From Hormiphora californensis (taxonomy: Eukaryota; Animalia; Ctenophora): a DNA stretch of 64,000 bases. The translations under genes were made by a program, and so were the position numbers. The stretch covers positions 1,798,001 through 1,862,000 of the forward strand of contig CM035354.1 in assembly GCA_020137815.1 (NCBI GenBank). Reading direction: 5' to 3'. Of this stretch, positions 1 through 64,000 are shown piece by piece. Below the pieces are notes generated by a model. That model searched no databases, was not told the DNA's origin, and saw only the letters and a program-made list of their open reading frames with translations. Within the stretch, counting starts at the first letter, position 1. The number at the start of each line of letters is the position of its first letter.

Positions 1-6
1 ACTTTC

Positions 7-227
7 TTTTTACACCTCCTGTCAACTTCTTCCCTCCCACTCCCCCAACCCAGTAGTTACAGTTTACCACCCCCCCCAGTGGAGCCTGATTGCACAACGT
101 TCAAACAAAAAACTTTTTACACCTCCTGTCAACTTCTTCCCTCCCACTCCCCCAACCCAGTAGTTACAGTTTACCACCCCCCCCCCCCCCAGTGGAGCCT
201 GACTGCACAACGTTCAAACAAAAAACG
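7..227. repeat. Two tandem copies of a ~107-114 bp unit
   Basis: tttttacacctcctgtcaac...gttcaaacaaaaaac occurs at ~7-113 and ~114-227; the copies differ mainly in poly-C length. Confidence 0.9.
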
Positions 228-284
228 TAAGAACAGAATAGCCGTTAAAAATTTCAACGGCAATTTTAAAGTAAAAAGTAAATT

Positions 285-356
285 TGTTATACGGGATTTG
301 AACCTTGGACCTCACGTCTCAAAGTTAGGCGCTCTAACCACTCGGCCATTACGGAG
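285..356 (-). ncRNA. tRNA-derived Pol III unit (SINE head or tRNA pseudogene)
   Basis: Minus strand has an A box TGGCCGAGTGG and a B box GGTTCAAATCC at tRNA spacing, then a T-run; acceptor and anticodon stems do not pair. Confidence 0.6.
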
Positions 357-1329
357 ATAGATTTCTAAAATTCTTAGGGGACTTATACCCGATCTGTGTC
401 ACTAAAACGCAGTGGACCCATAAAAAACAAATAACTTTGCCGTCAGTATGTATCGACAGAGTTAAGATGTTAAGTCGAGAAACACTGGATACCCTCCAAA
501 AACCCCCCTACTAAAGGTTAAAACAACGTAAGACACGCTAACACCCTCCCCCATCCCCTAGCTATCTCTAGGATCACCATCCGAAAATGGCAGTCAAATC
601 GAAACGCTATCAACGCGTTACAGAAGGGGACACAGACCCGACACTATCACTTCTGCTGTCTCTGATAATACTTGCTACCGTGTACACAAGCATGGAAGAA
701 GCGACAACGCAAACCCCATTTCCGACCCTCCAAGACAAAGGAGTGCAGACCCACGAATCGGGACAGACTATCAACACACACGGTAAGAACATACCCCCCT
801 GTCTAACATACATCAGTCAACTAACTAAAACCCCCTACCTCGTCCCCAAACATATAAGTAAACATGTTAAGAAATAACATTAAATCTTGGTCATAAATAG
901 GGTGCACATCTGTAAGGCGCGAAGCCCCAGCCCAAACGAAAGTCCATACTCCCTGAGCGCGGATAGGCACGCGCGATAGGATTACATAGAATCTTCCAAG
1001 AACAAAGCAGTGACGTAATAATTCTAGAAAGTTACCCCTGAAGAGGGAGAGCAATCCTAATATTAGGTACCACTTCTGTTTTTACTGCATTCTTGTGTGT
1101 GTTCTGCTTTCACAATGCTCGGTTAGTATACAAAGACCTAGACTAGACATAGAAAATAAACTCTAACAAAGTAACACCCTCAGTTAACTCCATTGCTAGC
1201 AATATTCCTCTAAATCTTCCCTGACCAGACCTTACCTCCACAGGTACCCAAACCCCTACCCAAAGGGCGGTGATCTCTAAGGATTATGACGACGAGACTC
1301 TAATCTACCACCAAGCTTGAAAATAAAAA

Positions 1330-1593
1330 TACCGGGGCGCCCCCCCTCACTCCTCACCTTGTCATGGGGTAGCCCCGGTCCTCACCCATCTCACAACAAA
1401 CCCACCGAGACGCCTCACGGCAACTCGACATCCCGGTGGTAACCAAGTTCTTCAGTCCATTCATTCACGTGCACTTGTAACCCCCAGCGGTGGCTAATCC
1501 CAAACCCGGGAAGCCTTCCATGGTCAACCGTGGGCCCCTAACAAAGGCCCCAAAATGCACCAACCGCTTTCAACAACAACAACAACAACAACA
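1330..1593 (+). mobile_element. Probable 3' end of a non-LTR retroposon with (CAA)n tail; 5' limit unknown
   Basis: GC-rich segment closed by AGCGGT...ACCGCT and followed by (CAA)7 at ~1571-1593, inside a SNRNP40 intron. Confidence 0.35.
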
Positions 1594-1682
1594 TGGTGTA
1601 TCTAAATAACCTGCCCTCACTGAGACCCCCCACCCTCACTGAGCCCCCCCCCCCCCCCCCCCCCCCCCCGGTCAAGACATAC

Positions 1683-2546
1683 CGAACCCTCACAATGTGA
1701 TCTACACAATATAACCTACCAGCCTCTAGATTATAACAATCCTGAACCTACCAGCCTCTAGATTATAATATAATAATAACCTACCAGCCTCTAGATCCCA
1801 GAGAGCGAGAGATTTATCAGTTGAGGCAGATACCAAGTGAGTACCATCATTGGTAAAACTTATCTGAGTTATCGCTCCTTTGTGACCTGTGTGTGGGGGG
1901 AGTTATATCAGAACACGGAATGAGTCATTGTGCTGTTAGTCACCATGGTAACACCCGAACTGCACTAGCTGCTTCAAGGGCAAGGGCCAGGAGCTACAAA
2001 AGAAGTCTGTAGACAATGCCTCTCCCCCACTATCAGTTCAGAGAGCTATCAAATAGCAAGCCCCACTTATAGTTTTCTGTTGGGACCTAGACCTATCAAA
2101 ACCCCACCCCCACTTATAGTTTACTGTGTGGACCTAGACCTATATCAATTACCGGGAAGACAAGCTATGTTCTCGCACTCTCCAAACACGTTCCAAAGGA
2201 ATATCTGCCTGTCGAATCCTGCACTGGCGAGAATATCTCCAAATGGGCCGAACTTGCTGGTAAACACCTAGATATGTGTATCATATTGTTATTTCAAAAG
2301 TAAGTAAGTCGTGAAGATTCCGGTAGATCGAGTCATCGACACTCAACTATAAAATATTATCCACATATCATCAATCTAATATCTGACATGTACCTCTGCA
2401 GAGTGACCAGTTAGGTGCATTATGGGGGCTTCAAGATCAGAGGTGCGGGGTGGAAGATCGCTGGTCGGGTCAACTAAATCCTGTCTGATCCTCTTAGCAG
2501 CCAGCTCCAGCTCATCTGGAGCACGTTTCAGCAACTCAATAGACAT
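1683..2546 (-). CDS. SNRNP40: U5 snRNP 40 kDa WD40 protein, 5' part (exons 2546-2394, 2267-2153, 1886-1785, 1701-1683; the rest probably lies left of the window)
   Basis: Spliced translation PPRTSDLEAPIMHLTGHSAE|VFTSKFGPFGDILASAGFDRQIFLWNVFGECEN..|GHKGAITQISFTNDGTHLVSASTDKSLALWD; GT-AG introns with consistent phases. Confidence 0.9.
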
Positions 2547-3178
2547 GGCACTGTACAGAGAGAAGGAGAAGTGGAGCGGTGTATGGGTGGTGAAAGGGAA
2601 GAGCTGGCTACTCGTAACCTCTCTCTCTCTCTCTCGAAAGGGAAGAGTTATGGGAAAGGAATTGTGTGAAAGGTACAAAATTAGAAACACGAACGGTTAA
2701 CTAAATAGTTTAACTTATATTATATACGGTAGCATATTTACAAGATTTCAGATTATTTACACAAATATATACATCTAAAAAGCACTAAAAAACTAAAAGT
2801 AAAAACTAAAGGGTATCTGACAACAAATATTACACGCCCAGGGCCGATATGTTTTGAAATGCTGCGAATAAATCTGAAGGAGTTCCAATTTGCTGCCGGG
2901 GCCGCAGGCCCCGGATGCGACCGGAGGTGCCGCGAGTCTTTTATCCGTGTAATTTACACGGATAAAAGACTCAAAAAACTGTACAGCTTTCGTAGAAAGC
3001 AAACCTACACGTAAACTTATAAACTTATAAAGTTGTAGATAAAGTTTCCCTGTAAAGGATCTAAACTAAACATACTGAAGTTGTTTTTGAGAATATTTTC
3101 AGTCTTCATTTCCTAACAGTATATTATGACTGGTTGTCCCTGGTTACTGAAGACTAGCAGCGCCGCTACTGCACACCC

Positions 3179-4183
3179 CTACACCCCTACATCGGCCATC
3201 ATCCCCGGGGTATTCTCAATGATAGTAGAGGAGGGTGGTACCTCTCTGGAGGTGGGAGAGGGACCACCGACAGCACTCCACTTCAGCAGTACACCCCTCA
3301 CATACAGGTTACCAGGTGCTTCGTTCAGCTCCCCTGTCAGCGTCAGGAACAGGGTGAGAAGGGAAACTAACCAAACCCACTCACAAAGATTTCCAAGCAC
3401 ATAGACTTTGTAGCCCCCATCCTCCGATCTGTAGTTCATTCTCCTGTCTGAGCAGTTTTGAGGGATAGTCCACTGTGTGCCGGGTGGGCAAGGGTGGGCT
3501 GCCTTGTACTGATCTGTGGAGACAAAGTGGGCACCAAAGAAGCCAGCAAGACAACAAACTCCAACAATAATCAGGACAATTCTCGCCCACATGATGGATA
3601 TCCTCTTTCTTTCATCCATAATCCCACTCAGCCAGTTCCTTGAGAAGTGGGTTAGCGCACCAAAGTAGATGTACGCATTGCCACAGAGGGCCACAAATCC
3701 AACCGCGTGGAGTTCGTAGGCGTGGTTTAACTGGAACGCAGCCAAGGTGCATAGACCAATAACAGATGTTCCCGCAGAGAAGAGGAGCATGGCATTGTAG
3801 ACACTTCTCCGGTCAGCTCTCTTCTCAATCTTATAACACAAAACTGCGTCCTCTGGGACTCTCTCCTTATCCTTCTGGATACTGATACACACTTCATAAT
3901 ACTGGTATACAGCGAGTGCAATGATTCCCACTAGTAAAGATGCGAACCCAGCAGCTAGGGAAAACACCATACTGGCTGGGGGGTAGTTGCCCGTATCACT
4001 TATCATAGGTAACCAGGCAGGGGAGGTACCTTGGTAGAATACATCAAGGTAGTAGGTCAGGCCGATTAGGGTGGCTGTCAGGGAGACGAAGAATATCACC
4101 ACGGCAGCCAGGGAACATCTTTTAACGAGGAGTATAGCTATCAGGTAGAAAGGGTAGCAGAGACATTTCATGAAGCTAGCCAT
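3179..4183 (-). CDS. DRAM/TMEM150 (Frag1/Sfk1) family membrane protein, intronless
   Basis: LPMISDTGNYPPASMVFS, AAFQ..H, C-terminal EW motif, ~6 TM segments; first ATG at 4183. Confidence 0.8.
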   Translation of the reverse strand: MASFMKCLCYPFYLIAILLVKRCSLAAVVIFFVSLTATLIGLTYYLDVFYQGTSPAWLPMISDTGNYPPASMVFSLAAGFASLLVGIIALAVYQYYEVCISIQKDKERVPEDAVLCYKIEKRADRRSVYNAMLLFSAGTSVIGLCTLAAFQLNHAYELHAVGFVALCGNAYIYFGALTHFSRNWLSGIMDERKRISIMWARIVLIIVGVCCLAGFFGAHFVSTDQYKAAHPCPPGTQWTIPQNCSDRRMNYRSEDGGYKVYVLGNLCEWVWLVSLLTLFLTLTGELNEAPGNLYVRGVLLKWSAVGGPSPTSREVPPSSTIIENTPGMMADVGV

Positions 4184-4733
4184 GGTGCCAGTCACTGCCA
4201 GAGTGGTATAAACATAAAGCTAGCTAAATGAACAGCAGTAGCAGTAGAAAGCAGTTACCAGCATAAACACGAGAGATAATAAACAAGAGATATAATAAAG
4301 AGAGTAAACAGAGTGTCCTTGTGTTCTCTAACACTAGAGTGCTACAAGAGCAACACAAAGAACGAGATGTAACATTGTAAATGCCGTAATATATAAGGAG
4401 AGATTTATGCTTCCTGAGCACTCCAGTAGACAGCCTCACTGTTCCCTTCATATTAATGTGTGAGGAACAAGAATAAAACAACGTGAAATTGAAGTATAAC
4501 TAGTAAATATAACAACATATATAAGAAAACTGAATATACATACCATGTCAAAAGACGTCATGTTCTAACCAATATACACAACTACAATTGTATACGAGGA
4601 AGTTTAGTTTTCTCCTTATTCTCTACAATTGTATACGAATAGAAACTAAATATACCTACAAGTTAATATATAGTATCCATTTCAGTACGTACTTTCTACA
4701 AATAAAACCCTACTAAATACAAAAACTAATAAA

Positions 4734-5600
4734 TTACAGTCTATCAACTGTCTGCAAACTGACACTACGTGACACTGGCGGCACGATCACTGACAACTCG
4801 ATCCTCAGAGAGTATACAAGACAGAAGTTGGATGCCATCCACGCCCATTGGAAAAAGTTGCTGCTAGCAAACAAGCTAAACCCTGGTTCCCTGCTAGTCC
4901 ACTTGTCTAATTCACGCATTGGTCGCCCTGTTTCATTGGCCCATACATATCGTGCTGCAGTGGCGAGAATAAAGAAAACACTGATCAGACCAATACTGAC
5001 AGAGAGCACCACGATACGAGCAATGAATATCCTCCTAACTCGGTGTGGGGGTAGTACAGCTACCAGGACCTTTCTAGACAGGAAGGTTTGGAGAACAAAG
5101 AACACGTACCCAGGGACACCCATGAGGGCCAGAGCGAGAAGATGGAGAGAGAATGTGTTCCTGATTTGAAAGGCACCTACTGCAAGTGTCCCAATTGAGG
5201 TGAGAACAGCAAACAGTAATGATGCTTTGTTACATGCCTCTAAAACAATGCCCACCCGTTCTGCCCTGTCTTGTGGGATCTCGGTCGGTTCTGTAGCCAC
5301 CATGCTTCCCTCTCTCCATCTCGCTATCAACTGTTTGTTTTTCCTGTATACATTGCTCGCTATCAGAGTCATTAACATTGCCGCTATCCCCAGATTGAAG
5401 GAGAAGTACATGCTCTCAGGAGGTTCGTCTCCCGTGTGACTGATTCGTGGTATAATAGGGGTGGTGTGGTTATAGATGTGCGCAGAGAGTACGTAGCAGA
5501 GAGCCATTCCCGAGGGAGTGATTGTCACAAACAGGATGGGAAGAATGGAAGGTAGGTAGCATGAGTAGAGGGAGGTTAACACACGGGAACATGCGTTCAT
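4734..5600 (-). CDS. Second DRAM/TMEM150 family protein (divergent tandem paralogue)
   Basis: IPRISHTGDEPPESMYFS, GAFQ...LH, FQW; TM pattern similar to its neighbour. Confidence 0.75.
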   Translation of the reverse strand: MNACSRVLTSLYSCYLPSILPILFVTITPSGMALCYVLSAHIYNHTTPIIPRISHTGDEPPESMYFSFNLGIAAMLMTLIASNVYRKNKQLIARWREGSMVATEPTEIPQDRAERVGIVLEACNKASLLFAVLTSIGTLAVGAFQIRNTFSLHLLALALMGVPGYVFFVLQTFLSRKVLVAVLPPHRVRRIFIARIVVLSVSIGLISVFFILATAARYVWANETGRPMRELDKWTSREPGFSLFASSNFFQWAWMASNFCLVYSLRIELSVIVPPVSRSVSLQTVDRL

Positions 5601-5708
5601 ACCTGATACACAATGTCAGGAGTTAATTTGTCATATATCAAATATCAATAGTGAATAGCGTGTAAACTTGTATTTTTTTAGAAAAGCCAAAAAAACGGAA
5701 CCATTTAA

Positions 5709-7100
5709 GGGTACGCTAACCAAAATTTTTTTTCGAGTGCAGGGAAATCTCTCACCGTAGGGTTGTAGGCCATGCCAAGGAGACCTCAAATATGCAATTT
5801 GAGCTCTCAAGTCGAATTCATATTTTTGCTACAGCTGCTTGAAAAATGAACTCAAAATAAGTTTTTGGCATCTTAAAAATACATTTGTAAAGATAGGATC
5901 ATAAAAATTTGTGGATTTGAAGAGGACAAAGAGGTGAGTAGCCACAAAAAATTTTTTTGAAATCCGAGCTGATTTTCGGTCCTGAGATGGATTTCTTTTT
6001 TTTTGACTTTAACGCCATATTTGGCCAAGTTCCGAAAATATGTGAAAGCTGTAAATTGGTCAAAAGTTGCGTCTAACGATTACCTAAGTGGCCATAAATT
6101 TTGGGCGTGTCCTTATTTAAGATAAGCTGTACAGAGTTTTTTTTCTGAAAGCCGTCATTTCAGAAATAAATAAATTCCCTGTATCTCAAAAACGGCTGAT
6201 CGTAGAGACCTGAGACTATGCTTAAACGATTCAGAAGGTCCGATTTTAGGGGGGTCTTCTGAGAGACATTTTGCTCCTACTTCAACCGTTTTTGCTGTAA
6301 TTGCGAAAAACAAAAACCCATCTTCGCCATCGTGGATTTTTTGTGATTTTGTTTTTGGTGATTATAGGGACCCATATGGACCAAATAGTGAAGGAATTAG
6401 CTTGTTACATATTTTTCCATAGTTTCGGTCCTTCCTTAGCTAAAATTCCCTAATTACAGGATATTGGAGTTTAGCTTTTGCCCTTTTCATAGAATTTGTT
6501 TTTCGCAATTACAGCAAAAACGGTTGAAGTAAGAGCAAAATGTCTCTCAGAAGACCCCCCCCAAAATCGGACCTTCTAAATCGTTTAAGAATAGTCTCAG
6601 GTCTCTACGATCAGCCGTTTTTGAGATACAGGGAATTTATTTATTTCTGAAATGACGGCTTTCAGAAAAAAAACTCTGTACAGCTTATCTTAAATAAGGA
6701 CACGCCCAAAATTTATGGCCACTTAGGTAATCGTTAGACGCAACTTTTGACCAATTTACAGCTTTCACATATTTTCGGAACTTGGCCAAATATGGCGTTA
6801 AAGTCAAAAAAAAGAAATCCATCTCAGGACCGAAAATCAGCTTGGATTTCAAAAAAATTTTTTGTGGCTACTCACCTCTTTGTCCTCTTCAAATCCACAA
6901 ATTTTTATGATCCTATCTTTACAAATGTATTTTTAAGATGCCAAAAACTTATTTTGAGTTCATTTTTCAAGCAGCTGTAGCAAAAATATGAATTCGACTT
7001 GAGAGCTCAAATTGCATATTTGAGGTCTCCTTGGCATGGCCTACAACCCTACGGTGAGAGATTTCCCTCTTTTCGAAAAAAATTTTTGGTTAGCGTACCC
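5709..7100. mobile_element. Non-autonomous foldback DNA transposon with TTAA TSD, Kolobok-like
   Basis: TTAA|GGGTACGCTAACC ... GGTTAGCGTACCC|TTAA; ~600-bp near-perfect inverted arms (5709-~6314, ~6495-7100); RR..YY ends rather than piggyBac CCY..RGG. Confidence 0.9.
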
Positions 7101-7943
7101 TTAAATCATGTGATTAAAGAAATTAAACCCGATGATTCAAGTTATTGGTAGTCATTTTATGTTTCTCTTTTATTTCCCGTTAATTTTGGGAGAATCAATA
7201 ACAAATTAAGGAACATTTTTAGGAACAGTAATTTTGCGAAAAATCGTTTAAATTGCCTATGAGCTTACCAAGAGTTTACGAAATTGTGTACAAACTCTCC
7301 CTGCACATCCCCTGATGCCTAAACAACTGGGAAAATGCAAGGAAACGCATAAGCATAAAAATGCCTTGAAGCACATGTAATTTTCAAAAAGTAGAAACAT
7401 CAAACAGCTTACATCACAACATTCGCTATCCCTTGGGCCTTGACCCTTTGACCTTTCAGTCCCCAGGCTGTCAGCAGCTGATACTGAGGGGCTAGGGAGG
7501 CCGGAGGGGGGTGTTTCTAGGAAGGAGCATACGCCACAAGGGTCTACAGAGTACTGAATACCGTAAATTTCAAGATAGATAGATACCAGGGATCATTCAT
7601 CGACCACAGACCGACATCTGGTCGAACTTTTTGCGACTTTTCAGTTTTTCGGATCGAAAATTTTACTGTTTCAAAATAAAATTTTTGAGCGAACACGCAG
7701 CGCATTTTCATTTTTATGCCAAAGTTAGATGTAGCGCGCAGACAACTTCAACAAAGCGTTGCACATCAAAAAAATGTTTCAAACTTTTTGTCAAACTTTT
7801 TTGCTGCTTTTTGTGTTTTCTTGTCCTTTTTTGTCCTTTGTCGTTCTTTCTATCTTTTTTCTCCGCTTCATCCTTTCTTTCGATTAAAAAAGAGCCAAAA
7901 ATCTTCCACTCATTATTTTTATCAATTTCTTACAGGAATCGAT

Positions 7944-8363
7944 ATGATTTCCATCAATGACAACCAGAAGATTGGGATAGCGATCACTGGCTTCGGGATG
8001 TTGTTCCTGTTTCTTGGAATGATCCTGTTTTTCGACAAAGGGCTCTTGGCAATGGGCAACATAATGTTTCTCTGCGGGCTGGCACTTATCATAGGACTCG
8101 AACGGACTTTCCGATTCTTTTTTCAGCGACAGAAACTAAAAGGAACAGCTGCCTTTTTCGGTGGAATCCTAGTTGTTCTACTCGGTTTTCCCTTCACTGG
8201 AATGTGTATCGAAAGCTACGGATTCTTTGTAATTTTCAGTGGGTTTTTCCCTGTGGCGGTTAATTTCATACGACGCATTCCAGTTATTGGGAACTTGTTA
8301 AATCTCCCGGGTATTTCACACGTGGCAGCCAAACTTGAGGGTCAAAGCAGGTATAATGTTTAG
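7944..8363 (+). CDS. GOLT1B: Golgi transport protein Got1 (139 aa), intronless
   Basis: MISINDNQKIGIAITGFGMLFLFLGMILFFDKGLLAMGN...; acceptor tttcttacAG 8 nt before the ATG; the upstream part of ORF 7716 is not family-like. Confidence 0.93.
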   Translation: MISINDNQKIGIAITGFGMLFLFLGMILFFDKGLLAMGNIMFLCGLALIIGLERTFRFFFQRQKLKGTAAFFGGILVVLLGFPFTGMCIESYGFFVIFSGFFPVAVNFIRRIPVIGNLLNLPGISHVAAKLEGQSRYNV

Positions 8364-9979
8364 AGAAAACATCTTAGGTGTGTTATGTTATGATATTGGG
8401 GGCTATTTCTTTTGTTATTTTCCGCCATTCTATGAAATATTTATCATTCAATTCTTTTCATGTTAACACAAATGACTTGCTGCTTTCTTTTCCACAATTA
8501 CTTCGTTATATATTGCCACACTCCGCACATAATCAGCTGTGTTTTTTGCTAAAATTGAATTCGACGATGATTATTGTCTCCTAATGAACTGCTGATTTTA
8601 GTTGAGAGCTAGTGGGAGAGACAGAAAAACGATATAAACTCCAGCTTGTTTCAATCGAGACCAGCGACCATGAAAAAACATAAGAACCCTATTTTGTTGC
8701 CATAACCCGACCCCAGCGAAATTTTGTGACCCTTTCGGGATTGGTTTCCCGTTTAGGATTTCTACAGCCGTCTCTTTGTATGCTTCCTTTTTCTCCGCGC
8801 TGTCATACTTGTGTGGTCATGGTTCTTTAGAACTGCTTAAATGTACAGACGTTCCCTAGTCACTGCTTAGAGAGAACTGTGCTGGCAGTGTAATGGGGGA
8901 GATGGGTACTGGCCCTGATCATAAGAGGTTGATAACTAATATCCACTTAACTAGAGACCCGAGAGATCGAGATATGGGGAGAGTAGGAGGAAGCGAGAGA
9001 GTGATGAAGCAGCTCTAGTCTCTAACGCTATCATAGGATAGTTATGTAGCCATCTTACATGATAGTTATGTCGCTGAGAAACAATTACAAAGCTACTCAG
9101 ACCTCGGAAATATTCAGTTGCCACCGTCTTTTGGAGAGGTCGCTGTGATATGAGCAGGGAAACGACATATATATAATAATCAGTTATGAGAAAAGAGAGA
9201 GGAGGAGGAAGAGAGAGGAGGAAGAGAGAGAAGGAAGAGAGTGAAAGTGAGAGAGAGGGGGTAAAAGAGAGAAGATGGAGAAGGAAGTCATCATTTCTTT
9301 TTTTAGAACTCACTTGAGCGAGCTAGCTCTCATTGCCTCGCACAATTGCTGTCTTATTGCATGCCTGCAGCAGCACTACCTTTCTCTCTACATTACAATC
9401 ACTGCACAGCTGCATTTCCATCCTTCCATGTATCGCGGGAGGGTATGGTATCCCCTCTTTTCGCTCTACGTTTAGTTAGGGATAAGTACACACTGTGCCC
9501 AACTATGTATCAGGGTACCCCTGGCCTCTGATCCCTGTTTTTGTGTTTCCTAGGGAGACGATTTGTGAGTGATAATTGATAATTCTGACCTCGAGACAGA
9601 TGCATATGTGATTGGCGTACAGTGAATGTCATATTATGAGATCAGAGAGAGCGAAAAAGAGTGAGATAATGTTACTATAATCTCACTTTCTCTCTCTGTT
9701 TTTTTGTTGTTTTTAACCTGGGTTTAAAGTAAACACCTCATCCATCTATTAAACACATGTATTGTCTATCTAACCACCCCCTCTCTGCATCTAGCTCGTA
9801 TGGTGACAGAGTTGTGCTGTTTCGTCGGTGAAAATGTCACAGAAAAGGTAAGCAGTTTTTTCAACATATATAAATAGTTATTATATGTAGGAATTATTGA
9901 AAATTCCTGGACCCATCCTCGATTATTATCCAAATATCCCAGTTCACCCTCGACTCCTTCTACTTTTGATCTCATGCTA

Positions 9980-10110
9980 AAGTGAAAGCGAAACAACAAC
10001 GAACTGGCTGCACGTTGCACATTCGTTGCACATAACGATCTCACCGGTGAGATTCAAATGCGCAACGTTGTTCGACGCACAGCCAGTTCATTGTTGTTTC
10101 GCTTTCACTT
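9980..10110. mobile_element. Palindromic MITE with TA flanks
   Basis: TA|AAGTGAAAGCGAAACAAC...GTTGTTTCGCTTTCACTT|TA; central palindrome ATCTCACCGGTGAGAT. Confidence 0.75.
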
Positions 10111-10598
10111 TACTTCTAAAATGTCCCTTTATGTCATGTATCACACATCAATAACTTCCCCCCACCGGCCACCCTATCTCACATTTTATTCCTTCTATTT
10201 TCTAGTGCAAGGTGTGTCCTTGCCCTTATTTTCCTCTCCCGTTGTTCCGTATAATACTCCTCACCATGTATCATTCTTATGTCACTGTATCATGTTACCC
10301 CTTCTGTCTCACTCACTTCGTGTATGTAACATGCAGAAGCAAATAGTAAATATTTTACACTTTTTCACATGTTTGCTGTATAACTCTCGTTTCTTGCCCT
10401 TTCATAGCAATGCTGTCTCCGATCCAAGTCCCAAACCACTATTATTCTCCTTATCTCAGTTTATAACTCTCTTCTTTCATACCTCGCACGTGGCATGAAT
10501 GCTACACGTGGTGTGAGTAGTGGTACTGGATACACGTGGAAACAATGGAGTATGCGAGCAAGATATTCTAACCGTTCCTCTTAATCCAAAAAGATGTG

Positions 10599-10686
10599 TA
10601 CACAAATTTGATCTAGGAAGTACTCAAATTTGATCTAGGAAGTACACAAATTTGATCTAGGAAGTACACAAATTTAATCTAGGAAG
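10599..10686. repeat. 22-bp minisatellite x4
   Basis: tacacaaatttgatctaggaag repeated. Confidence 0.9.
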
Positions 10687-11271
10687 TTTTACTGAAGTTG
10701 TACTGAAGAATACTAAAAAGATAATGAAGAGATAGATGCAGTAAAAGCATAGAGATAGAAAGAGAGAAATAGAGACAGAAAAAAAGACAAAGTTACATGA
10801 CCAATTACTACTAGGCTACATCAATGCAAATGGCTACAAGTACACGGTCATCCATATTGTCTGATTTTCTTTCTTGTATCTCCTTCTCTATCTTTTTCCC
10901 TCCTCACTCATTCTTTCTCACTATATTTCTTTACAAATTCCTTCCTTAGCCTACTGCTTTAAAGTTCAATGAACTGTCGTCAAGTTTGGAAATGTGAAAA
11001 AGAATTGGATGTAATTTGTGCTACCATGGCTACATCCCGTACATTTTGCAGCACACTAGACAGAACATTCGTCTCAAGATGCTCCCTGATCTAAAGAGCG
11101 GGTGTTCCTGAATGAATCCTCCCTTCCCCAAGTCCTCCCTTACCCAAGTCCTCCCTAGTACAATATATGTCTGCGTATTCATGAGCTCACTGTTGTGTGT
11201 GATTACTAGTCTCAGCACCTGGGTGTCTGCACACACGTTTACCATTCATACACTGTTTACTTGTTTAGTGT

Positions 11272-11275
<4 letters not shown>

Positions 11276-11366
<91 letters not shown>
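11276..11366. repeat. (CT)n microsatellite
   Basis: Read directly from the sequence. Confidence 0.97.
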
Positions 11367-11370
<4 letters not shown>

Positions 11371-11556
11371 AACCCAAATATTGCTTGTGGTCAAATAACA
11401 CAATCAGAATAGTAGAAGACGTATTATTGAACTCAGCCAATAACATTATAACGTGAACTAAATGCCACACTAAAACAAATACACTCTCTTCTCCGTTGTC
11501 TCGACTCTTCTTAGACTAACTTATCTCTGTCATTCTAAAACGACTGCTCTCCTCAG

Positions 11557-13029
11557 ACCTCCCCATCATAACCCCTCTTTTGCTAGATCTAATAACTCTT
11601 CTAACAACGCTTCATCCCTCAGGACAGATGAAAAGGAAGACCCCGCTGTGGCTGCGGACAGAAAGCGTCTATCCGCCCTATTTGACACGCTAGACCGATC
11701 CGGCGATGACAAAATATCCCTACCCGAACTTGAGGCATACCTCCGGAAAACGGGCCAGGATTTCAGTCGAACGGAAATCAAGCGTATCATGGCGACGGGT
11801 GATGCTGGCACGAAGGACGGTTCTCTTGATCGGGTTGAGTTCATTAAATTCATGATGGAACATGAACGGGACCTGTATGTTCATTTTACAAAACTCGATA
11901 GGGACGGTAACGGAACGGTGACTTTCGGGGATCTAAAGCAGTACTGTCGATACAACAATCTGGCCATACCCGAGGATGATTTAGTAGAACTGATAAGACG
12001 GGTTGATAAAGATGATAATCTGCAACTCAGTTGGGCTGAATTCCGGGAATTCAATCAATTTCGACTCAACTACGACCTCACCCAAGCACAGTATTACGGG
12101 GACTCCTACGCGGATAACATCGTCCAACCGCCCACAGCCGCCAATTCCACATCATCCCCCGCTAAAAAGTTGATCTGCGGAGGCCTTGCTGGAGTACTCT
12201 CCCGGACCAGCACCGCGCCACTGGATCGGTTGAAAGTGCTGCTCCAGGTCCAGGGACAGCAGAAAGTGGTGGCTGGTGCCGGGGACCTTTCCATGGTCCA
12301 AATGTTCAAGGCTATGGGGCAGGAGGGTATTCTCAGTATGTGGCGAGGAAACGGTGTCAGTTGTATCAAGATTTTCCCTGAAAACGCCCTGAGATTCCTC
12401 CTATTCGAGACGCTATGTAACTCTGATCTTGGACGGGTTAGTCAGTATGATTTGGTTAACAAGCTGCTGAGTGGAGGTCTGACTGGAATGGCCATTCAGT
12501 CCATCATGTACCCCGTGGAGCTGACCAAGACACGGCTAATGACCTCCCAGGGAAAGGTTGGAATTCTGGAAACGGTTCGGGTCATTGCCGGGGAACCCGG
12601 TGGGGTGGTTAACTTTTATAAGGGTATAACCCCCGCTCTGACAGGGGTCCTACCCTTCGCTGGCCTCCAACTTGGTCTCAGCAAATCAGGGACTGAGCTG
12701 TATAAGGATTGGAACAAAGTTGCAAACCCGGGTTTCTGGCCTCTCTTCTCTATCTCATCTACAGCTACCTTTGTGGCAATGGGTTTTACATACCCGCTGA
12801 GATTGGTGACTTGCAATCTCCAGGCGTACCGGGGCGACCCTGCTCACAGGCCCACACCTAGATCTCTATTCACTGGGAATATTTAAAAAGGATGGACTCA
12901 GGGGATTCTATCGGGGCTTCGGGGCTAATGCACTCGAAGGCCGTGCCCGCGTCATCCTTTGGCTGGGCTGCCTTTGTTAAGATACAAAAGTTGTACGAGA
13001 CGTATCCTAGAAGTAGGTCAAATATATGA
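11557..13029 (+). CDS. Ca2+-binding mitochondrial ATP-Mg/Pi carrier (SCaMC, SLC25A23/24/25 family); start exon not located; 1-bp frameshifts near 12876 and 12936
   Basis: Four EF-hands (DRSGDDKISLPE, DRDGNGTVTFGD...) plus carrier repeats (SRTSTAPLDRLK, YPVELTKTRL); the C-terminus continues in shifted frames as IFKKDGLRGFYRGFGAN, then KAVPA. Confidence 0.85.
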
Positions 13030-13818
13030 ACTTGTGCTACAAATATGAACGGTTTGATACTGAGACTTGATGTAGTTTGGGGTGGTGTTAGTATTTTTAG
13101 TTTGTATTATAGTGAAAAGTATTATTTTTGAGGTTTTTGAACGGTGTGTAAACAGTTACTTTGTGCTGTATGAACAATACAACAGTTACTGAGAGGTTTT
13201 ATCTATTTTCCATTCTCCCTTCAACCCTTTCCTTTCCATCTTATTTAACGTTGTATCTGCTAGACCTGTAATATTTAACTTTTATATATTTCTCACTTAC
13301 ATTGATTTTGCATCCTCATACAACTTTGATTAATTAATTCTGATTTTGCATCACCATAAAATCATTAATTCATTCTGATTCTAATATTAACATTATTATA
13401 ACGCTCTGCTGGGATCTTTTTTACAACAATTATATGGTATTATTTAGCAGGATATTGTAAATACAAAATCTATCGAGTGGTAGCGTGTAGAGTGTAATAT
13501 ACATGTAGCAGTTAGTGTACATACTACATCTAGTTAATTGTGTTGAGGTGATTTCAATACACTCTAAACTTTCTGTGTTTTCTGTTGTCTTTGGTCTTAT
13601 ACTTTTCTCTCGCTCTTTCTCTATAATTCTCTCTCTATAACTATCTTTATAATTCTCCCTCTTTCTCTATCATTCTCTCTTTCCTTTCTGTTTATCCTAT
13701 TTTTCCTTCTTTATCATTGTATTTTCACTGTCATTCTACAACACAATCTTATTCTGATTCTCCCCAACACTTGTATCCCACTAAATTATCCTACCTTTCT
13801 ATGTAGTAGTAGGCACAG

Positions 13819-15834
13819 ATGACAGAGGCCGGCAGTATTGAAAGAGTAAAGCGCATAAAATCTCATATTGATCCTTGGCAGGTGAGTTATCTTGAACAAT
13901 TTGTATAATTTCCTCCCATACCTAACTATTCATTAGGCTTTAGTCTTTAGTCATTAATACAAAATTACTATCCGACTGCTTATTTGACTGTCAAACTGCG
14001 ATAATTATCATCATTTACTATTTAGGCTCAGTCTGACTTTATCTCATGGTATTATACATATGTTATAATTCGCTGTAACTCACGCAGACTCTCTATTTCT
14101 CAGGATCCTGGAATTATGGATGGAAACTTTTCCCGGATTTTCAATTCTGACACGAGTGATAATGAGGATTTTGATATTCCCTCCATATCGGGACTCCTGG
14201 AAACACCTGAACGACGCCAATCGCCCCGTCGTGTAGGGGACCCTTTAGCACTCTCCCTGCCAACCCTCAACACACCTCAACACGAGTTTGGGAGGTCTCC
14301 CTCCTCCGATTTTGATAGGTTTACCTCCAGTTTGGATGGTTTCGCATCCAACATTTCCGGTCTTAGCTCCCCCACCCTGGGTGATGCCCTGGATGACATT
14401 GACCTGAAGGAACTGACTAAGGACCTCCACGGTTCCCCTGGTCCCGCGCCAAAAACTCCGCTAAATCTCGAGAACCTATTGGATATACAGTGTGACACAG
14501 AGGACACTATTGTCCGGGGACTCAGCGACGTTGTCCGAGGACCCCTGACACCGCCACCCAGTATCAAAACTAGCAAGAGCAGTAACTCTCCCTACAAGAC
14601 GCTGTCGAGTGAGAGTGTTGATAAAATAGTTAACAGGTTGGATGACCTTATTTCGACTAATGAGACGAAGGTTCAACTTTCAGCCGCTAAAATACCATCC
14701 CCGCCTGCAATCAACGCTACAATGAGAAAGCGCCCCGCCCCAAAGAAACCTCCTGTTCTCCCGCCTAAAGGAGCCAGGATCGCTCCCAAACGACAGCCCA
14801 ACACACCGGAGGGAACGAAACTAGGCGTTCAGAAAACTCTAAATACTCTGGGGGATTTAGCGTCTTCTCTTGGCATAACGGAGCCTCCACCGACCAAACC
14901 AATGAGGTGTGCTGATCCTGCACAGATCCTTATTACAGGTCCACCTAAACCACCTGCACGTGCGGCATCCCGTCAACCCACTATAGTGGTGGGGCGGGTT
15001 AATGGTAAAGTTGGAGCAGGGACCAGGGTGGTACCAGGAACTAGACATGTCATACCTACATCACCAGGAACTAGACATGCAATACCTACATCACCAGGAA
15101 CTAGACATGCCATACCTTCATTACAAGGAACTAGACATGCAATACCATCATCTGGTGGTAAGGCTATCGTTCCAACTAAAGCCCCTCTTGACACTAATAA
15201 AAACATGGTGGTCCCCTACAATCCTCCCCCAAAGAAGACAGAAAATAAAAAGTTTGTCTTGTTACCCCTGGAAAAGTTACAAAATGCCAGCCCCGCTTTG
15301 ATTGCCCAACTCGGTCTGGACGCCTCTCTGATCCCAGGGGCGAGCACCAAACGGGCAGCTCCAGATCCAGTAGAGGGCATCCCTGAGAAACGAACCAAAC
15401 CGACAGTGGAGGAGCCAGCCGGAATCTCTGGAGGCGGGGGAGGAATTGAGAAGGGAAAGTTCCCGATTAATGTGACTCTCCCCAAGGGAACGAAGGAGAA
15501 ATTCCGGGATTTTCAGGGAATCCCGGAACTGCTGGAGAAAGCTAAAGCCGCCCGTAAGGTTCACCTCACCAAGAGGTCCAACTTTTCAGAAATGGAAAAC
15601 TTTATCAACGACTTCATCCAGCAGAACAATGATCAGGTCATGGAGATCTTGTTCCTGCAGCAGAACAACAAAATAATGAACAAGAATTACAATCAACTGG
15701 CAAAGATGCATCATATCAAAAGTGAGGAACAAAAGAAATTGAAGGCTGAGGTGGACAAGTTAACGGTGGCAAATAAGAGGATCGAAAAGGAGATGAAGAT
15801 GATAAAGGACATGGTGAAGAAATATATGAAGTGA
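13819..15834 (+). CDS. Uncharacterised ~597-aa protein: acidic/Ser N-terminus, Pro-rich middle, C-terminal coiled coil (exons 13819-13881, 14104-15834)
   Basis: Long ORF plus an in-frame upstream exon (CAG|GTGAGT ... tttctCAG|); four 10-aa repeats GTRHAIPTSP at ~15034-15150. Confidence 0.75.
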
Positions 15835-16885
15835 AGTATTTTTAGGAAATTTAGAAGAACTAGAATTATGTTGAGAGATCAACACAGGTTGATTGAGATG
15901 GCCCAAGAGCTGTGAGAGCAAGTAAGGGATTCGGGATTTTGAGAGGAACTGTTAGAAAGATCCTGGGCTTTGTTTTTTGTTTGTTTCCTTCGTGTATTGG
16001 TTTGTGAGACACTATAAAAGATGGGGAGGGAATGAAAACGAGTGAGAGTAAGAGAGACCTCAGACCAAGACTATTCTGCCTATCATAGGGGTATTCTTAG
16101 TTTATGTGATGTGTGTAGTATAATACTCTCAATAGTTGTTGAGAGAATATATGATCAAATGTCAAATACCAAGATTATGAAAAAGATATGCATTGCCAAG
16201 AAAAAGAGGCTCTGCCCTTGAGATTTGCCATTTGTTTCATATATATCGATAGATCGACTAGTACTTTATCCTTGACCCCAGTTTTAGTAAAAGGAATGCT
16301 CTTAAATATATTGGTACCGTGTTTTTAACGAACCCGCTAACTATAAATTATTGTAAAGCGCTCTTATCTGTATGTGTTAGTTGGACGCTTATCTGTTTGA
16401 TAAACTAGAGATGTCATGAGTATGTTAAATGTGTAAGTCAGATGTCTGACTCAGTAGTTTTTTATCTCCCCCTTCACTATCTCAGATATATCTCCCCTGT
16501 TAATGTGATTAATTTATTTAAACCCTTTCTTAAAAAGTTCTTTTGTACACATGATCACCCTATTTGTTCAAGAAAATGAACCCCCGTGTTTAAGAATCGT
16601 TGTACCCCTAATATAATTTCAACACAAATTATTGGACACTCAGCTCCGGAGTGCGTGTCTGTGAGATACACTCCGCACACTGGACTAGCACGAATAGAGC
16701 TGAAACTGTATGGAAAGTGCAGCAAATTCATGGTCAGCACTTATTTTCACGCGCGCACTATTGCACGTCCTTTCGATAGGCGTCATTGGAGCTGAATAAA
16801 CAAAAACATAGACTGCATAATTATAATTCTGATGTAAAGAAATAGATAATTAAATATATAATAGCACACCGGATAATTACATCCA

Positions 16886-19306
16886 CTATGAAGATACAGC
16901 ACCGACCAAGACCAAACCGGCTTGGTTACACGATACCATCTTAATAGAGCCCTTGACAGTCACTGTTTTGATGGGTTTACTGTGTAATTTGCTGTGTAAC
17001 CGGGTATCCCACAGGGCCACTGACCCCTGAGCATCACCCGTCACCAGGACGTTCTCATTTAAAAACTCTAAACACTCAACAATATTAGTGTGTTGTTTAT
17101 GGCGATGAATTGTTATTGTTATTGTTGTTACCATGGTAACCATTGCTAACAGGTGCTGCCTTCTCCACCTGTGTATGTCCGAAGATTCTTAGTAGTACCA
17201 ATGTCAAACAAGGAAATGTCCCCGGAATTAGGGCCGCAGCGAACAGCTTGCCGTTAGGTGAAACAGCAATCCTTGAAACGAGACCAGTGGGTACAACCCT
17301 CACACAATTCCCACTGCTCACATCCCACACCCGACAGCTAAGGTCCTCACTTGCGCTGACTAAATAGCATCCGTTTGGATGGAAGGCTGAATGGGTAACA
17401 GGGCCCTCGTGTCCTACTAGAACCCGGAGAGAGGAACGTAGGTCAGTTCTCCAGAATCGTACAGTTGTGTCGTGTGAAGTGGAGGCGAAGTAGGAGGTTC
17501 ACGGGGGAGAAGGAGAACGTGATAGACGGGCCATTTTCCGTGACCGTGGTATTTCTGGGCGATACCTAAGGGGAGGGGGTGTGTTAGTGTTTGTAAGGTA
17601 CTTTGCTGTGGCTGTTGTTTGTTAGTTGATGCTATGGCACTGTCAGAAAAATGCTCTGACCGCTGTTCTTGAAAGAAATGAGAATAGGTTCAGGCCAATG
17701 CTCTGACGGGCTATGCAAGACTTGTTGTACACACACTCATACACTTTGTGTAAAGTGCATGCTCTAATACACTTGTTTCCTCACTATACACTTGATCAGA
17801 AACAACATGGAGTGCTAGCCAAGTAAATCTCTCTGCCCCCCCCCCTCTGTATCTCTCCCCCCCTCTCTCTGCCCCCCCCCCTCTGGCCTCTCTCTCTCTC
17901 TCTCTCTCTCTAGTCTCCCTCTTTATCTCTCCCTCTTTGTATCTACCTCTCTCTCCAAACACTCACTATTTGTTAAAAGATTCCACAGTATAACAGATGA
18001 GTCTCGGGAACAGGACAGAGCGAACTTTCCATCCTTGTGTACTGTCACGCAGTAAACTGGACCTGTAACAAAGTGGTCATGGGACGATTATTAGACTGGA
18101 TTTTATTCTGGTTGAAATTGAAGGAGGGGACAGTCAGACAAGGAAAGAGGGACGGATAAACAATTATACCGTCTCTTCTAATTCTGTCCCCCTTTACAGA
18201 TTCCCAGTTCGCTTCCCCTGCCCTAGTGACTTTAACCCCAAATTGATCGTACCTGAGTGGCCCCGTAGCTCCGTATAAGGCAGCTCACTCGTCCCACCAT
18301 CCACACACTGCTCTGGTACAAACGGTATCTCCGGCTTGGGAATCCTGTTTTCCGTAACACTTTCCTGACCACCCACTCTCCAGCGGTAAATAACTGAATT
18401 CCGTCCAGCAACAAGGAGAGTCCCGTTGTCAGGGGAGACTGCCATAGCAACCACATTGTCTCTATTCGTCACTTTCAAAGTCTTCACAAAACTAACCATG
18501 TTCCCGCCTAAACCCATATCTAGGGCACAACATGCCTTTTGAAGGGCTGTCCGGGGTTTGCTATCCACCCCCGTTTTGGGTACCTGTTCCGATTTGATAT
18601 CAAAAACAAAGTTCTGATTGATAACCGACAAAACAGATAACCAGTTCTGTTTGGATATTAGATCAATAATGTGATCGTAAGTTGACCGAGAGAGGGAAAT
18701 GACATGTTTCGTGTTGCAATACTCCGGTTTGTCAACCTCATTCGCGTGTGGAAGGATCTTATAATCAACCAGTTTGGCCAGGAAGTCAATGTAGACCTCC
18801 TTGCATTGTCGCTGACGCAGTTCGTGATATAGAAAGACGCACAGAGGGGGAAGGAAGGATGTCAGTTCTATACGATGTAAGTCAGGAAGATTTTCCGTGT
18901 ATTTTCGGAGAGTCAGCACATATTTCAGATAGTCCACTTGTCCGGATTCCAAGTAAGCGATCGGTGTGCTGAGTGCCCCCTGAAAGAGACGGATTCAGTT
19001 TCTCGGTATCAACACTGTTTACACAACTGAGTGGGGACGGTTGGGTATTTGGAACGCGCATCCGAGTAACTCTGGCGCGACACGCGCACAAATACACACA
19101 CAATAAGGCGTATGTCGGCGCGCCCTACTGTAACGAACCTGTTTGGCAGCTGAGTTTTTCAGGGTCTGCAAATCGACAACAAGTCGTGGAGTCGATGATT
19201 GAAGGGCAGCAACGGTGTTGCAGATAACGTCGTAGGAGGTGTTATTATTTTGATGGTTGTTAAGGTGGTCACCACCCTCGTCCAGTACCTCCTGCTTCAT
19301 CACCAT
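16886..19306 (-). CDS. TAF5/TAF5L-like protein (NTD2 domain plus WD40), multi-exon; some boundaries approximate
   Basis: [35 protein letters not shown] (NTD2-like); ELRGHSG|PVYCV; [36 protein letters not shown]. Confidence 0.75.
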
Positions 19307-19317
19307 ACATGCTAAAT

Positions 19318-19456
<139 letters not shown>

Positions 19457-19725
19457 AAAAGGGTGGGGTGGGGCTGTTTGAATTTCGTTAAAGAACAGGG
19501 CTGTGAACCGGAATACAACAAAGGGGTTGACGATTTAATATGACGCGTTAATTATGTACACCGTATATCGATTTGATAAAAAAGGAAATCTTGATAAGAG
19601 GAAAAATGAGTAATAAATGACTCGCACACGAAAAATATATCTCACTTACAACAGACAAACTGACAAAGAGATAAAACACACACACAAAACAATCAATTTC
19701 ACTTTCAATTTCACTTTAAAACTGT

Positions 19726-21564
19726 CTACAAAAAGATGGAATCAAAATTTCTAAAAGTCACATTAGTCAGATTGTCCGCTAGTTTTGTACCCCGCATTGC
19801 GTGAGATGTCAGGAATACACTAGCACCGGGTGTCTCTCTCATCACCGTATTACCCCGGACACCCTGTACAACCACCATCTCTAACCCTTCCTCCGTGTCC
19901 GCTAACCACTTACAAAACTTTATCTGCTCGTGACTCGAACTAGACGTCCGCCCTGCACTGCTAGTTTGAAGTGACCGTGTCACTTTGTTAAACGCATAAC
20001 TATTAACATTCTCCGTTGTGTTTGTAACTCGTGCAGTACCTGAATCAAGATTAAAGTACCCGTTGACATCCCCCAACAATATCAGACAAGTCTTCCATAG
20101 ATCGTTGATACGGCCTGCTAAATTCTCGCCAAATAACACAACGGTAGTGTTGACACGGGTTAGTAATAACATCTCACATGTCACCAGATCCATGACAGTC
20201 TCAGTTGGCAGATACTCATGACTCTCGTGATATTGGTCCTCAGATGATGCATCACTCGGTTTTGATCCTGCTCCCGCTTCCTCGGATAAATCAATCGATT
20301 TGAGGAGGAAGTTGAGGGAGTTACCGGGCAGCTCACTCCCACTTAAAACTGAGTTGAGAGATGTTTCCAGTGATCCCGGTGAGTTTTGTCTACTAGTGAT
20401 CGAGGCGGGAGCAGCAACTGCTGTATACGCCGTGTACATTGACTCTGCACCAATGGCACTTTGTGACCGTCGGAGATGATCGTGTTTTTTCTGCTGTTGA
20501 GCCCGACAATCAAACAACTCTGCTGTTACACTGTACCGACTCTGTTCTTGAGAGAGAGAAGTGAGTAGTTTCCTGCTCAAATTCATCGCCAGACCGTCTT
20601 CTGGGACACTTCCAACTTCTGATTTCAGGACCTCATAATCATTTGTAATTAAGGGCTCAGGGGTTGCCAGAGAACCACGAACTTCACCCCCTTCCCCTCC
20701 ACTAATTTCCTCCTCTATCCCCTCCAAAACTGCATCTAACCTCGCCTCATCTCTAGTAACATGACTATCACTACTAGGTTGTTCAGGGTACATGCCAGGT
20801 GACAGGTGTACCTCAACTACAACGGCCTCGTGAACACCCCTCAACCTCTCCACCGGAACATTCTTCTCTGTCAACTCTCGAACCACCGCCAGCAAGGAGT
20901 TAGGAAGATCTGTACAGACAATTTTACCATCGTACAAGACTGCCCCACCCATAACGCCTAGTTCGGAGAATGTTGTCTGGCATTTGAGGGTGCACTCAGG
21001 GGTCACACAACTCTTGATTGGAAGGTAGCCAAGATTGTTCCGGAATGTGACGTCACGATCTGGGATCACGTGTTCAATTGCAAACTTTACCACTCGTCTC
21101 AGACTCAACTCTCTCTCCTCTGGCGATGGTAGTCTGGTGTTCAGCTGGGAAAAGGGACCCGTGAAGAAGAGAACAGACTCAACCAGGAGCTTCATCTGTC
21201 CCACCAGCCCTGGCTCTGTCATATCAGGAGGACCAGATAAAATAAAGAAGTATCCCCCCTCTCCGCCGACCCCTGGAATCTTCTGGACAGCTAACCTGTA
21301 ACCGCGGGTCTTCATCACCTGGACAAATGTCTGTCCTGGTTTCAGCACAGAAAAGTGTTCGTGTAGGGTGTACGCAACTCCCACGATCTCCTGGCAAGTC
21401 TCCAGAGGCAAGGTATTGGGCCGGTAAAGAAAACATTCCCTTGCCATAAACCGCTCATCGTACTTTTCGAGTTGAGCCAAATCCAGAACTATGCATAACT
21501 TTTGTAGCGGTTCACCCTGTTTTTGGTGTCGTTGTTGTTGTTTCGGTTCTGGTCGTCGCATCAT
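19726..21564 (-). CDS. HPS4-like (Intu/CCZ1/HPS4 longin family), intronless
   Basis: N-terminal longin-like region (FLYRP..VG..FS; LFFTGPF) and GGAVLYDGKIVCTDLP, resembling the second longin domain of HPS4. Confidence 0.6.
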   Translation of the reverse strand: MMRRPEPKQQQRHQKQGEPLQKLCIVLDLAQLEKYDERFMARECFLYRPNTLPLETCQEIVGVAYTLHEHFSVLKPGQTFVQVMKTRGYRLAVQKIPGVGGEGGYFFILSGPPDMTEPGLVGQMKLLVESVLFFTGPFSQLNTRLPSPEERELSLRRVVKFAIEHVIPDRDVTFRNNLGYLPIKSCVTPECTLKCQTTFSELGVMGGAVLYDGKIVCTDLPNSLLAVVRELTEKNVPVERLRGVHEAVVVEVHLSPGMYPEQPSSDSHVTRDEARLDAVLEGIEEEISGGEGGEVRGSLATPEPLITNDYEVLKSEVGSVPEDGLAMNLSRKLLTSLSQEQSRYSVTAELFDCRAQQQKKHDHLRRSQSAIGAESMYTAYTAVAAPASITSRQNSPGSLETSLNSVLSGSELPGNSLNFLLKSIDLSEEAGAGSKPSDASSEDQYHESHEYLPTETVMDLVTCEMLLLTRVNTTVVLFGENLAGRINDLWKTCLILLGDVNGYFNLDSGTARVTNTTENVNSYAFNKVTRSLQTSSAGRTSSSSHEQIKFCKWLADTEEGLEMVVVQGVRGNTVMRETPGASVFLTSHAMRGTKLADNLTNVTFRNFDSIFL

Positions 21565-22046
21565 TATATAATATATCACGTTCCCGGTGTCATACTAGAC
21601 AGAGATAGGATGTTTATTATACAGGGGGAAAGATAGATTGAGCGAGTGAGAGATATGCAGAGAGGGGAAGATCAAATCAAATCAAAGAAGAACAAAGAGG
21701 ATTTGATAAAAGAACATTAATTTTCAACAATAAAGTCACTTGATAAATGATATATTAATGGTCGTGCATCATGTTCGTTTGGGATGTGTGGTATTATTAT
21801 TATGTGAGGTATTATTTACACAATGATATTGCTTTACATTTCATGTAAAACTTCCCGATAAAGTATCATTTAGAGTTTGTCATTTCCCAGTATTAAATTG
21901 GTGACATAACATGGGCCCAAATATGTATGAGGGTGTAGTTACAAGTATGACAATCTAACAGCCCTCTAACTCTGGTTTTCAATCTAAAAACACATTATAA
22001 TAATTTTAAATAGTTACCCAATTTACTACTAATATTCTTCCCTTTA

Positions 22047-23393
22047 TCACCTCTCTAAATCTAGGTCAATAAAGGGAAAGTTTTCATCTGTCAGTTTAGT
22101 ATAGCCCAACAACTCAAAGTCCCACTTATAAAACTCATAAAACTTTTCCATCTGCTCGGGCGAGACATGTTCAAAATACCAATTAGCGTCATCAAGAGAC
22201 GAATTCTTGTCTTTTCCCATTTGGGTCCTGGAACCGGGGAACTCGTAACCCTCCGTTCCGGTTGCTTTCTGCATCTCTTCAATCGCTTGGGAGGTCGCCT
22301 CAGTCTGCCCTAACATATCATACGGAAAGGAACAGATCTGCATTTTCTTCCACTGTGGGTTGAAATGTGGGTCCTTAACCTCGCCCCGTGTCAGCTCTCC
22401 CACAAAAGTTACAAACTTCGTTATCTCATTCGCATCTTCACCTCCCAGCTCCTCCTTGATGTGCTTACTAAATCCACTGTTCTCTTTCCTCAGAACTTTG
22501 TTCCTGAACCCGCTGATAAACCTGGTCACTGGGTTACGGACAAACCCGACCGTGTACAACTTATCCCTGATCATGTCACCAATTGTCATGCCGGGATAGT
22601 TCTGCGTATGAAAAGGCTCCAGCTTGGCATATTTCCGGTGGGCGTGTACCCCGTGCATGTCGTCATAATCACGATTATCTCCACCAAGCCTTAGGATAAA
22701 CTTTTTGAAGGAGGTAGATCCTGATTTGGGGTTACTCGAGTAGAGAATGTTGTATTTAGGTACTGGGATAAGTAGCCGTGGGGTCTCGTCCTTCTTCATC
22801 TTATCCGGGGAAGCCCATTTTGTCGCAAAGTTATTTTCAGTGCACTTGCTATGAATACGATCCAGTAATTTGTCCGTCGGAACGTAGTGATTTACAAAAC
22901 TTTCTGCACTTGGCACACCTGTTACTGATTTTATCGCTGGCCCCGTCGATTTCCAGCTGATTGTCGTTATTTGTTTTGGGGATGTTGTCATCACAGGGAG
23001 ATGTTCTGTCTTCAATTCTTCAGACTGCTTATCTTCCTCTTCTTTCTTGTTTTCATCCTTGTTTTTATCTTCCTCACTCTCTCCATCGACATCTTCATGA
23101 GTTACTGTTTCTCCCTTCTGTTCATCTCCCTGTTTCTCACCAGTTTCATCATCCACTGGTGCTGGCGATGCTTTGCCCCTCTCCCTATCATACGTATCAA
23201 CCGGGGTGGGGGTAACCTCATCTCCTGGAAGAGCATCCTTCTTGTCAAGGATCGTTGGAGGGAAATAGCTGGGGGTTGTGGAAGCAAAGAAGTCTGAGTT
23301 TATGAAAATGTAGGAGATAGAAACGAAGAAGATGACCAAGAAAACGAGTCGTTTTGTGCCCCGGAGATGTTTTAAAACTGATACCATCATCAT
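22047..23393 (-). CDS. Golgi carbohydrate sulfotransferase (Sulfotransfer_2, CHST8-14 type)
   Basis: Type II TM anchor; 5'PSB NPKSGSTSFK; 3'PB FVRNPVTRFISGFRNK; YKWDFELLGY. Confidence 0.9.
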   Translation of the reverse strand: MMMVSVLKHLRGTKRLVFLVIFFVSISYIFINSDFFASTTPSYFPPTILDKKDALPGDEVTPTPVDTYDRERGKASPAPVDDETGEKQGDEQKGETVTHEDVDGESEEDKNKDENKKEEEDKQSEELKTEHLPVMTTSPKQITTISWKSTGPAIKSVTGVPSAESFVNHYVPTDKLLDRIHSKCTENNFATKWASPDKMKKDETPRLLIPVPKYNILYSSNPKSGSTSFKKFILRLGGDNRDYDDMHGVHAHRKYAKLEPFHTQNYPGMTIGDMIRDKLYTVGFVRNPVTRFISGFRNKVLRKENSGFSKHIKEELGGEDANEITKFVTFVGELTRGEVKDPHFNPQWKKMQICSFPYDMLGQTEATSQAIEEMQKATGTEGYEFPGSRTQMGKDKNSSLDDANWYFEHVSPEQMEKFYEFYKWDFELLGYTKLTDENFPFIDLDLER

Positions 23394-23489
23394 GTTGCAG
23401 GTTGCTGAAGAGTTGTGAGAAGGAGAAGTGAGGTTGGAGGTAGCTGTTATGGAAACAATGGTGACATGACTAGATGATAGGGAATACGA

Positions 23490-23560
23490 AGGGGTTAGTA
23501 AAGCGGTTAGTGACAGGGGTTAGTGACGGGGTTAGTAAAGGGGTTAGTGACGGGGTTAGT
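23490..23560. repeat. Telomere-like GGGGTTAG(TGAC/TAAA) minisatellite
   Basis: About six 12-13 bp units containing GGTTAG. Confidence 0.7.
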
Positions 23561-23829
23561 AGAAGGATAAATAGGGGGTTTAGATGTTAGTAACGGCCAA
23601 CGGGGCTTGTACGGAGTTAGTATTGGGAAACGGTTAGTAACGACCGTATACACGGTATTTGTTCAATGGGTAAGGTCCGGGGATATCAAGAATTGAAGTT
23701 TGAACAGTCAGACAATCATAGGTTAAAAATTGATTGATAAATTGATCGATAAAAATATTCAGAAAACAATTAAAAACAACATAGGGATAATAAAAATGTC
23801 ATAGTGATAGATCAGAGCGTCCTCTAAGT

Positions 23830-25718
23830 CTAGGCTAGTTTAAGCTTTTTAGTAGCCAGCTCTTGCTCAGGATCAGTTTTTATCTCCCGTTTACAACTAA
23901 CCTCAGTCTTAACCATGTCACCCTCATAGAACGCAAACAACTCATCATTACCGAGCGGTCTAATGGATACAGGAGTTATGTGTCGTCTGGGGAGTTTAAA
24001 AGTTTTGCCAGCCGGGTAAACTGAGCTGTCGTGTCGTGGCATCCCAGAAACCAGATACCAAACATCACTCTGAAAGAGAGTTGGTAGATGTCAGTGGAGC
24101 AGAAACCGACCGATACAAGTAAACAACCAATAAGAACTCAGTATTTAGGTCACGTGACTGGTTATTAGCCAATCAGGGACCAGTATTTCCTGATTCGGTC
24201 GGTTCCTGCAGTGGAGCATACTTTCCTAATTGTTCTAACCCTCCTTTACAAATATATTTGTAGGGCGTTGTCGAGGGTCGAGCAAAGCAAGCAGGTAAGG
24301 TATCTTAATGAGCCTCATTATAATGAGCAATGCGGGGGTATACATTATGTATAGGTTAAAACATTATGTAACACATATAGGTTAAAACATTATGTAACAC
24401 ATATAGGTTAAAACATTATGTAACACATATAGTTAACATACACATATAATAGTTACATATTGTATCGTATTAATACACATACCTTGTAAAGCCGTTGAAA
24501 TATTTTAACTGCGGGATGGTTGTGTTCGTCTTCAATTCCAATTAACCCCGTATTGATCTCCTCACTCCCTCGTATCACTTCCCAATCATCCGGAGATAAC
24601 CCGAAAAACACCTCCACAAGATCTGTCTTACTGAGGTGCAGTGTAGCCGCAGCAGAGCCATCACAAACAGCCACCTTGCAGTAAACTTTGCCACCCTTTT
24701 TAATTGTCAGTGCCACTATTACATCCAACCTAATGACAACATTGACATGCTGATAATTGGAAGTGTTTTCTGGGAGTGTGTAGACGAGAGATCGGAGGGA
24801 GACCGTTGCTCGTTGTTCATCTTCCCGAAGTGAGAGGTAGATTAGGGTGGTGAAGGATGTGGGTGTCAGGAGAACGGTAGCCTTCCCACTTTCCTCGCAG
24901 GTCCGCACGTGCAGATTCCCCACTTCAAACTGTGCCCCAGCCACAAAATATTTCGGTAGGAGCGAGTTGACGGCCACTCTCACCAGCTGAATGTTGTTTT
25001 TCTCGTCCCTGAATTGTAGAATTGTAAAATTCTCCAGCGGCTCCACAGATAGCAACCATACCCTAATTTTTGATAGTGACGTCACTTCACCCTTCAACAT
25101 TTCCACAAAACTAGGCCCTTGGAAGTTCCCGGGTTTAGGTAACAAACTATCAGCCCGGATCTTGATCTCGCTCCTCTCCCAAACCTCGCAATTATCAATA
25201 TCCAGGTGAGATTTATGGTGTGGGCGGGTGAGTTTCAAAACACCGTTAACCGGCTTTAACGGGACCTTAAACCACAACCGGTAATATTTGCCCGGCCTAA
25301 TAAAATGGAACCATTTTGTATCAAAGTACACAGTACAATCCCTACCGCCCTCAACAATAGCCGTAACCGAAAACTCTCCCGACCGGAACATGTGACATTT
25401 CTCGGTTACAAACACATCGTAACTGCTGCACCTCCTTCTTTTGCGTTTCCGATCCTCCAGACTCACTGTGAGCACCTCTGTACACGTCTCTTCACATACT
25501 ACAGCACATGTTCCATAGACTAGTGATGGCACGGTTATCTGGTAGGTAGTTGATGGTTTTAGTAGGATGTGTCCCAGCGGTACCAGCTCAATCTTTCCAG
25601 AGAGATCGTAGAGGCACACTTTGGAGGGAGAGTTAGAGCAGATCCGGCCCTGGATGGTTCCCTGGCCCAGTTTTAGGAGCTCAGATATGGGTATGGTATC
25701 CTCAGCGTCGTGTGACAT
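23830..25718 (-). CDS. Short CTC1-like OB-fold protein (~490 aa; exons 25718-24483, 24069-23830)
   Basis: KVAVCDGSAAATLHL..VEVFFGLSPDDW resembles the C-terminal OB fold of CTC1 (LLVEDGTAEAVV...LGLCPREW); in-phase GT-AG intron. Confidence 0.5.
24100..24208. mobile_element. hAT-like MITE in an intron
   Basis: TIRs CAGAAACCGACCGA / TCGGTCGGTTCCTG; 8-bp TSD CAGTGGAG at 24092-24099 and 24209-24216. Confidence 0.88.
24342..24432. repeat. 26-bp intronic minisatellite, ~3 copies
   Basis: acattatgtaacacatataggttaaa repeated. Confidence 0.85.
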
Positions 25719-26184
25719 TTAACAGCTATAACAAGGGAAAGATGGGAGTTAGTAATGGGATTGGTAATGGGATTGAGATGAGAGAGAATTGGGGGATAGG
25801 AGGAAAGGGGAAACGGGGGATATTGAAACACGATTAATAAATTGGAAGAAAAAAATAATTTATTGGGGATAATAAAAACTAGTGTATAACAATTGTGATA
25901 CAAAAATATTTGGTGAAAACACACACGCTTGTAACAGTTCTCTCTCTCTCTCTCTCTTTCTCTCGCTCTCTAGCTCTCTTGTATTAAAGTTACATAAGAA
26001 TAGTAATAGACACAAATAAAAATGGTAATAATTTACAATTGAAAAAATATGATTAATCTATGGTATACAGTGAAAAAAAGGTTTAAAACAATAACTTTGT
26101 GTTTTGAACTACAACACACACACAAACATAGATTATATAATAGACGTCTTGTTGGTTAAATAGAATAAGCAATTCTCTACTCTT

Positions 26185-29100
26185 TTACACAAAATGAGAT
26201 CGTAATTTGAGAAACTGCAGTCCTTCTCTCACTCCCTCTTCCCTCTCCTCATCTTTTGTTTTCAGCTTAATAACAGGTGCAAAAGATGGCCTGCCATGGG
26301 CACACTGAAAAGGAAGATCACACACAGCCAACTGGGATAACAAAGCCTGACACTGACCTAAAGAGAGGCTATCTCCGAACCTGATAGCCCCATGACATGC
26401 TCTAGAGTGTAGGTACTCAGTGAGCCGGTGTGGTAGGGAGAGGTTGCTGCCCCTGGAATCCCTAATCTGCTCCACACCTTCTCTAAACGCAGCGGTTAGA
26501 ACGTCTATGGAGATATTGATGTCACCGGAATCCGTGAAACAGATCGTTGGGATCTCAGTGAGATGGACTTCAGAATCTTTAACTTCCACCACAAACCCTA
26601 GCTTACCCAGGCTATCCCGTACTTGGGAGACAAAATGCCGATCAGCTCTGGACATTCCACTCACAACAACTGGACTCCCGAGTTTCGTCATGGCAACCCC
26701 ACTTCCGACACTCCCTGGATCTTTGTACAGGACAGCCAGCATGCACTCTAACCGGACTCTCTCGTGAGCTGCATGTTGGTCAACCATGACTACCATGCCA
26801 TCACTCGTTACACAACCAATAAACTTGCTATCAATCTGACCTGTCACCCTCAGATTATTGAAAACATCCTTTGTGAACTTGTGGGCATCAATCAGGAACT
26901 TCATGTTGTAACGGGGTTTCCGGGCATCAACCGCACTTTCACCCCGTGTCTCAACTATCTCACTCCGCCACTTTCGGAGGTCAAGTCCCGTGCTCTCCGT
27001 CGGTCCCCCTCGGCGACGAGGAAGGGTGATTTTAGGTTTGTTCCAAGCGGTACAGTCCGCGGTGATGTGAGACGCAGCAGCCACTGGTGATGCGATCTGG
27101 TAGGTTGGTTGCTGTGGTAACTGATTCCAGGGTTGCATGGTGGGTGTTGATAGGTCTAACCTTTTCTTGACCTGCTGTGTGCTACATTCATAACAGCCTC
27201 CTGAATACGCGAAATCCTCAAGGTTCTCTGCAGCGGTGGTAACCGTCTCAACCTCAGTCTCAACTAACGCACCGATTGAAATCTCGGTGTCACTCAGCAT
27301 CGCATCTTGTGAATCACCCGGAAGATGTACAGTAGGAGTTCCCCGGGGTGGGAGTTTAGGGGTGGTTGGAGTGGACTGGGCAATGAAGGTGGGAGTAGGC
27401 ACAAGTGTTTCACCCTCTACCTTACTCAGACAATGATCGTGACGTTGTTTATCATCTCCAGTACCTACTGGAAACCTCTCCTGAAGTTGGGTAAAATGGA
27501 CGGGCGAGCAGGCCATATCCGTTGTGAACCGCCTGACGGGGCTAATGACTGGGCTCCGTTCTAGAACTGGGGTTGGGGGAACGAAACTGTCATCAAGCGG
27601 TATTGTGTTGATAACCTGATTGGGGGTATCAGGAACAACACCATGGTCCTCAGCAACAGTGAACCGTCGCCTAGCAACCAAAGGTGATTTGTCTGGGGAG
27701 AATGTGATATGTCTGCTACCCGTTCCAGTTGTCTCATAACCAGAGTCCTTTGCTTTTCGGATGGGTGATATTTTAAGAAATGGTTCGTTGCTAAACAGTT
27801 CCTCTTCCTCGTCATCTAGGACGGTCTTTTTTGGTTCGAACACGGGCTCAGGACACCAGTCTCGCTTTCGCTTGTTTCTGGACTGCCTTCGATTTGTTGT
27901 GAACTCGGTTATTGGTGACAAGTCAGGGTTTGGTAGCAGTTTAACGTTAGCAGGGAACAGGGGAGTTGAACACATCTGAATCAGCAGACTTTCGTTTTTC
28001 TCTTTGGCAGGAAACTCAAGGACAGCCCCTTTCTCCTTTCTTTTCATATCCAACCGTTTTTTAGCAGAATGAAGATGATTGAGAACAGGAGCATTTTGGA
28101 GGCTCCGTCGCTCTCCTGAAGATGGTGATTTTGGGGGAGGTGTCGTGAAGTGGTCCTCATCTTCCAACGACATCGTATGAGGGGGAGTTTTAGTCGGAGT
28201 GGGATCGCGATGGCTGTAAGGTGGTGCAATGACTGGTAGAGATGAGACGAAGTCATCTTCGAAAATGTCCAAGGGTGGCAGGTAGATGGGAGAGAGGGTC
28301 TCTCTTGCCAAGTTAGACTGTTTTGTACAAAACAAGGTCTCTCGTTGTCGGACAGCAGCAGCAGCAGGGGGAGTGAGGTTTACGACAGGGGTATCTGGTT
28401 TTGTTATATGGCTTATCTCGGGTTGACGGAAGGATGGTGGGGTAGTTGGATTAAAATCTGCTAATTTACCAAAATCCTGTTCAGGAATGTCTGTAGGTTG
28501 TTGAACTGCCCTTCGGCGGGCTCGTTCAGATCGCACATTATTTGGAGGGCTAGGAGCATTCCTCAGCCGTGTCCGGAGTGATGCCTGCGGAGAGGAGATC
28601 ATAGATGATTGGATGAGTTCCTCCTGGCTTAGGGACAAGGACATTCCTTCCGACTCAAGAAACGAGGCAATGGTCTGGTAGACAAGCGTACAAACGGTAT
28701 TCCAATCTGTGAACTCTGTAAAGGTGTTTGAGTCAAAGCACATGTCAACGAGGACCGGTTTACAAGTTAGGAACATGGCAAATACCGGAAACTTATTCTC
28801 CTGATTCCTCTTATCTTTCTCCGCTGAGAGGATCAAATCGTTGACAAACGTCTGCAGCCAATGATTAACAATCGGGCGACGGTTAACAAATAACACCTGG
28901 AAAACTCTGCCATCCGTCTCCGTGGAAACAAGCCCAGAGAGTTTGTAGCTTTTGAACTCTCCCTTCACCTCCCTAAAAGTTTCCCACTCATGGCGACATT
29001 GACAGAAAATCAGGAATGAATCCAAGGCCGTGGGAGAGGACACTGTTTGGAGTAGTTTCGTGCCCGTTGTTACATCTTTCAGTGTCATAACAAGGGACGG

Positions 29101-29931
29101 GTTAGCGAGGGATATCTTCAATAGTTCATCTCTCGCATCCTGCAAATCCATCACAGACAGAGAGGTTGCTCGAACGGGGATGGCGGCAAACAAGCCCGAT
29201 AAGGACACAGTTGTACCAGGGGAGGGCCGACTTCTGATCCCCTCCACCATCATTTCTCCCTGGCCACCATTTTGGAAGATTTTACAACGTGTCTTGGAGT
29301 ATCGGCGGGAGGTGATTGAAACTTTGGAACACAACTTGGTGACGAAGTAGAGACAGCCTCGTTTCGTACCATAAACCCTTCGAGAGACTTTTCTGCTGTT
29401 ACCCGGTCCTTTCTCGCATAACTCAGCAAGATTCTGTACACCCACACCGTTATCAACAACCTGAAAAACATGTCAGTCATACCAACGTGTTTCTATTTGT
29501 TGTATGTCAGTCATACACAAAAGCAGTGGATACTTTTGAGTTGTCAGCCGACACTAAAAAGTGATTTGGGTAGTTCTAAATAATAATCCACGAACCTCGA
29601 GACGGGTTTCTTTTCCAAGGGCCACTCTCACAGCAATACTGGTAGCGTTATTGTCAATACTGTTGTAAACTAATTCCTGGAAAAATTGTTAATATTCAGC
29701 TAATAAAGTTGATAAGGAACAGCTGCATTCTTGAAAAAAACAATACATTGGATGTAGATTTACGACAAGGTTTCAAGAGATTGCAATTTGAAGAGTGAAT
29801 GAGATGAATGCATGCCAATTGTTACTCTATCTTGTACTCTTCTCCCATATAAATATCTTTCTTGTTCTCCAGAGCTTTCTAATATCCTTGTCTGTTGCTG
29901 CTCACTCTCTCTCACTCTCTCACTCTCACTC

Positions 29932-30017
<86 letters not shown>

Positions 30018-30128
30018 TCTCCTTCTTACCCTAATGAGAATTGCAAGCGAAGGGATCGAGACAGAGGCTCGCAGCAGGATCTCTGTCTCCCTCTCAAGTT
30101 CTTTTATTTGTCGTCCTTTGGTAACCAT
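26185..30128 (-). CDS. MLH3: MutL homologue 3 (exons 30128-30030, 29676-29596, 29460-26185)
   Basis: IKELERETEILLRAS..|ELVYNSID..|VVDNGVG; endonuclease motifs DQHAAHERVRLE, ACHGAIRFGD and PFQCAHGRP. Confidence 0.92.
29902..30020. repeat. (CT)n microsatellite in MLH3 intron 1
   Basis: Read directly from the sequence. Confidence 0.95.
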
Positions 30129-30323
30129 TGTGTAACATTAATGGTGTGCGCTAAATAATGGGGAAAATGGTTAGGAATTAAATTGTAGACAGCCTGAGAG
30201 GTACAGGTATGATGAAGATATACTCAGAAGAAAAGATAGTTGACCGAAAAAGGTCTCAAAACTTTCAAACAATAACTTAAACAAAACGATATATGATCTC
30301 AAACAATCCAACATTCAACAATT

Positions 30324-31308
30324 CTATCTGTTGTAGGTCTGTGGTTTACCCTGGGTTTTCTCACAGGCCGTTATGATAGCATCCATCACTGTCCCCTTGA
30401 ACCCAGCTCTGTTGAGAGTGTAGACACCCTCAATCGTGGTCCCCCCAGGAGAACAAACATTGTTAGCCAGTTGGATGGGATGGTCACCTCCCTCCAGGAC
30501 CATCTTGGCAGATCCCTCCATGGTCTTAGCTGCCAGATTCTGGGCAACACCCCGAGGTAAACCCATCCTGACACCTGCATCCGCCATCGCGTCAACCATC
30601 ATGAAAAGGAAAGCAGGTGAGCTGCCACAGAGCCCACTGGCAACATCGATCAGAGGTTCCGAGGGGAGAATGGAGAAGAGGCCGAGGGGAGACATTAGTT
30701 TGGTACAGAGGTCAGATTGGGCCGGGGTACAGTATGTTCCAGGGTAGGCCACTACCACACCAGACCGGACCTTACAGGGGGTATTGGGCAGGGTCCTCAT
30801 TACTCCAACCTTCTTACCTGGTGAGAGGATCATGATAAACAGCTGATGGAAAATGAACATAATTCAATACTCAACTAAAAAGAAAATTATAATAGTTGTA
30901 TTGTGCACTCACATCACACAGACAATTGACAGTACAATACAAATGAATTTTGACATGATACCACAGTGTTACACACTCACCTACAATGTCCTCGATTTGT
31001 TTGTTTGTTACCATGTTAGCAACAGATATCAACAGATGCTCCTCCGTAACAAACTCCGCAACTTCTTTTAGTACCCCGGGAAGAATGTGAGGCTTCACGG
31101 CAATGAACACCACTGTACTGCTCCTAACGACCTCACAATTATCAAGTGTTGTGTTCATACACATGGCTTTAGCGGCAGCCAGGCCACCCTCGCTCCTCGC
31201 ACTACATGTTATGTTGGAGGCAGGGAGGGTTCCTGATGCGATAAGTCCACCTGCTACGGCCTGGCACATGTTGCCCGAACCCAGGAATCCTACACGCAGA
31301 CCCTCCAT
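30324..31308 (-). CDS. PYCR: Pyrroline-5-carboxylate reductase (exons 31308-30981, 30817-30324)
   Basis: VGFLGSGNM, AVKP, RTLPNTP, GSSPAF, VCSPGGTTI. Confidence 0.95.
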
Positions 31309-31346
31309 GCTGGGTAAAAGGTGAGTTGGGAGGAAACGCAGTTTAA

Positions 31347-31798
31347 AGGTTGACAAGATATCTAAAACTTTTCGTATATCGTCTTATTTTGATTTATCAT
31401 TAATTTACAGCATTTTTTCAGAATTTTTTGTCGGCTAGAAAAAAATTCGAAATAGGGGGTATACCGATATTGTCAGCACTGGTTTTACTGGGCACACTCA
31501 CTGCGTCTCGCAAATTGAAATTCACGTTTCCGGTTCCTCAAAAAAGATAGCTACTTGATATTGGTTGCGTTGGATTGGTCTCAATAAGACCTTTCCAATG
31601 CTACCAAAACGGTTTCTGTATCTCATCAGGAACCGGAGATATTACGGTGCCAATTTTTAAATTGCGCCTCTCGTTTATCAGTAGACCCCCTATTTTGCAC
31701 ATATTTCTAGCCGACAAAAAATTCTGAAAAAATGCTGAAAATCAATGATAAATCAAAATAAGACGATATACGAAAAGTTTTAGGTATCTTGTCAACCT
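31347..31798. mobile_element. TTAA-TSD MITE, Kolobok-like
   Basis: TTAA|AGGTTGACAAGATA ... TATCTTGTCAACCT|TTAA; ~95-bp TIRs. Confidence 0.9.
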
Positions 31799-32045
31799 TT
31801 AAGACTCTTTGGAAGCGATTAATTAAGTGATTAATAAGCTTCAAACATATATTTTCGACAATAAATTAGTCACAAAACGATCCAAAAATAAACACGTGTT
31901 ATTGTGCACATTGCGCACACATGTGTACAGACTCGGCTGTGTGCCAAATACTTCAACCTAAATAACCTTGTGTCAATGTCCTATCGAAAAGATCAGAGTT
32001 GTCATAACTAGCAAAAATTCCAAAATCATAATTGAACCTAAACTT

Positions 32046-32049
<4 letters not shown>

Positions 32050-32098
<49 letters not shown>

Positions 32099-32114
32099 GT
32101 GAGAGAGAGAGAGT

Positions 32115-32145
<31 letters not shown>

Positions 32146-32157
32146 AGAGAGAGAGAG
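32050..32157. repeat. (AG)n microsatellite
   Basis: Read directly from the sequence. Confidence 0.95.
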
Positions 32158-32189
32158 CTCACTACTCAGAATGAGAGAGAATGATTCTC

Positions 32190-33103
32190 TCACGAATTCC
32201 TCTCGAAATATGCCAAACTAACGACCGATTTCTCGTGTCCACTATACGCCCTACAAAACTTGACAGTACCGTCACTGATATTATCCTTCCTACTCCACAT
32301 CTGGACGACGCCCTCACTAGCAGAAATGAAAATGTGTTCTTTGTCATGTGATATCTGAAGGTTCCAAACCCATTTGAGGTGTTTGTGTCGAATTACCCCC
32401 GCCTCCCGGAGACTCAGCCCATCGATAGTGAACAACCGAACTGTTTTATCTGCACCGCCCGTGGCTAGCAACAGGCCATCGTGAGACAACTGAACACACA
32501 GGCCAAACCCATCGTGTACCTTCCGTTCAATCCAGTCTTTATCGCGGAAATACAAGAGCATGCCAGTAGTTGTCAGGGCAACTAAAATGTAGTTATCTCG
32601 AGACCCCTGGCAATCCAAACTCTGAAAACTGAGTCCCTTCCGGCTAAGGAGAACGGTCTTTTTCTGTTCCTTGAGATTGAGTCCTAGAATATAACCCTGG
32701 TTTGTGCCCGCCACTACTGTGAATCTTGGGTGTTTCGTCGTCAGGCAGTTGATCACACCATACTCTTCACATTTTACTTCGCTCGCTATTTTCAGGTTTT
32801 TATTCTTGAAATGCCACAATCGGCACACTGAATCTTCACCAGCTGAGAGAGAGGGATTGGGAGAATTACAGATTCTACAAATCTTGCAAGATCTCTTTAA
32901 CTTTTGTTCTCATTACTGATTACTCGATCGACCACAATTAATTTACAGCGGTTTTTCCTACCTGTTATAACGCTATCTGATTCTGTACTGCAGCTTACCA
33001 CTTCATCTCCTGAAAAATATTGAAATTGTAAAAAAAAGTTGCACAATCAATGTTCTACTTGTCAGTATGTCGAGTATGTGTCAGAGATAGGATTTTAGAG
33101 AGA

Positions 33104-33167
<64 letters not shown>

Positions 33168-34499
33168 GTGAGTGAGAGAGAGAGAGAGTACCTGCTAGTA
33201 TGTTATCTGATTCAGTTGTATCTGACTCTGCTGCACTCATAAAACTAACACAGGTTATGTTCCTAACACACTCTGCAGGATCGAAAAACATGGCGTATCT
33301 GAAATAAAATATTACTGGTAGACAAGGAAAACACGAAATATGTTGGTTATAAATTAACCGTAGCTTTCAAATACTCTGGGGTATTCTTCATCAGCGGAGT
33401 GAAATCATCAGCGGAATAAAACTATTGGGGGCGAATCTCTCACAAAAGAAGTGATTGACTCACTAACGTTAGGGTGTGGCCCAATATAACTAGATAGTCC
33501 TACCTAGGTTTTATTGGGCCACACGGTATTTAGTGTGATCAGATGTGAAGGACAATCAAAACTCTCAATGTGTCCCAATCTGGAAGACTTCCAGACGGGG
33601 GTGGCGTGCGAAACAGAGTATAGCTAGGCAATTCCAGACAGGGTATCCGCGACTTAGTGATTAGTGAAGTAGTGAGGGTCATCATGTGCTGGAATTAGTG
33701 CCGAATCTAATTCAGGGGCTACTGCTCAGCTGTTTCAGGTCTGAGATGAAATGTTGGGGGGTAATATATTCAAGTGGACATCACAGTACCTTAGATAGAG
33801 GATTATTCGAGTGAACATCATAGAATCGAAGTGTTTCGTATCCTGTCACAGCCAACATACGTCCATCACTGGAAAACCGGAGTGCATTCACCTGGGAGGA
33901 ACATTTTTATCTACCGAACCCTCACAGAGCACACACAAGGGCCTGTGTAGCCCACACCGTCATTTTTATTCATTGCAAGGAAAAGCCCAAGGAAAATTTA
34001 CAAACAACTTCCCATAATTTACAGGGTTCCATATCAGTGCTGTGTGTGTGTGTGTGTGACAGCTCAGTGCAATCATTCTTCTTGTATGTATTCATTTTTT
34101 ACATTACATTACGTGTGCATCTGTATTCTATACACAAATATGACGTCATGATCTGTGTACCTGTGACATCATGTGTAGCTGTGACGTCATGTGTACTTGT
34201 GACGTCATGTGTACTTGTGACGTCATGTGTACCTGTGACGTCATGTTTACCTGTGACGTCATGTGTACCTGTGACGTCATGTGTACCTATGAGGTCATGT
34301 GTACCTGTGAACTAGTCGGATCCAACTCATACTCCCTATACTTGTCACCGGTAGCCGGGAACCACACGTAAATCTTGTTATCCAGGCCCGCGCTGGCAAG
34401 GAGAGATCTCTCTGTTCTAGTTGGGTCAGTATCGTATTGGTCGTGATGATACGCTGTGTGGTCGGGCTTATCCTGGTGGGCGTAGCTTCTATTTACCAT
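32190..34499 (-). CDS. Divergent LST8/GbL-like WD40 protein (exons approx. 34499-34305, 33891-33790, 33298-33192, 33009-32962, 32842-32190; one phase mismatch unresolved)
   Basis: LLASAGLDNKIYVW..SQ|VNALRFSSDG..; LLLATGGADKTVRLF; HLKWVWNLQIS; RAYSGHEKSVVSLAY follow the LST8 motif order. Confidence 0.75.
33097..33188. repeat. (AG)n microsatellite in an LST8-like intron
   Basis: Read directly from the sequence. Confidence 0.95.
33358..33397 (-). ncRNA. Minimal type I hammerhead ribozyme motif
   Basis: ccg-CUGAUGA-a-gaauac(cccaga)guauuu-GAAA-gc-UA-cgg: stems I and II pair; palindromic AGCU as stem III. Confidence 0.65.
34141..34310. repeat. 18-bp minisatellite (~9 copies) containing the exon-1 donor of the LST8-like gene
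   Basis: Unit tgtgacgtcatgtgtacc reads cacag|gtacacatgacgt on the minus strand. Confidence 0.9.
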
Positions 34500-34768
34500 A
34501 CTGCGGGAGTGGGTCAGGGAGAAGGGAACTGGTATTGTGAAGAAAGAGGTCAGGAGGAGGACAGGAAGATATCAGGGAAAATTCAGGGAGTAGGAAGAAA
34601 GGAGGGATTAGGGAGAAGGAAGGCCGAGGATAGAGGGTTATAGTGATATATGAAAGAAAGGATAGTAAGACTGTAAAGGACAACTTTCATTTCACACTGT
34701 CCCCAGCACCGTGAATAAATAATGAAATTAAAAACAGACAAACATGCATATAATATCCCATAAAAGTA

Positions 34769-35518
34769 TCACTCTGTTTTCTTCTCTACCCTCTGTCCGT
34801 TACTAAAGAGTGTGTAAAGAATGGCCACTACACCAAACAATACCGCTCCATATGTTGAAATCTTTACCAAATCTAGGTCCGATAGAAGACCAACCGGTAT
34901 TGTGCTACAAACTTTTCCAAGCCCAGTAACTGAGATTTCCTCCCAGCCACACGTCGGTTCCCTGGTAACACCACAGGGTGCCCTTAGCAACCGACATCCT
35001 CTCTCCTCTTCCACCCTCCTTATCGCTCCCTCTAAATCATCCCCTCCACTCTCCATGGTAACCATGGCAACAAAAACTCTGGGAGTAGGAAGGCATGCCT
35101 CTTGATATGGTGTATTACCGGCAGCTTGGTATCTGTGGTGTATTGGTAGGGTGACATGGTGTGTCTGACATAACACCCCTACAAGATGACTCGGTGCCTC
35201 GTCCGCCGACTCTTCTACAGATACAGGACCATCAGCAAACACAGGAGGGAGACCCAGGTAGAGACCCTCTCGGATCTGGTCGAGGTCCAGGTAAAACGCA
35301 GATGTGGTGTTCTCGATCAAAAACGCGGATGGGTATGTGCCTAGTTCGATGTTGGTGGTGAGATCCTTGTGGAAGCCGCTGCTGTCCAGTGATCTGCTGC
35401 CCATTAGGGTTGACGAAGATTTGCAGAGGTCTGTCTGGGATAGTTGGGCGGTCCAGGGATCCCGAACTGCCTGTACCATGATAGATGACAGGGATAGGAG
35501 GATTGTAATAATCATCAT
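34769..35518 (-). CDS. PIGX: GPI mannosyltransferase I subunit PIG-X
   Basis: Signal peptide; GFHKDL; FYLDLDQI; LPIHHRYQ; IPVG followed by a C-terminal TM. Confidence 0.85.
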   Translation of the reverse strand: MMIITILLSLSSIMVQAVRDPWTAQLSQTDLCKSSSTLMGSRSLDSSGFHKDLTTNIELGTYPSAFLIENTTSAFYLDLDQIREGLYLGLPPVFADGPVSVEESADEAPSHLVGVLCQTHHVTLPIHHRYQAAGNTPYQEACLPTPRVFVAMVTMESGGDDLEGAIRRVEEERGCRLLRAPCGVTREPTCGWEEISVTGLGKVCSTIPVGLLSDLDLVKISTYGAVLFGVVAILYTLFSNGQRVEKKTE

Positions 35519-35843
35519 TTTCTAATAAATGGAAAGTGAGTTGGTTTTAGAACGTTTGGCGTCAAACAATATTATCTTAAACAAGACATAAATAAGTTTT
35601 TATATATGACAAACAACAGGAAGCTGCAAGATAGCAAAATAAACTATACACAAAACACTAAAATATATTCTAAATTCTTTATTGGTAGAAGTTTCAAACT
35701 TTCACGGATGACGGAAAAAATTCGCATTTTTCCGGTAGGTACGTCATGTTGATGTCAAGTTCAGCCTGATCTACCCGTGCTTTAGTACCCGTGCGCTACG
35801 TAAAGTGTGCGTCTCATTACGGTAATGCGTTACCGTTTCTCCA

Positions 35844-36702
35844 CTACAAGCGGCCGTGTGTGGAGGGGCTACCGGTCATTCGGCTACCGGTCATTCGGTT
35901 GAATGCAAACACAGTTACCACACACAAGAGAAACACTGAGAGGTGTACTACCAGAGCTCCACTCTGTGCTGAACTGTTTGGATCCGTTAAAATGGGCCCA
36001 ACTACAGATTCACCGAGCTGTTCACATGACAGCGTTACCTGTCCAACTCCACTGACCCCTCCAACGCTGATAACCCTCTCAATAATGTCATGACGGGTTG
36101 AGAAGGTAAAGTTTCGGCTCTCAAACTCCAGGCCTTCAGCGGGGGCAGTAACTATCAGGGACACCTGGGGTTGTCCCCTGGCTGACGCACCGCAGGGCAA
36201 ACGGGTAAATCCGGACTCCGATAATACTATTAGGAATATAGCCTGAGAGTCGAGGACTGTTATGGACACAGTTGTTCGAGGGTTCATTGTAATGGAAATC
36301 GCAGGTGTAAACCTCACCTGGATTACCCTTAGGAACGGTTACATTGGCCACAAAGAACACGTTATCCACTGATCCACCCCAGTCCAACAACAATTCCTCT
36401 TTGTTACCATAGTAACCATCAAGATCTCGTTCTACCTCCTCCTGGGTAGAAAACACCGAGTGGTAGCTAAGGTAAAAGCCGACTGTGTAATCAATGTCCT
36501 TGATGATTTTGACAGAACTCCCGTCCCCTAAATCCCTATAAAGTGTAAATCCTCGGGAACGTTGTCGAGCACACCGGAAGTTTACTGAGCCATCGACTGC
36601 GGAAATGCGGGCATATGGAGGGGCAATGGCATCGGTTTTTAGGTCAGGGTATTCTTTTGCAAGTGCAAGGGAAGTCAGTTGGAGGATTATTAAGGGAATC
36701 AT
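35844..36702 (-). CDS. Secreted or membrane-anchored protein with two putative Ig-like domains; 1-bp frameshift near 36187
   Basis: Signal peptide; VNFRC...GEVYTC; removing one base gives LRC-SARGQPQVSL...LSC; hydrophobic C-terminus. Confidence 0.55.
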
Positions 36703-36936
36703 GTCATACCTCCCTGCGAAAAGAAAGGGCTATTATTGAGCTCAGATATATGGAAGTAAACAACATTTACTATCATAAGTTAAAACAATATCAAAGATCA
36801 TTATACAAATTCATTGTCTCTTAAAAACATCTCAAAAATGTTAACATAAATGTTGTCTGCGAATATAGATTGCCGGTTGTAGTTGGAACATGACACAGTC
36901 ATAAACCTCTCAGAAAAACTGAAACACTAATTCACA

Positions 36937-38411
36937 CTAAATAGGTTGCCAGTCTGCTGGTGAACTAAAAACACCGCTCACCATCTCCTCTGTAACATCC
37001 TCCAAAGTTGCAGGGTTCCACCGCGGATTATTGTCCTTGTCCACCAACAACGCCCTGACACCCTCCTGAAACTCACCCAAGGCAAAGGTCGGATCCGCAA
37101 TCTGGACCTCCATCCTGAGACACTCCGTGAAGTCGAGGGAGCGAGAGAGGTGTTGAGTTCGGTGGGCAATACAAAGGGCAATCGGTGACATGGTTGAGAG
37201 TGTCTTGTCAGTTGCTGCAGCGAATTCAGTGGCGCTAGCCTGTAATCGGGAGCGGATCTCCAGAACCGATGGTGCGGAGAAACACTTTGAAATCTCCAGC
37301 AGATTGGACTGGAATGTCAGGTCTGGGATATCATCAGGCTGAAAAGACTCCAAACATTCTACTACATTGTGATTCATATGTGGAAGCTACACAACAGACA
37401 AGTCAGCAATGATCTCCAGATACAGTTTAAAGACAAAGGTCGGACAGGGATCAAGGCAGTCGTACCACCAATGACCAAGACAGGATCGAGTGCAAACCAA
37501 ACACTCTATGACGAGTCCTTTGCGGTCATAGGACCAAAGCTATGGAACAGTATCCCAGCAGAGCTCAGCCGCATTGACAAGTTCGAGAGTTTCAAACGGG
37601 CCCTTACGAAGCACTTCAAGGAAATCCCGGATGAACCTCCTGTTCAAGGTTACAGTAGGAGGAACAACAACTCAGTGCTGGACTGGCTGAGAGATAAACC
37701 TGAAGGGTGTTCGCACGAGGCGATGACCCTGTTGCAGCAGAGGATCTGATCTTCTACAGCTTCGAACAACCTAAAGTGACTAAAGTGAGTGAGCTCACCC
37801 TCACTTCCACATGAAAGTATACCCTCCCGGAGTTCGGAAATTCGGTCCGTGAAGTGCGTCACAAAATCCAAATGAAGTGCATCAGCACCCCTGGTTCTGT
37901 TGCCAGTTAGGGCGAGATACATACCAACATCACCGAGCCTGGATAGGAAATACGTGGCACCCGCATCTGGGTAAAATCCAATCTTGGTTTCAGGCATGGC
38001 AAACATAGATCGAGGAGTGCAGACTCTGTATCGGCTGTTACAACACAACCCCATTCCTCCACCCATCACAATACCATCACCAAGGGATATAATCGGTTTA
38101 AGGAACATTTTCAATCGGTGGTGCATCTGATTTTCACGGGCCATGTTTCCTAAATTCACTATATCTCCACCAGCACAGAAAGCCTTACCACCCGCTCCCT
38201 CCATAAGGATAATGTCCACACTTTCATCCTTTTCAATTTCTCCCAACCTCGCTATGATTCTCTCCACCATTTCATGATTGTAAGAGTTCAGGGCTTTCGG
38301 CCGGTTCAGCAATATTGTAGCTACCCGGCCGTGGTGAGCGAATTCTGCCACATGCGATAGAGATCGTGAAGGAGTGGATACGAGACGACGTAATTGTCGA
38401 GTGAGTAACAT
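36937..38411 (-). pseudogene. HIBCH: HIBCH paralogue disrupted by a LINE fragment
   Basis: Near-identical to 38878-39930 but split at 37365-37791. Confidence 0.8.
37365..37791 (+). mobile_element. 5'-truncated CR1/L2-type LINE 3' end
   Basis: Absent from the paralogous copy; encodes an ORF2-type C-terminus SFAVIGPKLWNSIP..SFKRAL..IPDEPP; repeated CTAAAGTGA tail. Confidence 0.85.
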
Positions 38412-38816
38412 AACGCAGCTCTGAAAAAGAGTCAGGCGAATAAAATTGTGCTAGAATTAACATAAAAGGACACATTTCCCACGGTCATAATAGCTCCACC
38501 CCATGGTAAGATGGAGACACCAAATGTGGAGGTTATGAAGATCATTTCGAAATCAATGGGAGGATAAGTATGAACATCATGTCACATTGCTTCCTCCTGC
38601 AGAAAGAAAGGATTATCATTGTGCTCAGATTTGGATAAAATAAACATTTCACTATCATACGTTCATTTAATGTTAAAACAATATCAAAGCTCATTATACA
38701 AATTCATTCTCTCTTAAAAACATATCAAAACGTTAGATAAATGTTGTCTGCGAATATAGATTGCCGGTTGTAGTTGGAACATGACACAGTCATAAACCTC
38801 TAAGAAGAACTGGAGA

Positions 38817-38880
38817 ACACTAATTCACACTATAATTCACACTATAATTCACACTATAATTCACACTATAATTCACACTA
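38817..38880. repeat. 12-bp tandem repeat x5 at the HIBCH stop codon
   Basis: taattcacacta repeated; single copy in the paralogue. Confidence 0.85.
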
Positions 38881-39930
38881 AATAGGTTGCCAGTCTGCTG
38901 GTGCACTAAAAACACCGCTCACCATCTCCTCTGTAACCTCCTCCAAAGTTGCAGGGTTCCACCTTGGATTATTGTCCTTGTCCACCAACAACGCCCTGAC
39001 ACCCTCCTGAAACTCTCCCAAGGCAAAGGTCGGATCCGCAATCTGGACCTCCATCCTGAGACACTCCGTAAAGTCGAGGGAGCGAGAGAGGTGTTGAGTT
39101 CGGTGGGCTATACAAAGGGCAATCGGTGACATGGTTGATACAGTCTTGTCAGTTGCTGCAGCGAATTCAGTGTCGCTAGCCTGTAATCGGGAGCGGATCT
39201 CCAGAACCGATGGTGCAGAGAAACACTTTGAAATCTCCAGCAGATTGGACTGGAATGTCAGCTTCGGGATATCATCATCATCAGGCTGAAAAGACTCCAA
39301 ACATTCCACTAGCTCACCCTCACTTCCACATGCAAGTATACCCTCCCTGAGTTGGGGAATTCGGTCCGTGAAGTGCGTCACAAAATCCAAGTGAAGGGCA
39401 TCAGCACCCCTGGTTCTGTTGCCAGTCAGGGCGAGGTACATACCAACATCACCAAGCCTGGATAGGAAATACGTGGCACCCGCATCTGGGTAAAATCCAA
39501 TCTTGGTTTCAGGCATGGCAAACATAGATCGAGGAGTGCCGACTCTGTATCGGCTGTTACAACACAACCCCATTCCTCCACCCATCACAATACCATCACA
39601 AAGGGAGACAATCGGTTTGGGGAAGGTTTTCACTCGGTGGTGCATCTGATTTTCACGGGCCATGTTTCCTAAATTCACTATATCTCCACCAGCACAGAAA
39701 GCCTTACCACCCGCTCCCTCCATAAGGACAATGTCCACACTTTCATCCTTTTCAATTTCTTCCAACCTCGCTATGACTCTCTCCACCATTTCATGATTGT
39801 AAGAGTTCAGGGCTTTAGGCCGGTTCAGCAATATTGTAGCTACCCGGCCGTGCTGAGAGAATTCTGCCACATGCGATAGAGATCGTGAAGGAGTGGATAC
39901 GAGACGACGAAATTGTCGCGTGAGTAACAT
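38878..39930 (-). CDS. HIBCH: 3-hydroxyisobutyryl-CoA hydrolase paralogue (350 aa)
   Basis: LNRPKALN, AFCAGGDI, GIVMGGG, AMPETKIGFYPDAG, EGVRALLVDKDNNPRW. Confidence 0.92.
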   Translation of the reverse strand: MLLTRQFRRLVSTPSRSLSHVAEFSQHGRVATILLNRPKALNSYNHEMVERVIARLEEIEKDESVDIVLMEGAGGKAFCAGGDIVNLGNMARENQMHHRVKTFPKPIVSLCDGIVMGGGMGLCCNSRYRVGTPRSMFAMPETKIGFYPDAGATYFLSRLGDVGMYLALTGNRTRGADALHLDFVTHFTDRIPQLREGILACGSEGELVECLESFQPDDDDIPKLTFQSNLLEISKCFSAPSVLEIRSRLQASDTEFAAATDKTVSTMSPIALCIAHRTQHLSRSLDFTECLRMEVQIADPTFALGEFQEGVRALLVDKDNNPRWNPATLEEVTEEMVSGVFSAPADWQPI

Positions 39931-40173
39931 AACGCAGCTCTGAAAAAGAGGAAAGCGAATGATATTATGCTAGCATTATACACGTCTTGTTGAACACGTG
40001 TTTTACAAAACTATTAGTAACTTTAGAATGTAAAAACAATAGTTAACCTCGTATATTCATACAGACAACATCAAGAAAAATATATCGCACCTAACTCAAG
40101 AAATAAATTATGATTCCGAACAAAACCTTAAAAAACATCACTCTTCCCAAAATTCCAGTTCACTGGAAAGTGT

Positions 40174-41277
40174 TTATAGTGGTTTCCATTGCTTGCCAGA
40201 AGACTCGAAGTATCGATCTACCATCTCCTGTGTTACTTCCTCCACAGTGCCGGGTTTCCAGGCCGGACTATTGTCTTTGTCAACAAGCAGCGCACGGACA
40301 CCCTCTGTAAACTCTCCACTTCGATAAATTTCCGAAGCTGCAACGAACTCCCGTGCAAAGCACTCCTCGTAAGAGAAATTACCCCCCTCGGAGAGTAATT
40401 TGTGTGTGACAACGAGTGACCGAGGGGACATTCGCCGGAGAGTTTTCAGCAACTTTACAGCAAACTCTGATCCGTCTTCTTCTAATCGGGAGAAGATTTC
40501 AAGAACAGACGGAGCGGAGAAACAGTGCTTGATAAGATCAACCTGGGGTCCGAGGGTAAATGGGCCAGGAATTGGACTCTCGTGGCTCGCTAAAACCTCT
40601 TCAATGGTGTCCTCATCAGATGCCATGATAGCAGATTTTAGAGCAGGCAATTTCTCCATCTCGGTGTAATGGGTGGCTATCCCGAGGTGTTTTAGATCCG
40701 CTCCCTTAATCCGATGTCCAGTTAATCCGAGGAACATTCCATAGGGTTGCTCCAATCTTGACAAAAAATAAGATCCGCCAACATCGGGGAAATAACCAAT
40801 AGCGGTTTCTGGCATTGCATAAAGAGTACGCTCCGTTGCCACCCTGTATTTTCCGTGTAGAGACAAACCGACACCACCGCCCATTGTAATACCATGGATA
40901 AGTGAGACGTATGGTTTAGAGTAGGTCCCAATCATATAATTCATCTGGAATTCATCGTGGAAAAATGTCAGGGCAGCAGAGTCGTCTGCCGCCGATGTCG
41001 TTATTGATACAACGTCGCCACCAGCACAGAAAGATTTCGCGCCCGATCCCTCTACGCACACAACGCCGACACTCGGATCAGCATGCCAGGTCATCAGGTT
41101 GTCCCTTATTTGGTGAACCATATTTAAGTTAATAGCATTTAGAGCTTTTGGACGGTCCAGGGTAATCAATCCGACCTTTCCTTCGCGTGTAAAGTGGACC
41201 TCCTTTGCTGCAGTTGCCATACTTCGCATCGACAGGATGACTGGTTTGGCGAGTTTCGATGTAATTCGACAAGCCAT
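40174..41277 (-). CDS. HIBCH: 3-hydroxyisobutyryl-CoA hydrolase, canonical copy with a mitochondrial-type presequence
   Basis: LDRPKALNA, FFHDEF, GITMGGGVGLS, AMPETAIGYFPDVG; first ATG at 41277. Confidence 0.93.
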   Translation of the reverse strand: MACRITSKLAKPVILSMRSMATAAKEVHFTREGKVGLITLDRPKALNAINLNMVHQIRDNLMTWHADPSVGVVCVEGSGAKSFCAGGDVVSITTSAADDSAALTFFHDEFQMNYMIGTYSKPYVSLIHGITMGGGVGLSLHGKYRVATERTLYAMPETAIGYFPDVGGSYFLSRLEQPYGMFLGLTGHRIKGADLKHLGIATHYTEMEKLPALKSAIMASDEDTIEEVLASHESPIPGPFTLGPQVDLIKHCFSAPSVLEIFSRLEEDGSEFAVKLLKTLRRMSPRSLVVTHKLLSEGGNFSYEECFAREFVAASEIYRSGEFTEGVRALLVDKDNSPAWKPGTVEEVTQEMVDRYFESSGKQWKPL

Positions 41278-41717
41278 ACGATTCTGACAAGCAGATCCCT
41301 GAATTATGTGAATCAATAGTTAACATTAAAGCCTTAGAATAGCGAGAAAGGTGATAAAAAGCATCAGAAAACGGAAAACTTGACGGGTTTTTAAAAATGA
41401 ATTCGATTTTTCGCCTTTTTTGAGCTGCGCTTGCTTGGTTCGAAACGCGCGCACGCGTACCTGGGACCTGCAGCGCATAACATTTTTTGTAAACCTGAGA
41501 TTTCGGTTCCAAGATTTTAAAAATACCCTTTTGGACTTTTTCAACTTTTGGCGTTTTGTTGCTATTTGTCTCTCTGGCCATCGATAGGCCAGAGAGGGTT
41601 CCAGACGTTAAGATCAACAAGATCTCTTCTTTATTTTCTTTTTCTAGTTGAGCACACTCAACGAAACGTCAAAGTTCTTCCCGGAAATTTCCGCGGAAAG
41701 GACTTATTATTCATACA

Positions 41718-41756
41718 TCAAACTTTTCAACACTACTTTAAACAAATTAATTTGAG
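41718..41756 (+). other. Spliced-leader-like sequence at the 5' end of a retroposon, no GT donor
   Basis: TCAAACTTTTCAACACTACTTTAAACAAATTAATTTGAG; identical to the reverse complement of 54948-54986; matches my recollection of the Pleurobrachia SL (needs verification). Confidence 0.75.
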
Positions 41757-41890
41757 ATATGTCCTCAGGATGTTGAGACCGCCCGTAGGGGCAGGCAGAA
41801 GTTATGACGGAGAAACTCAATACCTCTGATGCAGATGCTGATCCACTGGAATGCTGGGGTTTGTCGATGATGGAAAAACTTCGTTGTGCA

Positions 41891-42425
41891 ACCGCGGAAG
41901 AAGCAACTCTTGATCGCAAGTTGAATTTGGTTATATTTGGGCTGCCAGAAACTACGGCAAGGGCTACTGAGCATGAAGTTCAGGATATCTTTGGAGAGCT
42001 CAATGAAAAACCAGTCATATCTTCTACAAAGCGTATTGGCGAAAAGACTGATAACCGACCGAGACCAGTAATTGTTACACTTGAAAGGAGGGAAACTTTG
42101 TTACAACTTCTAAGAAAAGCAAAACAGCTCCGAGATTCAGAGAAATTCTCCTCGGTGTTTCTCTCCCCCGACCTAACACCGGAGGAGCAGCGAGAGCGGA
42201 AAACTCTCGTTGATACAGTGAAAGGACTGAGGCGAGACAATCCGAATGGACGATACTGGGTTAGCAGGGGGGTAATTAAATGTGGCTGACCTGCTACATG
42301 TAATTTGTACTCTAAAGAGACTTCAAAAGGAACCTTATGACTATCAATTTAGCCCACAAAAAGGGGCAGTATATGTTGTATTTTATCCAATGTATACATT
42401 TTAGATTTAATAATAATAATAATAA
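41891..42425 (+). mobile_element. 5'-truncated retrocopy of element A inserted into element A
   Basis: Matches 43009-~43546 except one substitution seen and tail length; TSD TCGTTGTGCA at 41881-41890 and 42426-42435. Confidence 0.9.
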
Positions 42426-43553
42426 TCGTTGTGCAGTAGAGGACGTTTTTTATATCAAGAACGGGCTCAAACAACCAAGTGAACAACAGGTTGATGGAGT
42501 ATTGTCCAAGTTATTGGATTCTAGTTTGTATGATGATCCTGAGCAGTATATTGAGGACGCACTGCCGAAAGACTCCGAAATGAGAAAGTATAATGTTGAT
42601 CGTTTCATGGCTTTCACCGAGAACCTCTCTCGTCATATTTTTCGGATAGTGAGAGAAATAGGACCAGTTATGAAGGAGAAACGTCTGTATGCAACTGCCC
42701 GAATGAAAGAACGCCTGGAACTAGAGGAGTGTAATCAGAAGCTCAAGGAGGTACAAGAAGAGCTTGGCACTTTTAAGGAAGAAATCGACAAACATCGGGT
42801 ATCAAGGATTGAACTGCAAGAGAAGCTGATTGAAGCACAAAATACTTTGATTGAAGTACAAGGTCGAAAACTTAGTTCAGTGTCAGAGTCTGTTCAGAAG
42901 CAATTGCAGGGCTACTCCAAGGTGCTTGTACAGAATTGCTCTGCAGCTATTACACCATCCCGCCTCCAAGCAGCATTGAAGAAAGCGACTGTACCCCATC
43001 CAAGTACAACCGCGGAAGAAGCAACTCTTGATCGCAAGTTGAATTTGGTTATATTTGGGCTGCCAGAAACTACGGCAAGGGCTACTGAGCATGAAGTTCA
43101 GGATATCTTTGGAGAGCTCAATGAAAAACCAGTCATATCTTCTACAAAGCGTATTGGCGAAAAGACTGATAACCGACCGAGACCAGTAATTGTTACACTT
43201 GAAAGGAGGGAAACTTTGTTACAACTTCTAAGAAAAGCAAAACAGCTCCGAGATTCAGAGAAATTCTCCTCGGTGTTTCTCTCCCCCGACCTAACACCGG
43301 AGGAGCAGCGAGAGCGGAAAACTCTCGTTGATACAGTGAAAGGACTGAGGCGAGACAATCCGAATGGACGATACTGGGTTAGCAGGGGGGTAATTAAATG
43401 TGGCTGACCTGCTACATGTAATTTGTACTCTAAAGAGACTTCAAAAGGAACCTTATGACTATCAGTTTAGCCCACAAAAAGGGGCAGTATATGTTGTATT
43501 TTATCCAATGTATACATTTTAGATTTAATAATAATAATAATAATAATCATACA

Positions 43554-46500
43554 CCCAACAAGTTGAGAATCCTCAACAATCACTCACCACCCCGATCACA
43601 TGATCACGCGATCCAAAGCCAAGGCACGTCTCTCACCAGTAGCCCTTCGGCCGTCATCATCCCTACACAGACCGTTCCACCCACAAGCTCACCTCAGATC
43701 GTTTGTCGTATCCCCTGACGACTCTCTATCCTCCGACAGCTCAGGATCGGCTTCAGACGGTGACCATGATTATGCTACTCCCAACACCAGCATCACAAGG
43801 GGAACACCCATTTCAAACTCAACGCCCATAAGCAGATTGATAAATGAGTCGAGGTGGTTTACAGAAGAGAAGTGTGGGCAATGCTATGAAACACTGCCGT
43901 CTTATGAGAATGCCAAATGTGAAGCATGTCATGAACCGTTTCACCAGACCTGTATGACACCGGTTAATCAATCTGAACAAATGGTTCATACACCTGTAGT
44001 GTGGTATTGTACTGCCTGTTTCAACCTAAACAGATTAGTTTGGAAGACTACAGAGCCTTGTAAAGCTAACTGTTGGGGACCGTTGAATGGAGAAGAGCTC
44101 ATCGAGGCTTTCTCTAACATCTCTATGATCAGTCAGGGATGGTCAACCAACCTGTTCAAAGTTCCCTTCGGTCAAGTGGGCCGTTCTTTCATTGATGAAC
44201 TTACCAGACTGGCAGGTCTCTTCAGTGATAGGGAAGACACCAGAGGATGGTCCTTATCTGCTTTGGTTATAGCCCCACTGCTGCTACTCCAGAAGCCGGC
44301 CAGGAAGTCGAAGAATCGGGAGCATGCTCAAGTTCTCAAACGACGCCTAAAACTGTGGCACGATGGAGACTTTGAGGCGTTGGTTCGGGAAGCCAAGGTT
44401 ATCCAGAAACCATTGAAGCACAATGTCCCATCTTCGGAACTCTGCACTAAGAGGTTTGTGGACCTAACCAGAGAGGGGAGAGTTACAGAGGCAACTGCAT
44501 GGTTGAACCCCGAGAGGCATACAACTGGAGTTAAGGACTGCAACGACGAGTCCGTATTGTCTGATCTGCTAGAGAAACACCCAAAGGGTCAGCCTGCCAA
44601 CAGTACCCTGGCGAGACAGGGGCCAACAGATGCAGTATTGGAAGTCACCTTTGACGGTATGAATGGGCAAACGATTTTCTCATGCGGCAAAAGCCTCAAA
44701 GGTAGTGGAGGACCAAGTGGACTAGATGCAACAGGAATACACCGAATCCTTTGCTCCAGGAAATTCAAGAAATCACCCCCAGCACTGTGCACAGCGCTTG
44801 CAAAAGCAGCTCGGACCCTAGCCACAGAGCAGGTTGACTTGAAAGCTTTAGACATTTTCTGTGCAAGTCGCCTCATGCCCCTTGCCAAGCCTGGAGGTGG
44901 TACGCGTCCTATTGGAATAGGAGAGTGTTTCAGACGTGTTATGACCAAGGCCATTATTCGCACCATCAAGTCGGACATCAAGAGTGCGGCTGGAAAGGTT
45001 CAACTAGCTGCAGGTCAGTTAGGAGGTGTGGAGGCAGCGATCCATGCACTGAGTGAGAAGTTTGAATCTGAGGAATGTGAAGGTGTACTGTTGTTGGACG
45101 CCCAGAACGCGTTTAACAATCTCAACCGGAAAATGGCCCTGAAGAACACTACCTTCTACTGTCCGGACCTCTCCACATTTCTGACCAACATCTACGGGAA
45201 GCCAAGGGCACTTTTTGTTGGTGAAAAGCTACTGTGGAGCTCTGAAGGAGCCACACAGGGAGATCCAGCTGCAATGGACTTCTACTCAATTGGCATACTA
45301 AGACTGATCGAGCTTGCGGAGACGCCAGATACAACACAAGTGTGGTATGCAGATGATGCAAACAATGCAGGGAAGCTCACGGGCTTGTTAGAGTGGTTTG
45401 ACAAGGTGACAACCTTTGGCCCTAGTTTCGGATATTTTGTAAACCCTGCAAAGTGCCATCTTATCGTGAAACCTGAACTGCTCGACCATGCAAAGCGGCT
45501 GTTTGGAGATACTGGGGTTCAAATCACTGCTGAAGGTGCTCGTCACCTAGGTGCTTCCATAGGATCTGAGACCTTCAAGCAAACATTTGTTTCTGCTGCA
45601 GTTTCCAAATGGTGCATTGAGCTGGAAAATCTTGTGGCTATTGCCAAAGCCCATCCTCATTTGGCGTACAGCAACTTTGTGAGAAGCTTCCGATTCAAGT
45701 GGGCCTTTCTCCAGCGAACAGTTCCAGACATCAGTGATCTGTTTGATCCGCTTGAACACACCATCCGTTCACAGTTGATTCCATGTCTGGTGGGCCGTCA
45801 AGTGTCCGACCTAGAACGGGAGATACTGGCACTCCCCTCTGGGAAAGGTGGAATGGGTATTGAGAACCCCGTCAAAACCTCTGACAGATCATACAGCAAC
45901 TCCCGAGCATTGACGAAGCCCCTTGTTGATTTGATACTATGCCGTAACGAAGAAGAAATAGAAATGGCTCTAGTGGAGAAGAATGCAAGAGAGGCAAGGA
46001 ACAAGATAGCAAAGGAGAATGAGGACCACCACTCAGACACTCTCAAAGAGTTACTCACTAGAATCACATGCCCAAAGCTAGTGAGATGTCTAGAGCTCGC
46101 TGGAGAGGCCGGAGCATCTGTATGGCTCACGGCAACACCCTACCCTCACCTGGGCTTCGAACTGAATCAATTGGAATTCGTCGACTCAGTGGCACTGCGA
46201 TACGGGTTTGAGGTCAAAGATTTGGGCGCGACATGCGTATGTGGAAAGCCAAACAATGCGGACCATACCTTGTCCTGTTCAACCGGGGGCTATTCCATCC
46301 TCCGTCACGACAACATCAGGGACCTAATGGCGGAGATATGCTCGTATGCGGGCCTCAAAGGTGTGGAAACAGAGAAGCTACTTCTCCCTTGTCCGGACGG
46401 CATACACTTTCACCCTTCGGCAAACACAGCCCCTGATGCAAGGATGGATGTGGTCGCACTTGACATGTGGCGAAAAATGCAGCTGGCTCATATGGATGTG

Positions 46501-47110
46501 CGAATTTTCCATGCCAATTCGCCCTCCTATATCGACACGCCCCTCGACCAACTCTACCGAAGAAACGAGGCTAGCAAGAAGCAGTCGTACGGAAAGCGTG
46601 TAAGAGAAGTTGAAGGGGGTGCCTTCTCTCCGCTGGTTATGAATACAGCAGGCGGGATAGCCAACGAGTTCCAAAAGGTGCTGAAGACTCTCTCACACCG
46701 AGTCTCCACAAGAACCGGAGAACCGTACAATGAAGTTATGGCGCACCTGAGGACGAGGCTACGATTCTCCCTCCTGAGATCATGCCTTATTGCTTTAAGA
46801 GGAAATCGGAGGAAGATCGCTATCACTAGTCTAACAAATACTGAACTGGTGACCTGAGGAAGAGAGGAATGAGAAGAACTTGAGGATCCGAAGATAAATT
46901 GATCCGAGGATGAATTGATTTATTGTTTTGTTCTTTCTTCTTTCTCGATTTTTTTTCTCTGCTGCGGTTCACACACTTTAAAAATTTTCCTCCGTTTTTA
47001 AATTTTTGTCTCTGGTGCAGGTGTCTCCTGAGTCCTGTTGTCTCCGGTCTGCTCAGTGCTCAGTGCTCATTGCTCAGTCGACAGTCCTGAAGCATCTTTA
47101 TCTTTTTACA
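43554..47110 (+). mobile_element. RLE-type (CRE-like) retrotransposon body; 5' UTR probably continues left of 41717; 3' end not defined
   Basis: Intact 1085-aa ORF with a T-rich 3' region; no TSD found. Confidence 0.7.
43600..46857 (+). CDS. CRE-clade-like non-LTR retrotransposon polyprotein (PHD finger, RT, zinc knuckle, restriction-like endonuclease)
   Basis: C4HC3 PHD; RPIGIGE, GGVEAAIH, LDAQNAFN, EGATQGDP, WYADD; CVCG..H..C, RHDNIRD, ARMDV..DVRI, EASKKQSY, FSPLVMNTAGG. Confidence 0.93.
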   Translation: MITRSKAKARLSPVALRPSSSLHRPFHPQAHLRSFVVSPDDSLSSDSSGSASDGDHDYATPNTSITRGTPISNSTPISRLINESRWFTEEKCGQCYETLPSYENAKCEACHEPFHQTCMTPVNQSEQMVHTPVVWYCTACFNLNRLVWKTTEPCKANCWGPLNGEELIEAFSNISMISQGWSTNLFKVPFGQVGRSFIDELTRLAGLFSDREDTRGWSLSALVIAPLLLLQKPARKSKNREHAQVLKRRLKLWHDGDFEALVREAKVIQKPLKHNVPSSELCTKRFVDLTREGRVTEATAWLNPERHTTGVKDCNDESVLSDLLEKHPKGQPANSTLARQGPTDAVLEVTFDGMNGQTIFSCGKSLKGSGGPSGLDATGIHRILCSRKFKKSPPALCTALAKAARTLATEQVDLKALDIFCASRLMPLAKPGGGTRPIGIGECFRRVMTKAIIRTIKSDIKSAAGKVQLAAGQLGGVEAAIHALSEKFESEECEGVLLLDAQNAFNNLNRKMALKNTTFYCPDLSTFLTNIYGKPRALFVGEKLLWSSEGATQGDPAAMDFYSIGILRLIELAETPDTTQVWYADDANNAGKLTGLLEWFDKVTTFGPSFGYFVNPAKCHLIVKPELLDHAKRLFGDTGVQITAEGARHLGASIGSETFKQTFVSAAVSKWCIELENLVAIAKAHPHLAYSNFVRSFRFKWAFLQRTVPDISDLFDPLEHTIRSQLIPCLVGRQVSDLEREILALPSGKGGMGIENPVKTSDRSYSNSRALTKPLVDLILCRNEEEIEMALVEKNAREARNKIAKENEDHHSDTLKELLTRITCPKLVRCLELAGEAGASVWLTATPYPHLGFELNQLEFVDSVALRYGFEVKDLGATCVCGKPNNADHTLSCSTGGYSILRHDNIRDLMAEICSYAGLKGVETEKLLLPCPDGIHFHPSANTAPDARMDVVALDMWRKMQLAHMDVRIFHANSPSYIDTPLDQLYRRNEASKKQSYGKRVREVEGGAFSPLVMNTAGGIANEFQKVLKTLSHRVSTRTGEPYNEVMAHLRTRLRFSLLRSCLIALRGNRRKIAITSLTNTELVT

Positions 47111-47456
47111 ATTTACAGAAATATCATCTCACCAGGGACGGCTCAGCAAGTCCCTGGGTAGCTGGGGCCATGGGCAAATGCTCCGTTCAGTGAACTGTGA
47201 AACCCCCATGAGCGGGGTGATCCGTCCTAGGACGCAGGCTCTGCGGGGTCAGGGGTGTAGGGGCCAACCAAGGTTCATGACCCCGTGAGCTGAGCTCACG
47301 ACTAGAGTTGTGGCCTTGCCCATGGGCCATGGTGACTCGAGAGCTCTGTTGACAATTACATTTCAAAATCGAAATTCGATCATTAGTCTAGAAAGAGATG
47401 CCACTTAGATTAAATGCATTACAAATTCCTATTCCTAACTCATTTTCTCAACAGTA

Positions 47457-47774
47457 ATGGTGTTGCTAGACAACGACGGTTTCCTCTTGGCCCTGACAAA
47501 AATGTTCCAAAACAACCGTTCAGCTGGGAGTGTAATCCTCACACTCAAGAAATACGATGGCAGAACGACACGGAAAGCACCCGCCACACCGGCTGATAAT
47601 CTTTGCTTACTCCGAGCTACGGATAGCAAGAAAAAGCTCAGTACAATTGTGTCCAACAAAGAGGTTACAAAGTTCCAGATGTCCTACGCAACCCTACTCC
47701 GGGGCAACATGGATGCGCTTAAGAAACACGACAAGAGTAAAGAGAGAAAGGAACGGAAACGAAAAGACATGTAG
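47457..47774 (+). CDS. SRP14: Signal recognition particle 14 kDa protein
   Basis: MVLLDNDGFL..LTKMFQ..GSVILTLKKYDGR..CLLRATD.KKKLSTIV. Confidence 0.96.
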   Translation: MVLLDNDGFLLALTKMFQNNRSAGSVILTLKKYDGRTTRKAPATPADNLCLLRATDSKKKLSTIVSNKEVTKFQMSYATLLRGNMDALKKHDKSKERKERKRKDM

Positions 47775-48152
47775 GGAGGGATTTGTGTGAATTATGTTGT
47801 TGTGTCGTTACGTGCTGCTGGAAGCACAAGGCGGTATATTTATTTGACTTTATCGGAATATTATGTTCAGTTCAACAATTTTATCCTCTCGTGTATGTAC
47901 TGTGTGTTTCTTTTGCCGAGCCGAACACACTCCTTGCCACTGACAGCCCCACAATTTAACTCCCCTACTTCTCTCACATAAAGATCACCTGAAACCCATT
48001 GATAAACCCATCTTTTAACTTGTTATGTTCTATGTGTAAACCCTCCCTTTACATTTCGCCCGCGGGGCGTGCGAAAAACAGTCTAACTTGGCAACTTTTA
48101 ACAAGAATTACAAGATTTATAACCCCCTACTTCTCTCCCAGATCAGATTGAA

Positions 48153-48902
<750 letters not shown>

Positions 48903-49272
48903 TGATATGGGGCAGAGAAAAGAGAAGGGGAGAAAAACAAAGAACTTCCGAGTAGGTTGAAATGAGGGATTGAGGAGTGATGTATTTCTTTATTATATGG
49001 ATGTTTATGATTTTTATTGTGTGAAAATATCCGGCACTTGAGGGAAGATATGATATATGAGTGTGTTATACGCTGTGTGTATTGTATTGTGTTTTGTTTC
49101 TTATGTTTTACACACCTTGTAATTATTACACAATGATACTACCCCCCCCCCCCCCTGCACCTATAAAAGTCTGGCAATCTTTCGGTGTTGATATCTTTGG
49201 TAGAAATTGGTTTCATATATATCAAGGGTTTGGATTGTTGAATGTTTTTTATGAATTGTGCTGGTGCAGGTA

Positions 49273-49908
49273 CTGGGTGTTCATTTTGGATCTTTACAAG
49301 CGTTGGCCTTCACCCAGAAAAAAGTTGACAAGATCAGGTCATGAAACTTCATACTTGGACTATTCTATACCCTCATTCAAGGTTCCTGGGGGTTTTGGAG
49401 CTCTAGCACCCCGGGAAGTGTATTTTTGGCATCAAAACTACCAGAAGGAATTTTTGCTGGTGCTGAGACTTTGCTAAAATGTTTTTTGGGTATTTTCTAT
49501 GTCAATCCTAAAGTTTCATAGAGATTGGATGTGTTTTTCGGACTCAAAATTTCGATAAAAGTGGCTGGAAAGGCTCGAAAACAGCTCAAAAACTGCTAAA
49601 ATTGAGTCTTTCCAGCCACTTTTATCGAAATTTTGAGTCCGAAAAACACATCCAATCTCTATGAAACTTTAGGATTGACATAGAAAATACCCAAAAAACA
49701 TTTTAGCAAAGTCTCAAAACCAGCAAAAAATCCCTTCTGGTAGTTTTGATGCCAAAAACACACTTCCCGGGGTCCTAAAGCTCCAAAACCCCCAGGAACC
49801 TTGAATGAGGGTATATAATAGTCCAAGTATGAAGTTTCATGACCTAATCTTGTCAACTTTCTTCTGGGTGAAGCCCAACGCTTGTAAAGATCCAAAATGA
49901 ACACCCTG
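49273..49908. mobile_element. Palindromic Tc1/mariner-like MITE with TA TSD
   Basis: TA|CTGGGTGTTCATTTTGG ... CCAAAATGAACACCCTG|TA; ~300-bp inverted arms. Confidence 0.88.
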
Positions 49909-50266
49909 TAGATAATTAAATGAGTTGTATGAACAAACCAACTACAAAGTGATTTCCCTGTTATACCTGAATTTGGATTGAAGCTTAGAAATTCACAGGA
50001 ACAAAGAGAGGTGTGAGTGCATTGGCTGTCAAGCCATTTCCTGACAGATGATCCATACAAGATGGCACACCGCTCGTCGTTATCGTTTGGTTCTCGGAGG
50101 GATCAATGATCTAAGAAAACTAGAGGACTAGACGGTTGGAACATTTCATGCATTTTGGATGGTTTCACTAATGTCCCCTCCCTTATCTGTCCCATTATAT
50201 CTACCCATATCTTCCCTAATATCCCCTGTTCCCTAATTATTAATATCCCCTGTTATCTACAGCACC

Positions 50267-52762
50267 ATGATCCTACTAGAGGAAAACAACCTGGTTATAT
50301 TTGAGACGCTGAAGGCCAAGTTTACAGCTGCCAAACCCGAGAGTGTCGCTGTGGTGGCCATTGATTTTGATGGAGTTAAATACAACATCACGTAAGACGC
50401 AATTATTTATTGATTTTACTATTACAGTCGGACCCCGATTTAGTGGCCCCCCATTTAGTGGCACCCCGATTTAGTGGCAGGATTTTTTTCCCCGTTATAG
50501 GAAATTAACATTATTTGAACCCGATATAGTGGCACCCCGATTTAGTGGCAGGATTTTTTCCCCCGAGGATGCCACTAAATCGGGGTCCGACTGTATATAG
50601 AGAAGTTAACCCGTCCGGAATGTTATGACCACCTAACCCTCGTCTGCAAGAGCCCTCCCCCTATGATTCCCTAACCCTCCCCATCCCAGGAACCCCCTCC
50701 CCCTCCCAGGAATCCCTCCCCCTATGATTCCCTAACCATCCCCCTCCCAGGAACCCCCTCCCCTATGCACTATGATTCCCTAACCCTCCCCCTCCCAGGA
50801 GCCCCCCCCCCCCCATGATTCCCTAACCCTCCCCCTCCCAGGAGCCCCCTCCCCTATGATTCCCTAACCCTCCCCTCCCAGGAACCCCCCCCTATGATTC
50901 CCTAACCCTCCCCTCCCAGGAACCCCCCCCCCTATGATTCCCTAACCCTCCTCTGCAAGAGCTCCCCCTATGACTCCCTAACCCTCCACATCCCAGGAAT
51001 CCTGGTCAGGACAAGGGTGTGATAACTCTTAGTGCGTGTATGAGAATCTACTCTGACTTGGTAGCGCATGGTGTTGTTGAGCTTCTGAAGAGGGAATATG
51101 GGGATTACCTTGTCGACCCTGAGGTGACATATAGCTCTCTTTTTTTAGTTTCTTCTCTACGTCCATCTCTTATTCTTCACAAATCACACAATAACATGTT
51201 TATTGCTCCTTGCACTTCGCACCCCCACTCTCGTCTAATTCCCCTTCCCTTCTTCGACTTCTTCTAATCCCCCTCCCTCTCTCAGGAAGGGTATGACGTC
51301 ACGCTAAGATACGAGCTAGCCTCCCTTCCTGAAGACAAGGAAGCTGTCGCCAAGAAAGCATCCCTCCTCAAACGAAACTGTTTTGCTGCTGTTTTTGAGA
51401 AGTATTTCAAGATGCAGGAAGAAGAGTCACCTAGCAGTGAGATGGCTACTGTTCATTACCATGAGGAGGAAGCGATGTATATTGCAGCTCAGTCTGACAG
51501 GGTAACCATTATCTTCTCAACTGTTTTCAAGGATCCTGATGATGTCGTTATTGGCAAGGTGAGAATGTTGTGGAGGGTGACAATGTTAGGTGTCATGTTA
51601 GGTATTAGAATGTTAGGTGTCATGCAAGGTAAAAATGTTGTGGAGGGTGAGAATGTAAGGTGTTAGAATGCAAGGTGTCATGTTAGGTGTTAGAATGCAA
51701 GGTGAGAATGGAGTTATAGAGGATTTGTTGTCTTACTTCATGATACAAAAATGGGAAGTTGAGTCCAACTAAAATCCTAATGAGTTGTCACTCACAGTAT
51801 AACAATGGGAGCTCAACTAACAACAACGGACAACCTTCTCTATAAATATAATAGTTCTTGTGTTTATTGGACAAGTTAGACTCGCTGGATACATTAATAT
51901 CCAGCGAGTCTAACTATATCCAGCGAGTCTGTTATCGATCATGAGACTCAGGAATAGTCAAGCAATACATTACTTCTATAAATATAATAAATAAAATAAC
52001 CTCTATCCTCGTTTCTCCAGGTGTTCCTACAAGAGTTTAAGGATGCCAGAAAGGCTCACCAACAGGCGCCCCAGGTTCTATTCTCGTATGGCGAGGCACC
52101 CAGGGAGCTGGCCGGGGTTAAAGGCGTCCTTTCTGGAGACAATGTTGGGTGAGTAAGGGAGATGTTCAGGAAGGGGTGTGTGGGGGACATAGCGAGGGTG
52201 GGCTGTCAAAATGTTACATAACAGACAGTGGAGAGAGAATCCAGTGATTTTGCAATGGACGAATGACGTCATTCATCGAGTAATTTTTCCGTTCACTAAT
52301 TTAACAACTCCATCTTCAGATTTGTTACATTTGTCCTATTCCCACGACACACAAACCCGGCCAATAGGGAGAATACGATCAACTTGATTCACCAGTTCCG
52401 TACCTACCTGCACTACCACATCAAGTGTAGCAAGGCATATCTCCATCAGAGAATGAGGAGCAAGACATCCACCTTCCTCAAGGTACGTGCCACGTGGGAT
52501 AGTGAGGGAGTGGGGAGTAGGGGAGTAGGGGAGTGCAAGTGAGGAGTAGGGGAGTGGGATAGTTGGAGCAAGACCTTCCTCATGGTACGTGCCACGTGGG
52601 ATAGTGATTAGTGGGGAGTCCGGGGGAGTGGGTGCCGGTTACTGGTTAGTGGGGTCGGTTCTGGGAAATTATAATTTAATCTTAACTATCTCTCAGGTGC
52701 TGAACCGAGCAAAACCCGAAGCGATGACGGATAAAGACAAGAAATTCGGAAAGAGGGGATAA
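50267..52762 (+). CDS. ARPC2: Arp2/3 complex subunit 2 (p34-Arc); exons approx. 50267-50391, 50997-51123, 51286-51558, 52021-52148, 52320-52482, 52697-52762
   Basis: [15 protein letters not shown]; [15 protein letters not shown]; [16 protein letters not shown]; [15 protein letters not shown]; FLK|VLNRAKP. Confidence 0.95.
50425..50593. mobile_element. Tc1/mariner (pogo-like) MITE with TA TSD in ARPC2 intron 1
   Basis: TA|CAGTCGGACCCCGATTTAGTGGC ... GCCACTAAATCGGGGTCCGACTG|TA. Confidence 0.9.
50655..50996. repeat. ~38-40 bp minisatellite of 3' splice-site units
   Basis: ccctatgattccctaaccctcccctcccagga, about 8 copies. Confidence 0.9.
51877..51930. repeat. Short palindromic repeat in an ARPC2 intron
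   Basis: ttagactcgctggata..tatccagcgagtctaa plus a third tatccagcgagtct. Confidence 0.7.
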
Positions 52763-53706
52763 ACAATTTAGAACATGGAAATCGTCTCTGTCCATCCTCT
52801 CAATTTTGAGAGTGAGAGAGAGGCGCCTGGGTTGAAGAAGCACGAATTTGTGACTAGCATAATGTAAAAACTATTACACTACTCTCTATACCACTACGTT
52901 ACCACCGTGTATCGATATTATTCGCCGTTTTTTTCTTGTGTTGTTGTGTACCATGTATTTTTTGTAAAATTAATCCGTTTTTAAGTTGAAAAAGGACCAG
53001 AAGTGAGCCATAATGAATCACTTCAATCCTTTGAAACGAAACACCTGTGTTTCTATTTTGTGTGTATGGAATCCCTATCAAATCCCCGGTGTGACTGCTC
53101 CACTGGAGAGTGTAAAATGATGTAACGTGACACGATCTTGGCCCGGTCACACTTTTCTCGGTTTCCATATCAACTTGCTGTGACGCGCGGGTACACTATT
53201 TGGAGATAACTCCGCGCAGCTTCTGCTTCCTAAAATTCGTACGCGCAAATGAAGTAACGCGCGTAATTTAGTAAAATCAATTGCGCGGCGTAGGGTTTTG
53301 TAAATTTGACTCGAATATTTTAGAAATCAAAATTTAAAAACGCGTCACTTTTCCAAAAAAAACGAACGAGGGCTTAACTTCAAACAGCAATCCGACAATA
53401 CCGGGTTCCATGATGGATACGAGGGTACTCTCGACACTTCGGTGTTGTACCACTTTGCAGGTTCACTCTGTGACCGATCGTGGTGTGCGTTTATTATCTG
53501 AGACCCCGGTGTCGGATTGCTGTTTCTTTCAACGAGGGCTTTGGAGTTGAACGTTTGCCAAGCTTTGGAGACGAGATTTCGTCCTCGCAGTCAAACGATC
53601 AGATACCTTCAATATTTAGCGTTGCGAAAGTTCATGTTGTTGAAAAGGTGGACGGGGTGATAAATTGGTGTGTGGGGGGACACGTCCGGGGCGTGGGAGG
53701 TCATAC

Positions 53707-54894
53707 GAAGTTTCAAACTTTCATCAACTACAACGTAAAACTATTTATTGAGTGATGGGAACGAAAGATAACGAGGGCGATAACCCTACGAATGAACGAT
53801 TGATAAAAGCAGTGAACGACCATGTTATGGAAATTATGAGAATGGACTACGAGGATACCTCGGAAGAGATAACTTTTGAACCGCAGCAAGTAACGAATAA
53901 CTACAACTTTATCAAACAATTCCCCGAGTCAAAACTTGGTTCACCGAGTGACGATATATGCTCTCACTTTAGACGTATTCTCAAGACCTTATCTAAAGAG
54001 GAAATCATTGACACTACATGTAAAACTTTTTTGTCCGGTGTGAAACTTCTGAAATGTGCAATGCATAGCCTTGATGAGGTTAGTAGTACGAGGAAACTAG
54101 AGGAGGAGTTTCGTAAGTGCAAAGAAGAACTTGACCGCCACCGTGTTACGGTGATTGAGCTGCAGCAGACCGTCATCAACAATCAACAGCAGCAACTCAG
54201 TTCAATGACAAACTCAGTACAGAAGGTGAAAGCTTACTCTACTGTTCTTGCTCAAAACTGTGCTGCAGTCTCTCCGGTGGTGAGAAAATATTCTCAAGAA
54301 CCAACTCACGCACCATTGTCCGAGAGGGATAAAAATCTTGTAATATTCGGTATACCAGAAACAACTGACCGCCTGACTAAGAACAGTGTCGATGGTTTGT
54401 TTGCCGAGCTGAATGAAAAACCGAAAGTAAATTCGATCAAACGTATCGGCGAGAGAAACGAGAAGGGCCCTCGACCTCTATTGGTTTCTTTGGAAAAACG
54501 AGCAACACTTATGGCGCTGCTGAAAAAGTCACGTCAGCTGAAGAACTCGGAACACTTCTCAGCTGTTTACTTTTCACCAGACCTAACTCCAGTCCAAATA
54601 AAGGAGCGTAAAGCCCTTATCACCACCTTGAAAAAGCTCCGCTTAGAGGACCCGGGCGGAAAATATTATATCAAAAACAATATAATCCAAGTAGGATAGG
54701 ACTATTATTCCCACTACGTGATCTATCATAATCTTGTTGCAAAGCTAGCCGCTTTTGGAGCGAGGGCTGTTGAGGATGAAAGAGGATGTGTTGATGAATC
54801 TGACTCCCAGCAGCAGAACTTGTGCTGAGCCGTATATCGGACAGTTAAAAAGCGGACTATAAATTTACATTTTGTATTTGTATTTGTATTTGTA
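53707..54894 (+). mobile_element. ORF1-only LINE-like retroposon B with variant SL-like 5' end and (TTTGTA)4 tail
   Basis: SL-like 53707-53752 ends in TTGAG 2 nt before the ATG; ORF homologous to element A; tail at 54871-54894; TSD uncertain (possibly AAGT). Confidence 0.75.
53755..54699 (+). CDS. LINE ORF1-like protein (coiled coil plus RRM/CTD-like region)
   Basis: ERDKNLVIFGIPE, KRIGE..GPRPLLV, VYFSPDLT; paralogous to the ORF of element A. Confidence 0.85.
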   Translation: MGTKDNEGDNPTNERLIKAVNDHVMEIMRMDYEDTSEEITFEPQQVTNNYNFIKQFPESKLGSPSDDICSHFRRILKTLSKEEIIDTTCKTFLSGVKLLKCAMHSLDEVSSTRKLEEEFRKCKEELDRHRVTVIELQQTVINNQQQQLSSMTNSVQKVKAYSTVLAQNCAAVSPVVRKYSQEPTHAPLSERDKNLVIFGIPETTDRLTKNSVDGLFAELNEKPKVNSIKRIGERNEKGPRPLLVSLEKRATLMALLKKSRQLKNSEHFSAVYFSPDLTPVQIKERKALITTLKKLRLEDPGGKYYIKNNIIQVG

Positions 54895-54914
54895 AGTCAA
54901 AACACGGTGGTTGG

Positions 54915-54947
54915 TTGGAACGTTTCGGGGTTGTGCCCCTTCTTCAG
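54915..54947 (-). ncRNA. Hammerhead ribozyme core directly downstream of an SL-like sequence
   Basis: CUGAAGA-a-gggg(cacaa)cccc-GAAA-cg-UU-ccaa; palindromic AACGUU; stem I imperfect. Confidence 0.5.
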
Positions 54948-54988
54948 CTCAAATTAATTTGTTTAAAGTAGTGTTGAAAAGTTTGAAA
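54948..54988 (-). other. Spliced-leader-like sequence, no GT donor
   Basis: TTTCAAACTTTTCAACACTACTTTAAACAAATTAATTTGAG followed by CT. Confidence 0.75.
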
Positions 54989-55090
54989 GATCAATATTAC
55001 TTCCTTCAGTCTAAATTATCCCTGAGCTTTAATTCTTGAGTATATTTCCACAGATTCGTGGCCCCAAACTAGTCTGTAGGCGGGTATTTT

Positions 55091-58000
55091 ATGTCTAACA
55101 AAGCCAGTGGCTCTGGAATAACAAGGAGCAAACGTCATTTCCCTAACAAGGAACCCAACAACTTATCAGAGGTGAGATTGAAAGTTGTTTACTTTACACA
55201 AACATCCTAAGTAGTTTCAAGCTCTCGCTGATCTCCAAATATTTGTTAGATACGCCCAGATTCAGGCAGCGAAGAGGATTCTTCAAACATAGTCGATGGG
55301 CTTGTGGAAATAGGTAAACTTATCACTGATAACCCCGGATTAAAGAACGATCTTGAATGCTACTTCAAAGAGACCAAGAAAAAAGGACGACGCCCATCAC
55401 GTATGTCAAATGCTTTGTTACTTATCCATTGAATATACTCGTGTTTAAACAACTTTTACAGATATCTATTAACTACGTCAGACCCTTTGTTTTAAAACAT
55501 TTTCTCGACTATTGTAATAACATAAGGGTGAGCGGTAAAATATCATAACTTCTTAAGGACCATTACAATCGTTTCTCAGGTAAGAAAAAGCGTGAGAAGG
55601 CCCGAGAAGTGAAAGAGGAGTCGAAGTTTGAGGAACGGCTAGAGCACCTTATTCAATCTTATCTCACCGAAAAGAGTCGCACCGCACCTGACATTGACGT
55701 GAGTAGAATTACAGTTTTTAGATAAAGTCTCCTATTTGATAGAGAGAAGACTCCTCTGTAAGTCTCTTATTTAAGAGAGATAAGACAGTTCTCTATTACT
55801 GCCCACCCCCATCTAAGCTAGGGAGATATGTACTATGACATTCTTTAACCACCCCCTCCTATTCAGGGAGATGAGTTGTTACAAGGATTCAAGAGTACGT
55901 TTACCGCTATAGGGGATTCTAACAACGCCACCGTCACACAAGAGTCGCCAATGGAAATAGACAGTGGAGAAGAAGATGAAGTCACATTCATCCCAACCCC
56001 ATCATCATCTACCACAAACACAACTCCCCCAAAGTTTGCTCCTTTCCCAAACAACCCTCCAATAAACCCATACACACGCCCCCAACAACAGCAGGCAATA
56101 TACCCACCCCGACTCCCAACAACTACAGCACCAATACGGAGCAGACCGCCACCATCGCCACCGGTCTGTTACCCCATCTCACCCGCTGCTGCAGTAGCCC
56201 CACCTAACCGACCCAGGGGTCCGCCTCCTCAACATTTGTTTGGGGAGATCAGGCACCAAGTTCGTCGACCACCCTTCCCAACAAACCAGCTACCGAAACA
56301 GTTCCGGCGACACCCCCCTCCCGGGCCTCCCTCACTCCCTCCTCCACCTCACATACTAACGGTACAGCAGCAACAATTCAACAATACCAGACCACCTCCC
56401 CCACCTCCCCCCGGCCCATCTTGGGATGTTCCTCCTCGTGTCCCTTACCACCCGGCAATGATAGAGGCTGATCTGAGGCACATTCCCCTACCGTCATCCC
56501 CTGTACATCCCGTCCCTGCTGCAGTAGTTCCAGAGGGAGGAGAGGCGGAGATGGAGATAGATGATGATGATGATGAGACCCATTCCATGATAACCATCCC
56601 TGAATCGGAGGTTAGTGTTTGTTTGAACCTCTCTTATTTGTACACAGATTGTTATTATATATTCTAACAGTTTATATATTCTAACAGTTTAGGCAGAAGT
56701 TTTGGTGTTTGTGTTGGTTCGTGAATTATTGGTAGGACTTACTTGAACCAAAACCAAACACGTTTGGTGGATTTCCCGGGGCAACAGAACGTGAAAATAT
56801 TTTATATCGAAAATAAATGATATGGAGACGCCCGGGGGCCGGGGTGCTGTCAAGTCCACTGTTCATATGAATGGCTACAGTTTGGAAAACTCAGGTGTTT
56901 TATGCAACGAGACAACTTTAAATTGTTTTCTTTCATTAAGAAGTGATTGGACAGTTTGTAAATAGTGGACTTGACAGCACCCCGGCCCCCGGGCGTCTCC
57001 ATATCATTTATTTTCGATATAAAATATTTTCACGTTCTGTTGCCCCGGGAAATCCACCAAACGTGTTTGGTTTTGGTTCAAGTATCATGTGTTTTGGTTT
57101 TACCACAGATTCATTTCTCGACCAAATTGAGCCGGCCTGAAGTTTATCTAAAATCGGTAGACACTCGCGATATACACATACATATATTGAAAATCGTCCT
57201 AAATTTTACGACCGTCTTGTTATGATTGACCAATTTACACCATCTCGCTTTAAAACACGGCCAAGCGCTAGCACTAAAAGATGTTTTTGGAATTGTGCAG
57301 TTACTATTTACCGTTTTTGAGAAATTGTGTTTCTTAGAAATCGTCTTAATTATTTAAGACCGTCATAACTCTTGTTATAATAGACCAATTTACACCATCT
57401 CGCTTTAAAAAACGGTCAAGCATTAGCACTAAAAGATGTCTTTGGAATTGTGCAGTTACTGTTTACCGTTTTTGAGAAATCGTGTTTCTTAGAAATCGTC
57501 TTAATTATTTAAGACCGTCATAACTCTTGTTATAATAGACCACTTTGCGCCATCTCGCTTTAAAACACGGCCAAGCACTAGCACTAAAAGATGTTTTTGG
57601 AATTGTGCAGTTACTGTTTACCGTTTTTGAGAAATCGTGTTTCTTAGAAATCGTCTTAATTATTTAAAGTGAGAGTGGACCGAATCAGAATTGGACAAGT
57701 TTGTTGTAGGTAGTATAGATTATCTTTCTGAGCATTTTGCAGTTTTAGCCGCTCAAAATCGACCCACCCATCACTGAGATATTTTTGTTATGTTGGGAGA
57801 ACTCCTGTTTAATCAGTATGTATAAAACAGAATAGAAACAATCGTGGTGTTTTACTAACACATTCTGAATATATGCAGTGAGGTTGACATGTCCATGCAC
57901 AGAAGCAGGGCAATGCAAGCCAGCATATTAAGAATTTAAAGAATGTGTTAGTAAAACACAAGGATTGTTTCTATCCTGTTTGATAAATACTGATCCAGCA

Positions 58001-61000
58001 GGAATTCTCCCAACATAACAAAAATATCTCAGTGATGGGTGGGTCGATTTAGAGCGGCAAAAAGGCAAAATGTTCAGAGAGCTATTCTCTACTACCTACA
58101 ACAAACTTGTCCAATTCTGATCCGGTCCACTCTCACTTTAAGACCGTCATAACTCTTGTTATAATAGACCAATTTATACCATTTCGCTTTAAAACACGGC
58201 CAAGCACTAGCACTAAAAGATGTTTTTGGAATTGTGCAGCTACTGTTTACCGTTTTTGAGAAATCGTGTTTCTAAGATTGACGCAAAAATCAGTATCTAT
58301 CTATCTATCGATCTATCGACCTATATATCTTAATTGTGCGAAATTTGAGCCCTTCATAACTTGTGAAGTACAAACGCTAGGAACGTGAAATTTTTACACA
58401 AGAAAGTTCCCTAGTTGGCAACTCTTAATACAAAATTTGAGCTGGATTGGAATAATGGAAGTATGTTTTTTAGCCGCTTGAAAAGGGCCTATCTGTAAAA
58501 TAAGTATATAAGCGCTGGCCCGTAAAGGGGCGTTGACAGCCAGTTCCCCTCTCTGCTGTGGGTGTCAGGTTACACTGTACTACTCCTGCATACTACTGCT
58601 GCAGTAATGGCACTACTTTCACCACAATTGTGTTTCTTGGCCTGGGGTTGGCCCCGGGGCGCTTGCCAGCGCTGTGATGAGAAAGGCTGCTTCTTCTTAT
58701 TTTGTAATCTCTACAATGTTCTGGGCTGACACTATCAATCAATGATTATTTAATGCTGTTGGGACCCTGCGTCATAGTCACAATAGCACACATGTTAAAA
58801 GATGTGTTGTTTAGTCTAAAGAATTTTATGTTTGATTAACGCGACGGCCGACGCTAGTTCTGGTCGAATCGTTACGTGTCATCTCCGCCTTTCAACTTGT
58901 TTTGTTCAAAGGAAGGAGGGTCGAACAAGGCAACTTTCAACAATAGTGGCCATGAATCAGGGTGAGATCATCTGGGGTATCATGTTTCAGGCTTGGTGTA
59001 AACATTCCTAGTGTTGAGATAATTCCTAGTGTAAATTTGTAATTTGAAACTCTAATTAGATCTGCTATAACTGCAGGGGGACCTCATTAGAGTATTGCCC
59101 TTTGTTATGCCAATGAGTATGGGAGGAGGGAGGGTGACTTTTTTAGACTGTCTTTAAATGTGACCTCCCTTTTGCTTAAACAACGAACAGGGCAAGAAGT
59201 GGGTAGGCGGCAGTCAATGGAAAATATGGAGTAGGGGGTAGGCAGTGTAGAGGGTTTCATGATTTAACTGCCTCTCACACTTTCTCTCCTGCACAGGATA
59301 CAGGAAGTTATGCAGAGGATAGTATCCCCTCTGAAGACGACCTAGAGAGTATCTCTTCCTCTGACGACAGTGGATCAAACCATACCCCCTCCCCACCAGC
59401 ACGATCTAGAACATCAAACCACACTCCCTCCCCACCAACAACATCACGGTCTAAAGGAACATCAAACCACTCTCCATCTCCATTGCGGTCTAAAGCATCA
59501 AACCATTCTCCGTCATTATCATCACGAGCTGTCTCAAACCCCCGAAAGACATTTCCAGAACCTGTAGCAATGAAGTCAACCACCGATAAAACCACTCGTA
59601 AACCAGTGAAAACCACTCCATCGTTATTGAAAACTATCATGTGTTCTCCGCCTAAACCACCTCAACCACTCAAACCGTCACCAACAACTTCAAATCTACA
59701 CTCAGCGTCAAATCTACAAATAACGATAACCACTCAACTACCCAATGGGACACCCCCGGACACATCAGGTACATACGATTAAATTACTCCGTGTTTTAGG
59801 TTGGATAATGACTGGTTAGTGGTTTGTGAGAACCGAGACATTTATCTGAGAAGTTGTTAACCTCTCTTTTCTTTCCGTTAGGACCTGCAGAAGGGTCATC
59901 TCACGATGGAAAAGAAGAGGGAGAACTAGATGGTTCAGACTCGTCAGATCAACTAGAAACAGGGGAGGTAGCAGCTCTTAGATCCATGCTACTGAATAGT
60001 ATCCGGAAAAAGAAAGATAACGTTCCATCACCACCCCATCCTGACCCTGTTATCCCTCCCCCTGTAGAGCACCCATTGGAGCAGCTAGGTAAATAAGTTG
60101 TGTAGCTCTCCCTGTATTTTGAGGGTAAATGGAGGTCTTATATCCAGGAAGTCAGCCGAGAAAGAATGAAAAGAGGGAGGGAGAGCCGAGAGAGATTAGA
60201 GAACTGTGGATTCGCTCCGATACAACATAACTTTGTCCTTTTGCGCGGGCGCGGTCAACGAATTGCAGACCTCCTCGCGCGTTTGTGTATCACTAAGTCA
60301 CGTACACTCACTTTTTAGAGTTTTTCAGGTTAATTTGATAACTTGATAATAGTTGTTGTGACTACAAATATTATTTACTCACAAAAATTCCTTACAGCAG
60401 CTCCAGTATCTCCTGTTCGACAAAGTAAACGAATTAAAACCAGTGGCACTAGCTTCTCCCCGGGAGAAACAGGGTCGAGCAAGGGAACCTTCTCGATCGA
60501 GGAAGTGGCGGAGATAGTTGGAGATCTGCCAGTTGTCGATGAGGAGGCCTTTAAACGGTTTTATGTTAGCCGCAAACAGCAGAAGAAGGCTAGGCAACGT
60601 GCCAGGAGCTTCAAATGTGATCCGTGAGTTAAATTGAAATAACGATACTTTTTTGTCCAAAATATTTCACCCAGGGATTTATTGTAATTGTTTCTCCAGG
60701 TTGGATCTGCTAAAGGAAGAACTGTGCTTTGATCCCCTCGAGAGACAATGGTCTACCGTCAGTAGCTACAACACCGCAGCAGTCACACCGGGTTTCTCCT
60801 GGAAACGTCTAGCTAGATACCTCAAACACGCCGAATCTTTGTCATCACGGTTCAAACAAACCTTCACTGAGACCCACAATGGAACATCATCGTTCGATCA
60901 ATTGTTTCCAAGTGTTCCTGAGAAGAATACGGTAGGAGAGGTGGTAGTAGTAGAGAAGCAAGTTGAACCTCAGGTTGTGGAAGTGAAGTCAGGAAAGAAA

Positions 61001-63617
61001 GTGGATGGAAGGGATAGAAAGATATCGATGGGAACTGAAGACCTCAACGACATGAGAGATATTCTACTGCAGTCGATGATCAAGAAAGACGCTGCAGAGA
61101 AACTAAAACTTCCAGTGGTTAAGTTCTCACCTGCTGTATCCCCAGTCCCTAGTCCACCACCTCCCCCTGTTGAGGCTCCTGTAGAGCAGCCAGCAGCTGC
61201 TGTAGCAGTGAAACAAGTTGCCAAGCCCCAAGTTGTGTTGAAAAGTGGTAGAGGAACCATTAAACCAGTTAATCTTAAACCAAAAATTGTTATCAAATGT
61301 CCAAGCTTACCTTCGACTTCAAAAGTTTCCGTACAGCCAAAAGAGGATTCATCATTACCTAAACAGATCTCAGTCTCTAGCAGTGAGAATTCAGAGATTG
61401 AGCAGCAAAAGCATACCATTCGTATTACTAACAATAAAACAACGCCACCCGCTCCTATCAACCAACTCCGAGCTACACTAAACTCAGTGAGACAGACAAC
61501 TCCACCAACTAAACCCCAAGTTGTATTCAAGAAAACTCGGCAATCTTCTCCCGCCCCCACAATGATAGCCGGCCTGCCCGTACACGAGAGTCTTATGCCC
61601 CGGAACCTCCTGACCCTCACTCCCGAGGCTATCAAGGCCCAACGAGAGGAAACCAGGAAGATAATCAAGCTACTAATGGTGGACAAAGATTTAAAAGTGA
61701 AAGATCCAGGAAAATCGGAAATATCAACCGAGAAGAGAGACGAAATTGTGAAGAGATTTGAGCCGAAAATTCGACCTGTTGTAATTCAGCTGACTGGTTC
61801 AGACAGTGAGGAAGGGGAGGATGGGGAGGAAGGGGGTGATGAAAAGTTACCTTTTACCCCGGTGAAAGGAGACGATGCTAGTAGGTGGAGTGCAGAACGA
61901 GCCAAACTCGCCCTACAGGTTGGTCCAACACCTTTTTTTTGATGTCACTTTTCATTGATTATGCCGGGATTATACCTCTCCCCCATATTTTATCTCGTCC
62001 CTAACACTCTCACCCCTAACACCTCTCTCAGATTGTGAAGCTTGAACAGCGGCTAGTGTCTTATACCCTGGAGAAGAGCACCCAGAACAAGGAGCTGGCG
62101 GGACACCTTGGCAAGCTGAAAAACCTTGAGGTTCAGGTGGAGAGAGCCAAGGCCCTGGTGGACAAGGGAAATAATCTGATACAGTATCTGGAGGAAAAGA
62201 GGGCGGGATGCTTGTCTGAGCTAAGGGAAAAGAATAGGGTGGTTGCTGATCTAACTAAACGAATTGAAGAACCTGATAAGTGGAGAGATGAACAGTTTGC
62301 TAAAGCTGCCCTTGAGAGGTAATATAATGTCATCCGATTGATTCCAGTGATACAGAGTCGTAATTTCGCGAAAACCGCTGCAGCTACAAACCAGCAACTA
62401 CAAATATCACCTTCATCCTCTACCTACCCCCTACAGTCCCCCCCCCCCCCCTGGTGCCCCGATCCTCTCTTTGATTTGAATCCCGAGTTCTAACTCCCTA
62501 ATTTCTGTTATAGTGGTCTGGGAGATGAAGAGAAACCGGGTAGCTCCGGTCTACAAATCACAGCTGATGATGATGATGAGGGTGATATGGAGCCAGGAGA
62601 GATAGGATCGGATGAAAGTGGGGAAGGTAGAAGCACTCCAGTTTTACCAAGTGTTCCTACACGGGATTCCAGGTACTATTTTTATCAATTACGATCATCA
62701 TTTTTCATGTTGTTAATTAATTAATTAGCCAATTAAACACCACTTATAATCTCCTGCAGTGAGGAATTGCAAGATGCAATGAACAGCGTGGAAGAGCTTC
62801 TAAAATCATGTCTCGCTACCCTGAAGCTACCCTCATGGCCAAGAGAGAAGTTATCCATAAAACCAATTGTTGAGTTTACCCCTCGTGCACCTGAAAGGAT
62901 CAGAGAGAAAGGAAAAGGAGATAGAGTATCGGCTCTTTATACCAGCCCTCTCACCTTCTTCCGGTCATACAGGTATGTATTCTTGGTAGAAGACTTTCTT
63001 TCTGAATCAGTATTATTTAGCTGAAAACTATTTTTTATTCTCCCCTCAGGTTTAGCCCCTATTACAGGAGTAAGGCACAGTTGGCTCTCACCAGCGCTAC
63101 CTACTCCCATAAGATCCGTCCTGATATACCATTATGTCCCCATGATCTACACGGCAAGTGCCTGGATCGAACCTGTCAAAGGTAAACAGCTGACGTCATT
63201 GTATATGACGTCATTGTATATGACGTCACTCTGAAGCTGACGTCATTGTATATGACGTCACTCTGAAGTAGCTAAAACACTTGCATAACGTTTTTAAGTA
63301 TCTATTTAAATCCTTCCTTCCATACACACCAGGCAACATCTTTCTACGGTGACTAGTGTCTCGGGAGCAGAGTTGCGGACACAACTGTGTGTCAGTGCGG
63401 GGCTGAAAGTCTCCACTATTAGTAAATTTGAGCAGCTTCATAGAAACCTTCAGGACTCTGAGCTAAACCTGCTTTTCTGTGGTCATCTCAACAAGATGAG
63501 GAAGGAACGAAGTTAGTAATTGAGTAGATAGTCTGGTTGTAAATTCTAGGTGTAGCTCACAATGCATTTTATTTTATAAAATAACGCATGTGAGGGTTCG
63601 GCAGAGCAACTATCCTC

Positions 63618-63648
<31 letters not shown>

Positions 63649-63950
63649 CGTTAGAACATGTACTATTATAGGTACAGAGAGCGAGAGTGTGTTAGAACAT
63701 GTACTATTATAGGTACAGAGAGCGAGAGTGCATTAGAACATGTACTATTATAGGTACAGAGTCTGAACAATTAAACATTTTTACATCATGTCATTTTATG
63801 ATGACTATCCTTCAGAGAAAGATTTCTACTTTGTAAATACGACCCATGTTCCTCCGGTCCTACATATAAAGAGAAAGGATGCCCTGCCGACCAGAGAGAA
63901 ACTGTCCGCTTACCTAGAGACGTCCTCCTCTCAAACCCACCACTATAACA
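55091..63950 (+). CDS. ZFC3H1: ZFC3H1-like (PAXT subunit), multi-exon, continues beyond the window; linkage of the 5' exons is inferred
   Basis: YTSPLTFFRSYR|FSPYYR..SATYSHKIRPDIPLCPHDLHGKCLD (62939-63180); Pro-rich region, EEGEL, LRSMLLNS and coiled-coil exons upstream. Confidence 0.75.
56742..57082. mobile_element. TA-flanked MITE with ~120-bp TIRs
   Basis: TA|CTTGAACCAAAACC ... GGTTTTGGTTCAAG|TA; arms 56742-56860 and 56964-57082. Confidence 0.8.
57228..58273. repeat. 155-bp tandem repeat (~4 units) interrupted by a MITE
   Basis: gaccaatttacaccatctcgc-type starts at 57228, 57383 and 57538; array resumes after 58141. Confidence 0.88.
57668..58137. mobile_element. TTAA-TSD MITE, Kolobok-like
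   Basis: TTAA|AGTGAGAGTGGACC ... GGTCCACTCTCACT|TTAA; ~200-bp arms; neighbouring repeat units show the empty single TTAA site. Confidence 0.92.
58296..58857 (+). mobile_element. Possible non-autonomous Helitron-like element
   Basis: A|TCTATCTAT start and a GC-rich quasi-palindrome plus CTAG|T end; no second copy in the window. Confidence 0.35.
63191..63266. repeat. TGACGTCA-containing intronic minisatellite
   Basis: tgacgtcattgtata units. Confidence 0.8.
63640..63760. repeat. ~40-bp tandem repeat x3 after an (AG)n run
   Basis: gagagtgcgttagaacatgtactattataggtacagagagc repeated. Confidence 0.85.
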
Positions 63951-64000
63951 AGTAAGGGTTCACTATAATGTGACACAGCTGAATAATAATATTTTGAACG

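Follow-up and report, generated by a model that had tools for sequence, protein, structure and literature searches.

The joining of a host spliced leader (SL) to retroelements is already in print for flatworms and Hydra, and its joining to retrogenes for dinoflagellates, as far as the accessible text of the respective papers goes. Flatworm SL exons joined to retroelements were described at six loci (PMC5832876, accessible part) and as 597 discarded loci (PMC12582326, accessible part), and the SL of Hydra was found on about 30% of the transposable element Iso-Seq reads (PMC12220107, accessible part). As in the ctenophore elements analyzed in this work, the leader is fused there to LINE or LTR sequences, and the authors read this as integrated trans-spliced element RNA; however, in the text available these cases are side remarks, with no element anatomy, target-site duplications (TSDs), ORF1-only families or conserved junction, and they concern other phyla and other leaders. 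The SL-relict retrogenes of dinoflagellates (PMC5585692, accessible part) are likewise genomic copies of SL-capped RNA and raise the same question of re-expression, but they are host genes, often with stacked leaders, whereas the ctenophore copies are mobile elements with a single leader, and no stack was seen.

Three further systems share particular traits with the unit described below (unit A). A link between non-LTR elements and the SL is known for NeSL, SLACS and CRE, the SL-exon-targeting RLE elements (PMC4640811, available text), which target SL genes, whereas the leader of unit A is located inside the duplication and its flanks are unrelated to the SL-RNA gene repeat. SINEU (PMC4494074, available text) also carries a spliceosomal small-RNA head, and its transcription is unexplained, with flank-driven transcription being proposed; SINEU elements are, however, short and non-coding and obtained U1/U2 heads by template switch, while the head of unit A is an exon joined at the splice donor. 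Finally, HAL1, the half-L1 of mammals (PMC5753468, available text), is, like unit A, non-autonomous, TSD-flanked and limited to an ORF1p of the L1-type fold. Unlike HAL1, unit A ends with an (AAT)n tail instead of poly(A) and starts with the host SL. Neither SL-headed LINEs nor ORF1-only elements of ctenophores were found in the literature searched, which left out most subscription papers and Repbase.

The stretch of DNA analyzed here (the window) comprises 64,000 nt of the Hormiphora californensis contig CM035354.1 (positions 1,798,001 to 1,862,000, forward strand). It is compact animal DNA with intron-poor housekeeping genes, in which the following features were distinguished:

41711-41717, plus strand: left outer TSD, TCATACA, found by the flank repeat search
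41718-41756, plus strand: SL, the last 39 of the published 44 nt, with no donor behind it, found by SL comparison
41757-41803, plus strand: 5′ UTR of 47 nt, with two upstream ATGs (41759 and 41770) and a GCCC..GGGCAG motif at 41781
41804-41890, plus strand: 5′ piece of ORF1, 29 codons, whose final 10 nt are the left inner duplication (41881-41890)
41891-42425, plus strand: nested, 5′-truncated copy of the unit A element, which includes a 3′ UTR and ends in an (AAT)n tail at 42409-42425
42426-42435, plus strand: right inner duplication, TCGTTGTGCA
42436-43407, plus strand: 3′ piece of ORF1, 323 codons and stop, with predicted coiled coil, RRM and C-terminal domain (CTD) like LINE-1 ORF1p
43408-43526, plus strand: 3′ UTR of unit A, with a GCCC..GGGCAG motif at 43470
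43527-43546, plus strand: (AAT)n tail of unit A
43547-43553, plus strand: right outer TSD, TCATACA
43600-46857, plus strand: single-ORF non-LTR retrotransposon, intact (1085 aa), with PHD-like finger and reverse transcriptase (RT); a separate element, not ORF2 of unit A
53709-54894, plus strand: second ORF1-only unit (unit B), with variant leader (53709-53752) and (TTTGTA)4 tail
54948-54988, minus strand: second exact copy of the SL (41 nt), behind which stand CT and a non-coding sequence abutted by unit B

The first-pass annotation had described unit A as an RT-less retroposon bracketed by a 7-bp repeat and built of a leader, a 47-nt UTR, a single ORF and an (AAT)n tail, and most of this description was confirmed. 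TCATACA is the sole direct repeat of at least 5 nt between the flanks searched, with its T common to the tail and six informative bases (chance about 3e-4 per register). The 39-mer begins directly after the left TCATACA, at 41718; the UTR and the tail (43527-43546) are both present, and there is no RT within the unit. As had been noticed, the 39-mer recurs exactly once more in the window (54948-54986, minus strand), and end-pieces of the leader of 12-30 nt were not found elsewhere in it.

Comparison with the published ctenophore SLs, proposed in that annotation, revealed that the 39-mer is the pleurobrachiid SL, i.e., the Hormiphora SL minus its first 5 nt, as given in the accessible part of PMC8527503, in which the leader sequence is also reported on 56% of the H. 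californensis Iso-Seq reads. Moreover, the 39-mer caps mRNA-like metagenome contigs and is found in an SL-RNA gene with a GTAAG donor (locus L010). Judged by these matches, it is the host spliced leader. The leader of unit A is, nevertheless, not an SL-RNA gene, as had been stated, since AT follows it at 41757, whereas the real gene has GTAAG and alternates with 5S rRNA. Flanks originating from an SL repeat, as expected for an SL-targeted insertion, were not found either: the leader lies inside the TSD, and the window matches L010 only over the leader.

The part of the description which had to be corrected is the single ORF, as the ORF1 of unit A is split after codon 29 by a nested, 5′-truncated copy of the same element. 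This copy differs from the 3′ end of unit A (43009-43544; the match extends over 41889-42426 versus 43007-43544) by one mismatch in 536 nt, is devoid of the leader, shows a 2-nt microhomology (CA) at its 5′ joint, and is flanked by its own 10-bp duplication, TCGTTGTGCA (41881-41890 and 42426-42435; seven informative nt, chance about 4e-5 per register). The two ORF1 pieces (29 + 323 codons) add up to 352, which is the length of the uninterrupted database proteins P0001 and P0033, matching 28 of the 29 residues of the 5′ piece and 317-319 of the 323 residues of the 3′ piece; being uninterrupted, these proteins stand in for the empty inner site. On this sequence comparison, a truncated copy jumped into a full-length one. 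The nested copy provides independent evidence that the AAT end is the mobile end, and as the insertion splits ORF1, unit A itself has likely ceased to supply protein. Marks of target-primed reverse transcription present in unit A thus comprise the outer and inner duplications, two AAT tails and one 5′-truncated copy. A tandem duplication as the source of the 541-nt repeat was ruled out by the repeat's own flanking duplication and by the relatives running through the site.

Several side observations concern the surroundings of the unit. A pyrimidine tract with AG is located upstream of it (41623-41647), and TCATAC is present just before the heads of both unit A (41712-41716) and unit B (53701-53706), which could be target preference or chance; the right flank of unit B contains only an imperfect match to it. 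Both units start 260-370 nt downstream of CGCG clusters (41446-41454 and 53184-53341), of which there are five in the window, two of them preceding ORF1-only units, and both are in the sense of the next plus-strand gene. This is a hint, post hoc and with n=2, that ORF1-only units inserted into transcribed leader regions. The GCCC-N3-8-GGGCAG motif stands shortly before the ATG in unit A (41781) and in the metagenome loci L008 (L008:120) and L012, and occurs again at 42352 and in the 3′ UTR of unit A (43470), with one other match only in the window.

The Pfam scan of ORF1 gave nothing above the cut-off. The predicted structure of the protein (mean pLDDT 72.8, pTM 0.31) shows a helix of 118 residues together with an RRM-like and a small C-terminal domain, and in the Foldseek search against PDB ranks 1-11 were all human LINE-1 ORF1p (best E 2.7e-6, low TM-scores), followed by generic RRMs. 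The assignment of a LINE-ORF1-like protein made from the letters alone therefore agrees with the predicted coiled coil-RRM-CTD architecture and its top matches. According to this model, ORF1 is of the L1-type fold, which does not place its parent in the L1 clade.

The search with the 3′ piece of the protein yielded 31 matches, 28 of them at 44-98% identity, and a profile built from 21 sequences retrieved 8786 representatives at E ≤0.001 and 225 at 1e-30. The three best Atlas clusters of the family are mostly Ctenophora, where the phylum is given, and one family member is recorded from Pleurobrachia bachei. Without the nested copy, unit A has 1284 nt; the uninterrupted 352-aa relatives sit on contigs of about 1.2 kb, and the longest contigs of the 28 closest representatives (three weaker matches left out, one match having no length) range from 1041 to 1960 nt, contig size being an indirect measure of element length. 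For the 69 cluster members listed (8 of 10 clusters looked up), the longest contigs have 512-2548 nt (median 1376), with none above 3 kb; of the 15 closest relatives of the neighboring RT, by contrast, 12 are on contigs exceeding this length. The search for relatives with longer proteins, in which a blank result counts as weak evidence, gave one match, a P. bachei gene model fusing ORF1 to the host GINS/PSF3 and not to RT. Unit A is thus, as had been proposed, an ORF1-only, TSD-flanked retroposon with no RT inside, whose family has members of unit size. The family is represented at this locus by two insertions (outer and nested), and elsewhere by multi-member protein clusters.

The RT ORF at 43600-46857, which starts 46 nt past the right outer duplication and, like unit B, had been overlooked in the first-pass annotation, lies between a HIBCH-like gene (minus strand) and SRP14 (47457-47774, plus strand). 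Its C-terminal motifs are of the RLE type and presumably CRE-like, an assignment based on motifs and not on a tree. Its two closest relatives are 81% identical and located on contigs of 3.66-3.68 kb, and as regards a duplication around it, only scattered 8-9-mers were found, none of them at plausible ends. The possibility that unit A is the ORF1 of this downstream RT was rejected, because the AAT end moved alone in the nested copy; the duplication closing unit A and the 3.66-3.68-kb contigs of the RT relatives also speak against it. The Rfam search over 40000-57000 gave nothing at the gathering score, and no hammerhead. Between the RT ORF and SRP14 there is a GC-rich segment (47130-47335) with a raw folding energy of about -104 kcal/mol over 251 nt and no Rfam match. 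The window further contains three tandem HIBCH-like genes of the enoyl-CoA hydratase family (36671-41319, minus strand), two of them recent duplicates and one apparently broken, as well as long, MITE- or foldback-like inverted repeats (5703-7106, 31343-31802, 49271-49910, 56740-57084, and 57664-58141).

Scanning metagenome contigs for the exact leader yielded 14 matches, distributed over 13 loci, of which one is an SL-RNA/5S array, four are mRNA-like and eight are retroelement-like, including six two-ORF LINEs. In the array (L010), two true SL-RNA genes (leader followed by GTAAG) alternate with 5S rRNA genes with a period of 778 nt (263-381, 697-735, 1041-1159, and 1475-1513), an alternation not stated in the accessible portions of the ctenophore literature searched. 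In the mRNA-like loci, i.e., L001 (cathepsin), L005 (proteasome subunit), L006 and L011 (both with no Pfam match), the leader is within 11 nt of the contig start and the ORF 1-26 nt behind it. Five of the two-ORF elements (L003, L004, L007, L009, and L013) encode ORF1 and then an APE endonuclease ORF, while L002 is their sister by ORF1 (59-61%), with ORF2 cut short; contigs of the two-ORF elements contain no RT domain and no 3′ end. The remaining two are L012, with an unclassified 410-aa ORF running into repeats, and L008, an SL-headed, ORF1-only relative of the unit A family (HMM E 1e-18). The flank upstream of L008 is AT-rich, and the element shows one frameshift and, 90 nt beyond its stop, a short tail of tandem repeats. 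The eight loci may come from several species and, as they were found by an exact leader search, diverged heads could not appear among them. L002, L003, L008, and L009 are genomic copies, because their 40-354 nt of upstream flank are unlike the SL gene; the other four element-like loci have 3-19 nt of upstream flank.

In all ten element-like exact copies (two in the window and eight loci), the leader ends where the SL-RNA donor starts (GAG/GTAAG in L010), none of them is followed by SL-RNA intron sequence, and 0-4 leader bases are kept upstream of the 39-mer. In L002, L003, L004, L007, and L013, whose ORF1s are 43-61% identical, the leader is identical at 39 of 39 positions and joined at the same or an adjacent junction, while the 39 nt behind it match at 22-35 of 39 positions (shuffled mean 20, maximum 27) and start with TGTTCC in three of the five. 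No AG was found in the first 20 nt behind the leader in these five LINEs, which indicates that the junction has not crept downstream, and no stacked leaders were found upstream of any head with enough flank. At least three types of ORF1, among which no homology could be detected, carry SL heads. The ORF1s of L009, L012, and L013 showed no homology with the family profile (probabilities below 1%), the five ORF1s of the L002 type carry CCHC knuckles instead, and no two-ORF parent of unit A was found among the six SL-headed LINEs. The first-pass annotation had presented the SL head as a trait of a non-autonomous family; unit A does carry it, but this was too narrow, since two-ORF LINEs share the same head, so that SL heads mark ctenophore LINEs generally and are no special trick of half-elements. 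Viral contigs gave no leader matches, and none of 30 candidate stretches was confirmed as ORF1; a relaxed form of the leader pattern matched 14 times in 596 billion bases of prokaryote genomes, which was taken as chance.

The second ORF1-only unit of the window, unit B, has an intact ORF of 314 aa (53755-54699), with 46% identity to unit A over 220 aa and 88% to P0012/P0060; no exact duplication was found around it. Its head is identical to the SL at 36 of 42 positions, with 5 gap bases; when 3876 segments of the window were scored, it ranked directly behind the two exact copies, and it lies 2 nt before the ORF. Of 2000 simulations at 15% substitution, 5 left a 945-nt ORF uninterrupted. The top rank and the 2-nt distance from an intact ORF argue that this head is neither chance nor in-place decay; it may be another host SL. 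The variant was not found in the searchable papers (two unrelated matches). Unit B abuts the second exact leader copy, in which (minus strand, 54895-54988) the leader is directly followed by CTGAAGA, a GGGG/CCCC stem and GAAAC, an arrangement with no Rfam match that we take to resemble the minimal hammerhead motif known from Penelope-like repeats. Upstream of this leader there is an 8-mer with a second occurrence near 53611, possibly a duplication around a unit interrupted by B.

Taken together, unit A is an ORF1-only, LINE-derived, SL-headed and self-nested retroposon, and we consider it fairly probable that a partner LINE provided the enzyme which reverse-transcribed it from trans-spliced RNA. 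An element copy would be transcribed together with flanking host DNA, and the spliceosome would join to its RNA a new SL supplied by the SL-RNA genes. The simplest acceptor would be the AG ending the old genomic leader, the use of which would restore an identical 5′ end each time. The ORF1p encoded by the element would coat its RNA and the partner ORF2p would prime at the (AAT)n end (target-primed reverse transcription), whereupon synthesis would either run up to the cap, with a loss of 0-5 leader bases (outer copy), or stop early (inner copy). The joint at the last base of the leader and the 0-4 extra bases kept, as from cDNA ending shortly before the cap, fit the reverse transcription of capped, trans-spliced RNA and not template switching. 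Because the leader is exact across unrelated families while the bases following it drift, these sequences favor renewal of the leader by trans-splicing in the LINE lineages, and as the junction is stable in five diverged LINEs, they suggest that SL-headed copies themselves act as sources. Consensus does not favor re-splicing at the old leader: it ends TTTGAG after an A/T-rich stretch, GAG being a rare 3′ splice site, while the host acceptors of the window, as judged by eye, have CAG after pyrimidines.

It is this poor acceptor that lends some weight to a reading we hold to be improbable, according to which a single capture of the leader, from a trans-spliced RNA, furnished a head that has since been permanent, with the leader or UTR serving as an internal promoter and no new trans-splicing. 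The same idea was argued for the SL relics of dinoflagellates (PMC5585692, accessible part), and it agrees with the single, unstacked leaders upstream of heads with enough flank and with the GCCC..GGGCAG motif recurring in the UTR of unit A, L008, and L012. It would require, however, that all 39 bases be strongly selected in many families unrelated to each other, in which the next 39 drift to 22-35 matches. The diverged head of unit B on an intact ORF, hardly explained by decay in place (5/2000 simulations), fits a permanent head as well, but loses this force if it is another host SL; Derelle reportedly described several SLs per ctenophore species in 2010. The weak GAG acceptor, the exact-match ascertainment and the variant head of unit B keep this reading alive.

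We give little credence to the view that SL-capped mRNA comes from a small number of source loci which possess a promoter and an outron (either a master copy or an ORF1 gene domesticated in the manner of L1TD1), all SL-headed copies being dead ends. The leader junction fits it, as does the model of the first-pass annotation, and transcription of such loci could account for the unit-sized contigs with uninterrupted ORFs; nonetheless, the tails are tandem repeats and not poly(A), there are many subfamilies at 60-98% identity and two insertions at one spot, and the two-ORF LINE lineages sharing the head must propagate via new copies. An outron-keeping master alone cannot sustain long-lived lineages whose new full-length copies start with the SL. 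Least probable, and by far, is that template switching or RNA ligation attached the leader at the stage of DNA synthesis, in the manner of U6-L1 chimeras or the SINEU heads; other elements do gain small-RNA heads in this way (PMC4494074, available text), but here 10 of 10 joints are at the last base of the SL exon and not at random truncation points, behind them stand a complete 5′ UTR and ORF1 (in one case a non-coding unit), and the truncated inner copy has no leader.

Unit A is a real SL-headed half-LINE with a nested self-insertion, and one case of a wider pattern in these ctenophores. The Hormiphora genome paper counted 718 genomic leader copies, and 491 in Mnemiopsis, treated in its accessible text as leader loci without naming what follows them (PMC8527503). 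As 8 of the 13 leader loci and both exact copies of the window are element-like, many of the 718 are likely heads of retroelements, and SL-headed elements likely explain many of the leader copies scattered through ctenophore genomes. This affects SL-gene counts and gene models, e.g., the Pleurobrachia bachei model fusing ORF1 to PSF3, and makes the leader an exact tag for full-length, young insertions. Moreover, with their intact and diversified ORF1, the half-elements lend themselves to testing why ORF1p is kept in elements of this kind. More tentatively, and with doubt prevailing, ctenophore LINEs and half-LINEs may have given up promoters altogether, with the AG of an integrated leader accepting a fresh SL from read-through transcripts and the spliceosome excising the element from host RNA much as the R2 ribozyme does; such copies would then make up much of the 718 Hormiphora leaders. 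If the head is renewed by trans-splicing, this would account for the expression of a LINE that lacks a promoter and sits at random sites, and would tie retrotransposon replication to the spliceosome in an animal.

Follow-up and report, generated by a model that had tools for sequence, protein, structure and literature searches.

Does the interrupted reading frame of a small retroelement in the ctenophore Hormiphora californensis record an element that copied itself into its own locus, and what kind of element is it? The locus lies in a window of 64,000 nucleotides (contig CM035354.1, positions 1,798,001 to 1,862,000, forward strand), which is the whole stretch of DNA analysed and to which all coordinates refer. 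Self-alignment of the window revealed a 541-nt repeat with 99.6% identity between 41886-42426 and 43004-43544, within which the insert proper (41891-42426, 536 nt) differs from the host unit solely by an A at 42347 against a G at 43465 (99.8% identity). The nested copy (41891..42425, plus strand) is 5′-truncated and consists of the coding region for the RRM and C-terminal domain of ORF1, the 3′ UTR, and an (AAT)6 tail (42409..42426, plus strand; the tail of the host unit is (AAT)7), the last T of which is common to the tail and the duplication that follows. The two copies of this 10-bp target site duplication (TSD), TCGTTGTGCA, lie to the left (41881..41890) and right (42426..42435) of the insert on the plus strand and are the only occurrences of that sequence on either strand of the window; a direct repeat of at least 10 bases surrounded two random window sites in 0.04% of 200,000 trials, with a slide of 2 allowed. 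At the 5′ junction, insert and target share a 2-nt microhomology, CA (41889-41890 = 43007-43008), and four of five bases match from 41886; the available text of PMC2912911 reports 5′ microhomology for nearly 80% of 5′-truncated L1 insertions. Target duplication, intact 3′ tail, 5′ truncation, and microhomology, the features of target-primed reverse transcription (TPRT) of a non-LTR element, were thus all found. The preliminary description had reported a 3′ duplicate of ∼535 bp with an AAT tail, a 10-bp TSD, CA microhomology, and one substitution, all of which the sequence bears out; its reading of these hallmarks as recent TPRT of an RT-less unit from an active family is supported by the TSD, tail, and truncation, and by the ∼13-16 copies, other 3′ flanks, and empty sites described below. 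Taken alone, the nested insertion is a routine event, and it marks the family as recently active.

Deleting 41891-42435, which covers the insert plus one copy of the duplication (545 nt), restores an ORF of 352 codons, as had been claimed, and uninterrupted 352-aa proteins exist independently (P0001, 98% identical, and P0033, in the P0001 cluster). The 5′ junction of the insert falls between codons 29 and 30 of ORF1, in frame, and the insert supplies its own stop; the outcome is a 161-aa chimeric ORF (41804..42289, plus strand) in which 29 N-terminal residues precede the insert-encoded RRM and C-terminal domain and the long helix (positions 83-200 in the predicted model) is absent, in agreement with the earlier account of a 161-aa ORF lacking the coiled coil. 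The label “in frame” given in that account applies to the 5′ junction only; the insertion as a whole does not preserve the frame because insert and duplication together measure 545 nt, no multiple of three, and a frame match at one junction is a one-in-three chance that carries no signal. Selection for an in-frame fusion was considered and rejected, as no evidence for it was found, and the fusion likely arose by chance. A second chimeric ORF of 356 aa (42337..43407, plus strand), which begins at an ATG in the 3′ UTR of the insert and reads via the AAT tail into the host ORF, is probably incidental. The nested insertion likely inactivates the host copy.

To identify the donor, the insert and host unit were compared with sequencing contigs (Logan) from five of 22 runs, leaving out X7-X20, with small shares, and X21 and X22, with next to none; such contigs show presence, not absence, and rare variants get dropped. 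The uninterrupted form of ORF1 was present as DNA in four of four runs compared, at depths of 589 (X1) and 576 (X2) vs. 56 and 53 for the single-copy flank. Body-to-flank depth ratios of 14.8 (X1), 12.8 (X2), and 16.0 (X3), rough values from single contigs, correspond to roughly 13-16 near-identical copies, and the tail was followed by other 3′ flanks in X2, X5, and X3. In X1, family contigs of high depth had zero differences to the insert over the covered interval 41889-42417. Over 42347, zero-difference contigs reached depths of 717, 778, 340, and 2136, near family depth, and the A at this position is therefore the family-majority base, with the proviso that the 99% filter on contigs would hide short G-bearing ones at the 43465 position. 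The G of the host copy at 43465 is the minority base at this single informative site; the host copy also differs from family contigs at 42867 in all four runs compared and, in X1, shows one further difference each in 41729-41848 and 42426-42771. The insert does not share the private variant of its host, a weak indication resting on one site. The simplest interpretation is a donor copy at another genomic site, with the template likely coming from another of the ∼15 near-identical copies.

The principal alternative, and an unlikely one, is true self-insertion, in which the unit’s own RNA was reverse transcribed into its own locus and the G at 43465 is a later change or an assembly error. The 99.8% identity between insert and host would fit this, but identity to the family majority is equally high, the only informative base sides with the family (although that base may have mutated since the insertion or may be misassembled), and ∼15 donors are possible. 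Landing within the same family by chance is rare, with 0.003-0.01 same-family nestings expected (for 15-30 copies and an assumed 110 Mb); a chance of 0.3-1% is small when a single family is considered, but not when many families are scanned. To our knowledge, there is no general rule of local hopping for non-LTR elements, which counts against self-insertion. The setting, a three-level nest next to a divergent promoter region, speaks for self-insertion, as do the rarity of chance landings in the family and the tendency of dinoflagellate retrogenes to land near their parents, as given in the available text of a review (PMC6050394), and some target or local bias may have contributed. The preliminary description’s “copy of itself” and its suggestion of local or cis-preferential reinsertion are, accordingly, not supported by the base at 42347, where the insert follows the family majority and not the host, or by the number of potential donors.

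A chimeric join of repeat copies during assembly is a further, very unlikely, source of the nested structure, and the contigs themselves provide its support. No contig spanned the nested 5′ junction in any of the three runs of sample S1 (X1, X2, and X3; Logan contigs), the depth of bin 41860-41894 (141.4, 116.1, and 77.0, respectively) was exactly the contribution of the family contig starting at 41889, and deep family contigs continued unbroken through both nested-junction positions. The gap is noteworthy, as a junction of the outer element was retained at a depth of 30 in X2. However, contigs drop rare variants, and a thin link between repeats some twenty times deeper could have been pruned during assembly, which may account for the missing junction. 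A misjoin would hardly yield a 10-bp duplication, a junction right after the tail, another tail length, and a base difference, and this sequence signature argues against one. The nested event is very probably real and not a misassembly. Template switching within a single event, whereby the RT, while inserting the host unit itself, moved onto the 3′ end of another RNA, copied 536 nt of it, and resumed 10 nt downstream of its departure point so as to mimic a TSD, draws on the template jumping known for non-LTR RTs (available text of PMC2912911) and on the four of five bases at the 5′ junction that match the element’s own sequence, but requires two switches and a precise return where an ordinary second insertion requires none, and is highly improbable.

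The host unit matters more than the nested event. It measures 1.29 kb and comprises a leader, a short 5′ UTR, ORF1 (41804..43407, plus strand; 352 codons once the insert is removed, with the break after codon 29), a 3′ UTR with an (AAT)7 tail (43408..43547, plus strand; tail at 43527-43547), and a 7-bp TSD, TCATACA, present on the plus strand on the left (41711..41717) and right (43547..43553) of the whole unit. The first 39 nt (41718..41756, plus strand) are a ctenophore spliced leader, identical to the 3′-terminal 39 nt of the H. californensis trans-spliced leader given in the available text of PMC8527503. Neither the GT donor nor the Sm site that follow the leader in spliced-leader RNA genes was found, the sequence from 41757 onward being ATATG, and the leader of the host unit is therefore not a leader gene, because AT and not a GT donor comes next. 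Among leader loose ends behind 41756, the consensus of 13-24 contigs started with CT, not GT, in all four runs; many genomic leader copies are thus unlike leader genes. A contig in X1 (41729-41848) joins the leader to the 5′ UTR at a depth of 856 vs. 825 for the body, with only 28 letters on the leader side, below the 31-letter bridging rule, which suggests that nearly every family copy has the full length and a leader at its head. The unit’s empty site was recovered as well, since in X1, X3, and X5 contigs pass directly from 41717 to sequence that matches the window from 43554 on; with its TSDs and empty sites the unit belongs to a dispersed, multi-copy family, as judged roughly from depth. 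No ORF2 lies between ORF1 and the tail and TSD, with 140 nt from stop to TSD. The host unit is best read as a non-autonomous LINE similar to HAL1 and Ag-Sponge, with a 5′ end likely derived from host trans-splicing. The preliminary description of the unit mentioned neither the spliced-leader start nor the location inside a second, polymorphic retroelement.

ORF1 was named by its fold alone, as no Pfam family matched at its cut-off and a sequence search of the PDB returned no match. The predicted model (P0001, alignment A1) contains a long helix (83-200), an RRM, and a C-terminal domain; the top 11 Foldseek matches were all human L1 ORF1p (best E 2.7e-6), and the fold of the predicted model matches PDB 2yko. 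With a pTM of 0.31 the model supports a domain-level reading, on which ORF1 is a LINE-1-type ORF1p (coiled coil, RRM, and C-terminal domain) and a predicted RNA-binding protein. The single-sequence model of the 134-aa part encoded by the insert was poor (pLDDT 53.5) and was left unused. A profile of ORF1 recruited 8,786 representatives at E ≤0.001, indicating a wide ORF1 family without names, and one homolog is labelled Pleurobrachia bachei, which together with the leader makes a cydippid ctenophore the most likely host. The only longer homolog, from a weak search, is the gene model P0083, in which the 3′ half of the ORF1 family is fused to a PSF3 (GINS) gene; P0083 probably reflects the insertion of an element upstream of a host gene.

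A second, diverged ORF1-only unit lies at 53708..54895 (plus strand) and consists of a leader variant, an ORF, a 3′ UTR, and a (TATTTG)n tail. Its 314-aa ORF1 (53755-54699, plus strand) is 46% identical over 220 aa to that of the first unit, the candidate leader variant (42 nt, 53711-53752, plus strand) is followed by TGATG at 53753 with no GT donor, and a possible 4-bp duplication, GTCA, is weak. One scan of JGI contigs gave 106 pattern matches that reduced to three loci, L001, L002, and L003, all of which may derive from RNA, and their leaders would then be uninformative on genomic heads. L002 is headed by the 42-nt leader variant of the second unit and L003 by 26 nt of the main leader, and the head of L001 is merely a leader-like GAG; L001 and L002 have no second ORF and end in microsatellite tails 206-221 nt past the stop, and L003 ends at the stop. 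L002 carries 18 extra bases ending in TAG between leader and TGATG, whereas the leader of the second unit abuts TGATG directly. On sequence grounds this would fit attachment of one leader at two AG acceptors, although a plain deletion between the AGs would look alike. A literature search with two leader fragments matched only PMC8527503, for the main leader, in its available text. Values of dN/dS were 0.14-0.23 in six of ten pairs, involving the second unit and L001-L003, and four pairs with the first unit were saturated; the ORF is thus under purifying selection in the testable clade. The tails across units and loci were (AAT)n, (TATTTG)n, and (GATATT)n, none of them poly(A), and folding of the 3′ UTRs of four units revealed no shared signal (z −2.9 to 0.4, mononucleotide shuffles).

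The notion that the units arose as processed pseudogenes from a domesticated ORF1-like gene of the host (cf. L1TD1 of mammals) and form no self-propagating family is extremely doubtful, for although leader-headed intronless copies resemble retrocopies of a trans-spliced mRNA and the ORF is under purifying selection, the three tail types include no poly(A), ∼15 near-identical copies occupy differing sites, and many diverged subfamilies have open ORFs.

Near the second unit, a further exact 39-nt copy of the leader was observed at 54986-54948 (minus strand), followed by CTGAAGA with no GT donor, and the second unit seems to have landed immediately downstream of this copy. A short stem-loop followed by GAAAC (54947-54915, minus strand) recalls the minimal hammerhead core of Penelope-like elements; this candidate was rejected, as Rfam gave it no support and it folded no better than shuffles (z 0.59). 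At gathering scores, Rfam had no match in the window, and just two chance matches were seen at 53.3-55.3 kb.

The first unit and its insert are the inner layers of a three-layered nest, in which a polymorphic RT element contains the 1.29-kb ORF1 unit in its 5′ UTR and the ORF1 unit contains the 536-nt 3′ fragment in ORF1. The outer element is a single-ORF non-LTR retrotransposon (41500..46961, plus strand) with an ORF of 1085 aa (43600-46857, plus strand) that carries a PHD-like finger, an RT (RVT_1, E 5.5e-9), and CCHC and restriction-like endonuclease motifs (residues 879-997). A single ORF, an RT, and a C-terminal CCHC and restriction-like endonuclease are features of the CRE clade, and all were found, the CCHC and endonuclease by motif patterns; we take the outer element to be CRE-like on this basis. 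The block 41500-46961 is absent from another allele, with joints 41499->46968 in X1 and X2 and 41498->46961 in X6, and in X2 a joint 41668->43585 represents a form of the outer element without the ORF1 unit. In X2, the empty allele (depth 36.5) coexisted with the filled 5′ junction (crossed by a 58-nt contig, depth 30), which suggests heterozygosity for the outer element. The depth of the outer element climbs several-fold toward its 3′ end, reflecting 5′-truncated copies, whereas the depth of the ORF1 unit does not climb in this way. ORF1 and the downstream RT ORF do not form one two-ORF LINE, a possibility rejected on the tail and TSD between them, the empty site, and the differing depth profiles; equally, the leader was rejected as the target of the outer element because the empty site lacks it.

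The outer block is flanked by enoyl-CoA hydratase-family and SRP14 genes in divergent orientation. Its 5′ end (41500-41530) resembles the sequence just past the insertion site (46960-46990), CGGTTC...TTTAAAAAT, with no clean TSD, and this resemblance may point to a target preference in promoter regions. The 5′ UTR of the outer element folds much better than shuffles in 41600-41717 (z −5.1) and 43554-43602 (z −3.4), and a similar GTTGAG...CTCAAC hairpin is found on either side of the insertion site of the ORF1 unit. Elsewhere in the window, tandem intronless enoyl-CoA hydratase/isomerase (ECH_2) genes occupy 36671-41316 (minus strand) and include partial recent duplicates (95% and 84% identity), 5703-6314 and 7106-6495 form an inverted repeat of 613 bp with 98% identity, and a GC-rich region upstream of SRP14 (47130-47345) has inverted GGGCCATGGGCAA arms and many indels between samples.

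The nested structure is probably a truncated copy of a leader-headed, ORF1-only retroposon in a member of the same family, made by TPRT with the RT borrowed from a LINE and with another copy as donor. In such a cycle a copy would be transcribed, probably by read-through, since there is no promoter-sized 5′ UTR; host trans-splicing would then join a capped leader to an AG located at, or close to, the 5′ end of the unit. ORF1p would be made and would likely coat its own RNA, and the RT-endonuclease of another, autonomous LINE, presumably of the CR1/L2 group to judge from the microsatellite tail, would copy the RNA starting from the tail. For the nested copy, reverse transcription would have halted after 536 nt and joined the target via the 2-nt microhomology. 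The leader relic left in the genome terminates in AG and could act as an acceptor, which would reset a read-through RNA to a capped, full-length, translatable one. We infer that the unit is trans-spliced and expressed; if trans-splicing does supply the 5′ end, a retroposon can dispense with a promoter or ribozyme. More tentatively, ctenophores might carry old and diverse ORF1-only retroposons of this promoterless kind, in which the 5′ end is rebuilt in each cycle by host trans-splicing and many genomic leader copies are the heads of such elements.

Several known systems bear on this proposal. CRE/SLACS/CZAR and NeSL elements insert into spliced-leader genes, and the present locus is similar in that leader sequence stands beside a retroelement and the outer element looks CRE-like, but differs in that the leader arrived with the ORF1 unit, as the empty site shows, and was not the target of the outer element. 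Compared with ordinary nested 5′-truncated LINE insertions, which share the TSD, microhomology, and truncation (available text of PMC2912911), the only difference is that target and insert in the ctenophore come from one low-copy family. In flatworms, 597 discarded leader loci were linked to mobile elements, mainly LTR and LINE (PMC12582326), and in Hydra, transcripts of transposable elements (TEs) are leader-capped, at ∼30% of TE Iso-Seq reads (PMC12220107); these cases are alike in that TE RNAs receive the leader, but the available text of neither study describes a defined leader-headed, ORF1-only family. Dinoflagellate retrogenes with relict spliced leaders also resemble the ctenophore unit, in that a genomic copy of a trans-spliced leader marks an RNA intermediate; according to the available text of PMC6050394, however, they are host genes with sometimes tandem relics, whereas the ctenophore unit belongs to a mobile family of many copies, in which the leader is single and its junction varies between copies. 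Among titles and the starts of abstracts, a scope that leaves outside most subscription papers, Repbase, and supplements, neither a published leader-headed ORF1-only family nor published ctenophore non-LTR elements were found.

The available text of PMC8527503 reports 718 genomic leader copies in H. californensis and 491 in M. leidyi, and the leader-headed unit would, if trans-splicing supplies its 5′ end, give a testable reading of many such copies in ctenophores: if the promoterless retroposon reading is true, many of the 718 and 491 would be retroelement heads and not leader genes. The closest counterparts are the ORF1-only non-autonomous LINEs HAL1 (L1-derived), Ag-Sponge (CR1-derived), and HeT-A (Jockey-derived), as described in the available text of PMC5786205 and PMC5753468. 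Like these, the host unit has one ORF1 protein, no RT, a LINE-type 3′ tail, target duplications, a 5′-truncated copy, and an ORF under selection in the testable clade, and three of four features of the HAL1/Ag-Sponge type were found, the fourth being ends from an identifiable autonomous LINE. Unlike them, its 5′ end is a host spliced leader, only 47 nt precede the ATG, and the host is a ctenophore; the unit would extend the short list of ORF1-only LINE derivatives (HeT-A, HAL1, and Ag-Sponge) to ctenophores.

Follow-up and report, generated by a model that had tools for sequence, protein, structure and literature searches.

Within a 64,000-nt stretch of the genome of the ctenophore Hormiphora californensis (the window), a short unit with one open reading frame and a simple-repeat tail, here called element B, begins with a sequence that resembles the known spliced leader (SL) of this animal without being identical to it. 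The locus hence raises two linked questions, namely whether this sequence is a genuine spliced leader, and how a unit with such a 5' end is copied.

A variant spliced leader heads element B

The leader-like 46-mer occupies 53707-53752 of the forward strand and is followed by TG and then by the ATG at 53755, and thus ends 2 nt before the start codon, as described in an earlier note on this DNA. The location given there is correct; the start, however, moves by two positions, as identity with the SL RNA gene reported below begins only at 53709. The leader exon, present in the window as a DNA copy, accordingly spans 44 nt (53709-53752, forward strand) and is 100% identical to the exon of that gene (L012:2030-2073). 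In DNA run X1, the best match to the window stretch among the runs, 23 contigs part from the window sequence ahead of 53709, and 26 do so after 53752.

The canonical leader of the window matches the SL printed for Hormiphora in passages of PMC8527503. Aligned to it, the variant is identical in 34 of 47 columns, a score that was equalled in 0 of 10,000 shuffles. The likeness to the leader of a first element, element A (41718-41756, forward strand, assigned by sequence match and used for comparison only), thus stands, but the shared motifs have to be placed differently: the copy on element A is 5'-truncated and matches only from 41718, and it is the canonical copy at 54948-54988 (minus strand), not named in the earlier note, that shares the full 11-nt 5' motif of the variant. 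Elsewhere in the window, positions 35690-35704 match the 5' end of the variant exactly over 15 nt (E 0.002), either as a relic or by chance.

The SL RNA gene and its rDNA neighbourhood

Scanning of metagenome contigs for the exact 3'-most 22 nt of the variant returned 23 loci, three of which (L012, L013 and L018) are SL RNA genes. In all three the exon is followed by GTAAG, i.e. the variant stands ahead of a GT donor, and a conserved region lies upstream of the exon. The gene is located about 1.6 kb upstream of the 18S rRNA 5' end in L012 and L013, on the opposite strand and pointing away, while L018 is 87% identical over 1.3 kb of the same spacer and has the SL gene at the same place, its contig stopping short of 18S. 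The regions that hold the variant SL gene and the rDNA spacer are L012:1-407 and 2030-2160, L013, and L018. With Rfam, SSU rRNA alone scored above the gathering score on the three gene loci, and the SL family had no match on them. In X1, the loose-end consensus on either side of the variant resembles the flanks of the SL gene (agreement 0.73 and 0.55), and the same donor follows the canonical leader as follows the variant.

The intron part of the variant SL RNA (L012:2074-2160) forms two hairpins with a folding z of -3.5, the complete SL RNA reaching -2.8 in L012 and -1.8 in L018. Two distinct gene sequences exist in all, and L012 differs from L018 by indels that are confined to the hairpin loops or their immediate vicinity. 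Neither version contains an exact match to the canonical Sm site, A-T(4-6)-G, a consensus taken from passages of PMC3795323, which also discusses SLeII genes. An SL RNA gene composed of exon, GT donor and Sm site, as anticipated earlier, is therefore recovered in L012, L013 and L018 as far as gene and donor are concerned, with the canonical Sm site absent. A near match, C-T4-G, lies in the segment that separates the two hairpins, and holding it single-stranded takes 1.5 kcal/mol; judged from its sequence, the variant SL RNA could possibly carry a divergent Sm site at this U-run.

A literature search for an SL gene upstream of 18S rDNA gave matches that were all on euglenozoans in the texts within its reach, and no SL gene in a large rDNA spacer was found in sources that were mostly abstracts. 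Two motifs of the variant had no match in full-text literature, figures apart, in which the canonical motif was matched. Derelle et al. in 2010 reportedly described several SLs per ctenophore species, and the variant leader may therefore already be in print. Passages of the Hormiphora genome paper place the origin of the leaders beyond the reach of the 2010 EST study (PMC8527503).

The variant on host transcripts

A search of transcript 5' ends, proposed in the earlier note as a check, places the variant on host RNAs. Of the 23 metagenome loci, 18 are transcript-like contigs that begin inside the variant leader; their library type is not given, and start points together with open ORFs point to an RNA origin. 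Among the 16 distinct proteins scanned (two orthologous duplicates were left out), 13 match Pfam host-gene families, including NAC, tektin, E1 dehydrogenase and a kinase, and three are without a Pfam match. The variant is abundant in the oligo-dT run X18, at a summed depth of ~9,300 that includes contigs of 335-501 nt ending in the leader, and nearly absent from the oligo-dT run X8, where it has a depth of 2-5 vs 2,618 for the canonical leader. The variant has a gene with a GT donor and heads transcripts that are unrelated to one another; it is hence a genuine spliced leader and forms a second SL class, in agreement with what had been suggested from the window. According to passages of PMC8527503, at least 56% of Hormiphora mRNAs are trans-spliced, and the count of leader copies in the genome is 718, each with more than 90% identity to a single sequence. 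The variant lies outside this set, and counts of trans-spliced genes obtained in such a manner may thus be low.

Axonemal families are found in 4 of the 16 transcripts (DM10, tektin, axonemal dynein light chain and RIB43A), accompanied by a DCX and a TPR protein, and the gene pairs L007/L023 and L014/L022 carry the variant in both of two different samples. Pairs and axonemal set alike hint at a non-random use of the variant. It is possible, albeit somewhat against our expectation, that use of the variant is biased towards certain tissues or stages (ciliated or sperm-forming cells), and that germline transcripts bearing it become retroposed, a reading that is compatible with the explanation preferred below and would add to it. 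It gains from the axonemal, DCX and TPR transcripts, from the strong difference between the RNA samples X8 and X18, and from the recurrence of the same genes in two samples. However, tektin carries the canonical leader in X18, the axonemal count covers variant-headed transcripts only and not a canonical-SL control set, and mRNAs for cilia are in any case plentiful in comb jellies. The rDNA-linked gene, instead of retrocopies, may moreover be the source of the variant's high DNA depth; as this gene can account for the depth, we rejected the latter as proof of a germline bias.

Acceptors shared by the two leaders

Nematode SL2 forms a leader class besides the main one and is encoded by genes of its own, and the variant is alike in both respects. 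The earlier note had considered that the variant may be SL2-like, i.e. a leader mainly for downstream genes of operons, and the gene pairs L007/L023 and L014/L022, each seen in two samples, hint at a gene preference. The variant differs from nematode SL2 in that it shares acceptors with the canonical leader. At one and the same junction, the tektin transcript has received the variant in L006 but the canonical leader in X18, these samples being 92% alike and possibly from two species. As for tektin in other runs, X8 stops before the 5' end, a tektin-like contig of X22 diverges before the junction, and the body is uncovered in DNA run X1. For the B family, L016, a second copy of element B, has the variant at the upstream acceptor, where 7 X1 contigs show a canonical-type end, the latter resting on 7 letters; the window copy carries the variant at an AG 18 nt downstream of the acceptor of L016.

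Both comparable acceptors, those of tektin and of the B family (2/2, a small number), hence take either leader, which would speak against an SL2-like acceptor set of the variant, although SL2 genes can also receive SL1. The variant also heads mobile elements (B and L020), and the swing in its RNA share from X8 to X18 is not predicted by a fixed operon role, even if mixtures of species could explain it. In addition, passages of a 2021 paper state that operons in ctenophores had not been reported to date (PMC7986045). We consider SL2-like use of the variant unsupported and improbable. Most likely, the variant is an interchangeable second leader whose share varies by sample, rather than an operon-specific SL2.

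Architecture and copies of element B

Behind the leader, element B consists of a 5' UTR of the 2 nt after the trans-splice junction (53753-53754), an ORF1 of 314 aa (53755-54699), a 3' UTR (54700-54870) defined by alignment with the 3' UTR of L016, and a (TTTGTA)4 simple-repeat tail (54871-54894), all on the forward strand. The tail, which is alike in L016, differs from that of element A, as noted before. Other copies have 18 extra nt ending in AG before the TG, as observed in L016 and at loose ends at 53751 in X1, X5 and X11, and the join in element B was therefore presumably made at an AG acceptor. Any target site duplication (TSD) is weak, again in line with the initial description, as the two AAGT copies (53708-53711 and 54894-54897) both overlap the ends of the element itself.

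L016 is a second full copy, 1,252 nt from leader to tail and 80% identical to B, whose leader, 3' UTR and tail it shares. The aligned copies (X1 contigs and L016) agree that the element ends at leader and tail. Element copies running upstream past 53707, and a variant absent from other transcripts or never standing ahead of a GT donor, had been named as grounds for abandoning the interpretation of the locus, and neither applied. No ORF2 is present between ORF1 and tail in either of the two full copies, window B and L016. The dN/dS between them is 0.23 (bootstrap 0.15-0.32) and, because both share this layout, selection likely acted within an ORF1-only unit. Summed X1 contig depth is ~280-750 over the body of B vs 11-17 in the right flank, which indicates a multi-copy element, summed depth not being a copy number. 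Element B thus measures 1.2 kb, exists in many copies and has ORF1 as its sole gene. A conserved 3' hairpin serving as a recognition site for reverse transcriptase (RT) was considered and rejected (z 0.45 for B, -0.96 for L016 and -0.80 for A), and a search of viral contigs gave 0 matches.

The element is nested in an antisense, non-coding insert of ~170 bp, which begins with the canonical SL (54948-54988, minus strand; the same leader as that of element A, and the Hormiphora SL less its first bases) and continues in a first part at 54895-54947 and a second part at 53631-53706, both on the minus strand. One X1 contig has the insert without B, joining 53704 to 54914 at a depth of 8.5 with 20 other letters between, and may represent an empty allele or a paralog. 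An X11 contig, bearing another organism label, skips both B and the insert and joins 53626 to 54986, its short side comprising 38 letters. GAAAG bounds the short insert at 53626-53630 and 54985-54989, and contig depth suggests that the insert is itself a repeat.

Several other elements were observed. L020:697-1165, a genomic element, combines the variant SL with a PHD-finger ORF; the 5' region of this element is patchily like the 5' UTR of element A. Element A (41716-43550) is rearranged, with 41886-42426 repeating 43004-43544 at 99.6%; its intact 352-aa ORF is found as P0027. An ORF of 1,085 aa with PHD/C1 and RT domains (43600-46857), which resembles a CRE-type non-LTR element, starts ~50 bp after the (AAT)n tail of element A. 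At 37378-37790, a 123-aa ORF (37378-37749) interrupts one copy of a tandem gene and has a tail unlike that of B and no Pfam match; by motif, it presumably resembles the C-terminus of a LINE ORF2. Long inverted-repeat elements, 83-93% self-complementary, are located at 49271-49910, 56740-57084 and 57664-58141.

The ORF1 family and its relation to element A

The ORF of element B is homologous to that of element A yet well diverged (46% identity over 220 aa, E 1e-61), in agreement with the first inspection. An AF2 model (mean pLDDT 62, pTM 0.28) predicts a long helix or coiled coil, an RRM-like domain and a small C-terminal domain. Foldseek against the PDB places human LINE-1 ORF1p at ranks 1-7 (E 1.8e-4 to 5.2e-4), a modest fold match given TM-scores of 0.2-0.4 and ACT domains ranking just below. 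By fold, the protein thus appears to be LINE-1 ORF1p-like as its best, if modest, match. Pfam gave no match above cut-off for ORF1, and a sequence search of the PDB returned two weak, irrelevant matches.

The protein has 26 close homologs at 45-88% identity, representing many diverged subfamilies, and Pleurobrachia gene models are among the named homologs of the family. A profile search with an E limit of 0.001 yielded 5,424 distant relatives. Of 21 homologs with known contig size, 20 are on contigs < 2 kb, an observation that says little in favour of an ORF1-only layout because metagenome contigs are usually short. Neither a longer homolog nor an ORF1-ORF2 fusion was detected among 7,990 candidates, likewise a weak indication, and none of 28 homologs scanned, of 150 listed, has an RT or endonuclease domain. 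P0030 (671 aa), a candidate ORF1-RT fusion, was discarded, being a gene model that joins an A-like ORF1 part to PSF3. Two distant ORF1 relatives, P0043 and P0198, are on ~4.3-kb contigs, a size fitting a full LINE, and are candidates for an autonomous relative.

A and B are sister groups (SH-aLRT 97) in an ORF1 tree of 68 proteins, obtained by quick search and midpoint-rooted, which comprises three sequences from DNA, 13 close homologs and 52 representatives picked by size (255-360 aa) from P0032-P0099, named LINE references being left out. This speaks against the earlier view of two independent families, and as A and B are sisters, a single origin of the design of SL, ORF1 and tail is the simpler reading. 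The view that SL capping may be a general strategy was borne out in part: SLs do head retroelements of more than one type, namely A, B, L020 and the antisense short insert. The word strategy is nonetheless too strong, since host trans-splicing, which affects at least 56% of mRNAs (passages of PMC8527503), puts SLs on retrocopies by default.

Proposed mechanism for element B

Based on these data, we propose that element B is likely a non-autonomous LINE, the RNA of which is trans-spliced by the host and then reverse-transcribed by the ORF2 protein of a partner LINE, with the variant acting as an interchangeable second leader. The partner is presumed, none having been found among the homologs scanned. 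Transcription of a source copy would start in upstream sequence of its own or result from read-through, and the spliceosome would then join whichever SL is available to the AG just before the start codon. ORF1p, kept under selection, would package the RNA, and the partner ORF2 would prime on the repeat tail and copy through to the 5' end of the SL, leaving almost no TSD. Two AG acceptors, spaced by 18 nt, are in use among B-family copies, which bear either the variant or a canonical-type leader there. As 2 nt before the ATG leaves no room for a LINE-type promoter, an SL-headed copy could serve as a source only through read-through and re-splicing.

Purifying selection, the absence of RT and the structure of an SL-headed mRNA would also fit if a LINE ORF1 had been domesticated into a host gene family and element B were a dead-end processed copy from that family, i.e. 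one that does not propagate itself. However, two copies that are 80% alike have in common a hexamer-repeat tail in place of poly(A), the family is split into many diverged subfamilies (26 proteins at 45-88% identity), and B interrupts another insert, making a host-gene retrocopy unlikely. The weakest alternative, that the leader match reflects chance or an assembly artefact, draws on nothing but the AT-rich sequence and can be dismissed with near certainty in view of the 44/44 identity to the gene exon, the 23 metagenome loci with the leader, and L016 as a second element copy of the same design.

A non-autonomous LINE that relies on host trans-splicing and a partner ORF2 remains our preferred explanation. 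A bolder version, which we regard as doubtful, is that B belongs to an old ctenophore superfamily of promoterless ORF1-only retroelements that would rebuild their 5' end by trans-splicing in each cycle, many ends being supplied by a tissue-biased second SL RNA with its gene in the large rDNA spacer. Four X11 contigs with non-leader sequence upstream of the acceptor count against the promoterless part, as they could represent a master copy with a 5' region of its own.

Comparison with known systems

HAL1 has a poly(A) tail and a clear TSD. Element B, with its hexamer tail and an overlapping TSD of at most 4 bp, works like HAL1 but is not classed as HAL1. More broadly, ORF1-only LINEs are known as HAL1 in the L1 clade, HeT-A in Jockey and Ag-Sponge in CR1, and B shares with these, as described in passages of PMC5786205 and PMC5753468, one ORF1p-like protein, the lack of RT, many copies and a presumed autonomous partner. 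In contrast to them, the 5' end of B is a host SL 2-20 nt before the ATG instead of a LINE 5' UTR, and the element has a hexamer tail and almost no TSD.

Dinoflagellate retrogenes are tagged by relicts of DinoSL, derive from trans-spliced RNA and possibly underwent repeated cycles (passages of PMC6050394). There, as in B, a DNA copy of the SL marks the retroposition of a trans-spliced RNA, but the DinoSL cases are mostly host genes with often stacked relicts, whereas the B family consists of mobile ORF1 units with a single, intact leader. In Hydra, ~30% of long reads from transposable elements (TEs) carry an SL (passages of PMC12220107). These TE RNAs use the host trans-splicing machinery, as B would in the proposed model; the Hydra case, however, concerns RNA, while B is an SL-headed genomic copy of an ORF1-only unit. 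ORF1-only LINEs, SL-tagged dinoflagellate retrocopies and trans-spliced Hydra TE RNAs are thus already known, and an SL-headed ORF1-only family was not found in full-text searches that reached mostly abstracts.

The variant is similar to the ctenophore SL of PMC8527503 in size and in its TGAG end, but agrees with it in only 34 of 47 columns and is encoded by a separate gene beside 18S rDNA. The window also demonstrates that some genomic leader copies are the heads of retro-insertions, a point absent from the passages of PMC8527503 considered here.

Conclusions

In conclusion, a ctenophore SL RNA gene is now known with its flanks, structure and location. For annotation it is relevant that retro-insertions account for some of the hundreds of leader copies in the genome. 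As each retrocopy records the leader and the acceptor used when it was made, such copies provide a countable genomic record of germline trans-splicing, with which a functional difference between two SL classes can be tested for in an early-branching animal.

Follow-up and report, generated by a model that had tools for sequence, protein, structure and literature searches.

The question raised by this locus of Hormiphora californensis is how a copy of the animal's spliced leader (SL) came to lie, on the minus strand, directly against the core of a hammerhead ribozyme. The window analyzed here, by which we mean the whole stretch of 64,000 nt, contains the junction and several related features, and their coordinates are collected in Table 1. 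In the reading that we favor, with moderate confidence, the locus is a retrocopy of a trans-spliced RNA of the Penelope-like element (PLE) type, in which the leader was joined to a minimal hammerhead ribozyme (min-HHR) core.

Table 1. Features of the ribozyme-bearing unit and of its relative in the window
Feature	Positions	Strand	Basis or remarks
Minimal hammerhead core, predicted cut after 54919	54919..54947	-	sequence, folding, public contigs
SL exon copy, 41/44 nt, first 3 nt missing	54948..54988	-	identity to printed leader
Spacer of 9-13 nt, variable, then conserved box CCGTGTTTTGAC (54907-54896)	54896..54918	-	contig rows, 33346-33328
Element B, later insertion into the unit	53712..54893	+	uninterrupted junction in X5, X7
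Ribozyme-bearing unit, continuation past element B	53542..53707	-	X5, X7 rows; belonging observed for first 10-15 nt, rest inferred
MITE-like palindromic insertion	53376..53530	.	11-bp direct repeats 53365-53375 and 53531-53541; in putative continuation
Possible 3' end of unit, ending in a T-run	53355..53375	-	sequence alone, candidate boundary
Leaderless related member	33328..33397	-	core 33394-33361, different 6-bp stem II, same box 33346-33328

The leader of H. californensis is given as 44 nt long, with 718 genomic copies, in the available portion of the source (PMC8527503), and sequence comparison with the leader printed there revealed that its last 41 nt match 54988-54948 (minus strand) at every position. 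The core motif CUGAAGA begins immediately after the leader's AG with zero gap (leader end at 54948, core start at 54947), which bears out the earlier claim that the leader joins the first base of a CUGANGA box. An SL RNA gene would continue from the exon into a GT donor and an intron, but here the leader is followed by CT. On the plus strand, a stretch of pyrimidines closes with CAG at 54947; it was rejected as an acceptor, as leader and core both lie on the minus strand.

The core is arranged in the order CUGAAGA (54947-54941), an extra A (54940), stem II (54939-54927), GAAA (54926-54923) and C-G-U-U (54922-54919). Stem II is a 4-bp G-C helix with a 5-nt loop, and folding gave pair probabilities of 0.92-0.93. 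The catalytic boxes CUGANGA and GAAA are thus both present, with a U-H cleavage site, and the core also carries the three marks that Cervera and De la Pena give for the min-HHRs of PLEs in the accessible part of their report (PMC4209133): the extra nucleotide that separates position 9 from 10.1, a G10.1-C11.1 pair and a palindromic 15.2-16.2 segment, here A-C-G-U. Words of the form CUGANGA were found at 42 of 128,000 window positions (both strands), while the full core was matched at 2 of 127,880 positions of the window and at 0 of 960,000 positions after shuffling; a relaxed core scan likewise returned 0 matches in 20 shuffles of 64 kb. By chance alone the core should arise no more often than about 3e-6 times per position, and with 718 leaders the expected number of fused cores is well under one. 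Rfam hammerhead covariance models, a check proposed in the earlier note, gave no match in the window at the gathering threshold or at E ≤ 10, which is expected of a core without helices I and III. Judged by its sequence, the leader-fused core is confirmed as a minimal hammerhead of the PLE (Penelope) type, with cleavage predicted. The earlier assignment to a PLE or retrozyme type therefore stands in its first half only, since neither a canonical type I hammerhead with full helices nor small tandem repeats were found in the window.

The fusion is not peculiar to this locus. Public contigs of six runs (19 listed) were compared with it, four of DNA (X1, X4, X5 and X7) and two of RNA (X17 and X19). 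Depth over the core far exceeds that over unique flank, with summed contig values of 37,000-58,000 versus 116 in X5 and 370-560 versus 26 in X1, and a query of the core plus 12 nt of leader gave summed depths of about 60,000 in X5 and 11,000 in X4; such sums overcount and are not copy numbers, and the zero depth at 54780-54899 marks a masked repeat zone that was left out. X17 yielded 0 records and X19 gave no cover below 54936, neither of which is evidence of absent expression. Exact or near-exact cores are present in many contigs under two organism labels, the second being that of X7. The rows read from loose contig ends are a selected subset (24 of 116 and 15 of 21); those of the former set were in part picked for agreement with the first 1-4 letters of the window, and several rows are consensuses of low agreement. 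Among the rows listed, six of the ten DNA-run rows that extend 3' of a leader have CUGAUGA at 0, +1 or +3 nt from it, these six accounting for 44 of 95 records in X1, X5 and X7, and the other four rows lack CUGAUGA.

Three other leader-fused stems II are complete and paired among the rows listed (GGUGU/ACACC, GACGU/ACGUC and GAUG/CAUC). In each, an extra U precedes the opening pair G10.1-C11.1, and at least these three cores have AUG where stem II begins, the window copy having AAG there. The three stems, taken by eye from 30-nt consensus ends whose agreement is 0.56-0.89, represent, together with a fourth stem in the window, described below, compensatory changes across families. The leader-core fusion is therefore a repeat family and not a single copy. 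The first part of the refuting case named in the earlier note, that no related cores with covarying stem II would turn up, is contradicted by at least three different paired stems II, and its proposal of a retrocopied, ribozyme-bearing RNA agrees with the multicopy, retrocopy-like family seen in the contigs. A pattern scan of metagenomes for a leader end followed by a core gave 16 loci. At none of them was there a leader (identity at 10-22 of 41 positions), and these were rejected as chance or unrelated matches; a metagenome locus, L003:3972-4001 (minus strand), has the words CUGAUGA and GAAAC and no leader.

The window itself holds a second member, at 33394. It has a 3-bp helix I (CCG/CGG), no leader and no AG at the junction position. 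Aligning the two cores of the window with each other was uninformative, and the comparison was made by pattern search: a pattern for the box and one for core plus box each gave exactly two matches in the window where 0.01-0.02 would be expected by chance, the box patterns having been written after both copies were seen. To go by the two sequences, the 33394 member is a picture of the form that bears helix I, and in the leader-fused copy neither arm is conserved. The member lies within a predicted intron of the WD40 gene, on the same strand and about 95 nt upstream of the predicted 3' splice site, so that its predicted self-cleavage could affect splicing of the host gene. A short direct repeat of the first core words was also seen just upstream of it (33328-33420).

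If the leader was added to the RNA by trans-splicing, copies that escaped processing should have an acceptor where the leader is joined. Upstream sequences were viewed with the core plus 12 nt of leader as query (15 of 21 rows shown), and seven rows extended upstream, four of them leader variants and three not. All three non-leader rows (4 records) have AG exactly at the position of the leader's AG, among the rows listed, the background frequency of AG being 0.066. The X4 row combines two records that differ from each other, with a long U-rich tract before the AG; the X7 row has branch-point-like words before it; and the X5 row is U-rich, has U in place of C3 and may be a leader in decay. A further X5 record (record 10) parts from the window sequence at 54947 and lacks the G of the AG, so that three of the four visible leaderless ends carry AG at the leader's AG position, one of the three being this possible decayed leader. 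Two leaderless rows have an acceptor-like context. The leaderless upstream sequences differ among themselves, and no single source outron is found among them. The AG at three of the four ends makes it likely, as far as these rows go, that the junction is a trans-splice acceptor, as had been claimed. The earlier note proposed to look for unspliced source copies and their native stem I: leaderless copies exist, but helix I is not clear in those that are native and AG-ended.

Downstream of the core, the box listed in Table 1, or a near variant, was found after a variable spacer in all eight downstream rows shown. It can be regarded as a candidate signal for the initiation of reverse transcription or for protein binding. 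Five of the eight rows go separate ways a short distance past the box, which would fit many copies ending at this point. The other three (X5 at 54911 and 54914, X7 at 54897) run uninterrupted into the sequence from 53704 leftwards, and these contigs argue that element B interrupted the ribozyme-bearing unit; the earlier suggestion that the RNA continues left of 53707, beyond element B, is upheld. Element B comprises a divergent SL-like head (about 53709-53752), an ORF for 314 aa (53755-54699) and a (TTTGTA)4 tail, and it is flanked by AAGT at 53708-53711 and 54894-54897, either a 4-bp duplication or microhomology. The protein has a coiled coil, 26 relatives among 967 candidates and 46% identity over 220 aa to the product of an ORF at 42316; the nearest Atlas clusters are commonest in Ctenophora. 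A Pfam search with it gave no convincing family, and we take the protein to be LINE ORF1-like. The head of element B is a divergent leader, and the contigs also contain variants of the leader that differ at about 4 positions or by small indels, making it likely that several leader types are being retroposed. A 17-nt exact match to the start of this leader-like head lies at 35688-35704 (plus strand), without the remaining leader.

The continuation of the unit past element B (53542..53707, minus strand) has 60% A+C, rising to 67% in its first 90 nt, and repeated protein searches with it gave no credible homologue. By eye, 53534-53704 (minus strand) resembled a decayed PLE N-terminus, an idea rejected after no word-based homologue and no Pfam match in three frames were found; the sole weak match, with 9 of 26 positions identical (E = 4e-4), was to a protein with repeats and was judged spurious.

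Other retrocopy-like sequences and repeats are present in the window. At 41721-41756 (plus strand) there is a second leader copy, with 36 nt identical to the leader 3' part at 54948..54988, followed after about 130 nt by a 535-nt near-exact duplicate of 43004-43538 and a (TAA)n tail. The duplicated source is the 3' part of an ORF1-like gene, and the 41721 copy is another leader-headed retrocopy or a chimera. Right after a (TAA)n run, at 43567-46857 (plus strand), lies an ORF for 1096 aa with PHD/C1 finger, reverse transcriptase (RT) and restriction-like endonuclease motifs, which by eye we presume to be CRE/SLACS-like; its product is a possible helper for leader-headed retrocopies. Three tandem copies of an enoyl-CoA hydratase (ECH_2) gene occupy 36900-41320 (minus strand), and many of the host genes in the window appear as long single ORFs (MutL, sulfotransferase, mitochondrial carrier and two Frag1). 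Long inverted repeats of MITE or foldback-like type are found at 5703-7106, 31343-31802, 49271-49910, 56740-57084 and 57743-58063, and a 155-nt tandem repeat at 57215-57679.

Among the alternatives to a trans-spliced PLE-type RNA, the one that survives best, though we consider it unlikely, is a SINE-like family: a hammerhead relic derived from a PLE, copied by LINE machinery, with its 5' end renewed by trans-splicing at the AG of its own leader. Leader-headed retrocopies that are not PLEs do occur in the window (element B with its tandem tail, and the leader at 41721), and the window family is of high copy number, is common to two organism labels and has neither AUG nor coding homology, all of which would suit such a family. 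A scan of the unit for target site duplications (TSDs) revealed none that was convincing, however, nor was a poly(A) or tandem tail found for the unit, whose 3' end is a candidate one. Several independent cores, moreover, keep both a paired stem II and an AUG, which points to repeated input from different active elements rather than to one relic.

A second alternative concerns helix I. The earlier note had suggested that the 3' end of the leader (UUGAG) pairs with CCAA as a replacement stem I, and on this basis the leader could act as an activating switch, with the RNA cut only after trans-splicing and its cap thereby removed. A bulged 4-bp helix of this kind can be drawn, and the pair G2.1-C1.1 is kept in all six readable rows with a canonical core. 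In a non-canonical subfamily (X1 and X4 rows at 54922) the strand is CUCAA and could form 5 bp with the leader end; this register places C at 16.1 and so breaks the rule for that position. The ribozyme of PAc, a Poseidon-clade PLE of Anolis, needs the help of protein, and weak helices therefore need not mean a dead ribozyme. Against these points, the bulged SL/CCAA helix had pair probabilities of only 0.001-0.016, and imposing it gave a folding energy of -6.0 kcal/mol compared to -6.7 kcal/mol for stem II alone. Without a bulge the leader offers the single pair G2.1-C1.1, short of the 2-5 bp of helix I in min-HHRs. The strand after the cut also differs between copies (CCAAC in three rows, CGACC in two and CUACC in one, with one core non-canonical and one row unreadable), so the leader is not a conserved partner. 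An activating switch is accordingly improbable, and the replacement stem I is not supported. The broader idea of a switch keeps its precedent in Penelope of Drosophila virilis, but the data fit a loss of helix I better than an exchange of its strand, and it appears more likely from the sequences that splicing removes helix I and acts as an off-switch. With no clear helix I in the native AG ends either, the family of the window copy may be inactive in both forms, or may depend on protein help as PAc does.

It is also conceivable that the leader was never part of the RNA, and that SL RNA genes are the target of the element, with insertion at the end of the exon. SLACS/CRE and NeSL elements insert into such genes. 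In the window, the other leader copy is followed at 1.8 kb by a CRE-like RT, and the 22 nt upstream of the two leaders (41698-41720 and 54984-55006) match at 15 of 22 positions, which could reflect a target preference or chance in AT-rich DNA. However, the sequences that precede leader copies are heterogeneous (agreement 0.39-0.55 among DNA rows of several records), and X1 and X5 contigs covering the right flank of the locus (records 8 and 24) match it up to 54986 and then continue unlike the leader, as an alternative allele without leader would. These two observations make it likely, on the sequence of the flanks, that the leader arrived together with the insertion, which argues against an SL gene as target. 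The offsets of 0, +1 and +3 nt also track the core and not a cut at one fixed place, and leaderless copies keep the AG, so that this explanation is very unlikely. That a retrocopied leader and hammerhead-like words came together by chance, in favor of which the lack of an Rfam match and a whole-unit folding no better than shuffles (z = 0.40, -1.15 and -0.27) could be cited, can be dismissed given the rarity of the core and its recurrence with different paired stems in several families under two labels.

Our preferred reading, retrocopying of a trans-spliced PLE-type RNA, can be set out as a series of steps. That the leader-core junction recurs, both across many copies and across several families that differ in stem II, is observed. 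As suggested by the AG-ending leaderless copies, the element RNA would hold a 3' splice acceptor where helix I is bounded on its 5' side, and the host would trans-splice its leader there. Trans-splicing would remove the 5' strand of helix I, and the capped RNA would not self-cleave; in AUG-bearing families the spliced RNA would also stay translatable, its cap and start codon protected. From PAc biochemistry, we infer that reverse transcription would start internally, at or past the conserved box, and run off at the 5' end of the leader. In AT-rich DNA this would leave stubs with a length of about 90 nt, measured to the box, up to about 280 nt should the continuation belong in full, for which a pLTR arrangement is predicted to be absent; neither a tandem nor an inverted one was found, and no second copy of the unit lies nearby in the window. 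The window copy would then have come to carry AAG for AUG and been split by element B, as observed at the junction, and a MITE-like piece also sits in the putative continuation.

In favor of this scheme, copies part from one another a short way past the box, as PLE ends with an optional tail do, and in D. virilis an intron end at helix I gives rise to different spliced and unspliced ribozymes. Against it, no RT-GIY-YIG ORF is linked to any copy, whether among the 26 window ORFs scanned or in the 30 nt read from other copies, and the only RT among the scanned ORFs (43567-46857) is CRE-like by eye and not of PLE type. PLE copies are, furthermore, known to keep introns, which makes spliced templates unexpected (PMC2377424, available text). 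A more general version, which we put forward tentatively, is that in pleurobrachiid ctenophores SL trans-splicing gates a retroelement ribozyme in many families, through an acceptor kept 0-3 nt from the catalytic box, so that splicing would disable the hammerhead and permit translation, with stubs from internally primed copying of spliced RNA making up a large share of the 718 leader copies and full elements arising from unspliced RNA. If true, gating would explain why PLEs keep their introns.

Should the favored reading be correct, the locus would be a genomic sign that spliced, sense-strand PLE-type RNA is reverse-transcribed and inserted, and would provide an origin for part of the hundreds of ctenophore leader copies, which are reported without a mechanism in the portion of that study at hand (PMC8527503). 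The function of PLE hammerheads and the retention of introns by PLEs are stated open questions (PMC8557442, PMC3846280, PMC11167929), and the leader-fused and native forms represent a natural pair of constructs for splice-gated ribozyme activity. In the literature searched, at the level of titles and abstract openings, neither a leader-hammerhead fusion nor ctenophore leader-ribozyme elements were described.

Among the closest known systems is the pLTR hammerhead of D. virilis Penelope, which has a minimal core, the extra nucleotide, a palindromic helix III and a very short helix I. The intron of its 5' UTR extends up to the 5' edge of helix I, which is 2 bp long, placing the 3' splice site at that edge, so that spliced and unspliced ribozymes differ (PMC4209133, accessible part), and most of its transcripts are spliced (PMC2377424, available text). 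There, however, the intron is spliced in cis and kept in genomic copies, whereas here SL trans-splicing is likely and the spliced form occurs in many genomic copies. PAc resembles the present family in having an AUG at the start of stem II, as three other leader-fused families do, and in its AT-rich targets, the end of copies soon downstream of the ribozyme and AC-rich downstream RNA; its RT initiates 111-118 nt into the ORF and its cut site is 26 nt after the start codon (PMC11167929). PAc differs in its defined helix I and in having no reported splicing, while the window copy lacks the AUG and would have been initiated internally.

In the SL-tagged retrogenes of dinoflagellates a DNA copy of the added leader likewise marks an RNA that was reverse-transcribed, those described in the excerpts available being protein-coding host genes (PMC6050394, PMC5585692, PMC12014239), in contrast to the ribozyme-headed mobile fragment of an animal seen here. 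Metazoan non-LTR retrozymes are also small and non-autonomous with a type I hammerhead, but they have full helices, loop-loop contacts and tandem repeats leading to circular RNA (PMC7229834, in the part available), in place of the minimal core and leader found here. Both ingredients of the locus are known on their own, a PLE min-HHR whose helix I adjoins a splice site and retrocopies tagged with a leader, and the locus would combine them.
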